Assembly (NCBI GenBank): GCA_048882045.1
Contig: JBHLRZ010000013.1
Span: 1-64,000, forward strand
DNA from: Candidatus Thorarchaeota archaeon
GTDB lineage: Archaea; Asgardarchaeota; Thorarchaeia; Thorarchaeales; Thorarchaeaceae
Direction of reading: 5' to 3'
DNA length: 64,000 nt
Below are positions 1-64,000 of the stretch, one piece after another. Position numbers and translations under genes: made by a program. The notes under the pieces were generated by a model. It ran no database searches and was not told the DNA's origin. It saw nothing but the letters and a program-made list of their open reading frames with translations. Each line of letters begins with the position of its first letter. Within the stretch, counting starts at the first letter, position 1.

Positions 1-193
1 TCAGATAAGACAGTGCACCCTCTCGTATGCCATTCCAAACCTTCTGCATCTGCTCAGTTCCTTTGTCCAATGAAAGGACACCTTTCCTGAGCCACCAAGC
101 ATACACGAGACTTGCTATAGCTGCTGCAATGACTGTGAATATCATGGCTTGTTCATACCAGTGCATTCCAGCGAATGTCTCGAATAACTGCAT
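1..193 (-). CDS. hppA: Membrane-bound H+/Na+-translocating pyrophosphatase, N-terminal part (runs off window start)
   Basis: Not in the ORF track. Manual translation from ATG at 193: MQLFETFAGMHWYEQAMIFTVIAAAIASLVYAWWLRKGVLSLDKGTEQMQKVWNGIREGALSYL, i.e. a TM helix plus the GT..M..I..I.EGA..YL motif of HppA; GGTGA RBS upstream. Confidence 0.8.
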   Translation of the reverse strand, partial: MQLFETFAGMHWYEQAMIFTVIAAAIASLVYAWWLRKGVLSLDKGTEQMQKVWNGIREGALSYL

Positions 194-463
194 AATCGTT
201 TCACCACTTCAAGGGTTCGCGAAACAGAGCGCTCACTGTCCCTTGTTGTTTCGATTTTCGCAAAGATGGCCCCCTTTAAGGGTTACCTTACGACAGTGTT
301 TGAGCAAATGTTAAGTTCAAGTTTAATCCGAAACACACTCTTACTTGAAATCTAGGGAAGATACTCGTAAAAACAATGAAGAGATAGAAATCGGAATCAT
401 AGAGGCTTCTTCAAAGGTTATAGTAAAAGATGGATTTAACACATCACAATTCAATCAGCACGT

Positions 464-1495
464 ATGGTCGACCTTGAGAAGATATCAGAGAAATTGACCA
501 CCCCGATCTTCTTCGACGCTGATGCTGATCTTGGAAATTTGAAAGGACCAATTGCTGTCATTGGGTATGGGAATCAGGGACGAGCTCAAGCACTCAATCT
601 CAAAGACAGTGGACTTGAAGTAGTGGTTGGCAATCTGCGAGATGAGTATTGGGAGAAGGCAAAAGCAGATGGGTTTGATGTCCTCGAGATAAGAGAAGCG
701 GCAGAGGAGGGAAATGTGGTTTTATTTCTGATTCCAGACGAACTTCAACCAAGCACCTTCGAAAAGGAAATTAAACCGGCTCTCAATGAAGGAAAAACGT
801 TGTGTTTTGCATCTGGGTACAACATCACCTTCGAAACGATTGATGTCCCCAAGACTATTGACACAGTTCTTGTTGCTCCAAGGATGATTGGAAAGGGTGT
901 CAGACAAGCATATGTCAATGGAAAGGGATTCTATTCCTTCATTGGAATTCATAATGATGTTTCAGGGAAAGCAAAAGACATAGCACTCGCAATTGCGAAA
1001 GGCATTGGGTCCATGAAACCGGGAGGGGGAGTGCTTGAACTCACATTCCGTCAGGAGGCAGAGCTTGACCTATTCAATGAGCAATGCTTTGGTCCTGCAT
1101 TTGGACAGGTTTTAACCAGTGCTGTAGATGTCGCTATTGATGCGGGTTATCCCCCAGAGGCTGTCCTTCTCGAGCTCTATATGTCAGGAGAGTTTGCGTA
1201 CACTGCGGATATGATAGCGAAGATGGGTACATTAAAACAGCTCGAGCTCCATTCACCAACCAGTCAATACGGAAGTATGTCAAGAGGAATACGCTACGCG
1301 AGTCCTGATCTTCGTGAAGCAATGCAGCTGTCACTCAGAGAGATTCGGGAAGGAACCTTTGCGAGGGAGTTTGCAGCTGAGTATGAAGACAATTTAGAAA
1401 TACTGGATGACTTGAAAGAGATGGCGCAAGATATTCCCATAGTCTATTTTGATGATGCAGTTAGAAAGAAACTTCAGAGGAATAGCAAGAGATGA
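464..1495 (+). CDS. ilvC: Ketol-acid reductoisomerase
   Basis: IAVIGYGNQGRAQALNLKDSG, LIPDE, VAPRMIG, EAELDLFNEQ, S.T.QYG motifs. Confidence 0.9.
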   Translation: MVDLEKISEKLTTPIFFDADADLGNLKGPIAVIGYGNQGRAQALNLKDSGLEVVVGNLRDEYWEKAKADGFDVLEIREAAEEGNVVLFLIPDELQPSTFEKEIKPALNEGKTLCFASGYNITFETIDVPKTIDTVLVAPRMIGKGVRQAYVNGKGFYSFIGIHNDVSGKAKDIALAIAKGIGSMKPGGGVLELTFRQEAELDLFNEQCFGPAFGQVLTSAVDVAIDAGYPPEAVLLELYMSGEFAYTADMIAKMGTLKQLELHSPTSQYGSMSRGIRYASPDLREAMQLSLREIREGTFAREFAAEYEDNLEILDDLKEMAQDIPIVYFDDAVRKKLQRNSKR

Positions 1496-1707
1496 CCGAG
1501 GAATCATTTTACACATTTTAAGAACTGGATGCAAACCAATTAGTGAATGCAAGTGATAACCAACATTGATTTGATGATAGCTTAGTTCAAAAAATAAGCA
1601 AAAAGAAAAAACTGAATTCTCCTATATGGATAATGTGGTGAATTAACACGGAGAAGGGTATTGTCTATCGCGAATATGGAAATTCACTTGCAGCCATTGG
1701 TGTCATA

Positions 1708-2112
1708 ATGCTATTGACCTATGGAATTGTTTACCTGTATTGGTGGGATCACCCGACCTATCTTTACGGATTCTACAGCAATCCTCTTCCACTAGTCTTT
1801 TTTGGATTCCTTCTCCTTGGATTGATCCTGACTTGTAGTGGAGTGACAATTCTAACAAGATTCAGCGAGAGGAAAAAATTCCTGACCAAAGATGGAGAGA
1901 TTATACATTCTTGTAGACCTTGGCACAAAGGACCTGAAACAGGATTGTTCCTGACTTCCTGTGAGCTTGTGGTGTCGATAAACCAGAAGTCAGAAGCGAC
2001 ATCTAATGTCGGTTATCAGATGGTCAATATAGAACATGGGACATGCAACGAGTGTGCCATGGAAGAGGGGAGGGTAGTATTGGAGAAGGTTTCTCGCCGT
2101 AGATCTTGGTGA
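1708..2112 (+). CDS. Hypothetical membrane protein (start may be further upstream)
   Basis: Two hydrophobic segments in the N-terminal half; no recognisable family. Confidence 0.35.
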   Translation: MLLTYGIVYLYWWDHPTYLYGFYSNPLPLVFFGFLLLGLILTCSGVTILTRFSERKKFLTKDGEIIHSCRPWHKGPETGLFLTSCELVVSINQKSEATSNVGYQMVNIEHGTCNECAMEEGRVVLEKVSRRRSW

Positions 2113-2120
2113 AAAGGAAT

Positions 2121-2197
2121 TGGTGGACCGAGCGAGATTTGAACTCGCGACCTTCTGGATGCAAACCAGACGATCTGCCAGGCTGATCTATCGGCCC
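2121..2197 (-). tRNA. tRNA-Ala(UGC), CCA encoded, no intron
   Basis: Reverse complement GGGCCGATAGATCAGCCTGGCAGATCGTCTGGTTTGCATCCAGAAGGTCGCGAGTTCAAATCTCGCTCGGTCCACCA; anticodon arm TCTGG-TT-TGC-AT-CCAGA; G3:U70 alanine identity pair; TTCAAAT T-loop. Confidence 0.97.
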
Positions 2198-2229
2198 ACG
2201 TCTATCGAGAGGGTTTTCGAATGAGTGTT

Positions 2230-2841
2230 TTAACCCTTACGCTCTACATAGTCTTCACGAACAGCGTCAATCCAAAATGGAGCGCCTTTCAATGAAGCTG
2301 CCTCCTCGCGACTTAGTTCTTCATACTTGATTTTTGACATGTCGTCCATGATGATCCCACTCACACCCACCGGATCTTCCATGATCAGAGTGAAGGAGAA
2401 ATCACCATTAAGAGCCCTATCAATGTTTGAAAGGATCTCAGCACCTTTTATCTTCTCATTCGCATTTTCTGCAAAGTTAATTGCAGTTTCAACAACGGAC
2501 CGTACACGAGTTAACACACCTTCGACATTCGATATGAAGGATTCAGCAGCTGGCCCGGGTTCAACATCTATGCCAAACTCAGGGAGTCGAAAGGTTCCGG
2601 AACCCGAGCGAACGACACGTGCTCGAAGGAGTGACTCATCATCGATTCTCAACGTGAACCGCGCCGGTTTTCTCGTTTCTGCTGAAAAGACATCAGAGTG
2701 CGAGAAATTACATTTAGGACAGACCAGTGAGAACATCGCTAGTTCATTGAAGAAGGGAATGTTATACAGGATAGAACGCACATTGAGACTACCCTCTTCA
2801 CATGAGGGACATACAATTGAGAGTTCTTCCTTCTCTGACAT
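2230..2841 (-). CDS. ZPR1 zinc-finger family protein
   Basis: CPSC..IPFF..CPKC, ARVVRS, IPE/LPEFG, PGP, FISNVEG, DPVG. Confidence 0.9.
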   Translation of the reverse strand: MSEKEELSIVCPSCEEGSLNVRSILYNIPFFNELAMFSLVCPKCNFSHSDVFSAETRKPARFTLRIDDESLLRARVVRSGSGTFRLPEFGIDVEPGPAAESFISNVEGVLTRVRSVVETAINFAENANEKIKGAEILSNIDRALNGDFSFTLIMEDPVGVSGIIMDDMSKIKYEELSREEAASLKGAPFWIDAVREDYVERKG

Positions 2842-3010
2842 ATCAATCGAAAATGTTTGCCTTCCTTGTTCCTATAAGGATGACCATTTGGTATACATCA
2901 CTAGAAGGCTCAAAAGCATCTGTGAATTGTAATGATTAGGCGCGCCAGACTTTGGTCTAAGTCGCGGGAGGATGCAGGAATAAATAGCATAGACTCGAGG
3001 CTAAATCACT

Positions 3011-4201
3011 ATGGAAATAAACAGTCTCTATATCATCAAACGTGATACAGGAGTCTGTATATATCATAAAGATTTCACCGAGTCTGGATTTGATCCTCAG
3101 CTCCTTTCCTCATTCCTTGTAGCCATGACTTCTTTCTTCGATGAAGCTACCCGTTCGATGACCTCTCAAGCCCGAGCTTTCGAGGGAGCGAACTATAGGA
3201 TTGTAGTCGAATTTGGAGAATGGACACTTGGTGCAATATCAATCAAGGAGGATAGTCAGCTCATCCGGGACAAGCTGAAACGGATCATCCGCCGATTCGA
3301 GGAGCAGTTCAATGTCCTCAGATGGGTTGACTTAGATTTGGCTATACACACTCGTTTTGAAGCTAGTATGATTGATGAGTTCATCAGGGACAAGATCAAG
3401 CCTGAAACAATGATGACCTTGAGAGCTGAGTGGGAGCATTATACAAGGAGACCAGACGTCCAGTCATTTCTCAGGCTTATTCCGGATATATGCTCAGTCA
3501 AAGATGCTGCTGATTTTCTAGAAGTTCCTGTTGAAGTTGCAATGAATATTGCGGCAGAGGCTCTCTGGGAGAATGCAATCACAGTTTACAATCCTGTCAA
3601 ACCTGATGATATCTATCAAGCAACCCTAACTCAACCAAGTGAAGCAGATGACTTGTTATCACCTGGTTCAGTAAGAGCATTAACAGAAATTGATGGAGAA
3701 ACTCCATTATCAATTGCTGCTGAAAGACTTCGTACTTCAGATTTAAGAAGATTCTTGGATGATGTGGCTGTTCTTGAGAGACGACGAATGATTGAACTAG
3801 TAACTCCTGCTCATGCAGTAGCTGTTAGATACACAGCAGCGCTTCAATCACTTCTTCGAAACTGCTCATTGATTGTAGGTCTGAGTGCAACGCGTAAGAT
3901 ATTTTTCGTATCTAGGAATGAACTGGTCAGTAATTACCCATGGTTGGCTTATGTCACACTTGAACAAGGAGTTGACATAGAGATGAGAAGTTCACTAACT
4001 GCTGCAACAATCAAAGGATCAATAGCGCCCTATATACTGAATGACGGGTTTAGAGTGTTGACGCAGTTCATTACACGTAGAGTCAAGGATCTCACTGGAA
4101 CAAATCCTATCAACAGAATAGTGGTCAACACGAAAGAAGAAATCGAGCAACAATATCCAAGTACTGTATACGAAATCGAATGGGAAACACTCTCCGTCTG
4201 A
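3011..4201 (+). CDS. Longin-like domain protein with HTH-like repeats (NPRL2-like architecture)
   Basis: N-terminal SLYIIKRDTGVCIYHKDF...DPQLLSSFLVAMTSF longin pattern, followed by HTH-like segments (IDGETPLSIAAERL). Confidence 0.6.
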   Translation: MEINSLYIIKRDTGVCIYHKDFTESGFDPQLLSSFLVAMTSFFDEATRSMTSQARAFEGANYRIVVEFGEWTLGAISIKEDSQLIRDKLKRIIRRFEEQFNVLRWVDLDLAIHTRFEASMIDEFIRDKIKPETMMTLRAEWEHYTRRPDVQSFLRLIPDICSVKDAADFLEVPVEVAMNIAAEALWENAITVYNPVKPDDIYQATLTQPSEADDLLSPGSVRALTEIDGETPLSIAAERLRTSDLRRFLDDVAVLERRRMIELVTPAHAVAVRYTAALQSLLRNCSLIVGLSATRKIFFVSRNELVSNYPWLAYVTLEQGVDIEMRSSLTAATIKGSIAPYILNDGFRVLTQFITRRVKDLTGTNPINRIVVNTKEEIEQQYPSTVYEIEWETLSV

Positions 4202-4275
4202 AGGTGGATATCAGCATAATATACAAAACAGATAACTAAACTACTCTGATATAATTCGCGAGGTGCGGGAATCAA

Positions 4276-5070
4276 GTGTCGCAAGTTGGTTGGCAACATT
4301 CGGGATTGATAATATTCTCAGGACTTGCCATTCTTGTCATTTCATTGATTCTCTATTGGTTCGGCAACATCTCAAATCTACTAACAATGGTCACAATACT
4401 TTCGCCGATAGTTGCTCTTCTTCTCGGTATTGTGGGTCTGAATGCTTTTGGTAGAGAGTCGCTTGTCAAAGATGATAGGTTTCACTCATTGAATGTCTGG
4501 ATGGCATTGGGACTAATAGTATTTAGTCTATCAGAGGTGGCTAGCGGTATCATACACTTCGCTGGTTACAGCAATGATATCTGTTTCACTGTGGGACTTG
4601 TTCAGATGCCAGCTCTGCTTCTATGGGGATTGGGTGTCTTGGGATATCTTCGATCTTCAAACATTGCTATGGGTATTACCAATACCGACTCAATACTTCA
4701 ATTCATTATTACTTTGACATCTATAGCGGGACTGGCAATTCTGGTAGTTGTAGCAGTGTTGAATCCTCTTCAGATTCTATATACAGCTATTTCAACCCCT
4801 ATGATAGTAGGACTCTCTGTCATCCTCTTTGCTCTAGGTAGTCTCATGTGGACACTGCGGAATGGCTTGATTTCAAGACCATTAACCCTGTTATTTCTGG
4901 GTGTTCTCCTTTTTTTCATTAGAACAATTTTCTGGAGCTTCATAAACTACTGTCCAGGGACTCCCTTTGATTACCTTACTGCAATAGAGTCCTATATTTT
5001 GATTGGAGCCGCTATTCTTGCATCTAGTAAGCTGGATGAGATCTTCACTCCGTTTGGAGATTTAGAGTAG
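4276..5070 (+). CDS. Multi-pass membrane protein
   Basis: About 7-8 hydrophobic helices; GTG start after GAGGTG RBS. Confidence 0.6.
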   Translation: MSQVGWQHSGLIIFSGLAILVISLILYWFGNISNLLTMVTILSPIVALLLGIVGLNAFGRESLVKDDRFHSLNVWMALGLIVFSLSEVASGIIHFAGYSNDICFTVGLVQMPALLLWGLGVLGYLRSSNIAMGITNTDSILQFIITLTSIAGLAILVVVAVLNPLQILYTAISTPMIVGLSVILFALGSLMWTLRNGLISRPLTLLFLGVLLFFIRTIFWSFINYCPGTPFDYLTAIESYILIGAAILASSKLDEIFTPFGDLE

Positions 5071-5075
5071 GGGAA

Positions 5076-7313
5076 CTAGTCCTCTTTCTCTTCTTCCTCA
5101 ATCATCCTCTCAAATATCTCATGCATATGCGTTGGAACGGAAGAAGGATCTTCCTTGTATTTCTCCTTGAGTTCCCTCATCATCTGCGGCGATGGCCTAC
5201 CAGATCCCAGAGGCCCTTGCTGTTGGGTTTTGCTTCTACTATATTCATCTTCTTTTTTGTCAGTCATTTTATCTGCCTCAAACATTTGTTCTAGCATTTC
5301 ACGCATAGGTTCGGGAATGGAATCAGGATCATTTTGATACCGTTCTCTTATTCTCTCAATCATTTCTGGTGAATGGTTCATGCCACTCATCCCATGGGAC
5401 ATCACTCCACCCATACTCATCATCATTCCACCTGACGGAATTGGTGTTTCGCCACCGTATTTTTCAACCTCAGATTTGGCTACCTCTGCAACCTCCTCAG
5501 TGATTTCTTCAAGACCTTGATGAGCGTAGTAAGTATCGTAAAGTGACTTGAAAACTCCATTTAACTCTAGAAGCTCCTCGTGTGTCCCTTGTTCAACCAA
5601 GTTACCATGGTCAAAGACAAGGACACGAGAAGCATTGGCGATTGTTGTTAAGCGATGTGCAATCACAATTGTTGTCCTGTCTGAGAAAAGAAGTTCTTGT
5701 GCGTCCTGGACCAAGGACTCACTATATGCATCTAGTCTGCTCGTTGCTTCATCGAGAATTAGAATCTTTGGATCTGCAAGCATGGTCCTAGCAATCGTAA
5801 TCATCTGACGTTGGCCTGCGCTTAGATTCTTACCACCTTCGATTATATGCGTTTGATATCCATCAGCAAGAACCTCTATGAATTCGTTTGCGCCTATTAT
5901 CTTACAGAGCTCAATGATCTCATCATCTGTTGCATATGGATTTCCATAACGAATATTCTCGATTATTGTATCATCAAACAAATAGGGCTCCTGAGGTATC
6001 AGAGACATTGAGTTGTGTAAAGACTCTTGCGTCACCATTCGAAGGTTTTGACCTCCGATGAATATTCCACCCTCTATAGGATCGTAGAACCGGTTGACAA
6101 GTGCCGCAATTGTGGTTTTTCCTGCACCTGTGTGACCAACAATCGCAACCATCTCGCCAGGATTGATTTCGAATGACACATTTTTCAAGACAGGAGTGTC
6201 ATCCACATATTCGAATGTCACATCTTGAAAATAGATTCCATCACTCTCTTCTGCAAGAGGTTCTGCATCAGGAGCGTCAGCAATTGCTGGTTTTGATTCT
6301 AGGACATCCATGACTCGATCCATAGCAGCCATTGATGTCTGTACCTGAGTAAACATCATACTGAGAGCTAAGAGAGGCCACAGAAACCTGCTAATTAGAG
6401 AGATACCTAAGAAGACCTCTCCAACATTTAGCAAGGGTAGAGAACCGACAGCCAAGCCACCAGCTACGAACAGCATAGCTGCAAGTGCAAATTGACCAAT
6501 AGATCGGACAAGCGGCTGCATCGCACTCATGAGAATCATGAATTTGAAACCATGATTGTATGATTTCTGATTCAACTCCATCATGTCCCTCGCTAATTCT
6601 TTCTCACGATTGAAAGCTTTTGCTACATGAATCCCACTGAGGTTTTCTGCGATCTGACCAGACACAGCCCCTGAAGCCCTTCTTGAAGCGAGCATGATTC
6701 TCTGACCCACCGTTCCAAAGAGAACTGCAATGAAAGCGACTCCCGGAATAACAACAAGTGTGGTCAGTGCAATGAGTGGATTGACCCACCATAACATGAC
6801 GAAGGATGCAACTAGCATTAATGCTTGACTGGAAAAGTCGATAATTACTTGAACACCAGTTCCAAGTTCAACAGTATCTGAAGTGACTCGGGATGTGACA
6901 TTCCCACTCTGCTCCTTCTTATGATAGGACAAGTCAGCGCTTAGCAATTTCGTGTAGAGGTCTTCCTGAATATTTTGGACGAATCCTGCTTGGGCACCTG
7001 CAAGTATCCAGGTGTTGACACTGCTCATTGTCCATGAAGTCGCCTTGAGGATGACATAGAGGAGGGTCAGAGTGATTGTTGTTTCCAGAACTGGATTCTC
7101 TTGAAGGATAGAATTAATACCGTAGGCAAGAATCAGTGGATCTATTACTGCGACGATGGTGGCAGCTAGTGAAAGGACAGCGCCTATTGCCACTATTCGC
7201 TTAAAACGACCGAGGTAGTGCACCATTCTGCCAAGAAGCTTCCTAATGGGTCGACTCCGTTTGGGTTTCTCGCTTGCTAGGGCAGTTGGACCACGTCTCC
7301 CGTGCATTGCCAT
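5076..7313 (-). CDS. ABC exporter half-transporter (TMD-NBD) with Met/His-rich C-terminal extension
   Basis: GHTGAGKTT, LSAGQRQ, ILILDEATS, IAHRL; N-terminal TMD. Confidence 0.92.
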   Translation of the reverse strand: MAMHGRRGPTALASEKPKRSRPIRKLLGRMVHYLGRFKRIVAIGAVLSLAATIVAVIDPLILAYGINSILQENPVLETTITLTLLYVILKATSWTMSSVNTWILAGAQAGFVQNIQEDLYTKLLSADLSYHKKEQSGNVTSRVTSDTVELGTGVQVIIDFSSQALMLVASFVMLWWVNPLIALTTLVVIPGVAFIAVLFGTVGQRIMLASRRASGAVSGQIAENLSGIHVAKAFNREKELARDMMELNQKSYNHGFKFMILMSAMQPLVRSIGQFALAAMLFVAGGLAVGSLPLLNVGEVFLGISLISRFLWPLLALSMMFTQVQTSMAAMDRVMDVLESKPAIADAPDAEPLAEESDGIYFQDVTFEYVDDTPVLKNVSFEINPGEMVAIVGHTGAGKTTIAALVNRFYDPIEGGIFIGGQNLRMVTQESLHNSMSLIPQEPYLFDDTIIENIRYGNPYATDDEIIELCKIIGANEFIEVLADGYQTHIIEGGKNLSAGQRQMITIARTMLADPKILILDEATSRLDAYSESLVQDAQELLFSDRTTIVIAHRLTTIANASRVLVFDHGNLVEQGTHEELLELNGVFKSLYDTYYAHQGLEEITEEVAEVAKSEVEKYGGETPIPSGGMMMSMGGVMSHGMSGMNHSPEMIERIRERYQNDPDSIPEPMREMLEQMFEADKMTDKKEDEYSRSKTQQQGPLGSGRPSPQMMRELKEKYKEDPSSVPTHMHEIFERMIEEEEKED

Positions 7314-9196
7314 TATGCAGCACCTCCACCTGTAGCTGTTGCAAGAAGCGTTTGTGCCCCAGGAAGTCGTTCAAAGATCTTCCGATAGTGCTCTGATTCC
7401 CGGAGAAGGTCTTTGTGATTGCCAGATGCTATAATCTCACCCTTGTCTACAATTATGACAAGATCTGACTCCATCAAAGTTCGGAGACGCTGAGTTACTG
7501 TGATACTTGTCCGATCAACCATCACCTCATCCAAAGCTTTTCTCATCAAATACTCAGTTTGGGCATCAACAGCACTCACCGAGTCATCCAGTAAGAGTAT
7601 CTTCGGATCCTGAATGATGGCTCGTGCAATTGCCAAACGTTGGCGTTGTCCACCAGAGAGGGTCATCCCTCTCTCGCCAATCATAGAATCATACTGTTTG
7701 GGCAATTCAACAATGAACTCATGAGCTTGAGCTCTTTTAGCTGCTTCGATAATCTCTTCGCCAGTTGCATCATTTCTTCCAAATGCAATATTATCTCGAA
7801 CGCTCATTCTAAAGAGAAAAATGTCTTGCTCTACAAGCCCAACAACATCACGAACAGACTCAGTCGTCACATCGCGCAGATTAACCCCACCCACAGTGAT
7901 TTTTCCCTCAGTTGGATCATAAAGGCGGAGTAGTAGTTTCAGAACAGTACTCTTTCCACCACCTGGACCTCCAATGAGGGCTACTCTGGAACCTCCAGGT
8001 ATTTTGATGTTGAAATTCTTGAGAGCATAATGATCATTGTCATTGTTACTTCCCCCGTATTTGAAACTCACATTATCAAATACAATGTCCCCGAGCCAAT
8101 CAATCTCTTGAACTTCATCCATGGGCTCAATGAGAGTTTCCTTCCAGTTCAAGATATCAACGATACGTTGAGCATTAACGTAACCTCCTCTGAGAACAAG
8201 TAGCATTCGGGGGAGATGAAAATTCATTCCTTCAAGTGCAACTAACAAGGCTAGGATAGTTATCATCTCGCCAATAGAGATTGCACCATTAACTACAGCA
8301 AATGCGGCATAGAGGAATGCAATAGCAGTCATTCCAACAAGGACCAAGGCAGGAATATAGAATGCCGCAAGTCTGCCTTCCTTTGTGATTGACTTTTCGT
8401 AGTCTTTACTTATTTCGTGGAATTTTGTTTGCTCATAGTCTTCTTTTCCAAATGCACGAACAACTTCTATACCAGTGAACACACCCTGAGTGATTACAGT
8501 AAGGCGTTCCATATCTTCGGCACGTCTTCTACGAACAGGCTCGACTGCATTTGCATATCTGTAGGAGAAAACCAAGTAGAGTGGCGTACCGATCAACATG
8601 ACCAGTGTAAAACCATAGATTGGTATTGAGAATCCTCCAAATGATAGGACTAAGAAGTTAACAAGAGCAGGACTAAAGTCAATCTGAATTAGGATAATTG
8701 CAGTTATCCCGAACGAAATGAAACTACCGGCTAGATTTCGTAATGCTGGATTGAGTGAGAAGCGAACCCAAGAGATGTCTTGCATTGCAACAGACAATAG
8801 ACGCTTACTGTCTACTTCATCATGGAAGGTCATGCTATAGTCTTGGAGCGCCTCAAAGAAATCCTGACGTGCGTCTCGTTCCCAACGTAGTGTAACAATA
8901 GCCCAAACATATCCAACGATGAAATAGAGACCCATATAGACCAATGCCAAGCCAATTATCAGCCAGACAAACATCATGAAAGTTGGACTTAGGATTAGAG
9001 CGGGAGTTATTCCATCGGCCTGCAATAGTTCATTGACTGCCATCCCTATGAATATTGATGGAATTGTAACAATTATCGTCGAGATGATAGTGAGAATCAA
9101 TGCAAATGTTGTGATTCCTTTATTCCTTACCAGTCCACTAAGCATGTATCTGGCTGGACTCTTTGCTATGGTTTTTCCACCATTGTTTCTAGCCAT
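7313..9196 (-). CDS. ABC exporter half-transporter, degenerate-site partner
   Basis: GGPGGGKST, LSGGQRQR, LLLDDSVS (E to D), VTQR (H to Q); stop overlaps next start; likely start MARNN at 9196. Confidence 0.92.
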   Translation of the reverse strand: MARNNGGKTIAKSPARYMLSGLVRNKGITTFALILTIISTIIVTIPSIFIGMAVNELLQADGITPALILSPTFMMFVWLIIGLALVYMGLYFIVGYVWAIVTLRWERDARQDFFEALQDYSMTFHDEVDSKRLLSVAMQDISWVRFSLNPALRNLAGSFISFGITAIILIQIDFSPALVNFLVLSFGGFSIPIYGFTLVMLIGTPLYLVFSYRYANAVEPVRRRRAEDMERLTVITQGVFTGIEVVRAFGKEDYEQTKFHEISKDYEKSITKEGRLAAFYIPALVLVGMTAIAFLYAAFAVVNGAISIGEMITILALLVALEGMNFHLPRMLLVLRGGYVNAQRIVDILNWKETLIEPMDEVQEIDWLGDIVFDNVSFKYGGSNNDNDHYALKNFNIKIPGGSRVALIGGPGGGKSTVLKLLLRLYDPTEGKITVGGVNLRDVTTESVRDVVGLVEQDIFLFRMSVRDNIAFGRNDATGEEIIEAAKRAQAHEFIVELPKQYDSMIGERGMTLSGGQRQRLAIARAIIQDPKILLLDDSVSAVDAQTEYLMRKALDEVMVDRTSITVTQRLRTLMESDLVIIVDKGEIIASGNHKDLLRESEHYRKIFERLPGAQTLLATATGGGAA

Positions 9197-9197
9197 T

Positions 9198-9755
9198 CTA
9201 TGTTCCTCCGGATTTGAGCAAGTCAATAAGAGATGAGATTCGGGACTTCATCTCCTCGAGGTGTTTCAGTAATCTTTGTCGATCCTTGGGCTTCAGTGAT
9301 TCAGCTATGTCTTCTAAGGATTCCACTGCAAAATCGGTGCCATGAATGTGGAACTGGACACGTTCAGCTGGGTCAAGTAATTTCTCCCAAATTCTGGGTC
9401 CAAGTCGCGTCTTATGACCCACAGCTCCCCGTCTATTCTTGAGCATCATCACAATATGTTCATGACCTTCTTCAGTGAGACTGTAGGTCTTACTACGCCC
9501 CTCTTGCTTGACTGTTTCAATAATTCCTGCTTCCTCGAGTGACGCAAGAAGCGGATATATTGTTCCAGGGCTTGGATTCCATTCACCCTCAGTCAAATCG
9601 TGAAGCGATTGCATGATTTCGGTACCAGTCATGTCACGCGATTTGAGCATCCGTGGGATTACATGACGAAGTAAACCTCGTGGGACTGATTGAGGCATCT
9701 CGAGATGTTCACATTCTTTATGGGATGCTTGCTCGTTTATTGGAATCACCTTCAA
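9198..9755 (-). CDS. PadR-family transcriptional regulator
   Basis: RGLLR..., W.PSPGTIYPLL..LEE.G.I, K.YSLTEEG; first gene of the ABC operon. Confidence 0.9.
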   Translation of the reverse strand: MKVIPINEQASHKECEHLEMPQSVPRGLLRHVIPRMLKSRDMTGTEIMQSLHDLTEGEWNPSPGTIYPLLASLEEAGIIETVKQEGRSKTYSLTEEGHEHIVMMLKNRRGAVGHKTRLGPRIWEKLLDPAERVQFHIHGTDFAVESLEDIAESLKPKDRQRLLKHLEEMKSRISSLIDLLKSGGT

Positions 9756-9758
9756 TTA

Positions 9759-9808
9759 TATCGGATGCGATTATCGAATGCGATATTTTTCAATATCGAA
9801 TACGATAT
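9759..9808. promoter_or_regulatory. Three TATCG-N4-CGATA palindromes, putative PadR operators overlapping the promoter
   Basis: TATCGgatgCGATT 9759-9772, TATCGaatgCGATA 9772-9785, ATATCGaataCGATAT 9793-9808; minus-strand TTTATA box at ~9806-9811. Confidence 0.7.
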
Positions 9809-9895
9809 AAAGGCTTCGGAAGCGACATTCAATGTCTAGGACAAGTTTGATAAGACCTGTACAGACCTTTTAGCAAAATAGCGAGTGATGCAATC

Positions 9896-11722
9896 TTGGG
9901 AGAGAAGGCGAAAGTCAAGGAAACGGTGAGACTGTATTCGAGAGTATGGCAATTACCATCCTATAGCCAGATAGTCCTACGAATGATACTCATGGTGTTA
10001 CTTGGTTCAGCCATCCTTGGTCTGATGAAAGGGTCTCTCCTGGAACCATTCGCTAGCTATTTAGTGATACTTGGACTTCCAGTCTTCATTGGGTCAGGAC
10101 TACTTTATCTCATTGCGACAGCTGAGAACTCACCATTGGATGCACGTCGGACAGGGGGGCTGGTACATTTTGGCCTCATATTCTGGATTGCTCTTAGTGT
10201 CATCGGAGGGATAATTGATACAGCACTTGGATCAACTTTCTACGAGATCCGATTCTCAATACTTGGAGTATCAATAGCGTATCTGGCATTTGCATTCCTT
10301 GTGAATGGGCTAAGTGACCATCATCCCTTGAGGAATAGCATTGCAGCTTTAATGCCACCAGGACTATGGATACTGGCCATGGTATTTATTGCCCCACTGA
10401 GCTCAGTTCTTCCTGTCTTTCCACAGTTCTGGTATATTCCTCTATTGCTTTCATTTTTCATTGGTACCTTGACTGTACACTACATCTACAGAGTAGTGAG
10501 TGTGCCCTTTGAGAGAGACCTTGGCATAAATGGACCACAGTTACTAAGAGCATTCGGTCACGACTATCTTGCAAATAATCCAACGCCACTAGAACAGACA
10601 TTGACACGGATTGCGACAACGCAGGATGTCCCAGTTGAGATACTCCTCTTCAAGGATGACCAAGGACCAGTGGCTTGCGGTGTGATTGATTATGTGCATC
10701 CCGGACCATTCAGAGATATTGGGAGCAGTGACCTTCCCTCAACAATTATTGAGCACATCCAAGAGAAACATGGCATCCCTGCATTTGTCCTACACGGAAG
10801 TTGCACACATCAACAGAATCTGACAACGAAGGAAGATTATCCAATTGTGCTAGAGGAGATTGACAGATTGATTGAGGAAATTGATGTCCATGAGGAAATC
10901 TCCGGACCACACTGGTCTGACGGTGGCAGGTACAAGGTGTGGACACTCTTCGTTGGAAATGATGTAATGACGATCAGTACAAGTGCTCCAGGTTTCACTG
11001 ACGACATATCGCTGGATGTAGGTTATGACACTGCGAATATGATACGAGAGCATCTCCCTCAAATAAGCGGCGTGGCTGTAGTAGATGCGCACAACTGTAT
11101 TGATGAAAGTGCTGTGTCTGTTGTACCGGGAGATCCTGAAGCGGGGGAATATGTAGGTACAGTTTCAGAAGCTGTTTTTTCAACAATAAATGAACCTAAG
11201 ACCCGTCTTCAGCTAGGTCTACACCAAGTGAAACCAGACAACATTAGTCAGACAGAAGGTATTGGACCAGGAGGAGTCATTGCAATTGTTCTTCAACGTA
11301 ATGACACGGAGATGGCACTCATATCGATAGATGGTAACAATATGGAATCTGGTTTCAGGGAGAAGATACTAAGTATTCTCAAGAGCCAGGGATTTGACGA
11401 TGTAGAGGTCGTGACCACAGATACTCATGTTGTGAATGCAATTTCACTATCAAGCAAAGGATACCCACCCGTTGGAAGAAACAAACCTGATGAAACCCTA
11501 GAACACATCGTCACAGCATCCGTGAAGGCTCGTGAGAGACTCCAGCCTGTGAAGACTGGCCTAGGCTTTGGAATGGCGAAAAGTCTCAGGACCTTCGGAG
11601 AGAAGGGTTTTGATATTCTTACTCAGGATATCGCAGAAGCAGCTGGAATAGCTAAAAAGGAGGGTATCCGAGCAGGTGGCGGGTCGATTCTTCTCTACAT
11701 ACTCCTCTCATTCCTCTTCTGA
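9896..11722 (+). CDS. DUF2070-family membrane protein
   Basis: N-terminal TM helices; VHPGPF..IGSS.LP, HG.C.H, DAHN, DGNNM, TTDTH motifs. Confidence 0.8.
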   Translation: MGEKAKVKETVRLYSRVWQLPSYSQIVLRMILMVLLGSAILGLMKGSLLEPFASYLVILGLPVFIGSGLLYLIATAENSPLDARRTGGLVHFGLIFWIALSVIGGIIDTALGSTFYEIRFSILGVSIAYLAFAFLVNGLSDHHPLRNSIAALMPPGLWILAMVFIAPLSSVLPVFPQFWYIPLLLSFFIGTLTVHYIYRVVSVPFERDLGINGPQLLRAFGHDYLANNPTPLEQTLTRIATTQDVPVEILLFKDDQGPVACGVIDYVHPGPFRDIGSSDLPSTIIEHIQEKHGIPAFVLHGSCTHQQNLTTKEDYPIVLEEIDRLIEEIDVHEEISGPHWSDGGRYKVWTLFVGNDVMTISTSAPGFTDDISLDVGYDTANMIREHLPQISGVAVVDAHNCIDESAVSVVPGDPEAGEYVGTVSEAVFSTINEPKTRLQLGLHQVKPDNISQTEGIGPGGVIAIVLQRNDTEMALISIDGNNMESGFREKILSILKSQGFDDVEVVTTDTHVVNAISLSSKGYPPVGRNKPDETLEHIVTASVKARERLQPVKTGLGFGMAKSLRTFGEKGFDILTQDIAEAAGIAKKEGIRAGGGSILLYILLSFLF

Positions 11723-11784
11723 GTCATTTCGATAGAAGTATATGGACAGATGTCAAGCAGTTGAATCTAGATGGTGATTGGAAC

Positions 11785-12351
11785 ATGAAGAAACGACTCC
11801 TCGTCTGCCTGACCGGTGCAAGCGGAGCAATCTACGGAGTCCGGTTGCTTCGGGCTCTGAAAGAGAATGGTCATGAGGTTCATTTGATTGTGTCCAAATG
11901 GGGGGAAGAAACGCTCAAGTACGAAACAGGACTGACTGGGGCGGATCTAGGCAAAGAAGTAGACTTTACGTATCAGGAAACAGATCTGGCAGCAGGTCCA
12001 GCGAGTGGTAGTTTTCCAATCGACGCTATGGTGGTAGTCCCATGCACTATGAAGACTCTTGCTGGGATTGCACATGGCTATGCTGACAATCTTATTGCGC
12101 GAGCGGCTGACTGCAGTCTCAAGGAGCGAAGAAAGCTAATCATTGTTCCTCGCGAGTCACCACTCAATTTGATACACATTAGGAACATGGCAGCAGTGAC
12201 AGAAGCAGGAGCCATAGTGATACCAGCCAGTCCTGCTTTTTGGGCAAAGCCAAAGACGATTGAAGAGCTCGTCGATTCGGTTGTTGAGAGAATCCTCTCA
12301 CACATCGGTGTTGATCAGGACTCAGTAGCTATATGGACAGGCGATAGCTAA
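11785..12351 (+). CDS. ubiX: Flavin prenyltransferase UbiX
   Basis: TGASGAIYG, PASGS, PCTMKTLAGIAHG.ADNLI.RAAD..LKERR.LI.VPRESP. Confidence 0.93.
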   Translation: MKKRLLVCLTGASGAIYGVRLLRALKENGHEVHLIVSKWGEETLKYETGLTGADLGKEVDFTYQETDLAAGPASGSFPIDAMVVVPCTMKTLAGIAHGYADNLIARAADCSLKERRKLIIVPRESPLNLIHIRNMAAVTEAGAIVIPASPAFWAKPKTIEELVDSVVERILSHIGVDQDSVAIWTGDS

Positions 12352-14213
12352 CTCCAGTGCAATGGAGTTCCACAGTGGTCGCAAATCACGGTTTCACCAG
12401 GAAGGGCTCGTTTCCGAAGTGCTGCACCACACTGGGCACACTCGATCTTCTTTGGGGCGATATCTCCAGTTTTTGCTTGGAGCTTGAGCAAGACCTCCCT
12501 GAGGTTCTCACGCATTTCAGAGAGCAGGAGCTCCATCTTGTCCTCATCATTACTTGCGACAGATATTCGCATTGTTAGATTCTCTTTCGAAACCGATCCA
12601 ATTACTATGTATTCAGTACCAGCCAAAGCCTTACCATAGAACCACGATTCTTCGCCATTCCTCGAATTACTCTTTTCTCCTACGAACTTCACACTCTGCT
12701 GTTCTATTACATCATTCACGATGTCGAGCATCTCTTGGACATCAGCATCAGGATCGATTTGGTATTCAGCCGCTCGTTCAGACTGAAGTCGAGTTTCGAG
12801 AATTTTCTCCAAGTCAGACATACTCATTGTAGAGAGATACGCATCCCGTGCCATTGCAGTATGATCATTTGGTACTTCGACTTTACTCTCACCATGATTG
12901 TCGCAGATAAGAATGACCTCTGATTTATCCCCTTTCTCCTGAATTTCTGTGAGATTCAACGGATTGTGACACTTGTGACATTCATAGAGCTGGCGATAGA
13001 ACCGTTCAGTGATTGTCGCGTCAGCCTTAATGTGGAGTTGTCTTTGGGTACCATGTCCGTTTCTGCATTCCATTTTGAGTTCTACGAGATCATCGCGAAC
13101 TTTCGTATCCCGTATTGTCATTGGAGATGTACACTTTTCACACTTCAGACTCTCCTCTATGGAAGGCATCAAGTCGATGTGAGGGGCTCTCTCTTCAACA
13201 TGTTTGAAGATTCCGACAGCTACGCCTTTCTTGAAGTCACCATGAATAGGACATACAAGCTTCAACTCAACATTGTTCCCACTGACTTTTGAATCAATGA
13301 TGTCAGTGGTTAGGTCACAATCATTACATTTCAAGACTCCATAGACTATGGAGTCGATGGCTTCTTCATCAAGTTCCACGGGTTGCGAGAGTTCCACGCC
13401 ATGCCCGTTCTTACAACTGCATTTGAGCTTGTACTTCATCTTGTCAAGCTCAATAGTTTTTATTGAAACAGGGTTACCACAATCTCTACAGTTGAGCATG
13501 GATTTTACAATACTACCCTCCGACATAGCCTCAACAATTGATTCGAGCATCCAAGCATACTCCGCTGGTAGCTCCTTCTTTGATTTTCCATGTGCAGGAC
13601 ATGCAAGCTCTATACGGGCTTTATTCCCCTTGGGTTGCGTTTCTAATACTTGACATGGCAGCCCGCATTCATCACAATGGATGAGTCGCTTGACAACAGT
13701 CTTGAGGACTGATTCATCTGCAACCTTCGGAACGAACCTCATCTCTTTATGTCCGTTAGAACAGCGAGCTTTCACCTCGAGTATTCCTTTCTTATCTGTG
13801 ATTTCATGAGCAATGAAAACCTCACCGCACTTTGCACAGCTCAAAGAGTCTAAGATAGATTTTGAGCTGTTCATACTGCTTTGGAGACCAGTAATTGCAG
13901 TATGATAGAACGCTGGTATCGAACGGATCTGGGATCCATGTATCGGGCAAATGAACGTATACTCAGCCTTCTGTCGTCCAACATCCGTGTTCATCAGAGA
14001 CATTGTGGAACCGCACTCGATACAAGTGAAGATACCTTCAAAGACCTCATGAGCCATACTGTCAGCCTGATACTTTGAGATGTCTCGTTTACCTTTGTGA
14101 CCATTCAGGCATTGACAGTAGACACGAAGTGTACTTCCCCTCAACTCACCCGTCAGAGCGTAGAATGGTTCCTTGCATTTCTTACAAGTGAACAAGTTTC
14201 CTCTCTCCACCAA
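12348..14213 (-). CDS. Multi metal-ribbon repeat protein (8 repeats, platform-like domain, C-terminal C4 ribbon)
   Basis: Eight CxxC-x~19-C(xx)GH/CPxHG units; C-terminal CAQC..CDHC. Confidence 0.8.
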   Translation of the reverse strand: MVERGNLFTCKKCKEPFYALTGELRGSTLRVYCQCLNGHKGKRDISKYQADSMAHEVFEGIFTCIECGSTMSLMNTDVGRQKAEYTFICPIHGSQIRSIPAFYHTAITGLQSSMNSSKSILDSLSCAKCGEVFIAHEITDKKGILEVKARCSNGHKEMRFVPKVADESVLKTVVKRLIHCDECGLPCQVLETQPKGNKARIELACPAHGKSKKELPAEYAWMLESIVEAMSEGSIVKSMLNCRDCGNPVSIKTIELDKMKYKLKCSCKNGHGVELSQPVELDEEAIDSIVYGVLKCNDCDLTTDIIDSKVSGNNVELKLVCPIHGDFKKGVAVGIFKHVEERAPHIDLMPSIEESLKCEKCTSPMTIRDTKVRDDLVELKMECRNGHGTQRQLHIKADATITERFYRQLYECHKCHNPLNLTEIQEKGDKSEVILICDNHGESKVEVPNDHTAMARDAYLSTMSMSDLEKILETRLQSERAAEYQIDPDADVQEMLDIVNDVIEQQSVKFVGEKSNSRNGEESWFYGKALAGTEYIVIGSVSKENLTMRISVASNDEDKMELLLSEMRENLREVLLKLQAKTGDIAPKKIECAQCGAALRKRALPGETVICDHCGTPLHWS

Positions 14214-14286
14214 GGCGCGCGGCGATGAAACTACATCTAGGGAGATGAGGTTACTAAAAGGTATTGCGCACAGGCAGAATATTGCT

Positions 14287-16560
14287 CTACTGGAGATATA
14301 GAGCGATAGTAAGTGAGTGTGTACAGTATTTGCAACGAACTGGGAGCCTTCTTCCTAGCTTCTCAACCTGTTCAATCTCGAGTGGAGCCCCACAACGAAG
14401 ACAGACCCATGAATCCATGGTATCAGCCAGCTCATCTATTGTAGTTGGGAGCATAGAAACATCTTCTCCCAATGCTTCGACTCGTACAGTTGAATGCCGT
14501 CCATTTTCTGGTCCGCTGATGAGAAGAACAACTGCTACCTTTTTCTGTGTATACTTGCCCTCTGCATAGCCACGGATTGTTCCTATGAACTCTCCAGAAA
14601 CTAGTTTTTCCTCTGCGTCTACAATATGGAAGTTCTTAGCTGGGAGAATCTTCTCGGCTTTTGTATACAATACTTGAGCATTCCAATCCAATGTCTGCTC
14701 CTGTTGAGTCTTCTCAAGTCCCATTAACACAAGTTCAAACGTCCTACTTGTTTCCTTTAGAGGTTGAAGGAGATCACAAACAGATCTGATGAGGAAAGGC
14801 TCAACGTTCACGGTATGGAGTTGGTCGAGGAAATCAATGTAAGAAACTGTCGCTACAACTTTACCTTGAACACAGTCCTTTGTTGGATAAAGTGTGAACT
14901 GGGGACTTCTGAAACCTCCTACTTCAATTCTAGAGATAGTCTTCACGTTCTCACCTGCAAGTTCCATGCAGTCCCTAGGATAGGCGATCATACTTACTGT
15001 GACATTAGTAATGACATAACCACTGTCGTTCTTTACTTTAACCTTGAAATCGAACTTGCCACCCACTATTTCGCAACCACGAAGCACTTGGACACCGTGG
15101 TTGACCCCTGCTGGTTCATCTGAAACTTCGAGGATTTCTGCAGGTTTTGGTTCAGGAGCTTCTGTTGGAGGTTTGACCTTGTCCTCCTGCATCTCATCAT
15201 ATGCCATCTGCATGGCTTCCGCGTGGTCAGGGGGTATATCTAATACGGTTTTTCCATGAAGAGAACAGAGTAAAACAACTCGGTCTTCTCGATCCCTGGG
15301 TTCGATATATACTAGGTCAAGTGGTTCGTAGCACTCAGGACATTGATAGAGCTGCTTGTAAAGACCTGAAAGTGTTTCCTGATCCAGACCAGGGATGAAG
15401 AGTCTTTTGCTTCGATGACCATTTCGACACTCAGTATCGAACTCAATAAGACCTCTACGTTCTTCAACATCTCGGACATTCATGGGCATACTGCATTTCT
15501 CGCAACTGAGACTACGAACAATTGAAGGCATTCTGTCAATAGAAGGTTCGAACTCCTCAACTATCTTGAAGACATCCGGTGATACTACACGGTTCATCAC
15601 TCCATGTATGGGACAAACTATTCGGAAGTCGACCTTCTTCTTGCCTTTCTTCTTGTCAAGAATATGAGTTAACTGGCCACACTCCTCACAAGTCAAAACC
15701 GCATGAGTAATCCGATTGGTGACTGGTTCACTCCATGATAACGGTAGGACCCGGTCAGAGGTTTGCTTTGTTCCAGGACAGACACATTTGAGTCGATAGC
15801 CTTGTTTTGTTTCCTCGATTTCTCGAATAGCTAAGTGCTTCCGACATTCATGTGATGTGAGAGTCGATTTGACGACTGCATCTTCAGGAATTTCGGCCAC
15901 TGCCTCTTGAAGCAGGTCCAGCTGAGTACCAAGGATATCCTTTCTAACGACTCCATGTATTGGACATGAAGTTTGGACTCGTGCTATGTTTCCACGCTTT
16001 TCAACATGGGTTATGTGTCCAGGAAGGCCACATCGATCGCAATGAACGACCCGCTGCAGGATATTCTTCAGAAGAGTAGTTTCAATTGAAGTTGGTAGAT
16101 ACCTGGTAGCTTTGTGTCCATTAGCACAGCTCGTATCGACCTCCAAGATTCCTCGGCGTTGATCAAGCTCGTTGACAACATACACTAGACCACACTGTGG
16201 ACATCTGAAGGAATCGATAATAGATCGAGGACTATCCACCACACCTCCAACGAGATCAACAACAGAATTGAATTCTAGAGGATATTCTCGTTTCTGAGGC
16301 CCATGGATCGGACATAGGAAGAGAGATTCAATCTTATTTCCTTGGACTCTTTCCTCGATGTGGGTCATATTGAAACCACATTCAGTACAGGTATACAGTC
16401 TCTTGAAGACGTCCGACGCTATCTCTTTTGCCTGGTGTTCGGAAAGACGGCGAACACTCTTGTGACCTTGAAGGCACTGAACATCCATCGTCAGAATCTT
16501 GTCCTTCATTTCAGCACTATGAATGAAGAGCGGGTCACCGCAGCGTTTGCACTGGAACAA
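14287..16560 (-). CDS. Multi metal-ribbon repeat protein with Ig-like plus platform (appendage-like) domain and C-terminal C4 ribbon
   Basis: Eight repeats as in the neighbour (5th degenerate), Pro-rich linker, beta-sandwich, alpha/beta domain, CLRC..CKYC. Confidence 0.8.
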   Translation of the reverse strand: MFQCKRCGDPLFIHSAEMKDKILTMDVQCLQGHKSVRRLSEHQAKEIASDVFKRLYTCTECGFNMTHIEERVQGNKIESLFLCPIHGPQKREYPLEFNSVVDLVGGVVDSPRSIIDSFRCPQCGLVYVVNELDQRRGILEVDTSCANGHKATRYLPTSIETTLLKNILQRVVHCDRCGLPGHITHVEKRGNIARVQTSCPIHGVVRKDILGTQLDLLQEAVAEIPEDAVVKSTLTSHECRKHLAIREIEETKQGYRLKCVCPGTKQTSDRVLPLSWSEPVTNRITHAVLTCEECGQLTHILDKKKGKKKVDFRIVCPIHGVMNRVVSPDVFKIVEEFEPSIDRMPSIVRSLSCEKCSMPMNVRDVEERRGLIEFDTECRNGHRSKRLFIPGLDQETLSGLYKQLYQCPECYEPLDLVYIEPRDREDRVVLLCSLHGKTVLDIPPDHAEAMQMAYDEMQEDKVKPPTEAPEPKPAEILEVSDEPAGVNHGVQVLRGCEIVGGKFDFKVKVKNDSGYVITNVTVSMIAYPRDCMELAGENVKTISRIEVGGFRSPQFTLYPTKDCVQGKVVATVSYIDFLDQLHTVNVEPFLIRSVCDLLQPLKETSRTFELVLMGLEKTQQEQTLDWNAQVLYTKAEKILPAKNFHIVDAEEKLVSGEFIGTIRGYAEGKYTQKKVAVVLLISGPENGRHSTVRVEALGEDVSMLPTTIDELADTMDSWVCLRCGAPLEIEQVEKLGRRLPVRCKYCTHSLTIALYLQ

Positions 16561-16650
16561 TTCTGAACACCACTGGTAGCGAGGACTGAGTAGTGAACTT
16601 CAGAATTCACTATTAAGGGAATTTCAGGTGAGTTCTAGGAGTTAGATCTT

Positions 16651-17151
16651 TTATTGATCCGTATCTTCTTCTTCCTCGTCTTCAACTATCTCTTCAACAT
16701 CAACAATCTCAGGTTCAGATTTGGGTTCGTCTCTCTTTCTCTGCTGAGCCTCCAGAAAATCTTCTAGGTTCTTCACAATAGGAATATCAATTCTTTGAAG
16801 TGCAATAGAGAACCCATAGAAGAGTAACATGACATTCCCAATTATGCTGAGTACTGGTGCAATCACCAGACCAGCCAACGGAATAAGAAGAGTAAATGGT
16901 GCAATCACGTAAATCAAACCACCAATGAGTAATCCTGGTAGTGCAGCGGATATTGGCCTACTCATCGCCGCCTGAGCTGTTGCAATGATTGTCAAAGCGA
17001 ATCCACATGCTGAAACAAGTGGAGCCAATAACAGTGTCAGAGGTGCTATAAGCCAAATGACTGCACCAACTAGGATTAACAAGAAATTTGGTGATGTCCA
17101 TATTTGTTCGAATACTTCTCTTTGATCACTCAACTTCCTCACCAATATCAC
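16651..17151 (-). CDS. Small membrane protein with acidic tail
   Basis: Four hydrophobic helices (internal two-fold repeat: IWLIAPLTLL / IYVIAPFTLL), Glu-rich C-terminus. Confidence 0.6.
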   Translation of the reverse strand: MILVRKLSDQREVFEQIWTSPNFLLILVGAVIWLIAPLTLLLAPLVSACGFALTIIATAQAAMSRPISAALPGLLIGGLIYVIAPFTLLIPLAGLVIAPVLSIIGNVMLLFYGFSIALQRIDIPIVKNLEDFLEAQQRKRDEPKSEPEIVDVEEIVEDEEEEDTDQ

Positions 17152-17196
17152 AACGCGGGGAGTGAGAGATATTATGTATTTTGGAGTGTCATTTGT

Positions 17197-18468
17197 CTAC
17201 TGAGTTCCAGTTGCATCGACACTTTCCAGGATAGCGTCAGCTGACTTCTTCAACTTAGACCGATATCCACGAGTTGTATAGACACGGACTGGTTTCAAAA
17301 TCCTAGTGAAGCTTCTTGCCATTGGGCTCATATCAGTCACTTTCCAGAATTCGTAGCCACTGGAACCACGCTCGAACAGGACGAGATCTTCTAGATTGTA
17401 GCGACCGGGATAGTAGGTGACTGAAGCCCTGTCTGGGAAATCTATGTAGACATTACTTGGGTCGATTCCAGCATCGTCTGCAATCTCTTTCTCTGTCTCG
17501 TAAAGTCCGTCTGGCGTAGAGAGCCTCGCTAGAAATGTCGGATCTGAGAGTGCTCTCGAGCTCACCAGTTTCACAAGATTTCTCTGGCTGAAGTCACGGA
17601 ATATTCGGTTTGCAATACGTAGTTCTTCTGACGCATCGTCTTCGACTTTCAAGAGGCGATGGAGAAATGTGAGATCATCGATTTGGAAGAACTTTGCGTC
17701 GTCTGTGGGAAGTGGGAATAACTGGGAACCAGCTTCATCAAGCACTCGGAGGAGCATGAGTTCCGCTGCACGGACGGTTTTGTGGAAGTATACAGCATCG
17801 AACATATTGGCAGATGCTGACAAATAGGACTCAAGAGTGAACAATGAACCCCTTTCTACTGCAATCTTGTTCTTCGCAATCCTTGTAGAGGAGAACAGTC
17901 GTCTGAATTCTAGTTGGGCATATTCAACACCCGCAAAGTATGAGTCTCGTTCCAGATCATCTATCAGCTCAGGATTGATAGGACAATGAGTCAAATCTAT
18001 ATATGTCCCTTTGAGTGGAACACCTTTCAAAATCAAGTCACCAACCTCAGCCTTAGTGAAGCCATGTTTTTCAACGAGATCTCCAACCTCAGTTTCTTTC
18101 AGAAGGATCTCTCCAATTTTGGGTCTGTTGACCCCTCTGACGGTAAGGTACTCCTCCGATACATTAGCCCATGGACCATTTGTGAGCATCAGTAGGAGAG
18201 AAGCCAATCGACCTCTGAGAACCTCTTCCAACTCACCACCAAGATATTCTATGAAAAGCTCGGTCATATGCATGAAACCTAAGGTCCGGCCCAACAGAGA
18301 TATTGCTGCCCCTGGGTAGACCAACGAAATTCCTGCAGGTCCTTGGATGTATCGGAGTCTCTGACTAACACGAAGGTCAATGATTTCTTTCTCTAACTGG
18401 GTCAGAGCTACGTATCCATGAATTGGGTCCTTTATCTGAAGCACAGATGGTAAATCAGTCACTGGCAT
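17197..18468 (-). CDS. HD-domain protein of the SAMHD1/dNTPase-like family with degenerate metal site
   Basis: IKDPIHGY, QRLR, VYPGA, RDSYFAGV, VYFHKTVRAAE; the H..HD..D ligands are missing. Confidence 0.8.
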   Translation of the reverse strand: MPVTDLPSVLQIKDPIHGYVALTQLEKEIIDLRVSQRLRYIQGPAGISLVYPGAAISLLGRTLGFMHMTELFIEYLGGELEEVLRGRLASLLLMLTNGPWANVSEEYLTVRGVNRPKIGEILLKETEVGDLVEKHGFTKAEVGDLILKGVPLKGTYIDLTHCPINPELIDDLERDSYFAGVEYAQLEFRRLFSSTRIAKNKIAVERGSLFTLESYLSASANMFDAVYFHKTVRAAELMLLRVLDEAGSQLFPLPTDDAKFFQIDDLTFLHRLLKVEDDASEELRIANRIFRDFSQRNLVKLVSSRALSDPTFLARLSTPDGLYETEKEIADDAGIDPSNVYIDFPDRASVTYYPGRYNLEDLVLFERGSSGYEFWKVTDMSPMARSFTRILKPVRVYTTRGYRSKLKKSADAILESVDATGTQ

Positions 18469-18574
18469 AGGAATTCAGCCCTTAACACTCAAAAAGAACT
18501 GTATAAAAAGGCTTCAAATACGCAGTTTGCTCCTAGGCGAACCTTCATCAAGGGTATTGTGAGGCCAAGATTCC

Positions 18575-20410
18575 ATGAACAGGTTGTGGACTGTTGCATT
18601 CTTCACATTCATTTTATTCATTCCATTGACATACTCGAGTCCCGTCGCAAGAGAAGACCCAATGACGCCAGCAGACACAACACCCCCAGGAATCGACAGG
18701 ATATATGGCGAGCTAATCGTTGATGAGATCTATGAAAAAGTAAGAGACACAAATCTTCGAGATATCGTTCAAAAAGTCACTGAGAATGGATCACGCTATC
18801 TAGAGGGAGGATTCCCGGTTCATAATGGACCGAACTACGACCTCAGACAGTATCTGATAGAACAAATGGACGAACTCTCTCAAGGCAGACTCGAGATAGA
18901 GATCATTGGAAACTATGATAACATTGTAGCGAAACTACCAGGCTACCTACCTGGGGAGCAACCAGTCTTTGCTGTGACAGCCCACTACGACTCACCCGAT
19001 CAAAGTCCTGGTGCCAACACTGATGGCATTGGCATAGCAGCAGTCCTCACATTAGTCGAAGTGATGTCGCAGTACGAGTGGCCACTTGACATCTACTTTA
19101 TGGTGTTCAATGGACTCCATCCAGCAGCACCAAGTTTCTTCATGGAAGGGAGCAAAGAAACTGCTATTATTCTGAGAAATCGCGGATTGGAAACACTCGC
19201 CCTCTACAATGTGGATACAATTCTGTTTCCCCACCCATCTGTTCCGCTAGATGCCCAAGTGCAGTTTGGATATGATATCGGAAGCTACTCGTTGGGGCGT
19301 TATTGGGCAGAACTCGCAAGGGCTATGAGTAACAACTATGGAAATGATGTGATACTACCAGTACCCTCTTTGAATTTCGCGCTTTGGCCGTATTCTGATC
19401 ATTATGCTTTTGCTGCCCGTGGGTTCTCCGGGGCTTTGTGTGCCTTCGAGTCAGGTTATGCAGTAGATGATGCATACCACGATATTACAGACACTTGGAA
19501 TAATCCAACGTATCGTTATGATCTAGGACATGAAGTGACCGGAGCAATTGGAGCAAGTATGGCTTTTACCATGAGTAAGACATACGGAAAACCACAGAAC
19601 CTTCAGTATTCACTAATCATAGAGGAAGAAGACACGGAAAGAATCTACATTCAGATAAGTACACCAACCCGACTTGAGATATCCTGTAGATGGTACGGTG
19701 GCCCTGCAACATTTACACTATATGACCCAAGCGACGTGGCAATTGGATCACGTATCTATAGTAGCGCTTCAGCCTGGGAATATACGGACCTCTATGATCT
19801 TCAAGTTTCTAGTCAGGGTCTGTATACCCTCGCAATGGAAAACACAGGACCAGAATCAATCGGGTTCGTATTGAATGTGACACACAATACTGACATAGAT
19901 GAGAATGGGATTCTCGACCACAACGAGTTCTGGTTGGATTCAGAGTATTTCAGTACCGATGAAGATTCAGACGGTCTTTCAGCGGCTATGGAGGTATTCC
20001 TCAATACTGATGACACTTCAGCGGATTCCGATGGTGACACCATGGATGACAAGTTCGAGGTGGACAATGGTCTTGATCCAACAGACCCATCTGACGCGAG
20101 TAGAGATGAAGATGGAGACGGACTTACAAACGCGCAGGAATATTCTATTGGACTGAACTTATTCTCTGCGGACTCGGATCAGGACCAGATGGATGACCTG
20201 TGGGAGTTGGAGAATGGACTGAATCCACTGTTTGATGACTCGATGCTCGATCCTGATGGTGATGACAGGACCAATCTCCAAGAGTATCTCGAGGGAACAG
20301 ACCCGAATGTTGCGGAACAAGAACCTATCCCGATTGAGTGGTTCATAATACCTGGTGTAGCTATTGCGCTTATAGTAGGGTTTCTTTACTACCAGAGAAT
20401 CAAGTTTTGA
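18575..20410 (+). CDS. Membrane-anchored M28 peptidase-like protein with DxDxDG Ca-binding repeats (altered active site)
   Basis: Signal peptide, AHYDS, PGANTDG, SDH, YH; DSDGD repeats; C-terminal TM. Confidence 0.8.
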   Translation: MNRLWTVAFFTFILFIPLTYSSPVAREDPMTPADTTPPGIDRIYGELIVDEIYEKVRDTNLRDIVQKVTENGSRYLEGGFPVHNGPNYDLRQYLIEQMDELSQGRLEIEIIGNYDNIVAKLPGYLPGEQPVFAVTAHYDSPDQSPGANTDGIGIAAVLTLVEVMSQYEWPLDIYFMVFNGLHPAAPSFFMEGSKETAIILRNRGLETLALYNVDTILFPHPSVPLDAQVQFGYDIGSYSLGRYWAELARAMSNNYGNDVILPVPSLNFALWPYSDHYAFAARGFSGALCAFESGYAVDDAYHDITDTWNNPTYRYDLGHEVTGAIGASMAFTMSKTYGKPQNLQYSLIIEEEDTERIYIQISTPTRLEISCRWYGGPATFTLYDPSDVAIGSRIYSSASAWEYTDLYDLQVSSQGLYTLAMENTGPESIGFVLNVTHNTDIDENGILDHNEFWLDSEYFSTDEDSDGLSAAMEVFLNTDDTSADSDGDTMDDKFEVDNGLDPTDPSDASRDEDGDGLTNAQEYSIGLNLFSADSDQDQMDDLWELENGLNPLFDDSMLDPDGDDRTNLQEYLEGTDPNVAEQEPIPIEWFIIPGVAIALIVGFLYYQRIKF

Positions 20411-22287
20411 TGCTAGCTGAGTGGTGGTTGAAACTTGTGAAAAGGTTGTTCGTGGCGACTTTCTTTATAGCTATCATTGTGTGTCCAGTAGGTGCCTTAC
20501 GTCTCGACAAAATTGAGAATCCTGTGATAGTGTCGGATACAACTGAGCCAGACCTCGAACGAATATACGGTCGAATAGTGGCCGAAGAGCTGTGGCAAAA
20601 CATAACAGCTTCTGAAATTCTTGATATTATCAGAAAATTCACAGAGAATGGGACTCGATTTGTGTCAGCTGTGGGAGATGTAGAAGATGATCAGGGAGCA
20701 AACAAAGCAGCCAGACTTTACATTATTCAACAGCTTGAAGAATTGACTCATGGAAGAATAGAGATTGAACTCATAGGTCAATATGCAAATGTGATTGGCA
20801 AGTTGCCTGGTTACCTGCCTGGAGATCATCCAGCGTTTATTGTGTCAGCCCATTACGATTCGCCATCGGGTTGTCCTGGTGCGAACTGTGATGGTAGTGG
20901 AATTGCTGTCATGCTTACCTTGGCTAGAGTGATGTCCCAGTACGAGTGGCCACTTGACATCTACTTCATGGCATTCAATGGACTACATCCACACGGTATA
21001 TTGTGGTCAGACTTCTATGAAGGAAGTCAAGAAGTTGCAGGTGAACTGAGACATCGAGGATTCCAGAACCTAGCAATGTTCAACATCGATACGATTCTCC
21101 ACCCTGATCCGGATGCACCGACTGATCAACGATTATTGATGGGATTCAATGTCTATGCATCGTATACAGCAAGTCAATACTGGGCAGAACTTGCTAAAAC
21201 GATGAGCGACTACTATGGTAGAGGAGAAATCACTTCAGTTCCAGGAATAATACAGATTCCAATCTGGGATCTTGCTGATCATGTCCCATTCTTCAACAGA
21301 GATTTTCCTGGAGTTGTCACTGCCTTTGAATCAGGCTACGAAACTGATGCGGTGTATCATACAGGTTCAGATGTCTACTACAATCCAGGGTATAACTATG
21401 GACTTGCCAAGGAACTCGCGGCTACTATAGGTGCTTGTATGGGGTACACTATGGGAAGGACATTTGGCAAACCAAGACAAATCAATACATCAATCATCAT
21501 TGAGAATGAGAGTGTAGAAACATTCTACATTCCTATTACAACACCGACAAATCTGGAAGTCATATGTAGATGGTTTGGTGGGCCAGCTAGTTTCTATCTC
21601 AGGGACCCAAACAACGCACTCATTGGAATTGCAGAGTTCGATGAACCGTCAGCCTGGGAAGCAGTCAAACTCTTTGATATACCCGTTTCAGTTGAAGGTC
21701 TGTACTCACTATCTATTGTAACGGGTCATGAAGATGTCGGGTTTGAGATGTCCTATACCTTTGATACAGATATTGATGGAAATGGTGTTCTAGACCGTAA
21801 TGAGTTTTGGTTGGATCCAGTCTACTTCGTTACTGACCTAGATGGAGATGGATTATCTGCTGCTGATGAGCTCTTCCTAGGCACTGATGATGAGAACATA
21901 GATTCAGATGGCGACTCCATGGATGACAAGTTCGAAGTGGATAATGGTTTTGACCCTACAAATCCTTCAGACGGCGCTGGTGACGCGGATCACGATGGTC
22001 TAACTAACACAGCGGAGTATTTAATGGGTCTGAATCTATTCTCAGCGGATTCGGATCAGGACCGGATGGATGACCTTTGGGAGGTTGAGAACGGACTGAG
22101 ACCACTATTTGATGACTCAATGCTCGATGCTGATGGCGATGGCAAGACCAATCTGCAAGAGTATCTGGAGGGAACTGATCCACAAGTTGAAGAAAAAGAA
22201 GATGTGCCTGTAATCTGGTTAGTCGCACCATTTATTCTGATTGCAGTCATCGCAGGGTTTGTTTATGTTGGAAGGGATTATTTCTGA
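20410..22287 (+). CDS. Membrane-anchored M28 peptidase-like protein, paralog 2 (altered active site)
   Basis: Same architecture; start probably ATG 20410 (TGATG overlap) or GTG 20437. Confidence 0.8.
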   Translation: MLAEWWLKLVKRLFVATFFIAIIVCPVGALRLDKIENPVIVSDTTEPDLERIYGRIVAEELWQNITASEILDIIRKFTENGTRFVSAVGDVEDDQGANKAARLYIIQQLEELTHGRIEIELIGQYANVIGKLPGYLPGDHPAFIVSAHYDSPSGCPGANCDGSGIAVMLTLARVMSQYEWPLDIYFMAFNGLHPHGILWSDFYEGSQEVAGELRHRGFQNLAMFNIDTILHPDPDAPTDQRLLMGFNVYASYTASQYWAELAKTMSDYYGRGEITSVPGIIQIPIWDLADHVPFFNRDFPGVVTAFESGYETDAVYHTGSDVYYNPGYNYGLAKELAATIGACMGYTMGRTFGKPRQINTSIIIENESVETFYIPITTPTNLEVICRWFGGPASFYLRDPNNALIGIAEFDEPSAWEAVKLFDIPVSVEGLYSLSIVTGHEDVGFEMSYTFDTDIDGNGVLDRNEFWLDPVYFVTDLDGDGLSAADELFLGTDDENIDSDGDSMDDKFEVDNGFDPTNPSDGAGDADHDGLTNTAEYLMGLNLFSADSDQDRMDDLWEVENGLRPLFDDSMLDADGDGKTNLQEYLEGTDPQVEEKEDVPVIWLVAPFILIAVIAGFVYVGRDYF

Positions 22288-22309
22288 CCGAAGAATCTGA
22301 GGTTTTTCA

Positions 22310-24130
22310 ATGAAAAGGGTTCTAATGATAATCATCTTCGTGTCGCTTGTAGTGACACCTGTTGATTTCGCAGCCGCCACAACTATTGAGAGAGGACCTG
22401 CAACCTCGAAAATAGTTGTTGAACCTCTTTCTCAGACGAGGGTATATGGCGAAGACCTGTCTGAAACGATATTCAGAGGTATTTCAGTTGACTCCTTCAG
22501 AGACTTCTTGATACAGCTCACGGAGAATGGCTCACGGTGGATTACAGGTCCAGATGGAAGGAGCGATGCAAACAGAGAAGCTCAGGATTGGATTGCTGAA
22601 GAGCTTATCAGAGTATCAGACGGGAGAATAGAAGTCGAGATCATCGGGGACCACCATTCTGTCGTAGGAAAGTTGCCAGGATATTTCCCCTACGAAGCTC
22701 CTGCACTGCTTGTAGGTGGACATTATGACAGCGTTGTTGAATCACCAGGAGCAAATGACGATGGGGTTGGAGTAGCAACAATGCTTGAGCTTGCGCGTGT
22801 TTTCTCTCAGTATGAGTGGCCACTTGATGTGTACTTTGGAGCTTGGAATGCAGAGGAAATCGGCTTAGTTGGAGCAAGAGAGGTTGCACAGGAGTTTCAG
22901 GACAGAGGGATTGACATCCTGGTCTATTACAATATCGACATGCTGCTAGTCAGAAACCCCTATGCACCAGACAGTCGCGCTGTTTTGATGGCATATCCGG
23001 ACATGGCGTATCATGATGGTCAATATTGGGCTGAACTGGCAATGCTCATGAGCAGACAATATGGAAACGGATTGATCCTTCCCATTTCTTCAAGTAGTTT
23101 CTCAGGGTGGGAACGCTCAGATCATTGGGCATTTATTACAAAAGGGTATGAAACCTCACTCTTCGCCCATGAGAGTGGTTTTGAATATGACGCGGCATAT
23201 CATACTAGTCAGGACAGATGGGACAACACGTTATACAACTACACAATAGGAATAGAAGTCGTCAAAGCAATTGGTGCATGTTTTGCATACATAATGAGTA
23301 GAGAGTATCAAAAGCCCGTTACAGAAGAGATTAGGTTCATTCTTCATGAAGGGGAAGAACGAGTCTTCTATCTACCTGTGACTACTCAGACATCAGTCAA
23401 TGTTACATGTCGTTGGTGGGGAGGATATGCAGATTTCCTTCTGAGAAACCCATCGGATGTACTGATAGGTGCCTCCTATAACAGTGAGAGTTCAGCTTGG
23501 GCACCAACAAACGTGATGAATCCAAGTGTTTCAGAATTTGGAATACACACACTCACTGTATTCAATCCAGGACATGAAATGACTGGATTTGAACTCTTGT
23601 TTGAATATGAGTCTGACATCAATCGCAATTTCGTTCCGGACAGCCAGGAGTTTTGGTTTGATGCATCTTATTTCTCTCTAGACTCTGACTCAGATTTACT
23701 CAGTGATGCTGACGAGTACATCATTGGAACCAAACCAGACTCCCCAGATTCGGACTCAGATACAATGCTGGATTCATGGGAGCTCGAGTTTGGGCTAAAC
23801 CCTCTCTTTTCTGGGGATGCTGAACTGGACCCTGACTCAGATGGGGTCTTGAACAGAGACGAATACACCAATAATACCAATCCCCACTCACAGGATTCAG
23901 ATCAAGACGAAATCCCTGACAAATGGGAGATAGATAATAATCTTGATCCAATGTACAATGACGCCCTGGAAGATCCTGATAATGATGCAGTAACTAACCT
24001 TGACGAGTACTTAGAAGGGACGAATCCGCACTATGCAGAACTCAGGCTAGAAAGATATGTTATACCCATCTCAGCAGTTGGCATTGCTGTTGTTCTTTTC
24101 GTTTCATATGTAGTTCGACGAAGAATTTAA
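22310..24130 (+). CDS. Membrane-anchored M28 aminopeptidase, paralog 3 (intact motifs)
   Basis: GHYDS, PGANDDG, LELAR, NAEEIGL, NIDM, SDH, YHT; DxDxD repeats; C-terminal TM. Confidence 0.88.
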   Translation: MKRVLMIIIFVSLVVTPVDFAAATTIERGPATSKIVVEPLSQTRVYGEDLSETIFRGISVDSFRDFLIQLTENGSRWITGPDGRSDANREAQDWIAEELIRVSDGRIEVEIIGDHHSVVGKLPGYFPYEAPALLVGGHYDSVVESPGANDDGVGVATMLELARVFSQYEWPLDVYFGAWNAEEIGLVGAREVAQEFQDRGIDILVYYNIDMLLVRNPYAPDSRAVLMAYPDMAYHDGQYWAELAMLMSRQYGNGLILPISSSSFSGWERSDHWAFITKGYETSLFAHESGFEYDAAYHTSQDRWDNTLYNYTIGIEVVKAIGACFAYIMSREYQKPVTEEIRFILHEGEERVFYLPVTTQTSVNVTCRWWGGYADFLLRNPSDVLIGASYNSESSAWAPTNVMNPSVSEFGIHTLTVFNPGHEMTGFELLFEYESDINRNFVPDSQEFWFDASYFSLDSDSDLLSDADEYIIGTKPDSPDSDSDTMLDSWELEFGLNPLFSGDAELDPDSDGVLNRDEYTNNTNPHSQDSDQDEIPDKWEIDNNLDPMYNDALEDPDNDAVTNLDEYLEGTNPHYAELRLERYVIPISAVGIAVVLFVSYVVRRRI

Positions 24131-24195
24131 CCAATCATCGGCCAAAGATTCAAATTCTCTAGACCTACGGATTTCGTGGAATTGGTGAGTAGTGG

Positions 24196-25071
24196 TTGTA
24201 CATTCCAAGTAGGCGTGCACTCAGACTTGTTGAAATCCAAGAGAGTGTACTCCCTGAGGATGAATGGTTGATTGGTGTTTCAGACCTTGGATACTTCAAG
24301 GGTATGGGATACTCAATGCCCATAGTTGATGATTCTGACGAATCTGAGAGCTCAGGTAAACTCTATGCATTCCTTCCAGGTCTTTTCTATTGTTCCTCAC
24401 AACAGACATCTGTTGATAGCGTACTTATTGAAGTGAGTCACAAGGAAATTTCTGGCGTGACGTTGCCTAGTTTTCGACCAGAGGACGTACGAACATTTGA
24501 TGTTGGAAAAGGGATGACTTTGAGTGATAGTGGGAATCTCCAACCTATAGACATCACGATTGACTCATTGGGTAGTTTCGGTGTCGAGTCATTCCTCAAA
24601 GACACAGGATTGAATTACGAGTTTCTCAACTTCAAAAGAGAGATGCAAATAGCGGTTCATCTTGCAGAGATGATTCCACTAGCTAATCTAAAGAAAGCCT
24701 ATGTATCCAGTTCTTTTCTTAGAGCGAGAATCACCAAACTCCTCGATGACATTGAATTCTTTGGGCTTAATCCGAGAAGAAGGCTCTATATTCGAAACGA
24801 CAAGTACCCCTATGGTTCAGTTATTGATGTGAAATATCCTGGTCTCGGAGATAATCTAGATATGTACACTGGTGCTGGAATCATCTGTCCTGATGACCCA
24901 GAACTGGAAGAAGAAATTGGCAAACTATCATTCTCCAAGCTCGTAGACTCGGGGGTCGAAATAGATGTGGAAAGGGCAATCCTCGATATGCTCCTATACA
25001 TCAGATTTGAGTTCGAGGGGAGCACTTCACATGGTGATGTCCTACAGGCTTTGTTTGAGGAGGGTGAGTGA
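24196..25071 (+). CDS. Hypothetical protein
   Basis: 291-aa ORF, GGTGA RBS, GTGA overlap with the next gene. Confidence 0.6.
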   Translation: MYIPSRRALRLVEIQESVLPEDEWLIGVSDLGYFKGMGYSMPIVDDSDESESSGKLYAFLPGLFYCSSQQTSVDSVLIEVSHKEISGVTLPSFRPEDVRTFDVGKGMTLSDSGNLQPIDITIDSLGSFGVESFLKDTGLNYEFLNFKREMQIAVHLAEMIPLANLKKAYVSSSFLRARITKLLDDIEFFGLNPRRRLYIRNDKYPYGSVIDVKYPGLGDNLDMYTGAGIICPDDPELEEEIGKLSFSKLVDSGVEIDVERAILDMLLYIRFEFEGSTSHGDVLQALFEEGE

Positions 25072-26606
25072 GGATGGAGAGCTGGGCACACACTACAAAA
25101 ACGATTGTTGAAAACCTCCACAACACCTGGCTTTATCGAACAATAGAGGAATGGACAAGAAGAGACGCTCTTGAAATTCGCGAAGAACTCGGATTAGAGA
25201 GCTTTTCGGTAACATCCTCGGATTCTGTCGAGATGTATTCAAGTATCAAGCAGCATATTCTATCCAAAACAATTCACGACAAAGAAACGTTGGACTTCTT
25301 GATGAAGGTTCCAAACTGGGTCGGTTTCAGTCTTGATGAAAACGAGTTCAGGTCTGGGCAACAAGTCATCGGAGCTGCAAGGGAAGAAGCTATAGCCATG
25401 CTCTGGTTGATGGCACTTCCAAAGATCATCATTAGTCCAAAAACCATGCCTGAAGAATATCCAATTGATGCGATTCATGGCTTCATAAAGAGAATCCTTG
25501 ATTCAGATGCGTCTAGAACTAAGCTGAGGAAACAGATGTCAACGGAAATGGAACGTCGGGGTATACCGGATATCGTCTTTAATCCTAATCCGATTGGTAG
25601 AGGCTACGTTATTGACGAATCAATGAGGGAACAGCGCCTCAGAGCTCTCATTGCCTTGGTTGTGATGAAATCTAGTGGGTGTCCATTCGATCTAGATGCT
25701 GTCTTCTCATTGGATGAAAATGAGATAGTTGAAGAAGCGACAGCAAACATTGTAACAATGCATGCACAGAATATGCTGAATAATCAAATTACTGGTGGAG
25801 GTGGAAGACGTCCGTTTGATTGGCCTCTTATTGGAAATCCTGAGATTTGTGCGAGATTGTTTGTGACTCTGGACATTCTTGCTCAATCAGCTACAAAGAT
25901 GACTTCGTGCTCCATGTTTTCCTCTACCATAAATGCTCAGAAAGCAAAATGGAGAGATTTGGACTTCATAGCTTTCCTTGTCGAAGAGTTAGTTACTCAT
26001 TATGCTGAGATAAAACGTACTCGACTAGGAAGGGGGCAGAACCACGAGCTGTCCCTCTTTGTAGATCTAATCAATGAAGAGAAACTTGAGATTGCTGCAC
26101 GACTACTTGAATCAGATAAGATTGGACAGGACCTTTTTGATGAACTCACAACATATAAACAGCGAGCAAAGACTGGCGAAAGACCTGATATTAGTCCCGA
26201 ACGGAGATTCGGTGCTGTTCTATCTAACTTGAAACAGAGCCTTGAAGAAGAGAAGCTGGAGAGCATAGACCGAGAAACAATCATCGACCAAGTGGATAAT
26301 ATTTTTGATGCCCTTGTTGAGGTGGTTGAGAGCCACCTAGACTCTCTTGGTGAAGAAGCCGAAAGATTCACACAGGCACTCTGTTTTGAAACCTCCATAA
26401 GACTCATTCAATTACTAGGTCTAGGAGAGGCTTTGATGGATTTGCCATGGGTTTCGCGCTTCATTGCTGAGGAGTCAGCACGAACCGATATCACTGAAGG
26501 AGACTTGACTAAGCTTGATGACGAACACCGAATCAAGAGGATTGTTTCCGCATATGCAGGAGGAGTGACCTACGTGATCCTCCAGTTTCAAAGTAATCTC
26601 AAGTGA
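25068..26606 (+). CDS. Hypothetical, largely alpha-helical protein
   Basis: 512-aa ORF translationally coupled to the upstream gene. Confidence 0.65.
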   Translation: MRMESWAHTTKTIVENLHNTWLYRTIEEWTRRDALEIREELGLESFSVTSSDSVEMYSSIKQHILSKTIHDKETLDFLMKVPNWVGFSLDENEFRSGQQVIGAAREEAIAMLWLMALPKIIISPKTMPEEYPIDAIHGFIKRILDSDASRTKLRKQMSTEMERRGIPDIVFNPNPIGRGYVIDESMREQRLRALIALVVMKSSGCPFDLDAVFSLDENEIVEEATANIVTMHAQNMLNNQITGGGGRRPFDWPLIGNPEICARLFVTLDILAQSATKMTSCSMFSSTINAQKAKWRDLDFIAFLVEELVTHYAEIKRTRLGRGQNHELSLFVDLINEEKLEIAARLLESDKIGQDLFDELTTYKQRAKTGERPDISPERRFGAVLSNLKQSLEEEKLESIDRETIIDQVDNIFDALVEVVESHLDSLGEEAERFTQALCFETSIRLIQLLGLGEALMDLPWVSRFIAEESARTDITEGDLTKLDDEHRIKRIVSAYAGGVTYVILQFQSNLK

Positions 26607-27504
26607 AGGTTCTCATCACAGTATCCCAGCGATGCTGGATGAACGCTTCGAAATCAGCTATCTTCTTGTCATCTCGTTTAGGTTTGAAGAGATGCGAGAA
26701 TCTACCCTGAAGTTTCAGGAAATCATCGATTGGTTTCCTCTTCTCCGGGTCTTGGAATCTCTTACTATGTCTTCCAAGTATGAACTCATCACCAATCCTC
26801 TCCCATTGAATCCAATATCCGGTTTCAACTGCAAGTTTTCCGATCTCAACGCCCTTCTCAACTGGATAGTTCCAAGCTTGCGGACATGGAAGGAAGATAT
26901 GTCCAAATTTGGGACCTTCATATTCTCGTGCCTTCTGGAATTTTTCAAACAGGTCTCTAGGATAGGATGTGTTCGCAGTGAACTGATACACAGGCTCATG
27001 GGCTGCGACAATAAGATCGAGCATTTTCTCAGGCTCAGTCTTACCAAACCAAGTAGTTGTTGTCTTTGCATGGAGGGGAGTAGCTCCGGAACGCTGTGTG
27101 CCCGTATTGCTGTAGACCTGGTTGTTGTAACAGATATAGAGAAAGTCAGTCCTACGCTCCAATGCCCCACTTAGAGCCTGAAGACCAATGTCAAATGTTC
27201 CACCATCACCAGCCCAGACCATCACCATTGTGTGGTCGTTTCCTTTTGCTTTCAGTGCTGCTTTTACTCCAGAAGCTGTTGCTCCAGAAGCCATGAATGC
27301 TGTGTTCAGAACAGGAATCCCGAGTCCACTCTTTGGCCAGAGTGATTGCACGACACTTGTACAACAGGCAGGTACTACTTGGATGACATCACCCTCGAGA
27401 GCTTTGTGAGCATGTCGAAGAGCTACCATGTCTTGACAACCTGCGCAAGCGGCATTTCCTTTCAGTACGTATTCTTTGAGTGGCATATCTTTCGTTGCTA
27501 CCAT
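26599..27504 (-). CDS. porB: Pyruvate/2-oxoacid:ferredoxin oxidoreductase beta subunit
   Basis: ACAGC, GDGGTFDIGLQALSG, YSNTGTQRSGATP, PCP; start MVATK at 27504. Confidence 0.92.
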   Translation of the reverse strand: MVATKDMPLKEYVLKGNAACAGCQDMVALRHAHKALEGDVIQVVPACCTSVVQSLWPKSGLGIPVLNTAFMASGATASGVKAALKAKGNDHTMVMVWAGDGGTFDIGLQALSGALERRTDFLYICYNNQVYSNTGTQRSGATPLHAKTTTTWFGKTEPEKMLDLIVAAHEPVYQFTANTSYPRDLFEKFQKAREYEGPKFGHIFLPCPQAWNYPVEKGVEIGKLAVETGYWIQWERIGDEFILGRHSKRFQDPEKRKPIDDFLKLQGRFSHLFKPKRDDKKIADFEAFIQHRWDTVMRTFT

Positions 27505-27506
27505 CT

Positions 27507-28688
27507 TCACTCCTCCATTAGGTTGTGCCAAGTCTCTTCGGGATCTAGCTCTCCGCTCTCAACCGAGTTGAATGTGTCCAGGATTACAGTCTTGATATCA
27601 GGAACTGTCATGTCCCGACCTCCTAGGCCACCGATGTAGCTCTTAATCATCGGTCGATACTTAGTATGATACATCGAGGATCTTATGTCATTGGCAACAG
27701 GACCACCAAATCCATACGACACTCCGCGGTCAAAACTGGCAAACGCCTTCACCCGACTTCCGAGTTCACGTATCTTCTCCACGGGGAATGGGCGAATCAT
27801 TCTCATCCTGGCGTTTCCTACTTTGTATCCTTCCTCCCTCAGTTCGTCGATGGCATCCTTTGCCTCAGCACCAATAGAGCCCTGTGAGGTGAACACAACC
27901 TCAGCATCATCACATCTGTAACAGTCGATAGGTCCTCCAAAATGCTTGCCAAAGAGTTTCTTGTAGTCCTTCTCAACTTCTTCATAGACCTTGAGAGCAT
28001 TCTGTGTCCCCTCATGCATCATGTATCTGAACTCCTGGTAGTGCTCAGGAAAAACTATGTTGCCATGTGACACTGGATTCTCAGGATCCATGACCCAGTG
28101 TGGAGGAGTATATGGTGGAAGGAACTTGTCGACTTCCTCTGCCTCAAGATAATCAAAGGTTGAAAGCGTGTGACTGAGTACAAAACCATCTGCGTTGACC
28201 ATCACTGGCATGAGGACACGCTCATCTTCTGCAAGTTTGAAGGATTGAATGATTGTGTGGTACAACTCGTCAACACTTGAAACATAGAATTGAATCCAGC
28301 CGGTATCACGTTTGGAGTAGGAATCATCGTGTGTCACATGAATGTTCCAGCTAGGTGAAACAGACCGATTAACATTGTTCAGTACAATAGGCAGTCTGGC
28401 TGCAGCGGCCCAGTGCAAAGCCTCATCCATTAGAAGAAGTCCATTGGATGATGTTGCAGTGAAAGCTCTTGCTCCGGTTGAGCTTGCTCCAATGCAGGCA
28501 AACATCGCAGAGTGCTCAGACTCAACCCTGATGAACTCGCCCTTGAAAATACCCTTCTCATTCAGCAGTGCAATCTGTTCTGGTACGGTAGTCGCTGGTG
28601 TGATTGGGTATGCAGCAACCACCTCTACCCGAGCTGAAACCACAGATCTTGCGGCAGCATAGTTTGCACTCATGAGTTCAGTTTTCAT
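27507..28688 (-). CDS. porA: Pyruvate/2-oxoacid:ferredoxin oxidoreductase alpha subunit
   Basis: AYPITP, VESEHSA, TATSS.GL, DGF.LSH, GLGGRD. Confidence 0.92.
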   Translation of the reverse strand: MKTELMSANYAAARSVVSARVEVVAAYPITPATTVPEQIALLNEKGIFKGEFIRVESEHSAMFACIGASSTGARAFTATSSNGLLLMDEALHWAAAARLPIVLNNVNRSVSPSWNIHVTHDDSYSKRDTGWIQFYVSSVDELYHTIIQSFKLAEDERVLMPVMVNADGFVLSHTLSTFDYLEAEEVDKFLPPYTPPHWVMDPENPVSHGNIVFPEHYQEFRYMMHEGTQNALKVYEEVEKDYKKLFGKHFGGPIDCYRCDDAEVVFTSQGSIGAEAKDAIDELREEGYKVGNARMRMIRPFPVEKIRELGSRVKAFASFDRGVSYGFGGPVANDIRSSMYHTKYRPMIKSYIGGLGGRDMTVPDIKTVILDTFNSVESGELDPEETWHNLMEE

Positions 28689-29005
28689 ACTTCACCAGTC
28701 CTCCTCTTTCGCTCATCAGTTCTGAGCATCTCGATACAATGCTTCGGACAGACCTGGGCGCAAATGCCGCACCCCTTACAATAGTCATAGTCCGTGTGAG
28801 GAGTTCCATCCTCATCCAAGCTGATGACAGCCTCGGGGCAGTGGAGCCAACATGTGCGGCATCTGTTACACTCATCATAGTCCACAACGGGATCAAAAGT
28901 GCGCCAGCTGCCAGTCTTACCTGTAGCACCAATGGTGGGTTTGGAGTAAGATGTCTTTGGCATTTCCTTCCTGCTCTTTGGCTCGGTATTTACCTCGTTT
29001 ACCAA
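28685..29005 (-). CDS. porD: 2-oxoacid:ferredoxin oxidoreductase delta (2x[4Fe-4S]) subunit; start uncertain
   Basis: KTGSWRT..PV, CNRCRTCWLHCP, DYDYCKGCGICAQVCP. Confidence 0.9.
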   Translation of the reverse strand: MVNEVNTEPKSRKEMPKTSYSKPTIGATGKTGSWRTFDPVVDYDECNRCRTCWLHCPEAVISLDEDGTPHTDYDYCKGCGICAQVCPKHCIEMLRTDERKRRTGEV

Positions 29006-29153
29006 CCAGATCCACGTCCACTGAAGGCCTACATGGGCTCGCGTTAACACAGACAATTAAGCGTTATGATACTGTTGATAGGGGAACTACATGATTCGGT
29101 TGCCTTATCAGATTGAAAGCCTACGAGAGTATAATCAACGAGGTTGATTTAGA

Positions 29154-29957
29154 TTGGAGTTCACTATTACTCATGTCCAAATGCCCTGTGAGGAGGGAAA
29201 TCGAGAAGGCAACTTCAAACGTGCAATGTACCTTTTGGAACAGCGGAAGGCAGGAAAAGGAATTCAATTCATTCTTCTGCCCGAGTTGTTTGCAATTGGA
29301 TTTCGTCATGAAGACTATGGGAAAGAGGGACAAGGCGTTCCAGGTCCAACTGCAGATTTCATTTGTTCAATCGCGGAAGAACATCAAGCCTACACAGTCG
29401 GTACTGGAATTGAGAAGACTGGAGAAAAGTATCACAACACACTCGTGATGGCAAAACCCAACGGTGAACTTCACGGGACCTACAGCAAGATACACCCCTT
29501 CCAGGAAGAGAAAGATGTCTTCGAAGGTGGAGATACTATTGCCATGTTTGAGTGTTCAGGCATCAAGGTAGGAGTCGAGATTTGTTATGACATAAGATTC
29601 CCTGAAGTCACACGAAAACTTGCACTTGAGGGTGCTGAGATAGTACTTGTTCCTGCAGCATTTCCGGATCCCAGAAGTGAACACTGGAACACCCTGGTTC
29701 GAGCACGAGCAATTGAGAATCAGATTTTTGTCGCTGCGACAAACCGTATTGGGTTTGGATTCGATGGGAAAACCTACTTCGGACACAGCCAGACCGTTGA
29801 TCCCTGGGGAGTGGTTCTTAACAGGCTGAACACAGAGGAACGTTTAGTCGCAACTCAATCGGATACTGATATGATAGAGAGTGTAAGGTCTCAGATCACC
29901 TGTTATGCTGACATCGCTCCTTCAGGATATGAGAGAGTCGTTTGGTTCAAAGAATAG
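29154..29957 (+). CDS. Carbon-nitrogen hydrolase (nitrilase/omega-amidase family)
   Basis: LPELF, YSKIH, ICYDIRFPE triad, RARAIENQ, DPWG. Confidence 0.9.
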   Translation: MEFTITHVQMPCEEGNREGNFKRAMYLLEQRKAGKGIQFILLPELFAIGFRHEDYGKEGQGVPGPTADFICSIAEEHQAYTVGTGIEKTGEKYHNTLVMAKPNGELHGTYSKIHPFQEEKDVFEGGDTIAMFECSGIKVGVEICYDIRFPEVTRKLALEGAEIVLVPAAFPDPRSEHWNTLVRARAIENQIFVAATNRIGFGFDGKTYFGHSQTVDPWGVVLNRLNTEERLVATQSDTDMIESVRSQITCYADIAPSGYERVVWFKE

Positions 29958-30020
29958 TGTGAGAAACACAAGCGTTAAGTGAATGACCTGGTGTGCCTAT
30001 AATGATTGGAGGAGTAATAG

Positions 30021-30530
30021 TTGAGCAATCAGACAGACCTCATCAGAGAATCTATTCGTGACTGGTTCTCTCGTGAGGGAATCAAAGTAGAAACCATCAA
30101 GAATCCAAAGGCGGAGTTCTTGTTCAAGGTCAAGTTCCTCAGATTCTTCTTTACAGTGGTTCGACCCAATGACCAGAGGTTCGTTCAGTTCGAGTCACAA
30201 ATAATGATATCACCTCAGCATCAGCAGCTCCTCAATGTAGAGAAGATGCGAGAGTTCCAGATGAACGCCATGAAGTTCTCATTCCAGGAGGGCTTTAACA
30301 TGGGATTCGTGCAGCCAAGACCTGGACAGCCGGGACCACAACCCCCAGGTCCAGGATTCGTCATTTCTGACCGAATCTACGATGATGGATTCACAGAAGA
30401 CCATCTATGGAGAATAATGCGTAAACTTCACGGGGCCATTGACATGGTAATTGCAATGCTTAACGATGTCACAGGACAGATTGGTGGAAAACCAGATACC
30501 ACTGACACTGGACCTACGTACTATACATAA
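30021..30530 (+). CDS. DUF2299-like hypothetical protein
   Basis: IRDWF..EG, ISPQHQ, IYDDGFT pattern. Confidence 0.55.
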   Translation: MSNQTDLIRESIRDWFSREGIKVETIKNPKAEFLFKVKFLRFFFTVVRPNDQRFVQFESQIMISPQHQQLLNVEKMREFQMNAMKFSFQEGFNMGFVQPRPGQPGPQPPGPGFVISDRIYDDGFTEDHLWRIMRKLHGAIDMVIAMLNDVTGQIGGKPDTTDTGPTYYT

Positions 30531-30640
30531 TGTGACCAGCTCGATTGTTTTTAGAGACCTATACATAGTAGCTCTCCTTTTTTTGAATCAGAGGAATTAA
30601 CAAGAGCGCTGGTACAACTGCGGATTAGCTGTTACGCCGT

Positions 30641-33600
30641 TTGAGGAAGAGGTTTTCGATGATGGCTTGGTTTGCAAAAAGGAGAAGGAAACTATCGCAT
30701 AGGCGTCAAGGAAAATTAATCATACCAGTTCTAATGGTCACGATACTATGTTTCAGTCTACCTGTTCTGCTGACAAATCAGGATATGATCGTTTCTGAAT
30801 CAACACCTCAGTTCCCCTTTTCCTTTAACAGCAAATCATTGCCTTCTGTAGGCAGCAGTGGCATTGACATTTCTTCGGAATTACGGTATACACGAGAATT
30901 CCAGGGACTGGACATTTCGTTGATGAATAGCTTCGCTGATACAGCAACTCATCAGAATACATTGGATTTCTCAGCGTATCAAATTGCTGGATGGTCGCTA
31001 TATGAGGTCCTGATTTCGACCTCTAGAGTTGTTGCACTGTCAGAACGCGAAGTTGTTGGGACTAGTAGTAGTCCAACCTATTCGAACTTCAACATCTCTG
31101 AAACCCCTATTGGAAACAAGTATTATGATCAACTAGCTCAGGGATTCTACAACCTAGGTCATGACGGAAAATTGGAAAACATCTCTATATTATATGACAG
31201 CGACTACTATGATCCGTCAAACCAGAACTACGCATACTTCGACATCAGGTCGGACTATCAAGATGGGAGCACCAACTTGGTGTCATCAGTCCAGTTGGCA
31301 CACGTAGGACTCACTGCTACTTGGGCACATATAACAGAGTCTACTATTCTTGATGCAGACACGACCTATTATGCTGTAATGAATGGTACCAAGTTAGTTG
31401 AGTATTTTGACATCTATCCCGTGATTCGTTGGTATTATCAGAATACCGCAGGATCATTTCTGACTCGAAGGTATAGTACTGAGTTTAGTGCATGGAGTTC
31501 GGATAGACCGTATGAAGCGCTACTCAACTATACATATACACCGTGGAATACTACCAGTAATTTGGCTATGGAATACAGTAATCCAAGTAATGTATCACTC
31601 CAAGCAAATTCATCCTCTCTAAGCGGAACAGAGTGGCTCTTCAGTTCCACGACGAATGTTTCGCAAGTACAGTTTTCGTCCAATCAATCAATATCTATAG
31701 AGTACGACCTGACGCTCAGATACAAAAAAGGCATATCGTCGACAACCAGTTGGTATGTGGGTTCATCCGGATTCGATGTCACATGGAATGTCACATCCGT
31801 TGCAGATTTTCCCGAACTGAGTGGGTCACTGGATAAAAACCTAACACTGGCCTTACCCAATGATTGGACAGCTAACCATCTCTTCAACATCACAAGTCCA
31901 ACACAATATTATGATTACTTCAGTCAAGATGGTTCCAACGTTGTTTGTAGTCTGTTAGGAGATGAAACGTGGATATTGGAGTGTACATCACCAAACTATC
32001 TCCAGTCAATCTCAAAGTTTGATAGTAGTGATGACAGTGTGATCACCGACCAAGTATCAGTTTTAGTAACGATGGACATCAATAGCACAATTGAAAGTCC
32101 TTTGTCAGTCATAGCAACAAATGGAGACGCTAGCCTAAGAGTGTTCTATCAAAGTTCAGTTGAGTATGAAGAGAACTATACCGTAGCAGCTGGTAAGTCA
32201 TACCATCAGTGGGACATATCAACAGACTCCTCATCGAATGGACTACACACAGTTGAAATCTACTGGATGAATGGAACTGAGGCAGGATACCGAACAAGTG
32301 ATGTCTTGGTTTACTATGAAACAACACTAGTAGCAGATGATTACAGCATCAATGCTTTCACAGACAATACTTTCTATATTGGAATTGACTTTGATAGAGT
32401 CTTTCCGGTTGGAGGTTTAGATGGTTCTGTATCTGATCTGACGTATTCCTTTGGTGCTGTTGTAAATCAATCATTAACTGATCAAAGCAATGGCCGTTGG
32501 GATGCGACTGTTTCAACAACCAGTATGTCCCCAGGGACATATGACCTGTATGTATATGCAGAAGGCTATGCTCTTGAGAACAGGAGTCTTACTATTCAGA
32601 TCTCACTCACTCATGACACAGAGGCTCTGACTTTCGCATGGTCCAATACAAATGACATCACCTACATCGAATCCACTGAATTATCAGTCTACTACAACAG
32701 GGTGACTGGATCAACTCCAATTCCTGATGCGATAGTCAATGTCACAATTGGTGTAAAGACATGGAATCTGACATGGGATGGTTCAACTGCATACAAAATC
32801 ACCTTCAACGGGACTGATGTGCCCCCCGGTTTTGGATTGCATGATTTAACCATAGAAGCCTGGAAAGCAGGTCATGTGGCAAGGTCAGACACATCACTGA
32901 CTCTGAATATTCAAGCGGAACCTACAACCATGACTTATGAATGGTCTAATGGAGATGTCATTACATACATAGAATCTACAACTTTGATCGTGAACTACAC
33001 GATGAGTGATGGTTCACCAGTTTCTGGGGCAGCTGTCAATGTTACAATTGGTTCGTTAGATCCGTTCATTCTTACATTCAATGGCTCAGTATACAAGTAT
33101 GTGTTTGATGGAGATGCTGCATTACCAGGCATAGGTACCCACAGTCTGAATATCGCAGCTGGCAGATTTGGTTTTGATTACAAGGATGCGATTTCAGTCC
33201 CATTGACCGTATCCTTAGAGCCTACAACTATGACTTACGAGTGGTCCAATGGGAATGTCATTACATATGTAGGGTCTACGACAATCATAGTGAACTACAC
33301 GATGAGTGATGGACTCCCTGTTTCTGGTGCAGCTGTCAATGTTACAATCGGATCCATGGATCCCTTTATTCTCACATTCAATGGTTCAGTATACAAGTAT
33401 GTGTTTGAGGGTGATACAGCACTTCCAGGTCTTGATGTCCACAGTCTCACGATTTTCGCTGGCAAACGTGGTTATGAAAATAAAACTACAACATCTGTTC
33501 CTCTGACAATTAATGAGGAACCCACAACTCTTGTTATAACTTGGTCAGCAAGTAACAACGTTTCCTTCATTGGAGAAACCTATCTCATAGCAAACTACAC

Positions 33601-36600
33601 AATGAGTAATGGTTCAGCGGTGTTAGGAGCGACGATCAATGTCACTATTGGTGCATATCCTCCATGGGATCTTGTCTGGGATAATCCATCCCAAACCTAT
33701 AGAGTTCTGTTTTCAGGAACCGATGACCCTCCAGGTCTTGGAGTACACACCCTGACCATCCTTGCAGATAAGTTTGGATATTCTGAGAAGAACAATGTAT
33801 CCCAAATGATTCTCCGCGAGGAATTCACAGATTTGGTCCTTGGTTGGTCGGACGGGAATAGTATAACCTACATAGGACAGACTATTTTGTCTGCATATTA
33901 TACAATGGAGAACGGAACAGCAATTAGAAATGCTATGGTCAATGTCAGTGTTGGAGGTGCATCAGCTCTAATAATGACCTGGCATGAAGCCTCTCAGACA
34001 TATCGTATCGTTTTCTCTGGATCAGATAATCCTCCAGGATTTGGCAATCACAGTATACTTGTTCTTGCAGATATATTCGGATATAGGGATCAATCAGAGG
34101 GATCATATCTAAACATCACTGTGGAACCAACAACAATAGACATCACATGGTCGAATGGAACTACTATCACCTATGTTCAGCAAACCACACTCACAGTAAC
34201 ATATCGGAGGGGAGATACAACACCAATAGCTGACGCTAATGTAACAGCTTTGGTGGGAACTACTCTGTTCAATCTCACCTGGAATCCTGGTAGTTCAGCG
34301 TATGAAATTACTTTCAATGGGACAGACAATCCGCCGGATATAGGAACATATAACGTAATAATTGGAGCAAACAAGTTCGGATTCCAGAGTCAAAACAATG
34401 ACACATATTGGCTCACTATTAACATTGAAACTACCTTCTTAGAACTATCTTGGTGGGTGTCCGATACAATTTCATACGTTGGCCAAACGGTGTTGTATGC
34501 AAACTTCTCGATGAGTGATGGATCACCTGTCCTAGATGCCTATGTCAATGCATCAATAGGAACACGAGAATGGATTTTCGAGTGGAACGAGTTTCAACAG
34601 ATGTACATGTTGATACTGAGTGGAAATCATCCTGACATTGGTGTCGGCGTTTTTCCGGTAATCATTAATGCAACTCTGTATGGATTTGCATCGCAGAGTA
34701 ACACCACAGAAACATTGACAGTGAACGAAGAGATAACAAATCTGGAAATCAGTTGGTCGAATGGTTATAATTTGACATATTTTCACCACACTCTCCTTTC
34801 TGCTGATTATCACATGAGTAATGGAACACCCATCACAAGTGCAACCTTGATTGTCATAATTGGCACGGATACATGGGATATGGTGTGGAATGAGACTGCA
34901 TTATTGTATCAGGTCAGGTTCAATGGTTCTGATTCAACGCCAGGTGTTGGTGAACACAGTCTGACAGTCCAAGCTTCAAAATACGGGTACATCTCACAGA
35001 CAAATGACACACTGACACTGATCCTTCCAGTCATACCAACAACAGTTGAGATTACTTGGTCTAATGGTCCGACAATTACCTATATCGAGCAGACAACATT
35101 GATTGTCACCTATTCCATGTATAATGGGACTAGAGTCGAAAATGCCATAGTATACCTCTCGATTGGGGCGGTGATATATCCATGTTCTTGGAATGGCGAC
35201 TCATATGAACATACGTTCTTTGGAACCGATGATCCACCGGGTTTTGAGAATCACAGTACAGCGATACATGCTATGAAGAATGACTTTGAATCACACCTAA
35301 TTTTAGACCAATACCTGACAATCAGTGAAGATCCAACTACTCTTGTCATCAACTGGTCTAATAGCAACAACATAAGCTATGTGAGTGGGACAACATTATC
35401 AGTCAGATATCAAGACAGCTACTCCAATCCAATTCAAGATGCTCTTGTAAATGTCACAATCAATGGAAGATTCTGGAATCTCAGTTGGAATCTAACCAAT
35501 CAAACATACGAAATCTATATTGCAGGGGATGAAAACCCACCAGGTTTCGGAAATTACACTGTTCAAATTCTGGCATCAAAATATGGATATGTTGCACTAA
35601 ATGATACATCTCAGGAATTCACAATTCATTTGGAGGAAACTCGCTTTGAATTCGTATGGGAACCAAGTGACACAATCACGTATGTTGAGCATACAACGAT
35701 TAAGATCTTCTATCTGATGAGTAATAATACACCAATTGAAGGAGCTGTTGTAAATGTAACATGGGGACCATTTAGATGGGACGCTCTTTGGAATAATGAC
35801 ACAAAAGCCTATGAGATTACTTGGCTTGGAAATGATAATGACCTTGGCAGTCCAACCTCACATTCATTGGTAATCAGAGCATGGAAGATTAACTATGTTG
35901 GATTAACAAACTTTTCTCAGGTGTTGACAATCATTGAAGAACCAACTGCGATTTCGGCAAGTTGGACAAATGGCAACTCAATCACATTTACTGAATCAAC
36001 AACACTCCTGGTTAATTATACTACAAGTAACGGAACTGTAATTCCATATGCAACCGTAGATGTAACCATAGCAGGAACAGGGCCTTGGCTGCTAAGTTGG
36101 AATTCGACCAGCAAGCTGTATTGGATTGCTTTCAATAATGAATCTGCAGCCTGGCCTGGACTTGGTACTTTCGGTCTCTCTATCAGAGGATGGGATGTGG
36201 GTTATGAAACCACTGTCAACAACAGTCACACACTAACGATTCTCAGTGAGGAGGTTAGCATAGAGAGTAAACTACTTGGAGGAAATACGATAACCTATGT
36301 TGGTTCCACAGTTCTTCAGGTCAACTATACTACAACTAGTGGACTACCAATAGCTGGAGCCACTGTAAACGTAACTATCAATGGTTCTCTCTGGGATCTC
36401 AGGTGGCATGAAGCAAGCCAGACCTATCGAATTCAGCTCAATGGCAGTGATCCTCTGCTGGGATTCGATACATTCAATCTAATAGTCAATGCATCAGCCT
36501 ATGGATTTGACCCCTATCCTGATACGTCATTGTATCTAACAATCATTCTAGAACCCACAACTCTTGTCGCTACATGGGGGTCGCCGAATTTTAACAGTGT

Positions 36601-39600
36601 GACATATTTTGATTATACAATACTCTATGTCGAATACAGGATGGAGAATGAGTCAGTTATTCTTGGTGCTAGTGTCAACGTTACAATCGGAGCGTATCCA
36701 CCATGGTCATTGAATTGGAATGCATCTGCAGGTGCATACTGTATCAGATTCAATGGAAGTGATTCACCTCCAGGGTTTGGCACACACACATTATCTCTCG
36801 AGGCCTCACTCTATGGATACTTAGATGCATTTAATTCATCAAGTCTCACTTTGGCCAGAGACCCAACAACTATAGATGTGTCATGGATAAAGGGCAACAA
36901 CATTACCTATGTCGAGTATACAATCCTCTCAGTTGTTTATAGGATGAGTAATGGATCAAATATTCTTGAAGCTGCAGTCAACGCAACTATCGGAGCGTAT
37001 CCACCATGGTCATTGAATTGGAATGCATCTGTTGGAGCTTATCAGGTCCGCTTTGATGGGAACCAAATTCCTCCAGGACTAGGAACATTTACTATAGATA
37101 TACAAGCTTCCTCACCAGTCTTCGAAGCACAGTTTACATCAACCTCGTTGACTCTGAGAACTGACAGCCCAACAGTAACACCATCGTGGTCATCAAATAC
37201 ATTCGACTGGACTGAGAGTGTAGTCCTTTCGTTTGACTTCGTGGATTCTCAAGGCAAACTCATTGAAGACGCCACTACGAAACTTGTCTTTATAGACGGT
37301 GTAGATTATGTTCTCTATGGAACCAATGGCACTTACTGGATTGAGTTTAACAGTACTTTTGATCTGGGACTCCACACCGTTTGGGCTAATTTCAGTAAGT
37401 ATGGCTATGATCCAACTTCTGTAACATCAATAGAGTTCACAATCAACAAGGCTCTGACAGGTCTGACTGTAATCTGGTCATCAACGACGGTTGACTATCT
37501 GGAACATATCGATCTCACAGTCGATTATTACTACATTGGAACAGGTGTTACTGTCCCGTCTGCTGGTGCAGTCGTTAACATAACAATTGATGGAACTTTC
37601 CCACTTGATCTTGTCTTCAATGGAAGTCGATGGATAGGCACTCTCACCAGAAGCAACCTGAGCTTGGGCATTCATGATGTCGATATCAGAGCTCAAGTAT
37701 ACGGATATGAATACAGCGAATCCCTGGACATAGTTCTCACAGTAAACAACGTTGCAACAGACGCATTAGTTGTGACTTGGGTTCCATCCAATGGCACAAT
37801 TGAGTATACGGACCTACTAAACCTGACCGTGGATTACACATTCTATGGAGGAGATGTGCCTGACACAGCTTGGGTTAACGTGAGTGTTGATGGACGACTA
37901 TACAATCTGACGTATTCAGCTGGATTGTGGAGGGTGAGTATTCCAGGTGAAGAGCTAGGTCTAGGACCTCGGACTGCAACGATATCTGCATGGCTTTACG
38001 GTTACCAATACAAGACTAATATCACTGCAGGAATAAACGTTACAGCTGCAGCCAATGCGTTCATTCCGACATGGGAACCATTTGGTCTTCAAGCAAGCTA
38101 CCTTGACACGATTAATCTAACGGTGTTATACCAGGAGGACTTTGTTTCTATAGATGGAGCGACAGTTAAACTATCAATCAACGGAACAATTTACACTCTT
38201 GAATACAACGACACTACTGAGTTGTGGCACTTCAGCATGAAGGCAAGTGACATCGGATTAGGTGTGTGGAATGTTACTGTCACAGCGAACAAGACTGGTT
38301 ATGCTGATGGCTGGAATTCTCGTCTATTGACCATTTCATTAGCTCAGACAAATCTCACTGTGGTAAGTTCGTACACAACCATCTATTATGACGAGGTCGT
38401 GACACTCAGCATATACTATCAGCTCCTGAATACAAGTGTCGTTCCAGGAGCAAGTTGCACAGTAATCTTGGACAGTGTTCTGCAATCAATCTCTTGGGTT
38501 ACGGATCACTGGGTTGTAACACTGAGTGGAGCAGTAATGGGCCTTGGAGTCCATTCGGTGAGTATTGATGTTGACGCCTATGGTTTCGAGTCCGATAATG
38601 ACTTGTTCGATGTGACTGTGAATATCATTCCAACAAGTGTGGTTGTAGATAGTGCAATCTACAATGTATATCCATATGATTCAGTTTCTGTGTCATTCAC
38701 TTGGATTGATGATAAGAATGCTGTTGGCATTGACGGATATTCTCCGACCATAGAGTGGCCAGGTACATACTCTGTCGTGGAATATGGAAACGGGATATAT
38801 AGTATTGAACTAACTACTGATGCTCTACACGTAGGTATCTATCATCTGAATGTGACATTCACCAGGACAGGATATGTCGAAGGGACGAGTACCGCACAGA
38901 TTGAGATGGTCGAACTGCCTATCGTTCTTACCTACGATAATGAGATCTTGCAATACGAAAACGAAACCATTACCATATCCATCCAGATCTATGATGGTCC
39001 TCATGCAACCATTGTTAATTGGGGAGAGATTGTCATTGACTTGGAGGGCGTTGAATACACACTGACATATCTTTCCGGAACTCAGGAGTACTCAGTTGAC
39101 ATATGGTTAGGGACATTGACACCACGCACCTATTCTCTGAATTTCACCGCTTCAGCGACTGATTGTGAAACAGAAACAGGTGAAATCCAACTAGTGATAG
39201 AACCAAAATCACTGTATGACATTGTAGTTGATGCAGACGAAGAAATACAGGCTGGACAATCAATCCTGATATCAATTCAAGTGAACGATGGTTCAGAAAT
39301 AATCGAAGGATTTGAAGTAACCTTACATATCGTTGTTGACAGAGTAGTAGGTCAACCGCAAGAGTACGTCGAATCTAGAAGCAATTCATTTGAATTTACT
39401 GTCCCATTAGACGCAACTCAGCTGACCATTTGGGCAGAATTCGATGGTTCAATAGAGGAATGGCCAGCTGTTTCCAATACTATCACTAGAGAAGTGACTT
39501 CTAGTGGCATTCCATTTGGAGATCCAATGACACTGATAATGATAGTTGGAGGAGCTGGTGGAGGAGTCCTCGTAGTATTGTTTCTCATCAGAAGAAGATG

Positions 39601-39619
39601 GAAAAAATCCAGTTCTTGA
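30641..39619 (+). CDS. Giant cell-surface glycoprotein with ~20+ tandem ~100-aa Ig-like repeats and C-terminal TM anchor
   Basis: N-terminal hydrophobic signal; repeats PTT..WSNG..ITY..T.L.VNY.MSNG.PI..A.VNVT; abundant NxS/T; TM followed by RRRWKK. Confidence 0.85.
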   Translation: MRKRFSMMAWFAKRRRKLSHRRQGKLIIPVLMVTILCFSLPVLLTNQDMIVSESTPQFPFSFNSKSLPSVGSSGIDISSELRYTREFQGLDISLMNSFADTATHQNTLDFSAYQIAGWSLYEVLISTSRVVALSEREVVGTSSSPTYSNFNISETPIGNKYYDQLAQGFYNLGHDGKLENISILYDSDYYDPSNQNYAYFDIRSDYQDGSTNLVSSVQLAHVGLTATWAHITESTILDADTTYYAVMNGTKLVEYFDIYPVIRWYYQNTAGSFLTRRYSTEFSAWSSDRPYEALLNYTYTPWNTTSNLAMEYSNPSNVSLQANSSSLSGTEWLFSSTTNVSQVQFSSNQSISIEYDLTLRYKKGISSTTSWYVGSSGFDVTWNVTSVADFPELSGSLDKNLTLALPNDWTANHLFNITSPTQYYDYFSQDGSNVVCSLLGDETWILECTSPNYLQSISKFDSSDDSVITDQVSVLVTMDINSTIESPLSVIATNGDASLRVFYQSSVEYEENYTVAAGKSYHQWDISTDSSSNGLHTVEIYWMNGTEAGYRTSDVLVYYETTLVADDYSINAFTDNTFYIGIDFDRVFPVGGLDGSVSDLTYSFGAVVNQSLTDQSNGRWDATVSTTSMSPGTYDLYVYAEGYALENRSLTIQISLTHDTEALTFAWSNTNDITYIESTELSVYYNRVTGSTPIPDAIVNVTIGVKTWNLTWDGSTAYKITFNGTDVPPGFGLHDLTIEAWKAGHVARSDTSLTLNIQAEPTTMTYEWSNGDVITYIESTTLIVNYTMSDGSPVSGAAVNVTIGSLDPFILTFNGSVYKYVFDGDAALPGIGTHSLNIAAGRFGFDYKDAISVPLTVSLEPTTMTYEWSNGNVITYVGSTTIIVNYTMSDGLPVSGAAVNVTIGSMDPFILTFNGSVYKYVFEGDTALPGLDVHSLTIFAGKRGYENKTTTSVPLTINEEPTTLVITWSASNNVSFIGETYLIANYTMSNGSAVLGATINVTIGAYPPWDLVWDNPSQTYRVLFSGTDDPPGLGVHTLTILADKFGYSEKNNVSQMILREEFTDLVLGWSDGNSITYIGQTILSAYYTMENGTAIRNAMVNVSVGGASALIMTWHEASQTYRIVFSGSDNPPGFGNHSILVLADIFGYRDQSEGSYLNITVEPTTIDITWSNGTTITYVQQTTLTVTYRRGDTTPIADANVTALVGTTLFNLTWNPGSSAYEITFNGTDNPPDIGTYNVIIGANKFGFQSQNNDTYWLTINIETTFLELSWWVSDTISYVGQTVLYANFSMSDGSPVLDAYVNASIGTREWIFEWNEFQQMYMLILSGNHPDIGVGVFPVIINATLYGFASQSNTTETLTVNEEITNLEISWSNGYNLTYFHHTLLSADYHMSNGTPITSATLIVIIGTDTWDMVWNETALLYQVRFNGSDSTPGVGEHSLTVQASKYGYISQTNDTLTLILPVIPTTVEITWSNGPTITYIEQTTLIVTYSMYNGTRVENAIVYLSIGAVIYPCSWNGDSYEHTFFGTDDPPGFENHSTAIHAMKNDFESHLILDQYLTISEDPTTLVINWSNSNNISYVSGTTLSVRYQDSYSNPIQDALVNVTINGRFWNLSWNLTNQTYEIYIAGDENPPGFGNYTVQILASKYGYVALNDTSQEFTIHLEETRFEFVWEPSDTITYVEHTTIKIFYLMSNNTPIEGAVVNVTWGPFRWDALWNNDTKAYEITWLGNDNDLGSPTSHSLVIRAWKINYVGLTNFSQVLTIIEEPTAISASWTNGNSITFTESTTLLVNYTTSNGTVIPYATVDVTIAGTGPWLLSWNSTSKLYWIAFNNESAAWPGLGTFGLSIRGWDVGYETTVNNSHTLTILSEEVSIESKLLGGNTITYVGSTVLQVNYTTTSGLPIAGATVNVTINGSLWDLRWHEASQTYRIQLNGSDPLLGFDTFNLIVNASAYGFDPYPDTSLYLTIILEPTTLVATWGSPNFNSVTYFDYTILYVEYRMENESVILGASVNVTIGAYPPWSLNWNASAGAYCIRFNGSDSPPGFGTHTLSLEASLYGYLDAFNSSSLTLARDPTTIDVSWIKGNNITYVEYTILSVVYRMSNGSNILEAAVNATIGAYPPWSLNWNASVGAYQVRFDGNQIPPGLGTFTIDIQASSPVFEAQFTSTSLTLRTDSPTVTPSWSSNTFDWTESVVLSFDFVDSQGKLIEDATTKLVFIDGVDYVLYGTNGTYWIEFNSTFDLGLHTVWANFSKYGYDPTSVTSIEFTINKALTGLTVIWSSTTVDYLEHIDLTVDYYYIGTGVTVPSAGAVVNITIDGTFPLDLVFNGSRWIGTLTRSNLSLGIHDVDIRAQVYGYEYSESLDIVLTVNNVATDALVVTWVPSNGTIEYTDLLNLTVDYTFYGGDVPDTAWVNVSVDGRLYNLTYSAGLWRVSIPGEELGLGPRTATISAWLYGYQYKTNITAGINVTAAANAFIPTWEPFGLQASYLDTINLTVLYQEDFVSIDGATVKLSINGTIYTLEYNDTTELWHFSMKASDIGLGVWNVTVTANKTGYADGWNSRLLTISLAQTNLTVVSSYTTIYYDEVVTLSIYYQLLNTSVVPGASCTVILDSVLQSISWVTDHWVVTLSGAVMGLGVHSVSIDVDAYGFESDNDLFDVTVNIIPTSVVVDSAIYNVYPYDSVSVSFTWIDDKNAVGIDGYSPTIEWPGTYSVVEYGNGIYSIELTTDALHVGIYHLNVTFTRTGYVEGTSTAQIEMVELPIVLTYDNEILQYENETITISIQIYDGPHATIVNWGEIVIDLEGVEYTLTYLSGTQEYSVDIWLGTLTPRTYSLNFTASATDCETETGEIQLVIEPKSLYDIVVDADEEIQAGQSILISIQVNDGSEIIEGFEVTLHIVVDRVVGQPQEYVESRSNSFEFTVPLDATQLTIWAEFDGSIEEWPAVSNTITREVTSSGIPFGDPMTLIMIVGGAGGGVLVVLFLIRRRWKKSSS
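32921..33410 (+). repeat. Recent 300-bp tandem duplication of an Ig-like module
   Basis: 32921-33110 closely matches 33221-33410 (e.g. gtgaactacacgatgagtgatgg and tcagtatacaagtatgtgtttga in both). Confidence 0.8.
36686..37031 (+). repeat. Exact 43-bp direct repeat in adjacent Ig-like modules
   Basis: atcggagcgtatccaccatggtcattgaattggaatgcatctg at 36686-36728 and 36989-37031. Confidence 0.85.
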
Positions 39620-39860
39620 ATGCAATAATGGAAAAATGACTCATAGATCTAAACCACGAGTGTGTATTGAAGTGACACCCACAGTTTATTGATATGGCTA
39701 AATGTCAGTGTTAACATACTCAACAAGAGGTTCTTGGCACATCTTGAGATTGTTGAAAAGAAGACTAAATGGTCCAGACTTTGGCTGAAGAAAGTACATT
39801 AAGCCAAGGAATACTGTGCTGAGATACTCCATCATAGCGAGTCACCATCGAGGTCAGAAC

Positions 39861-49039: not shown

Positions 49040-50208
49040 GCATCTCCCCTCCTCAAGACTGTGACTACACACGTGGCACCTGTCCCGCCAAAGTTGTGGA
49101 TTACAGCTTTGTCGTGGTTAGGAACCTGGTTGGGACCAGCGTCACCAGTGAGCTCACGGTACGCAACTACGACTTGCTTGACTCCAGTGGCGCCTACTGG
49201 GTGTCCAACTGCTTTCAGACCGCCCATCGGATTGATTGGTCTATCACCGTCTAGAGCAGTGATTCCTTCCCGGACTGCTCTTGCACCCTCACCCGGCTTG
49301 AAGAGGCCGATGTCCTCACTGGCAATGATTTCCGCGATTGTGAAGCAGTCATGAACCACTGCGAAGTCCATGTCATCTGCTGTAAGTCCAGCCATCTTGT
49401 ATGCGGCTCTACTAGCATCAACAGAAGAACTGAATGACGTGAGGTCATCTCTATCACAGAGATTCATGGATGCAGATGCCTGACCGGAACCAATAATCTT
49501 CACGGGAAGGTCAGTATACTGTTTTGCCTTGTCATTAGAGGTTAGCACCAGTGCTGCAGCTCCGTCCGAGATGGGGGAGCAGTCGAACAGCTTCAATGGC
49601 CAAGCAACCACAGGAGGTCTCAACGCCTTCTCCATATCAATGGGTTTCTGGAACTGCGCCAAAGGATTGGTTGAAGCATTCTTGTGTGCCTTTATAGCAA
49701 CTCTAGCCATGTCTTCCTCTGTCGTTCCATACTTGTGCATATGCGCAACAGCAGCAATAGCAAAGACTCCTGGAAAAGTCAGGCCGATGCTTGATTCAAA
49801 TTGGTCATCTGCAGCTGCGGCAAGAGCTTCGGTCACCTCAGGAGTGGTTGATGAAGTCATCTTCTCAACTCCAGCAACAAGTACTGTGTCATACATTCCT
49901 GACTCAATAGCCATGACTGCAGCCCTCAAAGCAGTCGCACCGGACGCACAAGCTGCTTCGTGGCGTGTTGCGGGAAGTCCTTTCAGACCTGCAAAGTCGA
50001 GAAGTAATGGTGCAGTGTGACCTTGATGTATAAGCATCTCAGGGATGAAACTCCCGATGAAAGCAGCTTGAATATCTTTCTTTGGAATCCCAGCTTCTAT
50101 CGTCGCCTTGTCTACAGCCTCAGCAAACATCTCACGCTGTGTGATTCCTTCAAGCTTTCCAAACTTGGTTTGAGCACCGCTCACGATATTCGTATTTTTG
50201 AGGGGCAA
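49036..50208 (-). CDS. Thiolase (acetyl-CoA C-acyltransferase, archaeal/SCP2-type)
   Basis: EAACASG, GVEKM, DCSPISDGAAA, HDCF, GHPVGATG; start uncertain (TTG 50208). Confidence 0.92.
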   Translation of the reverse strand: MPLKNTNIVSGAQTKFGKLEGITQREMFAEAVDKATIEAGIPKKDIQAAFIGSFIPEMLIHQGHTAPLLLDFAGLKGLPATRHEAACASGATALRAAVMAIESGMYDTVLVAGVEKMTSSTTPEVTEALAAAADDQFESSIGLTFPGVFAIAAVAHMHKYGTTEEDMARVAIKAHKNASTNPLAQFQKPIDMEKALRPPVVAWPLKLFDCSPISDGAAALVLTSNDKAKQYTDLPVKIIGSGQASASMNLCDRDDLTSFSSSVDASRAAYKMAGLTADDMDFAVVHDCFTIAEIIASEDIGLFKPGEGARAVREGITALDGDRPINPMGGLKAVGHPVGATGVKQVVVAYRELTGDAGPNQVPNHDKAVIHNFGGTGATCVVTVLRRGDA

Positions 50209-50346
50209 TCGTCGAAACACCTCGTCTAAATGCACACCCCGCCATAAAATACGAGTACAAAAGTTTAGGGGCCTGAGAGCTTTTTCCTTTACTTAGGTAG
50301 CTAACCTTAATTCATCAATTCAGATACTCTCTCTGAGGTGTAACAG

Positions 50347-50730
50347 ATGATTTTACCGATGATTGTTGGTTTCGTCATCGGAAGGGTGGTTAGTAGAAAA
50401 TCATTGGTCTTAACAACTGCGCTCCTGATAGGCGCAGGAGTAGGATTGATTGCGAGTTACATGTTCATTCCCCTGCTGTATCCAATCTTCGCTGGAGATG
50501 CAGGATTAGTAGTTGGTCCTGAATTTCATTCCATTGGAATAATGATTCTTACGGAGAATTTTGTGATCTACAAGGAAGCAGTCTATATGATGACAAGATC
50601 CTATGTCATAGATTTAGTATTCATAATGACTGGTGGTATTTTCTCTGTAGTTGGAGCGTGGGAGGGAACCAGAAACAATTTGGTTCATCTTGAGGGGAAA
50701 AACGAATCAATATGGAGTTTTAACAAGTAG
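50347..50730 (+). CDS. Small membrane protein
   Basis: 3-4 hydrophobic segments; GAGGTG RBS. Confidence 0.55.
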   Translation: MILPMIVGFVIGRVVSRKSLVLTTALLIGAGVGLIASYMFIPLLYPIFAGDAGLVVGPEFHSIGIMILTENFVIYKEAVYMMTRSYVIDLVFIMTGGIFSVVGAWEGTRNNLVHLEGKNESIWSFNK

Positions 50731-50782
50731 ATCGTGCTTGCTAAGAGCGCTATTAAAACAGAGAATTGAGGTTGATATAAAA

Positions 50783-51163
50783 TTGATACTACCCTTTGTG
50801 TTAGGACTAATGATAGGCAGATTTGTTGGAAGGAAATTGATAGCTGCACTCATGGGATTGTCTTTCGGATTAGTATTAGGATTTATTTCAGGTTTTGAGG
50901 TCTTTCCTCTATTGTATCCATTTACGATAGTGCAAATTCCCTGGGTCGGTGTCCCAGAAATTCGGCGAGTGGGGATTTCACTGGCTATACCAGACTTTAT
51001 CCTCCTTCAAGAGTCCATTCATTTTCTATCCTATTCATTGACTTTCATGTCAATCCTCGTTGTGGTCAGTGTCATTGGAGCAATAATTGGAGTAATCATA
51101 GGTAGGAAATACAATCCAAGCGATTTGGACTCACCTTGGAGTGGATTGGATAGGGAACTGTAG
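50783..51163 (+). CDS. Small membrane protein, paralog of the upstream gene
   Basis: LILPFVLGLMIGRFV vs MILPMIVGFVIGRVV; shared PLLYP. Confidence 0.55.
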   Translation: MILPFVLGLMIGRFVGRKLIAALMGLSFGLVLGFISGFEVFPLLYPFTIVQIPWVGVPEIRRVGISLAIPDFILLQESIHFLSYSLTFMSILVVVSVIGAIIGVIIGRKYNPSDLDSPWSGLDREL

Positions 51164-51213
51164 TCGTTCCCAAGACATAAAAGTCAGTCAACAGTGAACA
51201 GTTCTGATTGACA

Positions 51214-52416
51214 ATGGACTTCTCACTATCTGATACAGAGCAGAAACTATGGGAACGGGCAAAGGAGTTTGCCAGCGAGCACATCACTCCACGGGCTCAT
51301 GAGCTCGAAAAGAAGAACGAATTTCCAAAGGATGTTGTTCAAAAAGCCTATGAAGCAGGTCTGATGAACTTACATATCCCACGTGAGGCAGGAGGACCAG
51401 GACTATCCTTGCTAGCAGAAACCCTCGTTTCTGAAGCAACAGGATACGGATGTGCAGGTATGGCCACCTCTATCATGTGTAACAATCTAGCATTCGCACC
51501 TCTCGTGATTGGAGCTACAACTGAGCAACTGAAGAAGTATGTTGAACCCTTGATTACAGGAAAAGATGCGAAATTCGGTGCATTTTCATTGACTGAAAGG
51601 AAGGCAGGTTCAGATGCAGCTGCAGTGGCTACTAGAGCTGTGCGTGATGGAGACGAGTACGTAATCAATGGTATGAAGTGTTGGATCACAAATGCTCCAG
51701 TGGCATCCCTCTTCACAGTCTTTGCGTCAACTCAACCAGATCTGAAGCACAAAGGGCTTTCAGTGTTCATGGTACCAAAAGGGAAAGGTGTGAAGATTGG
51801 GCACATTGAGAACAAAGTAGGTCAGCTCAATTCAATTCAGAGCGAAGTCATTTTTGAAGATGTTCGGGTACCTTCAGATTGCCTGGTTGGAAAGGAGGGT
51901 GATGGATTCAAGATCGCAATGATGACCCTCGACAAGACCCGGGCAGGAATCGCAGCTATTGCGACGGGAGTAGCTCAGCGAGCAGTTGACGAAGCAGCGA
52001 AATTTGCCAATATCCGTCACCAGTTTGGACAACCAATAGGTAAATTCCAAGGTATTAGCTTCACCCTGGCAGACATGGGTGCAAAGACAGCTGCAGCACG
52101 GTGGCAGACAAGATACGCAGCATGGTTAGCTGACCAAGGTCTACCCAACTCCAAAGACTCTGCATTTGCCAAATTCTTTGCATCAGACACAGCGATGCAG
52201 AATGCCATTGAATGCATTCAGATCATGGGTGGCTATGGTTATGTCAACGAGTATCCAGCTGAGAAACTGATGCGAGATGCCAAACTCCTTCAGATCTATG
52301 AGGGTACAAACCAAGTCCAGCGTTTGGTAGCTGGAAGTGCGATTCTCAAGGAGTCTGTCAACCTAGATACTGGTTTCCGATTCAAGTATGATGGGCGTGA
52401 TGCCCCAATTCTTTAG
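51214..52416 (+). CDS. Acyl-CoA dehydrogenase
   Basis: FSLTE..AGSD, INGMKCWITN, R.QFG.PI, GGYGY..EYP.EK..RDAK..QIYEGT. Confidence 0.95.
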   Translation: MDFSLSDTEQKLWERAKEFASEHITPRAHELEKKNEFPKDVVQKAYEAGLMNLHIPREAGGPGLSLLAETLVSEATGYGCAGMATSIMCNNLAFAPLVIGATTEQLKKYVEPLITGKDAKFGAFSLTERKAGSDAAAVATRAVRDGDEYVINGMKCWITNAPVASLFTVFASTQPDLKHKGLSVFMVPKGKGVKIGHIENKVGQLNSIQSEVIFEDVRVPSDCLVGKEGDGFKIAMMTLDKTRAGIAAIATGVAQRAVDEAAKFANIRHQFGQPIGKFQGISFTLADMGAKTAAARWQTRYAAWLADQGLPNSKDSAFAKFFASDTAMQNAIECIQIMGGYGYVNEYPAEKLMRDAKLLQIYEGTNQVQRLVAGSAILKESVNLDTGFRFKYDGRDAPIL

Positions 52417-52530
52417 ACTGTTGTGACCGTGTAGTCAATACACGGTCCTACATACTCTTTTTCACAATGGGTTACTTACTTAAGACCGAAAGACTCCAGC
52501 CAACTCAACACTGACTGGAGTATAACAACC

Positions 52531-53277
52531 TTGGGCGAGAATGAAACAATTCACACTATCAAGAATCGCCGAGCCATAAGGGACTATGACACAAGCAAAG
52601 ATGTGCCAGATGAACTTGTGTATCAGGTGATTGAGGCTGGTGGATATGCACCCAGCGCTGAAAACCAGCAGCCATGGAGGATTATTGTTGTCAGAGACAA
52701 AAAGCTGCAAGAGTTCATCGGGCAGAAGGCTGTCGATAGGACAATCGAGCTCTTCGGTCGTGCAACACCCAGAGAGGAACTCGAGCGAAGACTTAGCTAT
52801 ATCAAGTCAAAAGCTAGTCTTGAGCGCACCATTGACATCCTAATCTCAGGGGAACGCTTTGAGTACATCAAGGGAAAACCTGAAACTTATGGTGCACCTG
52901 TACTTCTAGTCCTAGCAGTGGATCAGACACATGTTGGAAACTCACAGGCAACTCTTAGGGGAACCGGTGGAGTCTATGGTTGGTCTTCACCTAGACATGC
53001 TGTTATTGCAGGTGCAATGATGATGCAGAACATGACACTTGCAGCTACGGCACTGGGACTAGGCAGCTGTGTATCATCAGTCCAGCTGGATCACTTCGAC
53101 GATGTAGGAGCTATCTCAGAGAAACTGGGCATCCCTTATCCACACTGGGTGCCAATTCTATGCTTAACTCTAGGTTATGCGCTGAACGAAAGGACTCTCG
53201 GACCGCCACGGCAACCGCCGGAGGAGATTGCTTTCCTCAATAAATGGGGAGATGCATTCAAGGGGGGTAAGAAATGA
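52531..53277 (+). CDS. Nitroreductase-family protein
   Basis: RRAIRDY, APSAENQQPW, QNMTLAATALGLGSC. Confidence 0.88.
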   Translation: MGENETIHTIKNRRAIRDYDTSKDVPDELVYQVIEAGGYAPSAENQQPWRIIVVRDKKLQEFIGQKAVDRTIELFGRATPREELERRLSYIKSKASLERTIDILISGERFEYIKGKPETYGAPVLLVLAVDQTHVGNSQATLRGTGGVYGWSSPRHAVIAGAMMMQNMTLAATALGLGSCVSSVQLDHFDDVGAISEKLGIPYPHWVPILCLTLGYALNERTLGPPRQPPEEIAFLNKWGDAFKGGKK

Positions 53278-53822
53278 ACGATCTAAATATACTGAGAACA
53301 AGCTTTGTTGCGCTTCTTGATGGTCTATGGTGGGGATTGAGGGATAATACTGGTCCTCTCTCTATGTACGAGGGTTATGCCCGCGGATTCAAACAGATGG
53401 GTCTCGAAATTGCAGAGATGGCAGGGGGAAAAGGTGCTATTGCTGCAGCGGAGATAGCTGGCAAGATGTTTAGTGCCATAGGTCTCGATGTGGATGTAGA
53501 TGAAAAGGAGATCATCGTGAAGAAGTGCCCCGTTTTAAACAGGATTCAAGAACGTGGGCTCGAATTTGCCTTTCATGTTGAAGAGATATGTTGGATGCCG
53601 ATGCTTGAAGGGATAGGTGAGAAGACCGGGGCGAAGCCAGAAATGGAAATATCACTACGGCTTGCTCAATTAGAGGCTGCGAAAATTTCTTACAAGAAAG
53701 GGAAGGCCAAGACCGCCTTAGAAAGAGGAAGCATCACAAAAGAGCAGTATGACAAGGAAATAGTTATGCTGGATGAGTCCTTAGAAAAAGCACCAACATT
53801 TGGCCATTATCGATTCAAGTAA
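53274..53822 (+). CDS. Hypothetical protein, possible V4R/HNOX-like fold with helical tail
   Basis: IIVKKCPV...EEIC pattern; ATGA overlap with the nitroreductase. Confidence 0.5.
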   Translation: MNDLNILRTSFVALLDGLWWGLRDNTGPLSMYEGYARGFKQMGLEIAEMAGGKGAIAAAEIAGKMFSAIGLDVDVDEKEIIVKKCPVLNRIQERGLEFAFHVEEICWMPMLEGIGEKTGAKPEMEISLRLAQLEAAKISYKKGKAKTALERGSITKEQYDKEIVMLDESLEKAPTFGHYRFK

Positions 53823-53841
53823 GAGAGGTAGGCAAGAGGAA

Positions 53842-55107
53842 ATGGAAAATCTAGAGAAGGCAGGACTTGCTTTCAACTACAATAAAGTACCAGATACAAA
53901 GTCTAAGTCCCTTCCGAAGCGAGTATATATTTGGGATGAAACTCTTCGGGATGGTGAACAAACTCCAGGAGTGGCCCTTACTATAGATGAGAAGATTGAG
54001 ATAGCAAAGAAGCTTGATGAAGTGGGTACAGCCATTGTAGCAGTTGGTTTTCCAGCAGTCAGTAATGAAGAGAAGAAAGCAGTTAAAGCCATAGCAAAAG
54101 AGGGTCTCGACAAGGCTGTTGTTGCAGCTCCAGCGCGGGCTGTTAGGTCTGATATCGATGCCTGTATCGAAGCAGGAGTCGACGAGGTTCCAGTTTTCAT
54201 TGCAACTTCTGATTTTAGGTTGAAGTATCAGTTGAGAATGTCTAGAGAACAGATGCTTGAACGATTGACAGAGTGCATTGAGTATGGTAGAGAGCACGGT
54301 CTCACAATTGACTACATCGCAGAAGACTCAACTCGAAGTGATATGGACTTTCTCTGTAGTGCCTACAGGACAGCAATCGATGCAGGAGCTGACAAAATCT
54401 GTGTCGCGGACACTGTAGGCTTTGTACGACCTGAAGTGATGAAATTCATCGTTCGCGGAATCAAGGAACGACTCTGGACCAAGTCCAAGTACAAAGTACC
54501 TATGTCTGCTCACTGCCATGATGACTTCGGGTTAGCGACTGCAAACACTCTTGCAGCGATAGAGGAAGGAATCACATATCCCCAGGTCTGTGTCAATGCC
54601 TACGGAGAAAGGGCAGGGAATGCAGCTTTCGAGGAGGTAGTGATGACCTTGGAGGAGCTTTACGGAATTGACACAGGTGTAGAAACCGAGAAGCTCTTTG
54701 GACTCTCCAAACTTATTGAGCGACACTTTGTGGTACCGCTACCTCTCCACAAGGCAATAAGTGGGGACAATGCCTTCACTCACTCTAGTGGTATCCACTC
54801 CCATGGCCAGCTTACACATTCAATGACCTATGAACCGATCAGCCCAACTCTTGTAGGACGACGGCGGGAGTTTCACCTGGGGAAATTTGTAGGAAGACAC
54901 TTTGTTGAATACTTGCTAAAGATGGGTGGAGTAAAAGCAACTCCTGAGCAAGCTAGAGAGATAACTGAACGAGTGAAACGCACACATGAAGAAAGAAAGA
55001 AAACCCAGTCCAAAGTAGCATTTGACAAGATCAAGGGAGACCTCAAAGCTCTCAGGACAGGGGTTACTGAACGTGAGTTCTGGGCTATTGTCTTCGATGT
55101 GATTTGA
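53842..55107 (+). CDS. LeuA-family (DRE-TIM) synthase lacking the C-terminal regulatory domain (homocitrate/isopropylmalate-type)
   Basis: DETLRDGEQTPG, EDSTRS, DTVG, HCHDDFG, GERAGNA, HSSGIH. Confidence 0.88.
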   Translation: MENLEKAGLAFNYNKVPDTKSKSLPKRVYIWDETLRDGEQTPGVALTIDEKIEIAKKLDEVGTAIVAVGFPAVSNEEKKAVKAIAKEGLDKAVVAAPARAVRSDIDACIEAGVDEVPVFIATSDFRLKYQLRMSREQMLERLTECIEYGREHGLTIDYIAEDSTRSDMDFLCSAYRTAIDAGADKICVADTVGFVRPEVMKFIVRGIKERLWTKSKYKVPMSAHCHDDFGLATANTLAAIEEGITYPQVCVNAYGERAGNAAFEEVVMTLEELYGIDTGVETEKLFGLSKLIERHFVVPLPLHKAISGDNAFTHSSGIHSHGQLTHSMTYEPISPTLVGRRREFHLGKFVGRHFVEYLLKMGGVKATPEQAREITERVKRTHEERKKTQSKVAFDKIKGDLKALRTGVTEREFWAIVFDVI

Positions 55108-55109
55108 AA

Positions 55110-55829
55110 TCACTCAAGAGACTTGCTAAGATTTCTCCTCATCAACACTCCAAAGTTCATTATCATAATCCCAAGCAGGAATGCAAGACCAAAACAATAG
55201 AGGACGATAATTTCTAATTCAGCTGTTGCAGGATTAAGACCCGAGAGCCAGTGACTCATCGTGAGATAATAGAGAACCTCTGTAATTAGAAACAGGGTAG
55301 CAATCACCATAGCCATTGTGATACCTCTTCGAAAGACAGTTGTGGCATGGGATGCTTCTTTGGTGACCTCTCCAAGTTGGTCCTTTACTGGTAGCGACTC
55401 GATTTTAACAAAGTGCCCCTTCAGGATCTGCTCTTTGACGAAGTTGTCTAACTTGGGCAAATCCATCTTTGTGTGGTCTGCTTCGATGAACGTCCCCCTC
55501 ACGAATTTGAATGCGGCACCTCCACTGAAGATGGCTAAGACAAATAGAACTATGGCAAAAACAACGACTTGCCAGAATGCAAAGAGGGCGAGTATGATTA
55601 CTACTAGGGTAAACATGACCAACATCTCAATTATCCCACCAGAGCTCTCAACACCGCCACCAAAGAGGAAACTGAGTTGTTTCAGGGCGTTAATTGCTAT
55701 CCAAGTCTGGTAGAAGCTCTCGTCACTAAGATTGAGATTACGTTCAATAGATTCCTTTACGTCATCTCGTTTTCCACCATAGATGGCAATCTTCATGGTA
55801 GGTTCGAATTCTTCATTCGACGTGCTCAT
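55110..55829 (-). CDS. Membrane protein
   Basis: Four hydrophobic helices. Confidence 0.6.
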   Translation of the reverse strand: MSTSNEEFEPTMKIAIYGGKRDDVKESIERNLNLSDESFYQTWIAINALKQLSFLFGGGVESSGGIIEMLVMFTLVVIILALFAFWQVVVFAIVLFVLAIFSGGAAFKFVRGTFIEADHTKMDLPKLDNFVKEQILKGHFVKIESLPVKDQLGEVTKEASHATTVFRRGITMAMVIATLFLITEVLYYLTMSHWLSGLNPATAELEIIVLYCFGLAFLLGIMIMNFGVLMRRNLSKSLE

Positions 55830-55930
55830 TCAATGATACCTCCCAACGCTATGGATTTCCGATGAATACTGTTTGATATAACAGTATCTAGACCGAATTC
55901 CTTTTCCGTGAATATGATGGTTGAGGGCAT

Positions 55931-56641
55931 ATGACAGACGCGTGGAGCGAAATCATGAAGGATGCCGCTGACGGAGTCGAGGGTGAGTACTATATTGAGC
56001 GAGATGATGGCAGGGTTGAAACGCTCCAAATCCTGGACTACATCAAACCGTTTTCAGAATGGTCAGAACCTGAAAAGCTTGCATTGAAGCATGCCAAAGG
56101 TAAAATTCTTGACATAGGTTGTGGCCTTGGGAGAGTTGCTATTCACCTTCAGAATCTAGGATTCCAAGTGGTGGGAGTAGATCTTGCCAAAGGAGCTATA
56201 GAAGCCTGCAGGAAACTTGGATTAAGAGAAGCGTATGTCATGTCAGCTGACAATCTTGATTTTCCTGATGCTGAGTTTGATACTGTTCTGCTTTTTGGCA
56301 ACAACTTCGGAATTCTGGGGATTGAGGACAAGGTTGTTGAGATGCTCCGTACATTGCACAGAATGACCTCCAAAGAAGGAGTTATACTGGCAGGAACAAT
56401 AGATGTTGAGCATACAGAGGATTCTGAGCATCTCGAATATCACAAATGGAATCTGTCCCGAGGAAAACCAAAAGGTCTGGTCCGAATACGGGTCAAATAC
56501 AAAGGCTGTGTTGACGACTGGGGCGATCTGTTTCATGCATTACCACGTGAGATGGAAACAATGGCGAACAAAGCAGGGTGGATATTGAAGAAAAAGTACC
56601 AGACTGGATCAGCCTACGTGGGTGTTTTGACAAAGAGTTGA
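55931..56641 (+). CDS. Class I SAM-dependent methyltransferase
   Basis: IERDDG, ILDIGCGLG, FDTVLLFGNNFG. Confidence 0.88.
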   Translation: MTDAWSEIMKDAADGVEGEYYIERDDGRVETLQILDYIKPFSEWSEPEKLALKHAKGKILDIGCGLGRVAIHLQNLGFQVVGVDLAKGAIEACRKLGLREAYVMSADNLDFPDAEFDTVLLFGNNFGILGIEDKVVEMLRTLHRMTSKEGVILAGTIDVEHTEDSEHLEYHKWNLSRGKPKGLVRIRVKYKGCVDDWGDLFHALPREMETMANKAGWILKKKYQTGSAYVGVLTKS

Positions 56642-56646
56642 GAAAT

Positions 56647-57174
56647 ATGACAATCTATGAACTTGGAAATAAGAAACCTGAGATCGCAGAATCAGCGTAT
56701 GTTCATCCTCAAGCTTCCGTCATTGGTGACGTGAAGATTGGAGAACGAGTGTTTGTAGCACCAATGGTGTCTATTCGTGGAGACCGTGGAAGAATCGTGA
56801 TTGGGGATGAAACTAACCTACAGGATGGAGTAGCAATACATTCCGATCCTAGCTTCACGACCAAGGTTGGTCGTCGAGTGAACATAGGACATAATGCTAC
56901 AATTCATGCTGCGGCAATAGGCGACAATGCGGCTATAGGAATGGGAGCTGTGCTTATGCTTGGGAGTAAGGTCGCAGATGGAGCGATGATTGCCAACTCC
57001 GCCCTATTGCATACCAAAACAAAAACTGAGTCCAACAAGATTTATGCTGGAGTTCCTGCAAAGTACATGAGAGACCTCGATCCTGAAGGAGAAGCTAGGA
57101 AGGCAATAGATGACTACATAGACTCATACATCGAAAACACGAGGACATACAAAGCAGAACTGGAAGAGGTTTGA
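56647..57174 (+). CDS. Gamma-carbonic anhydrase-like hexapeptide-repeat protein
   Basis: VIGDV.IG, IRGD, NLQDG..IH, IGHNATIH, GVPAK. Confidence 0.88.
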   Translation: MTIYELGNKKPEIAESAYVHPQASVIGDVKIGERVFVAPMVSIRGDRGRIVIGDETNLQDGVAIHSDPSFTTKVGRRVNIGHNATIHAAAIGDNAAIGMGAVLMLGSKVADGAMIANSALLHTKTKTESNKIYAGVPAKYMRDLDPEGEARKAIDDYIDSYIENTRTYKAELEEV

Positions 57175-57272
57175 TGCTAAATTTCAGCAATTGGTTAGCA
57201 CTGAGAGACCCTCGATTGCTCTGATGTACCATGTTATACAGGATTTTCTCAGGTATTTTGTGGCGAAACACA

Positions 57273-57503
57273 ATGGAACGAGCAATTACTGGTTCTATCA
57301 TCTCAGCCCAATTGGGCAACCTTGGTAAGAAGAAATATGGATTCATCGGAGTAAAGACTGAAGATTTGAAGGAATTCAAGATCAAAGTGGCTGCTGAAAC
57401 GAAGTATGAAACATTGGACGTCGGGTCAAGAGTCCATATCGTAGCTGAACTAATTGGCGATATGGGAATCATGACTGCCAAGTCAATTATGTTTGTCCAG
57501 TAG
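57273..57503 (+). CDS. Small OB-fold (cold-shock-like) protein 1
   Basis: TGSIIS..G..KKYGFIG...YETLDVGSRV...TAKSI. Confidence 0.65.
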   Translation: MERAITGSIISAQLGNLGKKKYGFIGVKTEDLKEFKIKVAAETKYETLDVGSRVHIVAELIGDMGIMTAKSIMFVQ

Positions 57504-57574
57504 TTTACATGGCTAGATGTAAAATCAAATGACAGTACCCATATCTTTTTGAGTATTTTAACAATAGTTAATGT

Positions 57575-57856
57575 ATGAAGCAGGTAAGTGGTAAGATAAT
57601 CTCAGCAGACCTGGGACAGTTCTCAAAGAAAGAGATTGTCTATGGATATATTGGAATTGAGCTTCCAGATAAGTCCCACATCAAAATCAAGATAGATAGC
57701 TACACTTGGTATGAAACATTATCAATTGGTGACGAAGTGGTTGTGGAGGTTGAGAAACTAGCCAACACGGAGATTCTTGTGGCAAGGAAAGTCCGACTCG
57801 AATCAAGCCTGGAGATGGAGAGCAAAGATAGGAAGCATGTTGAAACATCTGCATAG
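57575..57856 (+). CDS. Small OB-fold (cold-shock-like) protein 2
   Basis: SGKIIS..LG...YGYIG...YETLSIGDEV. Confidence 0.65.
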   Translation: MKQVSGKIISADLGQFSKKEIVYGYIGIELPDKSHIKIKIDSYTWYETLSIGDEVVVEVEKLANTEILVARKVRLESSLEMESKDRKHVETSA

Positions 57857-57919
57857 CACATTGCACAGACAGATTAGGTTATACGTGAATCGAATTGGCG
57901 AGCAGACAGGCGAATTTCA

Positions 57920-58153
57920 ATGGCAGAGAAGATTTTCACCGGATCAATAATTTCAACCCAATTGGGTAGCATGGGAAAGAAGGCCTATGGATTCATTGGC
58001 ATTGAAACCGAAGAGAAAGAACATCTCAAACTCAAAGTAGCAGCTTTCACTGAATACGACACTCTTGAAATGGGTCGTCGAGTTCATGTAGTTGCTGAAC
58101 ACATCGGAAACATGGATGTACTCACAGCCAAGACAATCTTTCTCGCAGAGTAG
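57920..58153 (+). CDS. Small OB-fold (cold-shock-like) protein 3
   Basis: TGSIIS.QLG..KKAYGFIG...YDTLEMGRRV. Confidence 0.65.
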   Translation: MAEKIFTGSIISTQLGSMGKKAYGFIGIETEEKEHLKLKVAAFTEYDTLEMGRRVHVVAEHIGNMDVLTAKTIFLAE

Positions 58154-58224
58154 GAACAGAGATACGCAGTATACTTTTAGAGGCTGATGTACATAATCAG
58201 TCAGTCAAGAAGAGAGGTAGAACT

Positions 58225-58602
58225 ATGCCAGACCTTCCATTGCGTTACTACTGTTATGTCTGTGGACACATCAATGACCTGATGCTGGAAGTACCACTTG
58301 CTCCTGAACTAGAAAGGAGTGAAATCAAGTGTGAGAACTGTGGTGATGTCACCCATCTACTTGTGACTGCATGTCCTGAATGCCAGCAAGCTTTCAGATA
58401 CTTCCTTTCGGATCTTGATTTTCCCAATGAGATTATTCAGCTTTCTGCAGCATATGTGAAACTGATTGAGGGAATCAGGGATAGTATAGCCAACCATATC
58501 GACGAGTTCAATGTTCCTCTTCCTGGAAAATGGTCAGTCAAACTAAACTGCGAGTGTGGGAAGGAATACCAGGCTGAGATTCCTCTGCCCAAAATCTCCT
58601 AG
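58225..58602 (+). CDS. Cys-rich zinc-finger protein
   Basis: CYVC, CENC, CPEC, CEC. Confidence 0.7.
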   Translation: MPDLPLRYYCYVCGHINDLMLEVPLAPELERSEIKCENCGDVTHLLVTACPECQQAFRYFLSDLDFPNEIIQLSAAYVKLIEGIRDSIANHIDEFNVPLPGKWSVKLNCECGKEYQAEIPLPKIS

Positions 58603-58607
58603 TTTGT

Positions 58608-59045
58608 TTAACCAACTTGAATTTCTGTTTCGAGACGAACAGGAGTCAAGAGCGAGTTGCTAATGGGACAAGTCGTATGAGCCATATCTATGGCTTTCTG
58701 GACCTTATCACGGTAGGATTCATCTTCTATCACGACATGAACCTTCAGGAGAATCTCATCGAACCTCCAAATCCCATCATGTTCTCCCATAATTCCTGTA
58801 GCATCAATAGTGGCATCTTTGAAGCTGGTGTGTAGCACAGCTGCAGTTCGAAACATCATAACAAGTTGACAGGATGCTGAAGCTGCAAGAAGCATGCTAT
58901 GCGGAGTATGAAATCCCTCAGGAGCATCTGGCCACCAGTCAGCAGATGTTGTGACCTCAAACTCTTCCATATCATGCATCTTAACTCCAGCAAACATCGG
59001 ACGAGTTACACGGGCGCGTAGACTATAGACATGCTCATCTATCAT
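58608..59045 (-). CDS. OsmC/Ohr-family protein
   Basis: TP..LLAASASC ... AH..CPISNSL. Confidence 0.85.
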   Translation of the reverse strand: MIDEHVYSLRARVTRPMFAGVKMHDMEEFEVTTSADWWPDAPEGFHTPHSMLLAASASCQLVMMFRTAAVLHTSFKDATIDATGIMGEHDGIWRFDEILLKVHVVIEDESYRDKVQKAIDMAHTTCPISNSLLTPVRLETEIQVG

Positions 59046-59048
59046 GTT

Positions 59049-59080
59049 AATAACTTATTTATATTTATTAATAAGTTATT
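59049..59080. promoter_or_regulatory. 11-bp inverted repeat flanking an AT-rich TATA-like core upstream of the osmC paralog
   Basis: AATAACTTATT (59049-59059), N10, AATAAGTTATT (59070-59080). Confidence 0.5.
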
Positions 59081-59085
59081 TGATA

Positions 59086-59559
59086 CTACCCAATTACGAC
59101 CTCAGAGTTTAGATAAACCGGGCACTTCATGGAGTTGGCTACGAGACAATATCTGTGTGCCCTCTCTGCAGCCTTCTCCATTTTCTTCCTGTCTTTCTCG
59201 TTTGTCACAATGATCTTTGAATTCATGGTAATTTGATTGAACTCCCAACCGTACTCAGCCATAGCAAGAGTACCTGTTGCACTGATATGAAAATCCTTGA
59301 ACTCCGCGTGGTAACGCTTTGCCACTCCAGACAATGAGACTCCATAGCAAGCCACAGCTGATGCAACAAACAGATCCTCTGGTGAGAGGAGTTCTTTTGG
59401 ACTCTCAGGCCAAAAGTCAGGAGGCGTGGCAATGTGGAATTCTTCTTTTCCTTCAATGTCAATCGTAACAATCTTCTCTTTGACCCATTTACTAGTCAGT
59501 GTGTATACATGTTCTTCTTCTGAATTATCGGACATGGAAACTTCCCCATCCCTACTCAT
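59086..59559 (-). CDS. OsmC/Ohr-family protein
   Basis: SPEDLFVASAVAC ... AHRYCLVANSM. Confidence 0.85.
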   Translation of the reverse strand: MSRDGEVSMSDNSEEEHVYTLTSKWVKEKIVTIDIEGKEEFHIATPPDFWPESPKELLSPEDLFVASAVACYGVSLSGVAKRYHAEFKDFHISATGTLAMAEYGWEFNQITMNSKIIVTNEKDRKKMEKAAERAHRYCLVANSMKCPVYLNSEVVIG

Positions 59560-59588
59560 TGAATAGCATTGCGCTAGGGCAAATCAAT

Positions 59589-59610
59589 GAAGTGTAACAC
59601 TCTACACTTC
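59589..59610. promoter_or_regulatory. Perfect 8-bp inverted repeat, putative operator upstream of osmC
   Basis: GAAGTGTA-acactc-TACACTTC. Confidence 0.45.
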
Positions 59611-59612
59611 CA

Positions 59613-59800
59613 AGGGTGAGGCTTATTAGGAACTTCTTCATTAGAAAACTTGGTGGTCAGGCGGCTGATGAGGCAATATTTTCTGTAACATGCCCTCATA
59701 AGCCTGAGGAGACTTCCTCCTGGCTGAGGAAAACTCCCCCCCTCCTACCATTTGCCTTTCGGCTCTGGCCACCAACCTATCGGGGGGTGTTACAGAAAGT
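59613..59800 (+). ncRNA. Candidate structured non-coding RNA or cis-element (unassigned; strand tentative)
   Basis: Multiple long complementary segments (see findings); G-U wobbles favour the + strand. Confidence 0.4.
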
Positions 59801-59821
59801 AACTCATTCTATGTTAGAGTT

Positions 59822-59859
59822 TTCAAAAAGGAGAAAGTGGTGCTGCTGGATGCAGCACC
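59822..59859 (-). terminator. Hairpin plus pyrimidine/U-tract terminator after the vWA gene
   Basis: Minus strand GGTGCTGC-atcca-GCAGCACC followed by ACTTTCTCCTTTTTG. Confidence 0.55.
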
Positions 59860-59867
59860 TTAGGAGA

Positions 59868-60761
59868 TTATTTTCCTGACTTCGATTTTAACTGTCGAAC
59901 AGCTTCTCGTATGTCATCCTCATCGATTTCCTGTTCTTCCACAGCTAAATCTTCCATTCGTGCTGCAGGTGCGGAAGCAGACATTGTGCCCATGGCTCTC
60001 TTCTTGACACCCTTAGCTTGGACTCTCGCAACAATCTCAGAGATTTTATCCTCAGTGAATTCTTCGTCAGCAGGGAATTCGTCCATGCCAACTCCGAGGT
60101 CTTCAAGGATTGACTTCTGAATTGCAATCTTGTCAATTTCCTCCACTGCAAGACCAGTGATGATTTTGACAAGTAACTCAGCTTTCTCCAAGGGGATGAA
60201 TCTCCCCTGAGAGTCAGCAGCAATTTTCTCGTAAGTTTGCACACCTTTCTCGTAAGAGGCTATCTCTGGGAAGCATCCAACAGTGTGGATCACTATTCCC
60301 TTTCCGAATGCTCTCTTTGCCTCTTCAGTCCATTTGGCCCCATCAGGTGTTCCCTTTGGCCATTGGTCTCCAGATTCAACTCCATGTGGCGGCGCATCGC
60401 CGATGAGCACTGCAATCTTAGCGGACTCATTGAGAAATTCCATCTTGTTCATGACTTGTAGTGCAGTTGAAATAGCCTCAGGTCCGTCGCCACCGCCTGA
60501 TGCATCCATCTGCATGACATAACTCTCAATCTTTGAAGTGTCAGGCGTGAGTTCATATTTCTGAGTGACATAGGTTGTTTCCTGAGGAGGATGGTCGCGG
60601 TATGAAACTAGACCAACTCTCAGTCTGTGGACCATCTCCTCCTTCTTGATTGTACGAATAATCTCCAAAATCTTTGTTTTGACGTTCTGTATGTATGGCC
60701 CCATAGATCCAGTATTGTCCACGACGAATACTAAGTCAAGTTGCCCTAATTTTTCTGACAA
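59868..60761 (-). CDS. von Willebrand factor A (vWA) domain protein
   Basis: DLVFVVDNTGSM MIDAS, YRDH, GGGDGPEA, IGDAPPHG. Confidence 0.88.
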   Translation of the reverse strand: MSEKLGQLDLVFVVDNTGSMGPYIQNVKTKILEIIRTIKKEEMVHRLRVGLVSYRDHPPQETTYVTQKYELTPDTSKIESYVMQMDASGGGDGPEAISTALQVMNKMEFLNESAKIAVLIGDAPPHGVESGDQWPKGTPDGAKWTEEAKRAFGKGIVIHTVGCFPEIASYEKGVQTYEKIAADSQGRFIPLEKAELLVKIITGLAVEEIDKIAIQKSILEDLGVGMDEFPADEEFTEDKISEIVARVQAKGVKKRAMGTMSASAPAARMEDLAVEEQEIDEDDIREAVRQLKSKSGK

Positions 60762-60898
60762 TTTTAACTCCTCTTTAGCATGCTATTGAACTGCAAAAAC
60801 AAAGTAGTGGTTGCAGACAATATTGGCGGATTCCTGTCGTGAGTACTGATAAGTCTTGGCACAAGTTTCCTACAGTTTAAAGGCGTTAAATCAATCAA

Positions 60899-61600
60899 AT
60901 GGCCATGCAGATATTCAGCGAGCAACCAATTAGGGATTTCATACTAATCCACGTTATCTTCGCAATCCTTGCAGCCATAACTCTTCTAGTGCCCATTCCA
61001 ACTGCTACAATCAGCGGCAAGATGCTTGTATTAGTGCTAGTCTATAATGGTTTAGTTGTCCTCGAATTCTTTGGAAGAGGGTATGAGGACTGGAAGAACA
61101 TTTGGATCTTTGTGTTCATTCTGAGTCTTCTCATGGTATTTCCAGACTGGTATCTTGCAGAAACACTGGGAGCTCTTCAATTTCCAGACGACGGATTTCC
61201 TATGATTGGAGGAGCCATCCCTTTCTATATGGCTGGACTGTGGGCGATTCCATTCTTCATTATCGTTTTCTTGGGGAAAGAGGTTCAGAACAGGAAATCT
61301 CAGTCACTCGCATATGTTGTTGTGTCTGTGGTTTCAGTCCTAATATTCGTCATGGCAGAGCTGATACTGGTGAACCTTCCCTCTTGGTCAGCGACTGTGA
61401 TCGGTATGACTGGGAACCTTGCATGGTACATCATCATTCCAGAGTTGATTCTTGGCCTGTCAACCTTCATTTGCTATAACATTGTGAAGGACTCTGGGAT
61501 ATGGATGAAGATAGTAGGTGCATTTACAGTAATGATCTTCTATCTTGGAAACGCGAGTTTCTTCTACTTCATTATTGAGAAATTGTTACTCGGTAGCTAA
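60899..61600 (+). CDS. Multi-pass membrane protein
   Basis: About 7 TM; FPDWYL, PFYMAGLWAIP. Confidence 0.6.
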   Translation: MAMQIFSEQPIRDFILIHVIFAILAAITLLVPIPTATISGKMLVLVLVYNGLVVLEFFGRGYEDWKNIWIFVFILSLLMVFPDWYLAETLGALQFPDDGFPMIGGAIPFYMAGLWAIPFFIIVFLGKEVQNRKSQSLAYVVVSVVSVLIFVMAELILVNLPSWSATVIGMTGNLAWYIIIPELILGLSTFICYNIVKDSGIWMKIVGAFTVMIFYLGNASFFYFIIEKLLLGS

Positions 61601-61602
61601 GG

Positions 61603-63267
61603 TCAATCTCTGAAATGATTGACAATCGGCATCTTCCAGCCCATCCCGAATGACTTTTTGGTAATACGGATGCATGGAGGTGCCTGCCACCTTTTGTACT
61701 CAGACAAACGGATTCTTCTGTAGACATCTTCGACCATTTCTTTGGGATAACCCATTTCCAGAAGCTCTAGCTTCCCTCGTCTGTTTTCCACAATCTCATC
61801 AACCATCGGACTTACAATATCAAAGTCAAATGGGTCAAATTGGTCCTCCTTTAATTCAGCAGAGGGTTTCTTGGTGATTGAGCCCTCTGGAATAACTTGT
61901 TTCCCTGCTTTTCGGTTAACATATTCTGAGAGATCATAGACTTCAAGCTTGCTAACATCTCCAATAGCACCAACTCCCCCAGTCATATCGCCATAAAGAG
62001 TACAATACCCTAAAGCAATCTCAGTTTTATTACCTGTATTGAGAACAAGAATTCTGAGTTCCTTTAGTCGATTGGATATGTCCATCAATATATTTCCCCG
62101 AGTTCTTGGTTGAATATTCTCATCTGCAACAGGGTCATCTTGAGAGATGTCAATACCAAAATGACTACGCAAATCAGCTAGTGGAATATTCCATGTTGAA
62201 TGGTATGTATTGACAATTTCTTGGATTGGCATTTGGATGTACTTGATCCCAAGATTTTCTGCTAGCAACTCAGCATCGCTCTTTGAATGACCACTGGAGT
62301 ATTTGGATGGCATTGATACACCAATCACATTCTCAGGACCTAACGCATCCACAGCTATGCAAGCAGTTAACGAAGAATCAATTCCTCCACTAAGCCCAAG
62401 AACAGCTTTTTTGAATCCAGTCTTTCTGAAGTAGTCTTTGATTCCCAAGACCAAAGCATTGTACATCTCTGCATCTTCATCATAACTTGGTCTAGTAATT
62501 GGTACTCCTTCACCTGTGTTGATATCCACATCTGTCACAACGAGGTCTTCCTCAAACTGAGAGCCAAGAGCAATTAGATGGCCCTTAGAGTCAACAGCCA
62601 CACTACAGCCATCAAATACAAGCTCATCCTGCCCTCCGACAATGTTGACAAGGAAAACTGGTGTCTTGTTCTTTGTGGCCTTGTCACGAACTAATCTTTC
62701 ACGTTCGAACTGCTTTCCAACATGAAAAGGGGAGGAGGAGATATTGATGATTAGCTGCGCACCTTTGGAACAGAGAATATCTGTAACTTTTTCATCATAA
62801 GCTTCATCCCAAAGATCTTCACATATTTCAACACCAAGAGTTAGCTCTAATTCTTTGGTTTTGACCTTGACGGGAGTCATGCTCTCACCCGGCTCAAAAT
62901 AACGCTCCTCGTCAAACACATCGTATGTTGGGAGCAGTGTCTTATGAATAACATACTGTAAACTACCATTCTCAAATACTGCGGCAGCATTATACAGAAG
63001 ACCTTCGTCATCAGAGTCTACGAAACCAACTATTGCAATGGTCCCATGTGTAAAATCTGCCAAAGATTCGATAGCATCATGATTTGCTGTAATGAAGGCA
63101 CTCTCATGCAACAGGTCTTGGGGAGGATATCCTGTAATAACCATCTCAGGAAATGCTACGATATCAGCATCTAGATCTTTACTCTCCTTGAGCTTTTCAA
63201 TGACTTTAGCGAGATTGCCCTTGATATCACCGACGATTGGATTGATCTGAGCCATAGCTACCTTCAT
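61603..63267 (-). CDS. nadE: Glutamine-dependent NAD+ synthetase
   Basis: Nitrilase domain (FPE, K.LLP.Y.VFDE.RYF, ICEDLW) plus GLSGGIDS, ENIQ.R.RG, TGNKTE, PSAEL. Confidence 0.95.
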   Translation of the reverse strand: MKVAMAQINPIVGDIKGNLAKVIEKLKESKDLDADIVAFPEMVITGYPPQDLLHESAFITANHDAIESLADFTHGTIAIVGFVDSDDEGLLYNAAAVFENGSLQYVIHKTLLPTYDVFDEERYFEPGESMTPVKVKTKELELTLGVEICEDLWDEAYDEKVTDILCSKGAQLIINISSSPFHVGKQFERERLVRDKATKNKTPVFLVNIVGGQDELVFDGCSVAVDSKGHLIALGSQFEEDLVVTDVDINTGEGVPITRPSYDEDAEMYNALVLGIKDYFRKTGFKKAVLGLSGGIDSSLTACIAVDALGPENVIGVSMPSKYSSGHSKSDAELLAENLGIKYIQMPIQEIVNTYHSTWNIPLADLRSHFGIDISQDDPVADENIQPRTRGNILMDISNRLKELRILVLNTGNKTEIALGYCTLYGDMTGGVGAIGDVSKLEVYDLSEYVNRKAGKQVIPEGSITKKPSAELKEDQFDPFDFDIVSPMVDEIVENRRGKLELLEMGYPKEMVEDVYRRIRLSEYKRWQAPPCIRITKKSFGMGWKMPIVNHFRD

Positions 63268-63394
63268 CTCAGGACCACCATTCTTTACGGCATCACAAAC
63301 GAGTAAAGACTTTTGTCCTGAGAGAGGTAAGTGGAAGACTTCCAGTTGGAAGAGATTCTACAGAAATACAACATAAACCAAGTCTGCGTTGAAT

Positions 63395-64000
63395 CTAGCT
63401 GGCCCTAGGTAGCCAAAGACGAAAAGCAGCACCCTGTGAATAATCACCCTCTACCCGATCAAGAATATCAAAATACCCTCTATATTTATTGGCAATCTGA
63501 ATGCATTGGAGTATTCCAACCCCGCCTGCACGACGATCAGGATTCATCAGATTCCTTTTATGGTCATCAGTGATTCCTGGGCCATTGTCTGAAATTGTCA
63601 ACTCGTAGCCATCACCTGATTCTCTCAAGTAGACCCAGATCTGTTTCTCATCAGACTCATTATGCTTCTCTGCATTAGAGAGAACATTTGTAATCAAATG
63701 ACTTAGAAAATTATCAGCCTGAGTCACAGCCTTCTTTACTTCTATTTTGGTATCAATTGCCACTCCTTTGTGGAGTTCCTTGAATAACTCAATGCAATTC
63801 TTCAATGTGAAATCGATAGATGTTATTTCCAAAGGTGTAGTGAGTAAAGATGCGGTGGTTTGAACAGAACGGATCAAATCACTGCATGCAGTGACTGACT
63901 CTGCGATATTATCGAGAAGATCGAGTTTGTTAGAATCGGTTTCATCGACAGAGAGAAGATCTGATGCGATAATAATAGCCTGAAGATAGTTTCTGATGTC
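63395..64000 (-). CDS. Sensor histidine kinase, C-terminal part (extends beyond the window)
   Basis: Frame is open to 64000, reading DIRNYLQAII (HisKA H-box region); NVLSNA.KH, DNGPGI, GGVG, GAAF. Confidence 0.88.
   Translation of the reverse strand, partial: DIRNYLQAIIIASDLLSVDETDSNKLDLLDNIAESVTACSDLIRSVQTTASLLTTPLEITSIDFTLKNCIELFKELHKGVAIDTKIEVKKAVTQADNFLSHLITNVLSNAEKHNESDEKQIWVYLRESGDGYELTISDNGPGITDDHKRNLMNPDRRAGGVGILQCIQIANKYRGYFDILDRVEGDYSQGAAFRLWLPRAS

Follow-up and report, generated by a model that had tools for sequence, protein, structure and literature searches.

The last 268 residues of P0001, a 757-aa protein of a Thorarchaeota (Asgard) archaeon encoded on the minus strand at positions 14287..16560 of the 64,000-nucleotide stretch analysed here (the window), are predicted to form a single rigid module of a beta-sandwich, a platform and a C4 zinc ribbon, the first two of which are folded and arranged in the manner of the ears of COPI beta/gamma and AP alpha/beta. 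On balance, we favour this assignment together with the reading that the ear, by analogy with eukaryotic ears, is probably a flexibly tethered knob for docking proteins. The similarity of the modelled ear to coat appendages is far above chance.

Domain organization of P0001 and its paralogue

According to the ORF list and the translation, P0001 combines a zinc-ribbon array with a C-terminal ear. The array, delimited by regex and Pfam, consists of eight units (residues 1-455; 15196..16560, minus strand) and is followed by a flexible Pro/Glu-rich linker, recognized from the sequence and the model pLDDT (residues 456-489; 15094..15195, minus strand). In the AF2 model, residues 490-593 (model 14-117; 14782..15093, minus strand) form the Ig-like beta-sandwich lobe, and residues 594-716 (model 118-240; 14413..14781, minus strand) form the platform lobe, which is alpha/beta and resembles the TBP/helix-grip fold. 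The C4 zinc ribbon at the C-terminus (residues 717-757; 14290..14412, minus strand) is apparent both from the CxxC...CxxC pattern and from the model. There is no hydrophobic segment that could form a membrane helix in P0001, and at most 9 zinc sites are expected in the full protein.

The array units are about 55-60 aa long, with CxxC...CxxGH alternating with CxxC...CPxH. Seven intact C2-CH units were found by regex (residues 4-33, 58-86, 120-149, 174-202, 291-319, 353-382 and 407-435), and unit 5 is degenerate. Pfam matches to the array are of the zinc-ribbon type alone, with DUF7479 at 28.7 bits and the rest below the cut-off. Ribbons also gave weak matches to Vps36-NZF-N, zf_UBZ and zf-Sec23_Sec24, all under the curated thresholds. 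No Pfam match to HEAT or Adaptin_N was detected in the trunks of P0001 and P0002. The flexible hinge that precedes the ear is 34 residues long; the first 10 residues of the AF2 model have a pLDDT of 53, and no secondary structure appears until model residue 13.

This organization bears out a preliminary description of the locus, which had proposed a metal-ribbon array in place of an alpha-solenoid trunk and the linker-then-ear layout of adaptins: the trunk comprises eight C2-CH ribbons, and the Pro/Glu-rich stretch directly precedes the ear. The strings quoted there for P0001, namely the Pro-rich linker PPTEAPEPKPAE, FKVKVKNDSGYVITNVTV, GKVVATVSYID, VCDLLQPLKETSRTFE and TVRVEALGEDVSMLPTTIDEL, are all present in the translation of 14290-16560 (minus strand), and those quoted for the paralogue P0002, WFYGKAL and MRISVASNDEDKMELLL, in the translation of 12351-14213 (minus strand). 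The range assigned there to the appendage-like domain, 14400-15100, corresponds to residues 488-720 and fits the sandwich and platform of the model (residues 490-716) almost exactly. The description had also suggested that the 621-aa paralogue retains only the platform half, and the alignment reported below agrees with this.

P0002 (12348..14213, minus strand) is a tandem paralogue whose translation contains eight intact C2-CH ribbons, followed, without a sandwich, by a platform and a C4 ribbon. Over the array, its identity to P0001 is 36-37%, and of the loci compared only this one and G046 have it. Residues 463-618 of P0002 correspond to positions 127-274 of the module in alignment A1 (hhalign probability 96.3%, E 1.7e-9), and only 22 residues separate the last array ribbon from the start of this alignment. 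The platform-only ear remnant (residues ~463-576; 12486..12827, minus strand) is assigned from hhalign, structure modelling having covered the P0001 ear and the HEAT-ear paralogue; the C4 ribbon (residues ~590-621; 12351..12446, minus strand) is assigned from hhalign and from CxxC...CxxC at 592-614. In Pfam, P0002 matches a recombinase zinc beta-ribbon family (E 5.5e-10).

The genes around P0001 encode ABC transporters, PadR, DUF2070, UbiX, a small membrane protein, an HD-associated protein and M28 peptidases. The neighbourhood is conserved in four other genera, five in all, the conserved members being UbiX, DUF2070, the small membrane protein, the HD-associated protein and the M28 peptidases; orthologues of P0001, 757-780 aa long, occupy the same syntenic position in the four other genera. 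No ESCRT, coat, trafficking or GTPase gene adjoins P0001 at this locus in the five genera, nor is there an adjoining longin, sigma-like or Arf gene, and Pfam detects no Vps28-C, steadiness box, longin or other ESCRT domain in P0001 or P0002. Vps4, ESCRT-III and wH proteins, the further ESCRT components considered, likewise have no domain in the two proteins and no gene in the neighbourhood. We considered the gene neighbourhood as a clue to function and set it aside, the locus being conserved without a trafficking, ESCRT or GTPase gene. Two plus-strand ORFs that overlap P0001 (14264-14569 and 14764-15123) were judged to be shadows of the long minus-strand gene because its 757-aa orthologues are conserved.

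Predicted fold of the ear and structural matches

The AF2 model of the ear module, built from a 44-sequence alignment, has a pLDDT of 94.8 and a pTM of 0.84. Residues 490-716 are modelled as a beta-sandwich that leads directly into the alpha/beta platform, the two forming one unit, with the C4 ribbon next. The sandwich lobe has eight strands (pLDDT >90), aligns to the sandwich lobes of the COPI, alpha, beta2 and gamma-COP ears, and carries the conserved motifs GFRSPxF, PTKDCV and VSYxD; in the platform, V118, C119, L121, L122, P124, F132, L163, N167, F168 and G192 are nearly invariant. Conservation also extends to G188-x-A-x-G-K-Y-T195 and to the SVCDLLxP junction. The C4 ribbon, with CxxC...CxxC at residues 720-746, is modelled at a pLDDT of 94-97 up to model residue 280, and the family consensus retains WxCxxC...CxxC in this ribbon. 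The adaptin alignments end at model residue 235-241, and the eukaryotic ears that were matched lack such a ribbon.

In Foldseek searches with the ear model, COPI and adaptin appendages scored E-values between 3e-10 and 8e-08. In VIA, their superpositions on both lobes extended over 208-225 aligned residues, with Z from 18.1 down to 13.8, compared with Z 7-8 that is typical of unmatched models. The best match was the COPI chain 9qpq_H (Z 18.1, rmsd 4.1, 225/243 residues), which we infer to be beta-COP from the chain numbering 721-953. It was followed by the AP2 alpha ears (Z 16.6-17.1; in 1w80_A, Z 16.7 over 211 residues, both lobes are superposed), the beta2 ear (Z 14.3-14.7), the gamma-COP ear (Z 13.8) and BBS9 (Z 12.0). 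Single-lobe matches of either lobe were many, at Z 9-13; one-lobe Ig matches reached Z 12.9 at most, and the best single-lobe platform match was the AP-4 beta4 platform 2mj7 (Z 13.1, rmsd 2.3, 113 residues, 17% identity), which matches the platform lobe alone. In the ESM Atlas, the nearest clusters that bear a name all represent ear families of adaptin or coatomer (scores 0.82-0.87), which we treat as a lead only; the nearest cluster of all is an archaeal 243-aa family that is most common in Methanobacteriota (0.93).

The preliminary description had drawn a parallel with the beta-COP appendage, had expected a linked Ig and platform fold, and had called for a structure search that might instead return generic Ig or CARDB domains. 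The two lobes are joined in the model, and the top matches are two-lobed coat appendages, headed by the chain with numbering that fits beta-COP and continuing through alpha and beta2 adaptin and gamma-COP to BBS9, and not generic Ig or CARDB domains. The sandwich and the platform were thus described correctly, whereas the integral C4 ribbon and the relatives with membrane tails were overlooked. The further proposal of a prokaryotic relative of vesicle-coat appendages holds at the level of the fold only, because the Pfam coat-appendage HMMs miss the module.

Searches against coat families

The curated appendage models considered were Alpha_adaptinC2, Alpha_adaptin_C, B2-adapt-app_C, Coatamer_beta_C, Coatomer_b_Cpla, COP-gamma_platf and Coatomer_g_Cpla. 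Searches of P0001 against Pfam and NCBIfam left the ear core without a match and returned zinc-ribbon families alone, and none of the Pfam appendage families matched P0001 at E up to 1. For the 44 module homologues, ribbon families alone were found among the best 25 of 138 Pfam families. The sole appendage-family match was that of the P0002 platform to PF16381 (Coatomer_g_Cpla), at E 0.19 and 12.3 bits against a cut-off of 31.2, spanning profile positions 16-113 of 115. Across the whole genome, PF14806, PF07718 and PF16381 gave no match on any ear; a lone match to PF07718 (E 0.23) was discarded, as it is not on an ear and includes a stop. A profile of the module, compared with all PDB sequences, recovered neither an adaptin nor a COP chain within an E-value limit of 10, and its best match, the beta-arrestin C-domain (E 0.7), was not significant. 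Membership of the ear in the coat families is thus not shown at the sequence level.

The FxxxW motif is the ligand-binding motif of the platform in AP2 alpha, gamma-COP and beta-COP (PMC2262067). In the 44-sequence alignment it is not kept in register, a reading from the sequence alone that allows for a shifted structural equivalent: F132 in the first helix of the platform is conserved in 40/44 sequences, position +4 is Leu in 32/44, and a conserved Trp is found at +18 in 29/44.

Distribution and topology

The ear is mobile: clustering at 50% identity gives 395 clusters that contain it, with protein lengths of 168-2867 aa. Among the genomes sampled, it was found in 121 of 301 for the phylum and in 70 of 76 for its own family; the source genome has five copies. 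In most members without the array, a hydrophobic helix lies 24-130 residues upstream of the module, and in other relatives the module is located behind one or two N-terminal membrane helices or behind a short HEAT stalk. The outer parts of the ear-tailed proteins contain SBBP propeller, Big_13, beta-helix/NosD, PKD, TSP3, LVIVD and SBP_bac_5 domains. Lys plus Arg counts are 4.5 on the module side of the membrane helix versus 0.17 on the far side, with the module side higher in 42/42 proteins. Because of this excess, and because the Cys4 ribbons likewise point to the cytoplasm, the ear is predicted to be cytoplasmic, usually as the inner tail of a surface-type membrane protein.

A paralogous ear protein in the same genome, P0269 (hhalign 99.6%), carries its ear behind about three HEAT repeats. 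Full-length gamma-COP and the beta2 and beta-COP ears are the best matches to its model, and its gene lies between a WD40 gene and two genes for Ras-family GTPases, in a locus that also encodes a Roadblock protein.

Discussion

In the large subunits of AP and COPI, the hinge and ear follow a HEAT/ARM alpha-solenoid trunk of some 600 residues; these subunits assemble with mu/sigma and delta/zeta subunits and are recruited by Arf GTPase. The beta-COP and gamma-COP appendages (9qpq chain H, 5nzr_B, 1pzd/1r4x, 5a1u_E) are likewise rigid sandwich-platform units at the C-terminus, behind a flexible linker. The P0001 ear is, however, only 11-14% identical to the COPI appendages, and the protein differs from COPI in having a zinc-ribbon array for a trunk where COPI has an alpha-solenoid, in the extra C4 ribbon and in the out-of-register FxxxW; moreover, the Coatamer_beta_C, Coatomer_b_Cpla and Coatomer_g_Cpla models miss it. 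The AP2 alpha and beta2 appendages (1w80, 3hs8, 1b9k, 1e42, 3h1z) have the same lobes in the same order over 207-218 residues, and the same hinge-then-ear layout, although HMMER finds no sequence similarity between them and the P0001 ear; neither clathrin nor an AP core nor sigma/mu partners are implied by the comparison. The GAE-plus-platform regions of the BBSome (BBS9, BBS1/2/7; 6vbu, 6xt9, 6voa) match over 188-192 residues at Z 10.4-12.0, below the COPI and AP ears, and the beta-propeller N-termini and coiled coils of the BBS proteins are absent from P0001.

The ear turns out to be less novel than the preliminary description had assumed, because appendages of this kind have already been published for Asgard and other archaea; P0001 therefore represents a new architecture of a known kind. 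Makarova et al. (2024) described an archaeal 'adaptin appendage region' composed of IG-like and TBP-like domains (in Meth_adaptin, Halo_adaptin and Asgard Vps28-C/longin/appendage proteins), found via ESCRT neighbourhoods or domains and taken to be an interaction module. The same study provides archaeal precedents, with one Meth_adaptin protein carrying a zinc ribbon and another joined to a different domain via a membrane linker, and a preprint by Liu et al. (2021) reported C-terminal fusions of Vps28/Vps23 with adaptin/COPI in Asgard archaea. The P0001 ear shares the IG-like plus TBP-like region with the proteins of Makarova et al. (2024), but, unlike the proteins in both reports, the P0001 family has neither an ESCRT domain nor an ESCRT neighbour. 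The eight-ribbon array, the integral C4 ribbon and the use of the ear as the tail of surface proteins appear to be unreported in the papers searched.

The Pro/Glu-rich linker tethers the ear module to a soluble rod built of eight C2-CH ribbons, and we envisage that the ear would bind a common cytoplasmic partner, or else ribbons or further ears. In that case, the soluble proteins with a ribbon array would serve as adaptors or cross-linkers in one network with the ear-tailed membrane proteins. Common ancestry with the eukaryotic ears is likely, on the strength of the fold, the lobe order and language-model similarity, not of sequence statistics.

The principal alternative, which we consider unlikely, is that the combination of Ig-like sandwich and helix-grip/TBP-like platform is convergent or generic and not kin to coats, in which case the module would serve the structural self-association or anchoring of surface proteins, with the ribbon proteins as cross-linkers. 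Each lobe is indeed a common fold, as the number of single-lobe matches attests; however, every superposition of both lobes is with an appendage of a coat or of the BBSome, and the one-lobe matches rank below the COPI and AP ears. Similarly, the missing sequence-level signal of the coat families, the displaced FxxxW and a C4 ribbon foreign to the matched eukaryotic ears, all compatible with convergence, have to be weighed against language-model neighbours that are all ear families. The preponderance of surface-protein tails in the family would also suit a structural role, but the layout of coats recurs in the order of the lobes, in the hinge before the ear and in the paralogue with a HEAT stalk, the locus of which has GTPase and WD40 genes.

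The docking-knob reading that we favour could be extended much further, to a proposal that we regard as decidedly unlikely: that Thorarchaeota possess an ear-based sorting network near the root of COPI and AP, from the module of which the eukaryotic ears descend, and in which ear-tailed surface proteins, by the dozens, would be gathered by ribbon-rod and HEAT-stalk ear proteins acting as primitive adaptors or coat subunits.

NZF- and UBZ-type fingers bind ubiquitin or ESCRT parts, and P0001 could in principle be an ESCRT- or ubiquitin-linked sorting adaptor with ribbons that bind such ligands and an ear that recruits cargo or ESCRT-II. We find this very unlikely, given that the ribbon matches to Vps36-NZF-N, zf_UBZ and zf-Sec23_Sec24 all fall below the curated cut-offs. 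For Asgard proteins in which Vps28-C, longin and appendage regions occur together, a role in cargo or ESCRT-II recruitment has been proposed, and archaeal appendage regions and zinc ribbons have been linked to ESCRT loci (Makarova et al. 2024), but P0001 and its locus in five genera lack Vps28-C, the steadiness box, longin and any ESCRT gene. It is barely plausible that P0001 is a nucleic-acid-binding or transcription-related zinc-ribbon protein with a TBP-like platform that contacts DNA or RNA: the automatic JGI names (RPC12/RpoP, Elf1, topoisomerase Zn-finger) mirror generic CxxC ribbons only, and, against the recombinase-ribbon match of P0002 and the TBP/helix-grip-like platform fold, most relatives fix the same ear and ribbon module to the inner face of the membrane, and the top structural matches include no TBP or other DNA-binding chain.

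The family shows that one Asgard class has a coat-type ear in abundance and in multiple copies, used as a module: its mounts are zinc-ribbon rods, membrane anchors that follow large surface domains, and a HEAT stalk. The origin of the vesicle-coat machinery is an open question in eukaryote origins, and the coat-related pieces so far known from Asgard genomes (small GTPases, longin, TRAPP, Sec23/24-like proteins, ESCRT and appendage-like regions) do not add up to a working picture. The family offers expressible proteins for finding the binding partners of an archaeal ear and for asking if hinge-plus-ear docking predates eukaryotes. Even if the ear merely self-associates surface proteins, the module still annotates several hundred 'hypothetical' Asgard protein clusters.

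Anatomy and predicted fold of the ear protein

The 757-aa protein P0001 (window 14287-16560, minus strand) carries a two-lobed, appendage-like domain, or ear, in its C-terminal third, and the 621-aa paralogue P0002 (12348-14213, minus) is encoded directly downstream. The names given to close homologues assign the genome to the Thorarchaeota, a group of Asgard archaea. All of the sequence strings quoted in the preliminary description were found in the two translations. Residues 1-455 of P0001 form an array of eight zinc-ribbon units of about 55-60 aa each, in which CxxC...CxxGH and CxxC...CPxH signatures alternate; unit 5 is degenerate, the other seven intact. A Pro/Glu-rich linker (residues 456-489) leads to the ear, after which a CxxC...CxxC ribbon is the last element. 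Neither protein contains a hydrophobic helix, and Pfam and NCBIfam searches with both yielded nothing above threshold beyond zinc-ribbon families.

The last 281 residues of P0001, folded with an input alignment of 44 homologues, gave a confident model (pLDDT 94.8, pTM 0.84) in which an eight-stranded sandwich (model residues 14-117) is followed by an alpha/beta platform (118-240) and the zinc ribbon (241-281), the latter predicted with confidence equal to that of the rest of the model. In a Foldseek search of the PDB, ranks 1-14 were COPI and AP2 appendages (E 3e-10 to 4e-07, about 240 aligned columns). An all-against-representatives VIA search with the ear model retrieved the AP2 alpha ear (1w80_A, Z 16.7, 211 aligned residues), the AP2 beta2 ear (3h1z_A, Z 14.3, 208 residues), the gamma-COP ear (1r4x, Z 13.8, 213 residues), the AP-4 beta4 platform (2mj7, Z 13.1, rmsd 2.3, 113 residues) and BBS9 (6vbu_9, Z 12.0, 188 residues). 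After the Foldseek list was re-examined, the top match was 9qpq_H (Z 18.1, rmsd 4.1, 225/243 residues, chain residues 721-953), which we take from its residue numbering to be beta-COP, the very protein named in the preliminary description. Matches covering both lobes were coat or BBSome appendages without exception, and those to a single Ig lobe (TRAP subunits, a glycosidase Ig domain, transglutaminase and complement MG domains) did not exceed Z 12.9. The original reading of the domain as coat-appendage-like therefore stands: the predicted Ig and platform lobes are linked, and the best hits are appendages, not generic Ig or CARDB domains.

Across the ear family, two Cys residues, each adjoining an Asp, are nearly invariant; in P0001 they fall in PTKDCV within the sandwich (window 14782-15093) and in SVCDLLxP at the sandwich-platform junction (14413-14781).

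In P0002, residues 463-618 align with module positions 127-274, that is, with the platform and the ribbon (hhalign probability 96.3%, E 1.7e-9). Only 22 residues separate the last array ribbon from the start of this alignment, so a sandwich cannot fit, which bears out the earlier view that this paralogue keeps the platform half alone. Pfam Coatomer_g_Cpla gave a sub-threshold match to P0002 (E 0.19) covering almost the entire profile. At four orthologous loci in other genera, the 757-aa gene is present in all four and the 621-aa gene in one, which suggests that P0002 is a lineage-limited tandem duplicate that has lost the sandwich.

Extent of the resemblance to eukaryotic ears

On the evidence of the model, the tie between the P0001 ear and the eukaryotic families is at the level of the fold. 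Apart from the sub-threshold P0002 match, the Pfam coat-appendage models, run with HMMER, had no match on the module in these proteins, among the best 25 of 138 families listed for the 44 homologues or, for PF14806, PF07718 and PF16381, in the whole genome, and adaptin and COP chains were absent among the matches of the module profile to PDB sequences. Furthermore, FxxxW, which serves as the ligand site on the platform in AP2 and COPI ears (PMC2262067), is out of register in the sequences of the P0001 ear family: the conserved F132 is followed by Leu at position +4 and by a conserved Trp 18 residues on. In a protein-language-model search, the nearest named neighbours were all adaptin or coatomer ear clusters, at scores (0.82-0.87) that by the calibration of the tool constitute a lead only. 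A competing, less probable explanation is that the ear arose by convergence and has a structural or oligomerising role.

A common inner tail of surface proteins

Exhaustive HMMER searching with the module, comprising ear and C4 ribbon, retrieved 395 clusters (50% identity), of which 252 had E <= 1e-10. The module is nearly always C-terminal, in host proteins of 168 to 2867 aa. Among 38 long members, the N-terminal domains are of surface type, namely SBBP propellers, Big_13, beta-helix/NosD, PKD, TSP3, LVIVD, FG-GAP and a solute-binding domain. In most members lacking the array, a hydrophobic helix precedes the module by 24-130 residues, and in many of them a signal-like helix is also found at the N-terminus. 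The K+R count is greater on the module side of the helix preceding the module in 42/42 such proteins (means 4.5 vs 0.17), and this bias, together with the Cys4 ribbon, indicates from sequence that the module is cytoplasmic. Ear and ribbon thus recur together as the inner tail of many Thorarchaeota surface proteins, and the soluble ribbon-array proteins P0001 and P0002 are one branch of this family. With the P0001 module as query, the module turned up in 121 of 301 genomes sampled across the phylum, including 70 of 76 from the taxonomic family to which this genome belongs, often in multiple copies; four other families have it in some genomes, with weaker E-values.

Five ear copies were found in the genome. 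Besides P0001, three tandem paralogues of 370-420 aa lie on another contig (L001:7752-12351, contig C18, ~42751-47350), each of which begins with membrane helices (one or two) and continues through a basic linker to the module. Their run is broken by an EamA transporter gene, a PRC-barrel gene is next, and in all three linkers a shared motif, K(K/R)PI(P/A)G, precedes the ear by about 30 residues.

The fifth copy, P0269 (411 aa), is divergent and has no ribbon. Its N-terminus consists of HEAT repeats (Pfam HEAT_2), and its ear aligns with the module at 99.6% in hhalign; the model runs from seven helices through a disordered linker to sandwich and platform. Full-length gamma-COP was its best Foldseek match, with the beta2 and beta-COP ears next, and its family is conserved at about 406 aa. 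The gene lies outside the window in a coat-like cluster (L002:5188-9349, contig C14, ~27188-31348) in the order Roadblock/LC7 (-), Ras-family GTPase (+), WD40 propeller (-), P0269 (+), Ras-family GTPase (-) and a small zinc-ribbon protein; through this locus the ear family is linked with a set of domains that is coat-like. The junction Cys of SVCDLLxP is substituted in P0269.

Possible function and precedents

Appendage-type ears are already known in archaea, including Asgard, since a preprint by Liu et al. described Asgard Vps28/Vps23 fused to C-terminal domains of adaptin/COPI subunits (10.1101/2020.10.19.343400), and Makarova et al. reported adaptin appendage regions in Methanobacteriales, Halobacteriales and Asgard, one of the proteins with a zinc ribbon and another with a membrane linker, assigning the domain to the last archaeal common ancestor (10.1101/2024.02.06.579148). 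Those regions are described as IG plus TBP, a composition that the P0001 ear shares with its Ig-like sandwich and TBP-like platform; a zinc ribbon is common to P0001 and one of their proteins. The literature searched contained no report of an eight-ribbon array with an ear, of an integral C4 ribbon or of an ear as a surface-protein tail.

In architecture, the ear is a rigid knob attached through a flexible tether, and this design recurs in many carrier proteins. Protein docking is the most likely role, by analogy both with eukaryotic ears and with the published interpretation of archaeal appendage regions. The analyses establish the fold, the modularity and the location in the cytoplasm; docking, a partner and any part in sorting are what we infer. 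The ears might dock onto short motifs, onto one another or onto a common partner in the cytoplasm, and the ribbon-array proteins could act as soluble adaptors for the ear-tailed membrane proteins or cross-link them. Less probably, P0001 might be an ESCRT/ubiquitin adaptor. Nucleic-acid binding by this ribbon-array protein is the weakest alternative because most of its relatives are membrane-fixed.

Gene neighbourhood

The neighbours of P0001, in an order kept in four other genera, are two ABC transporters, PadR, DUF2070, UbiX, a 166-aa two-helix membrane protein, an HD-associated protein and three M28 peptidases; none offers a pathway clue. The genes for the HD-associated protein, the small membrane protein, P0001 and P0002 are on the same strand and separated by 45-90 bp. 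Upstream of the ear gene, the 166-aa protein, which has an acidic tail, and the 423-aa HD-associated-region protein occupy window 16651-18468 (minus), and this three-gene arrangement is kept in other genera; given the co-direction, small gaps and conservation, these genes may form an operon.

The M28-family peptidases are three tandem paralogues of 606-649 aa (window 18575-24130, plus), represented by a single gene in related genera; the first of them contains an acidic region of TSP3-like repeats as well as a hydrophobic segment at its C-terminus. Two tandem, very long ORFs of 2992 and 1500 aa occupy window 30641-44318 (plus).
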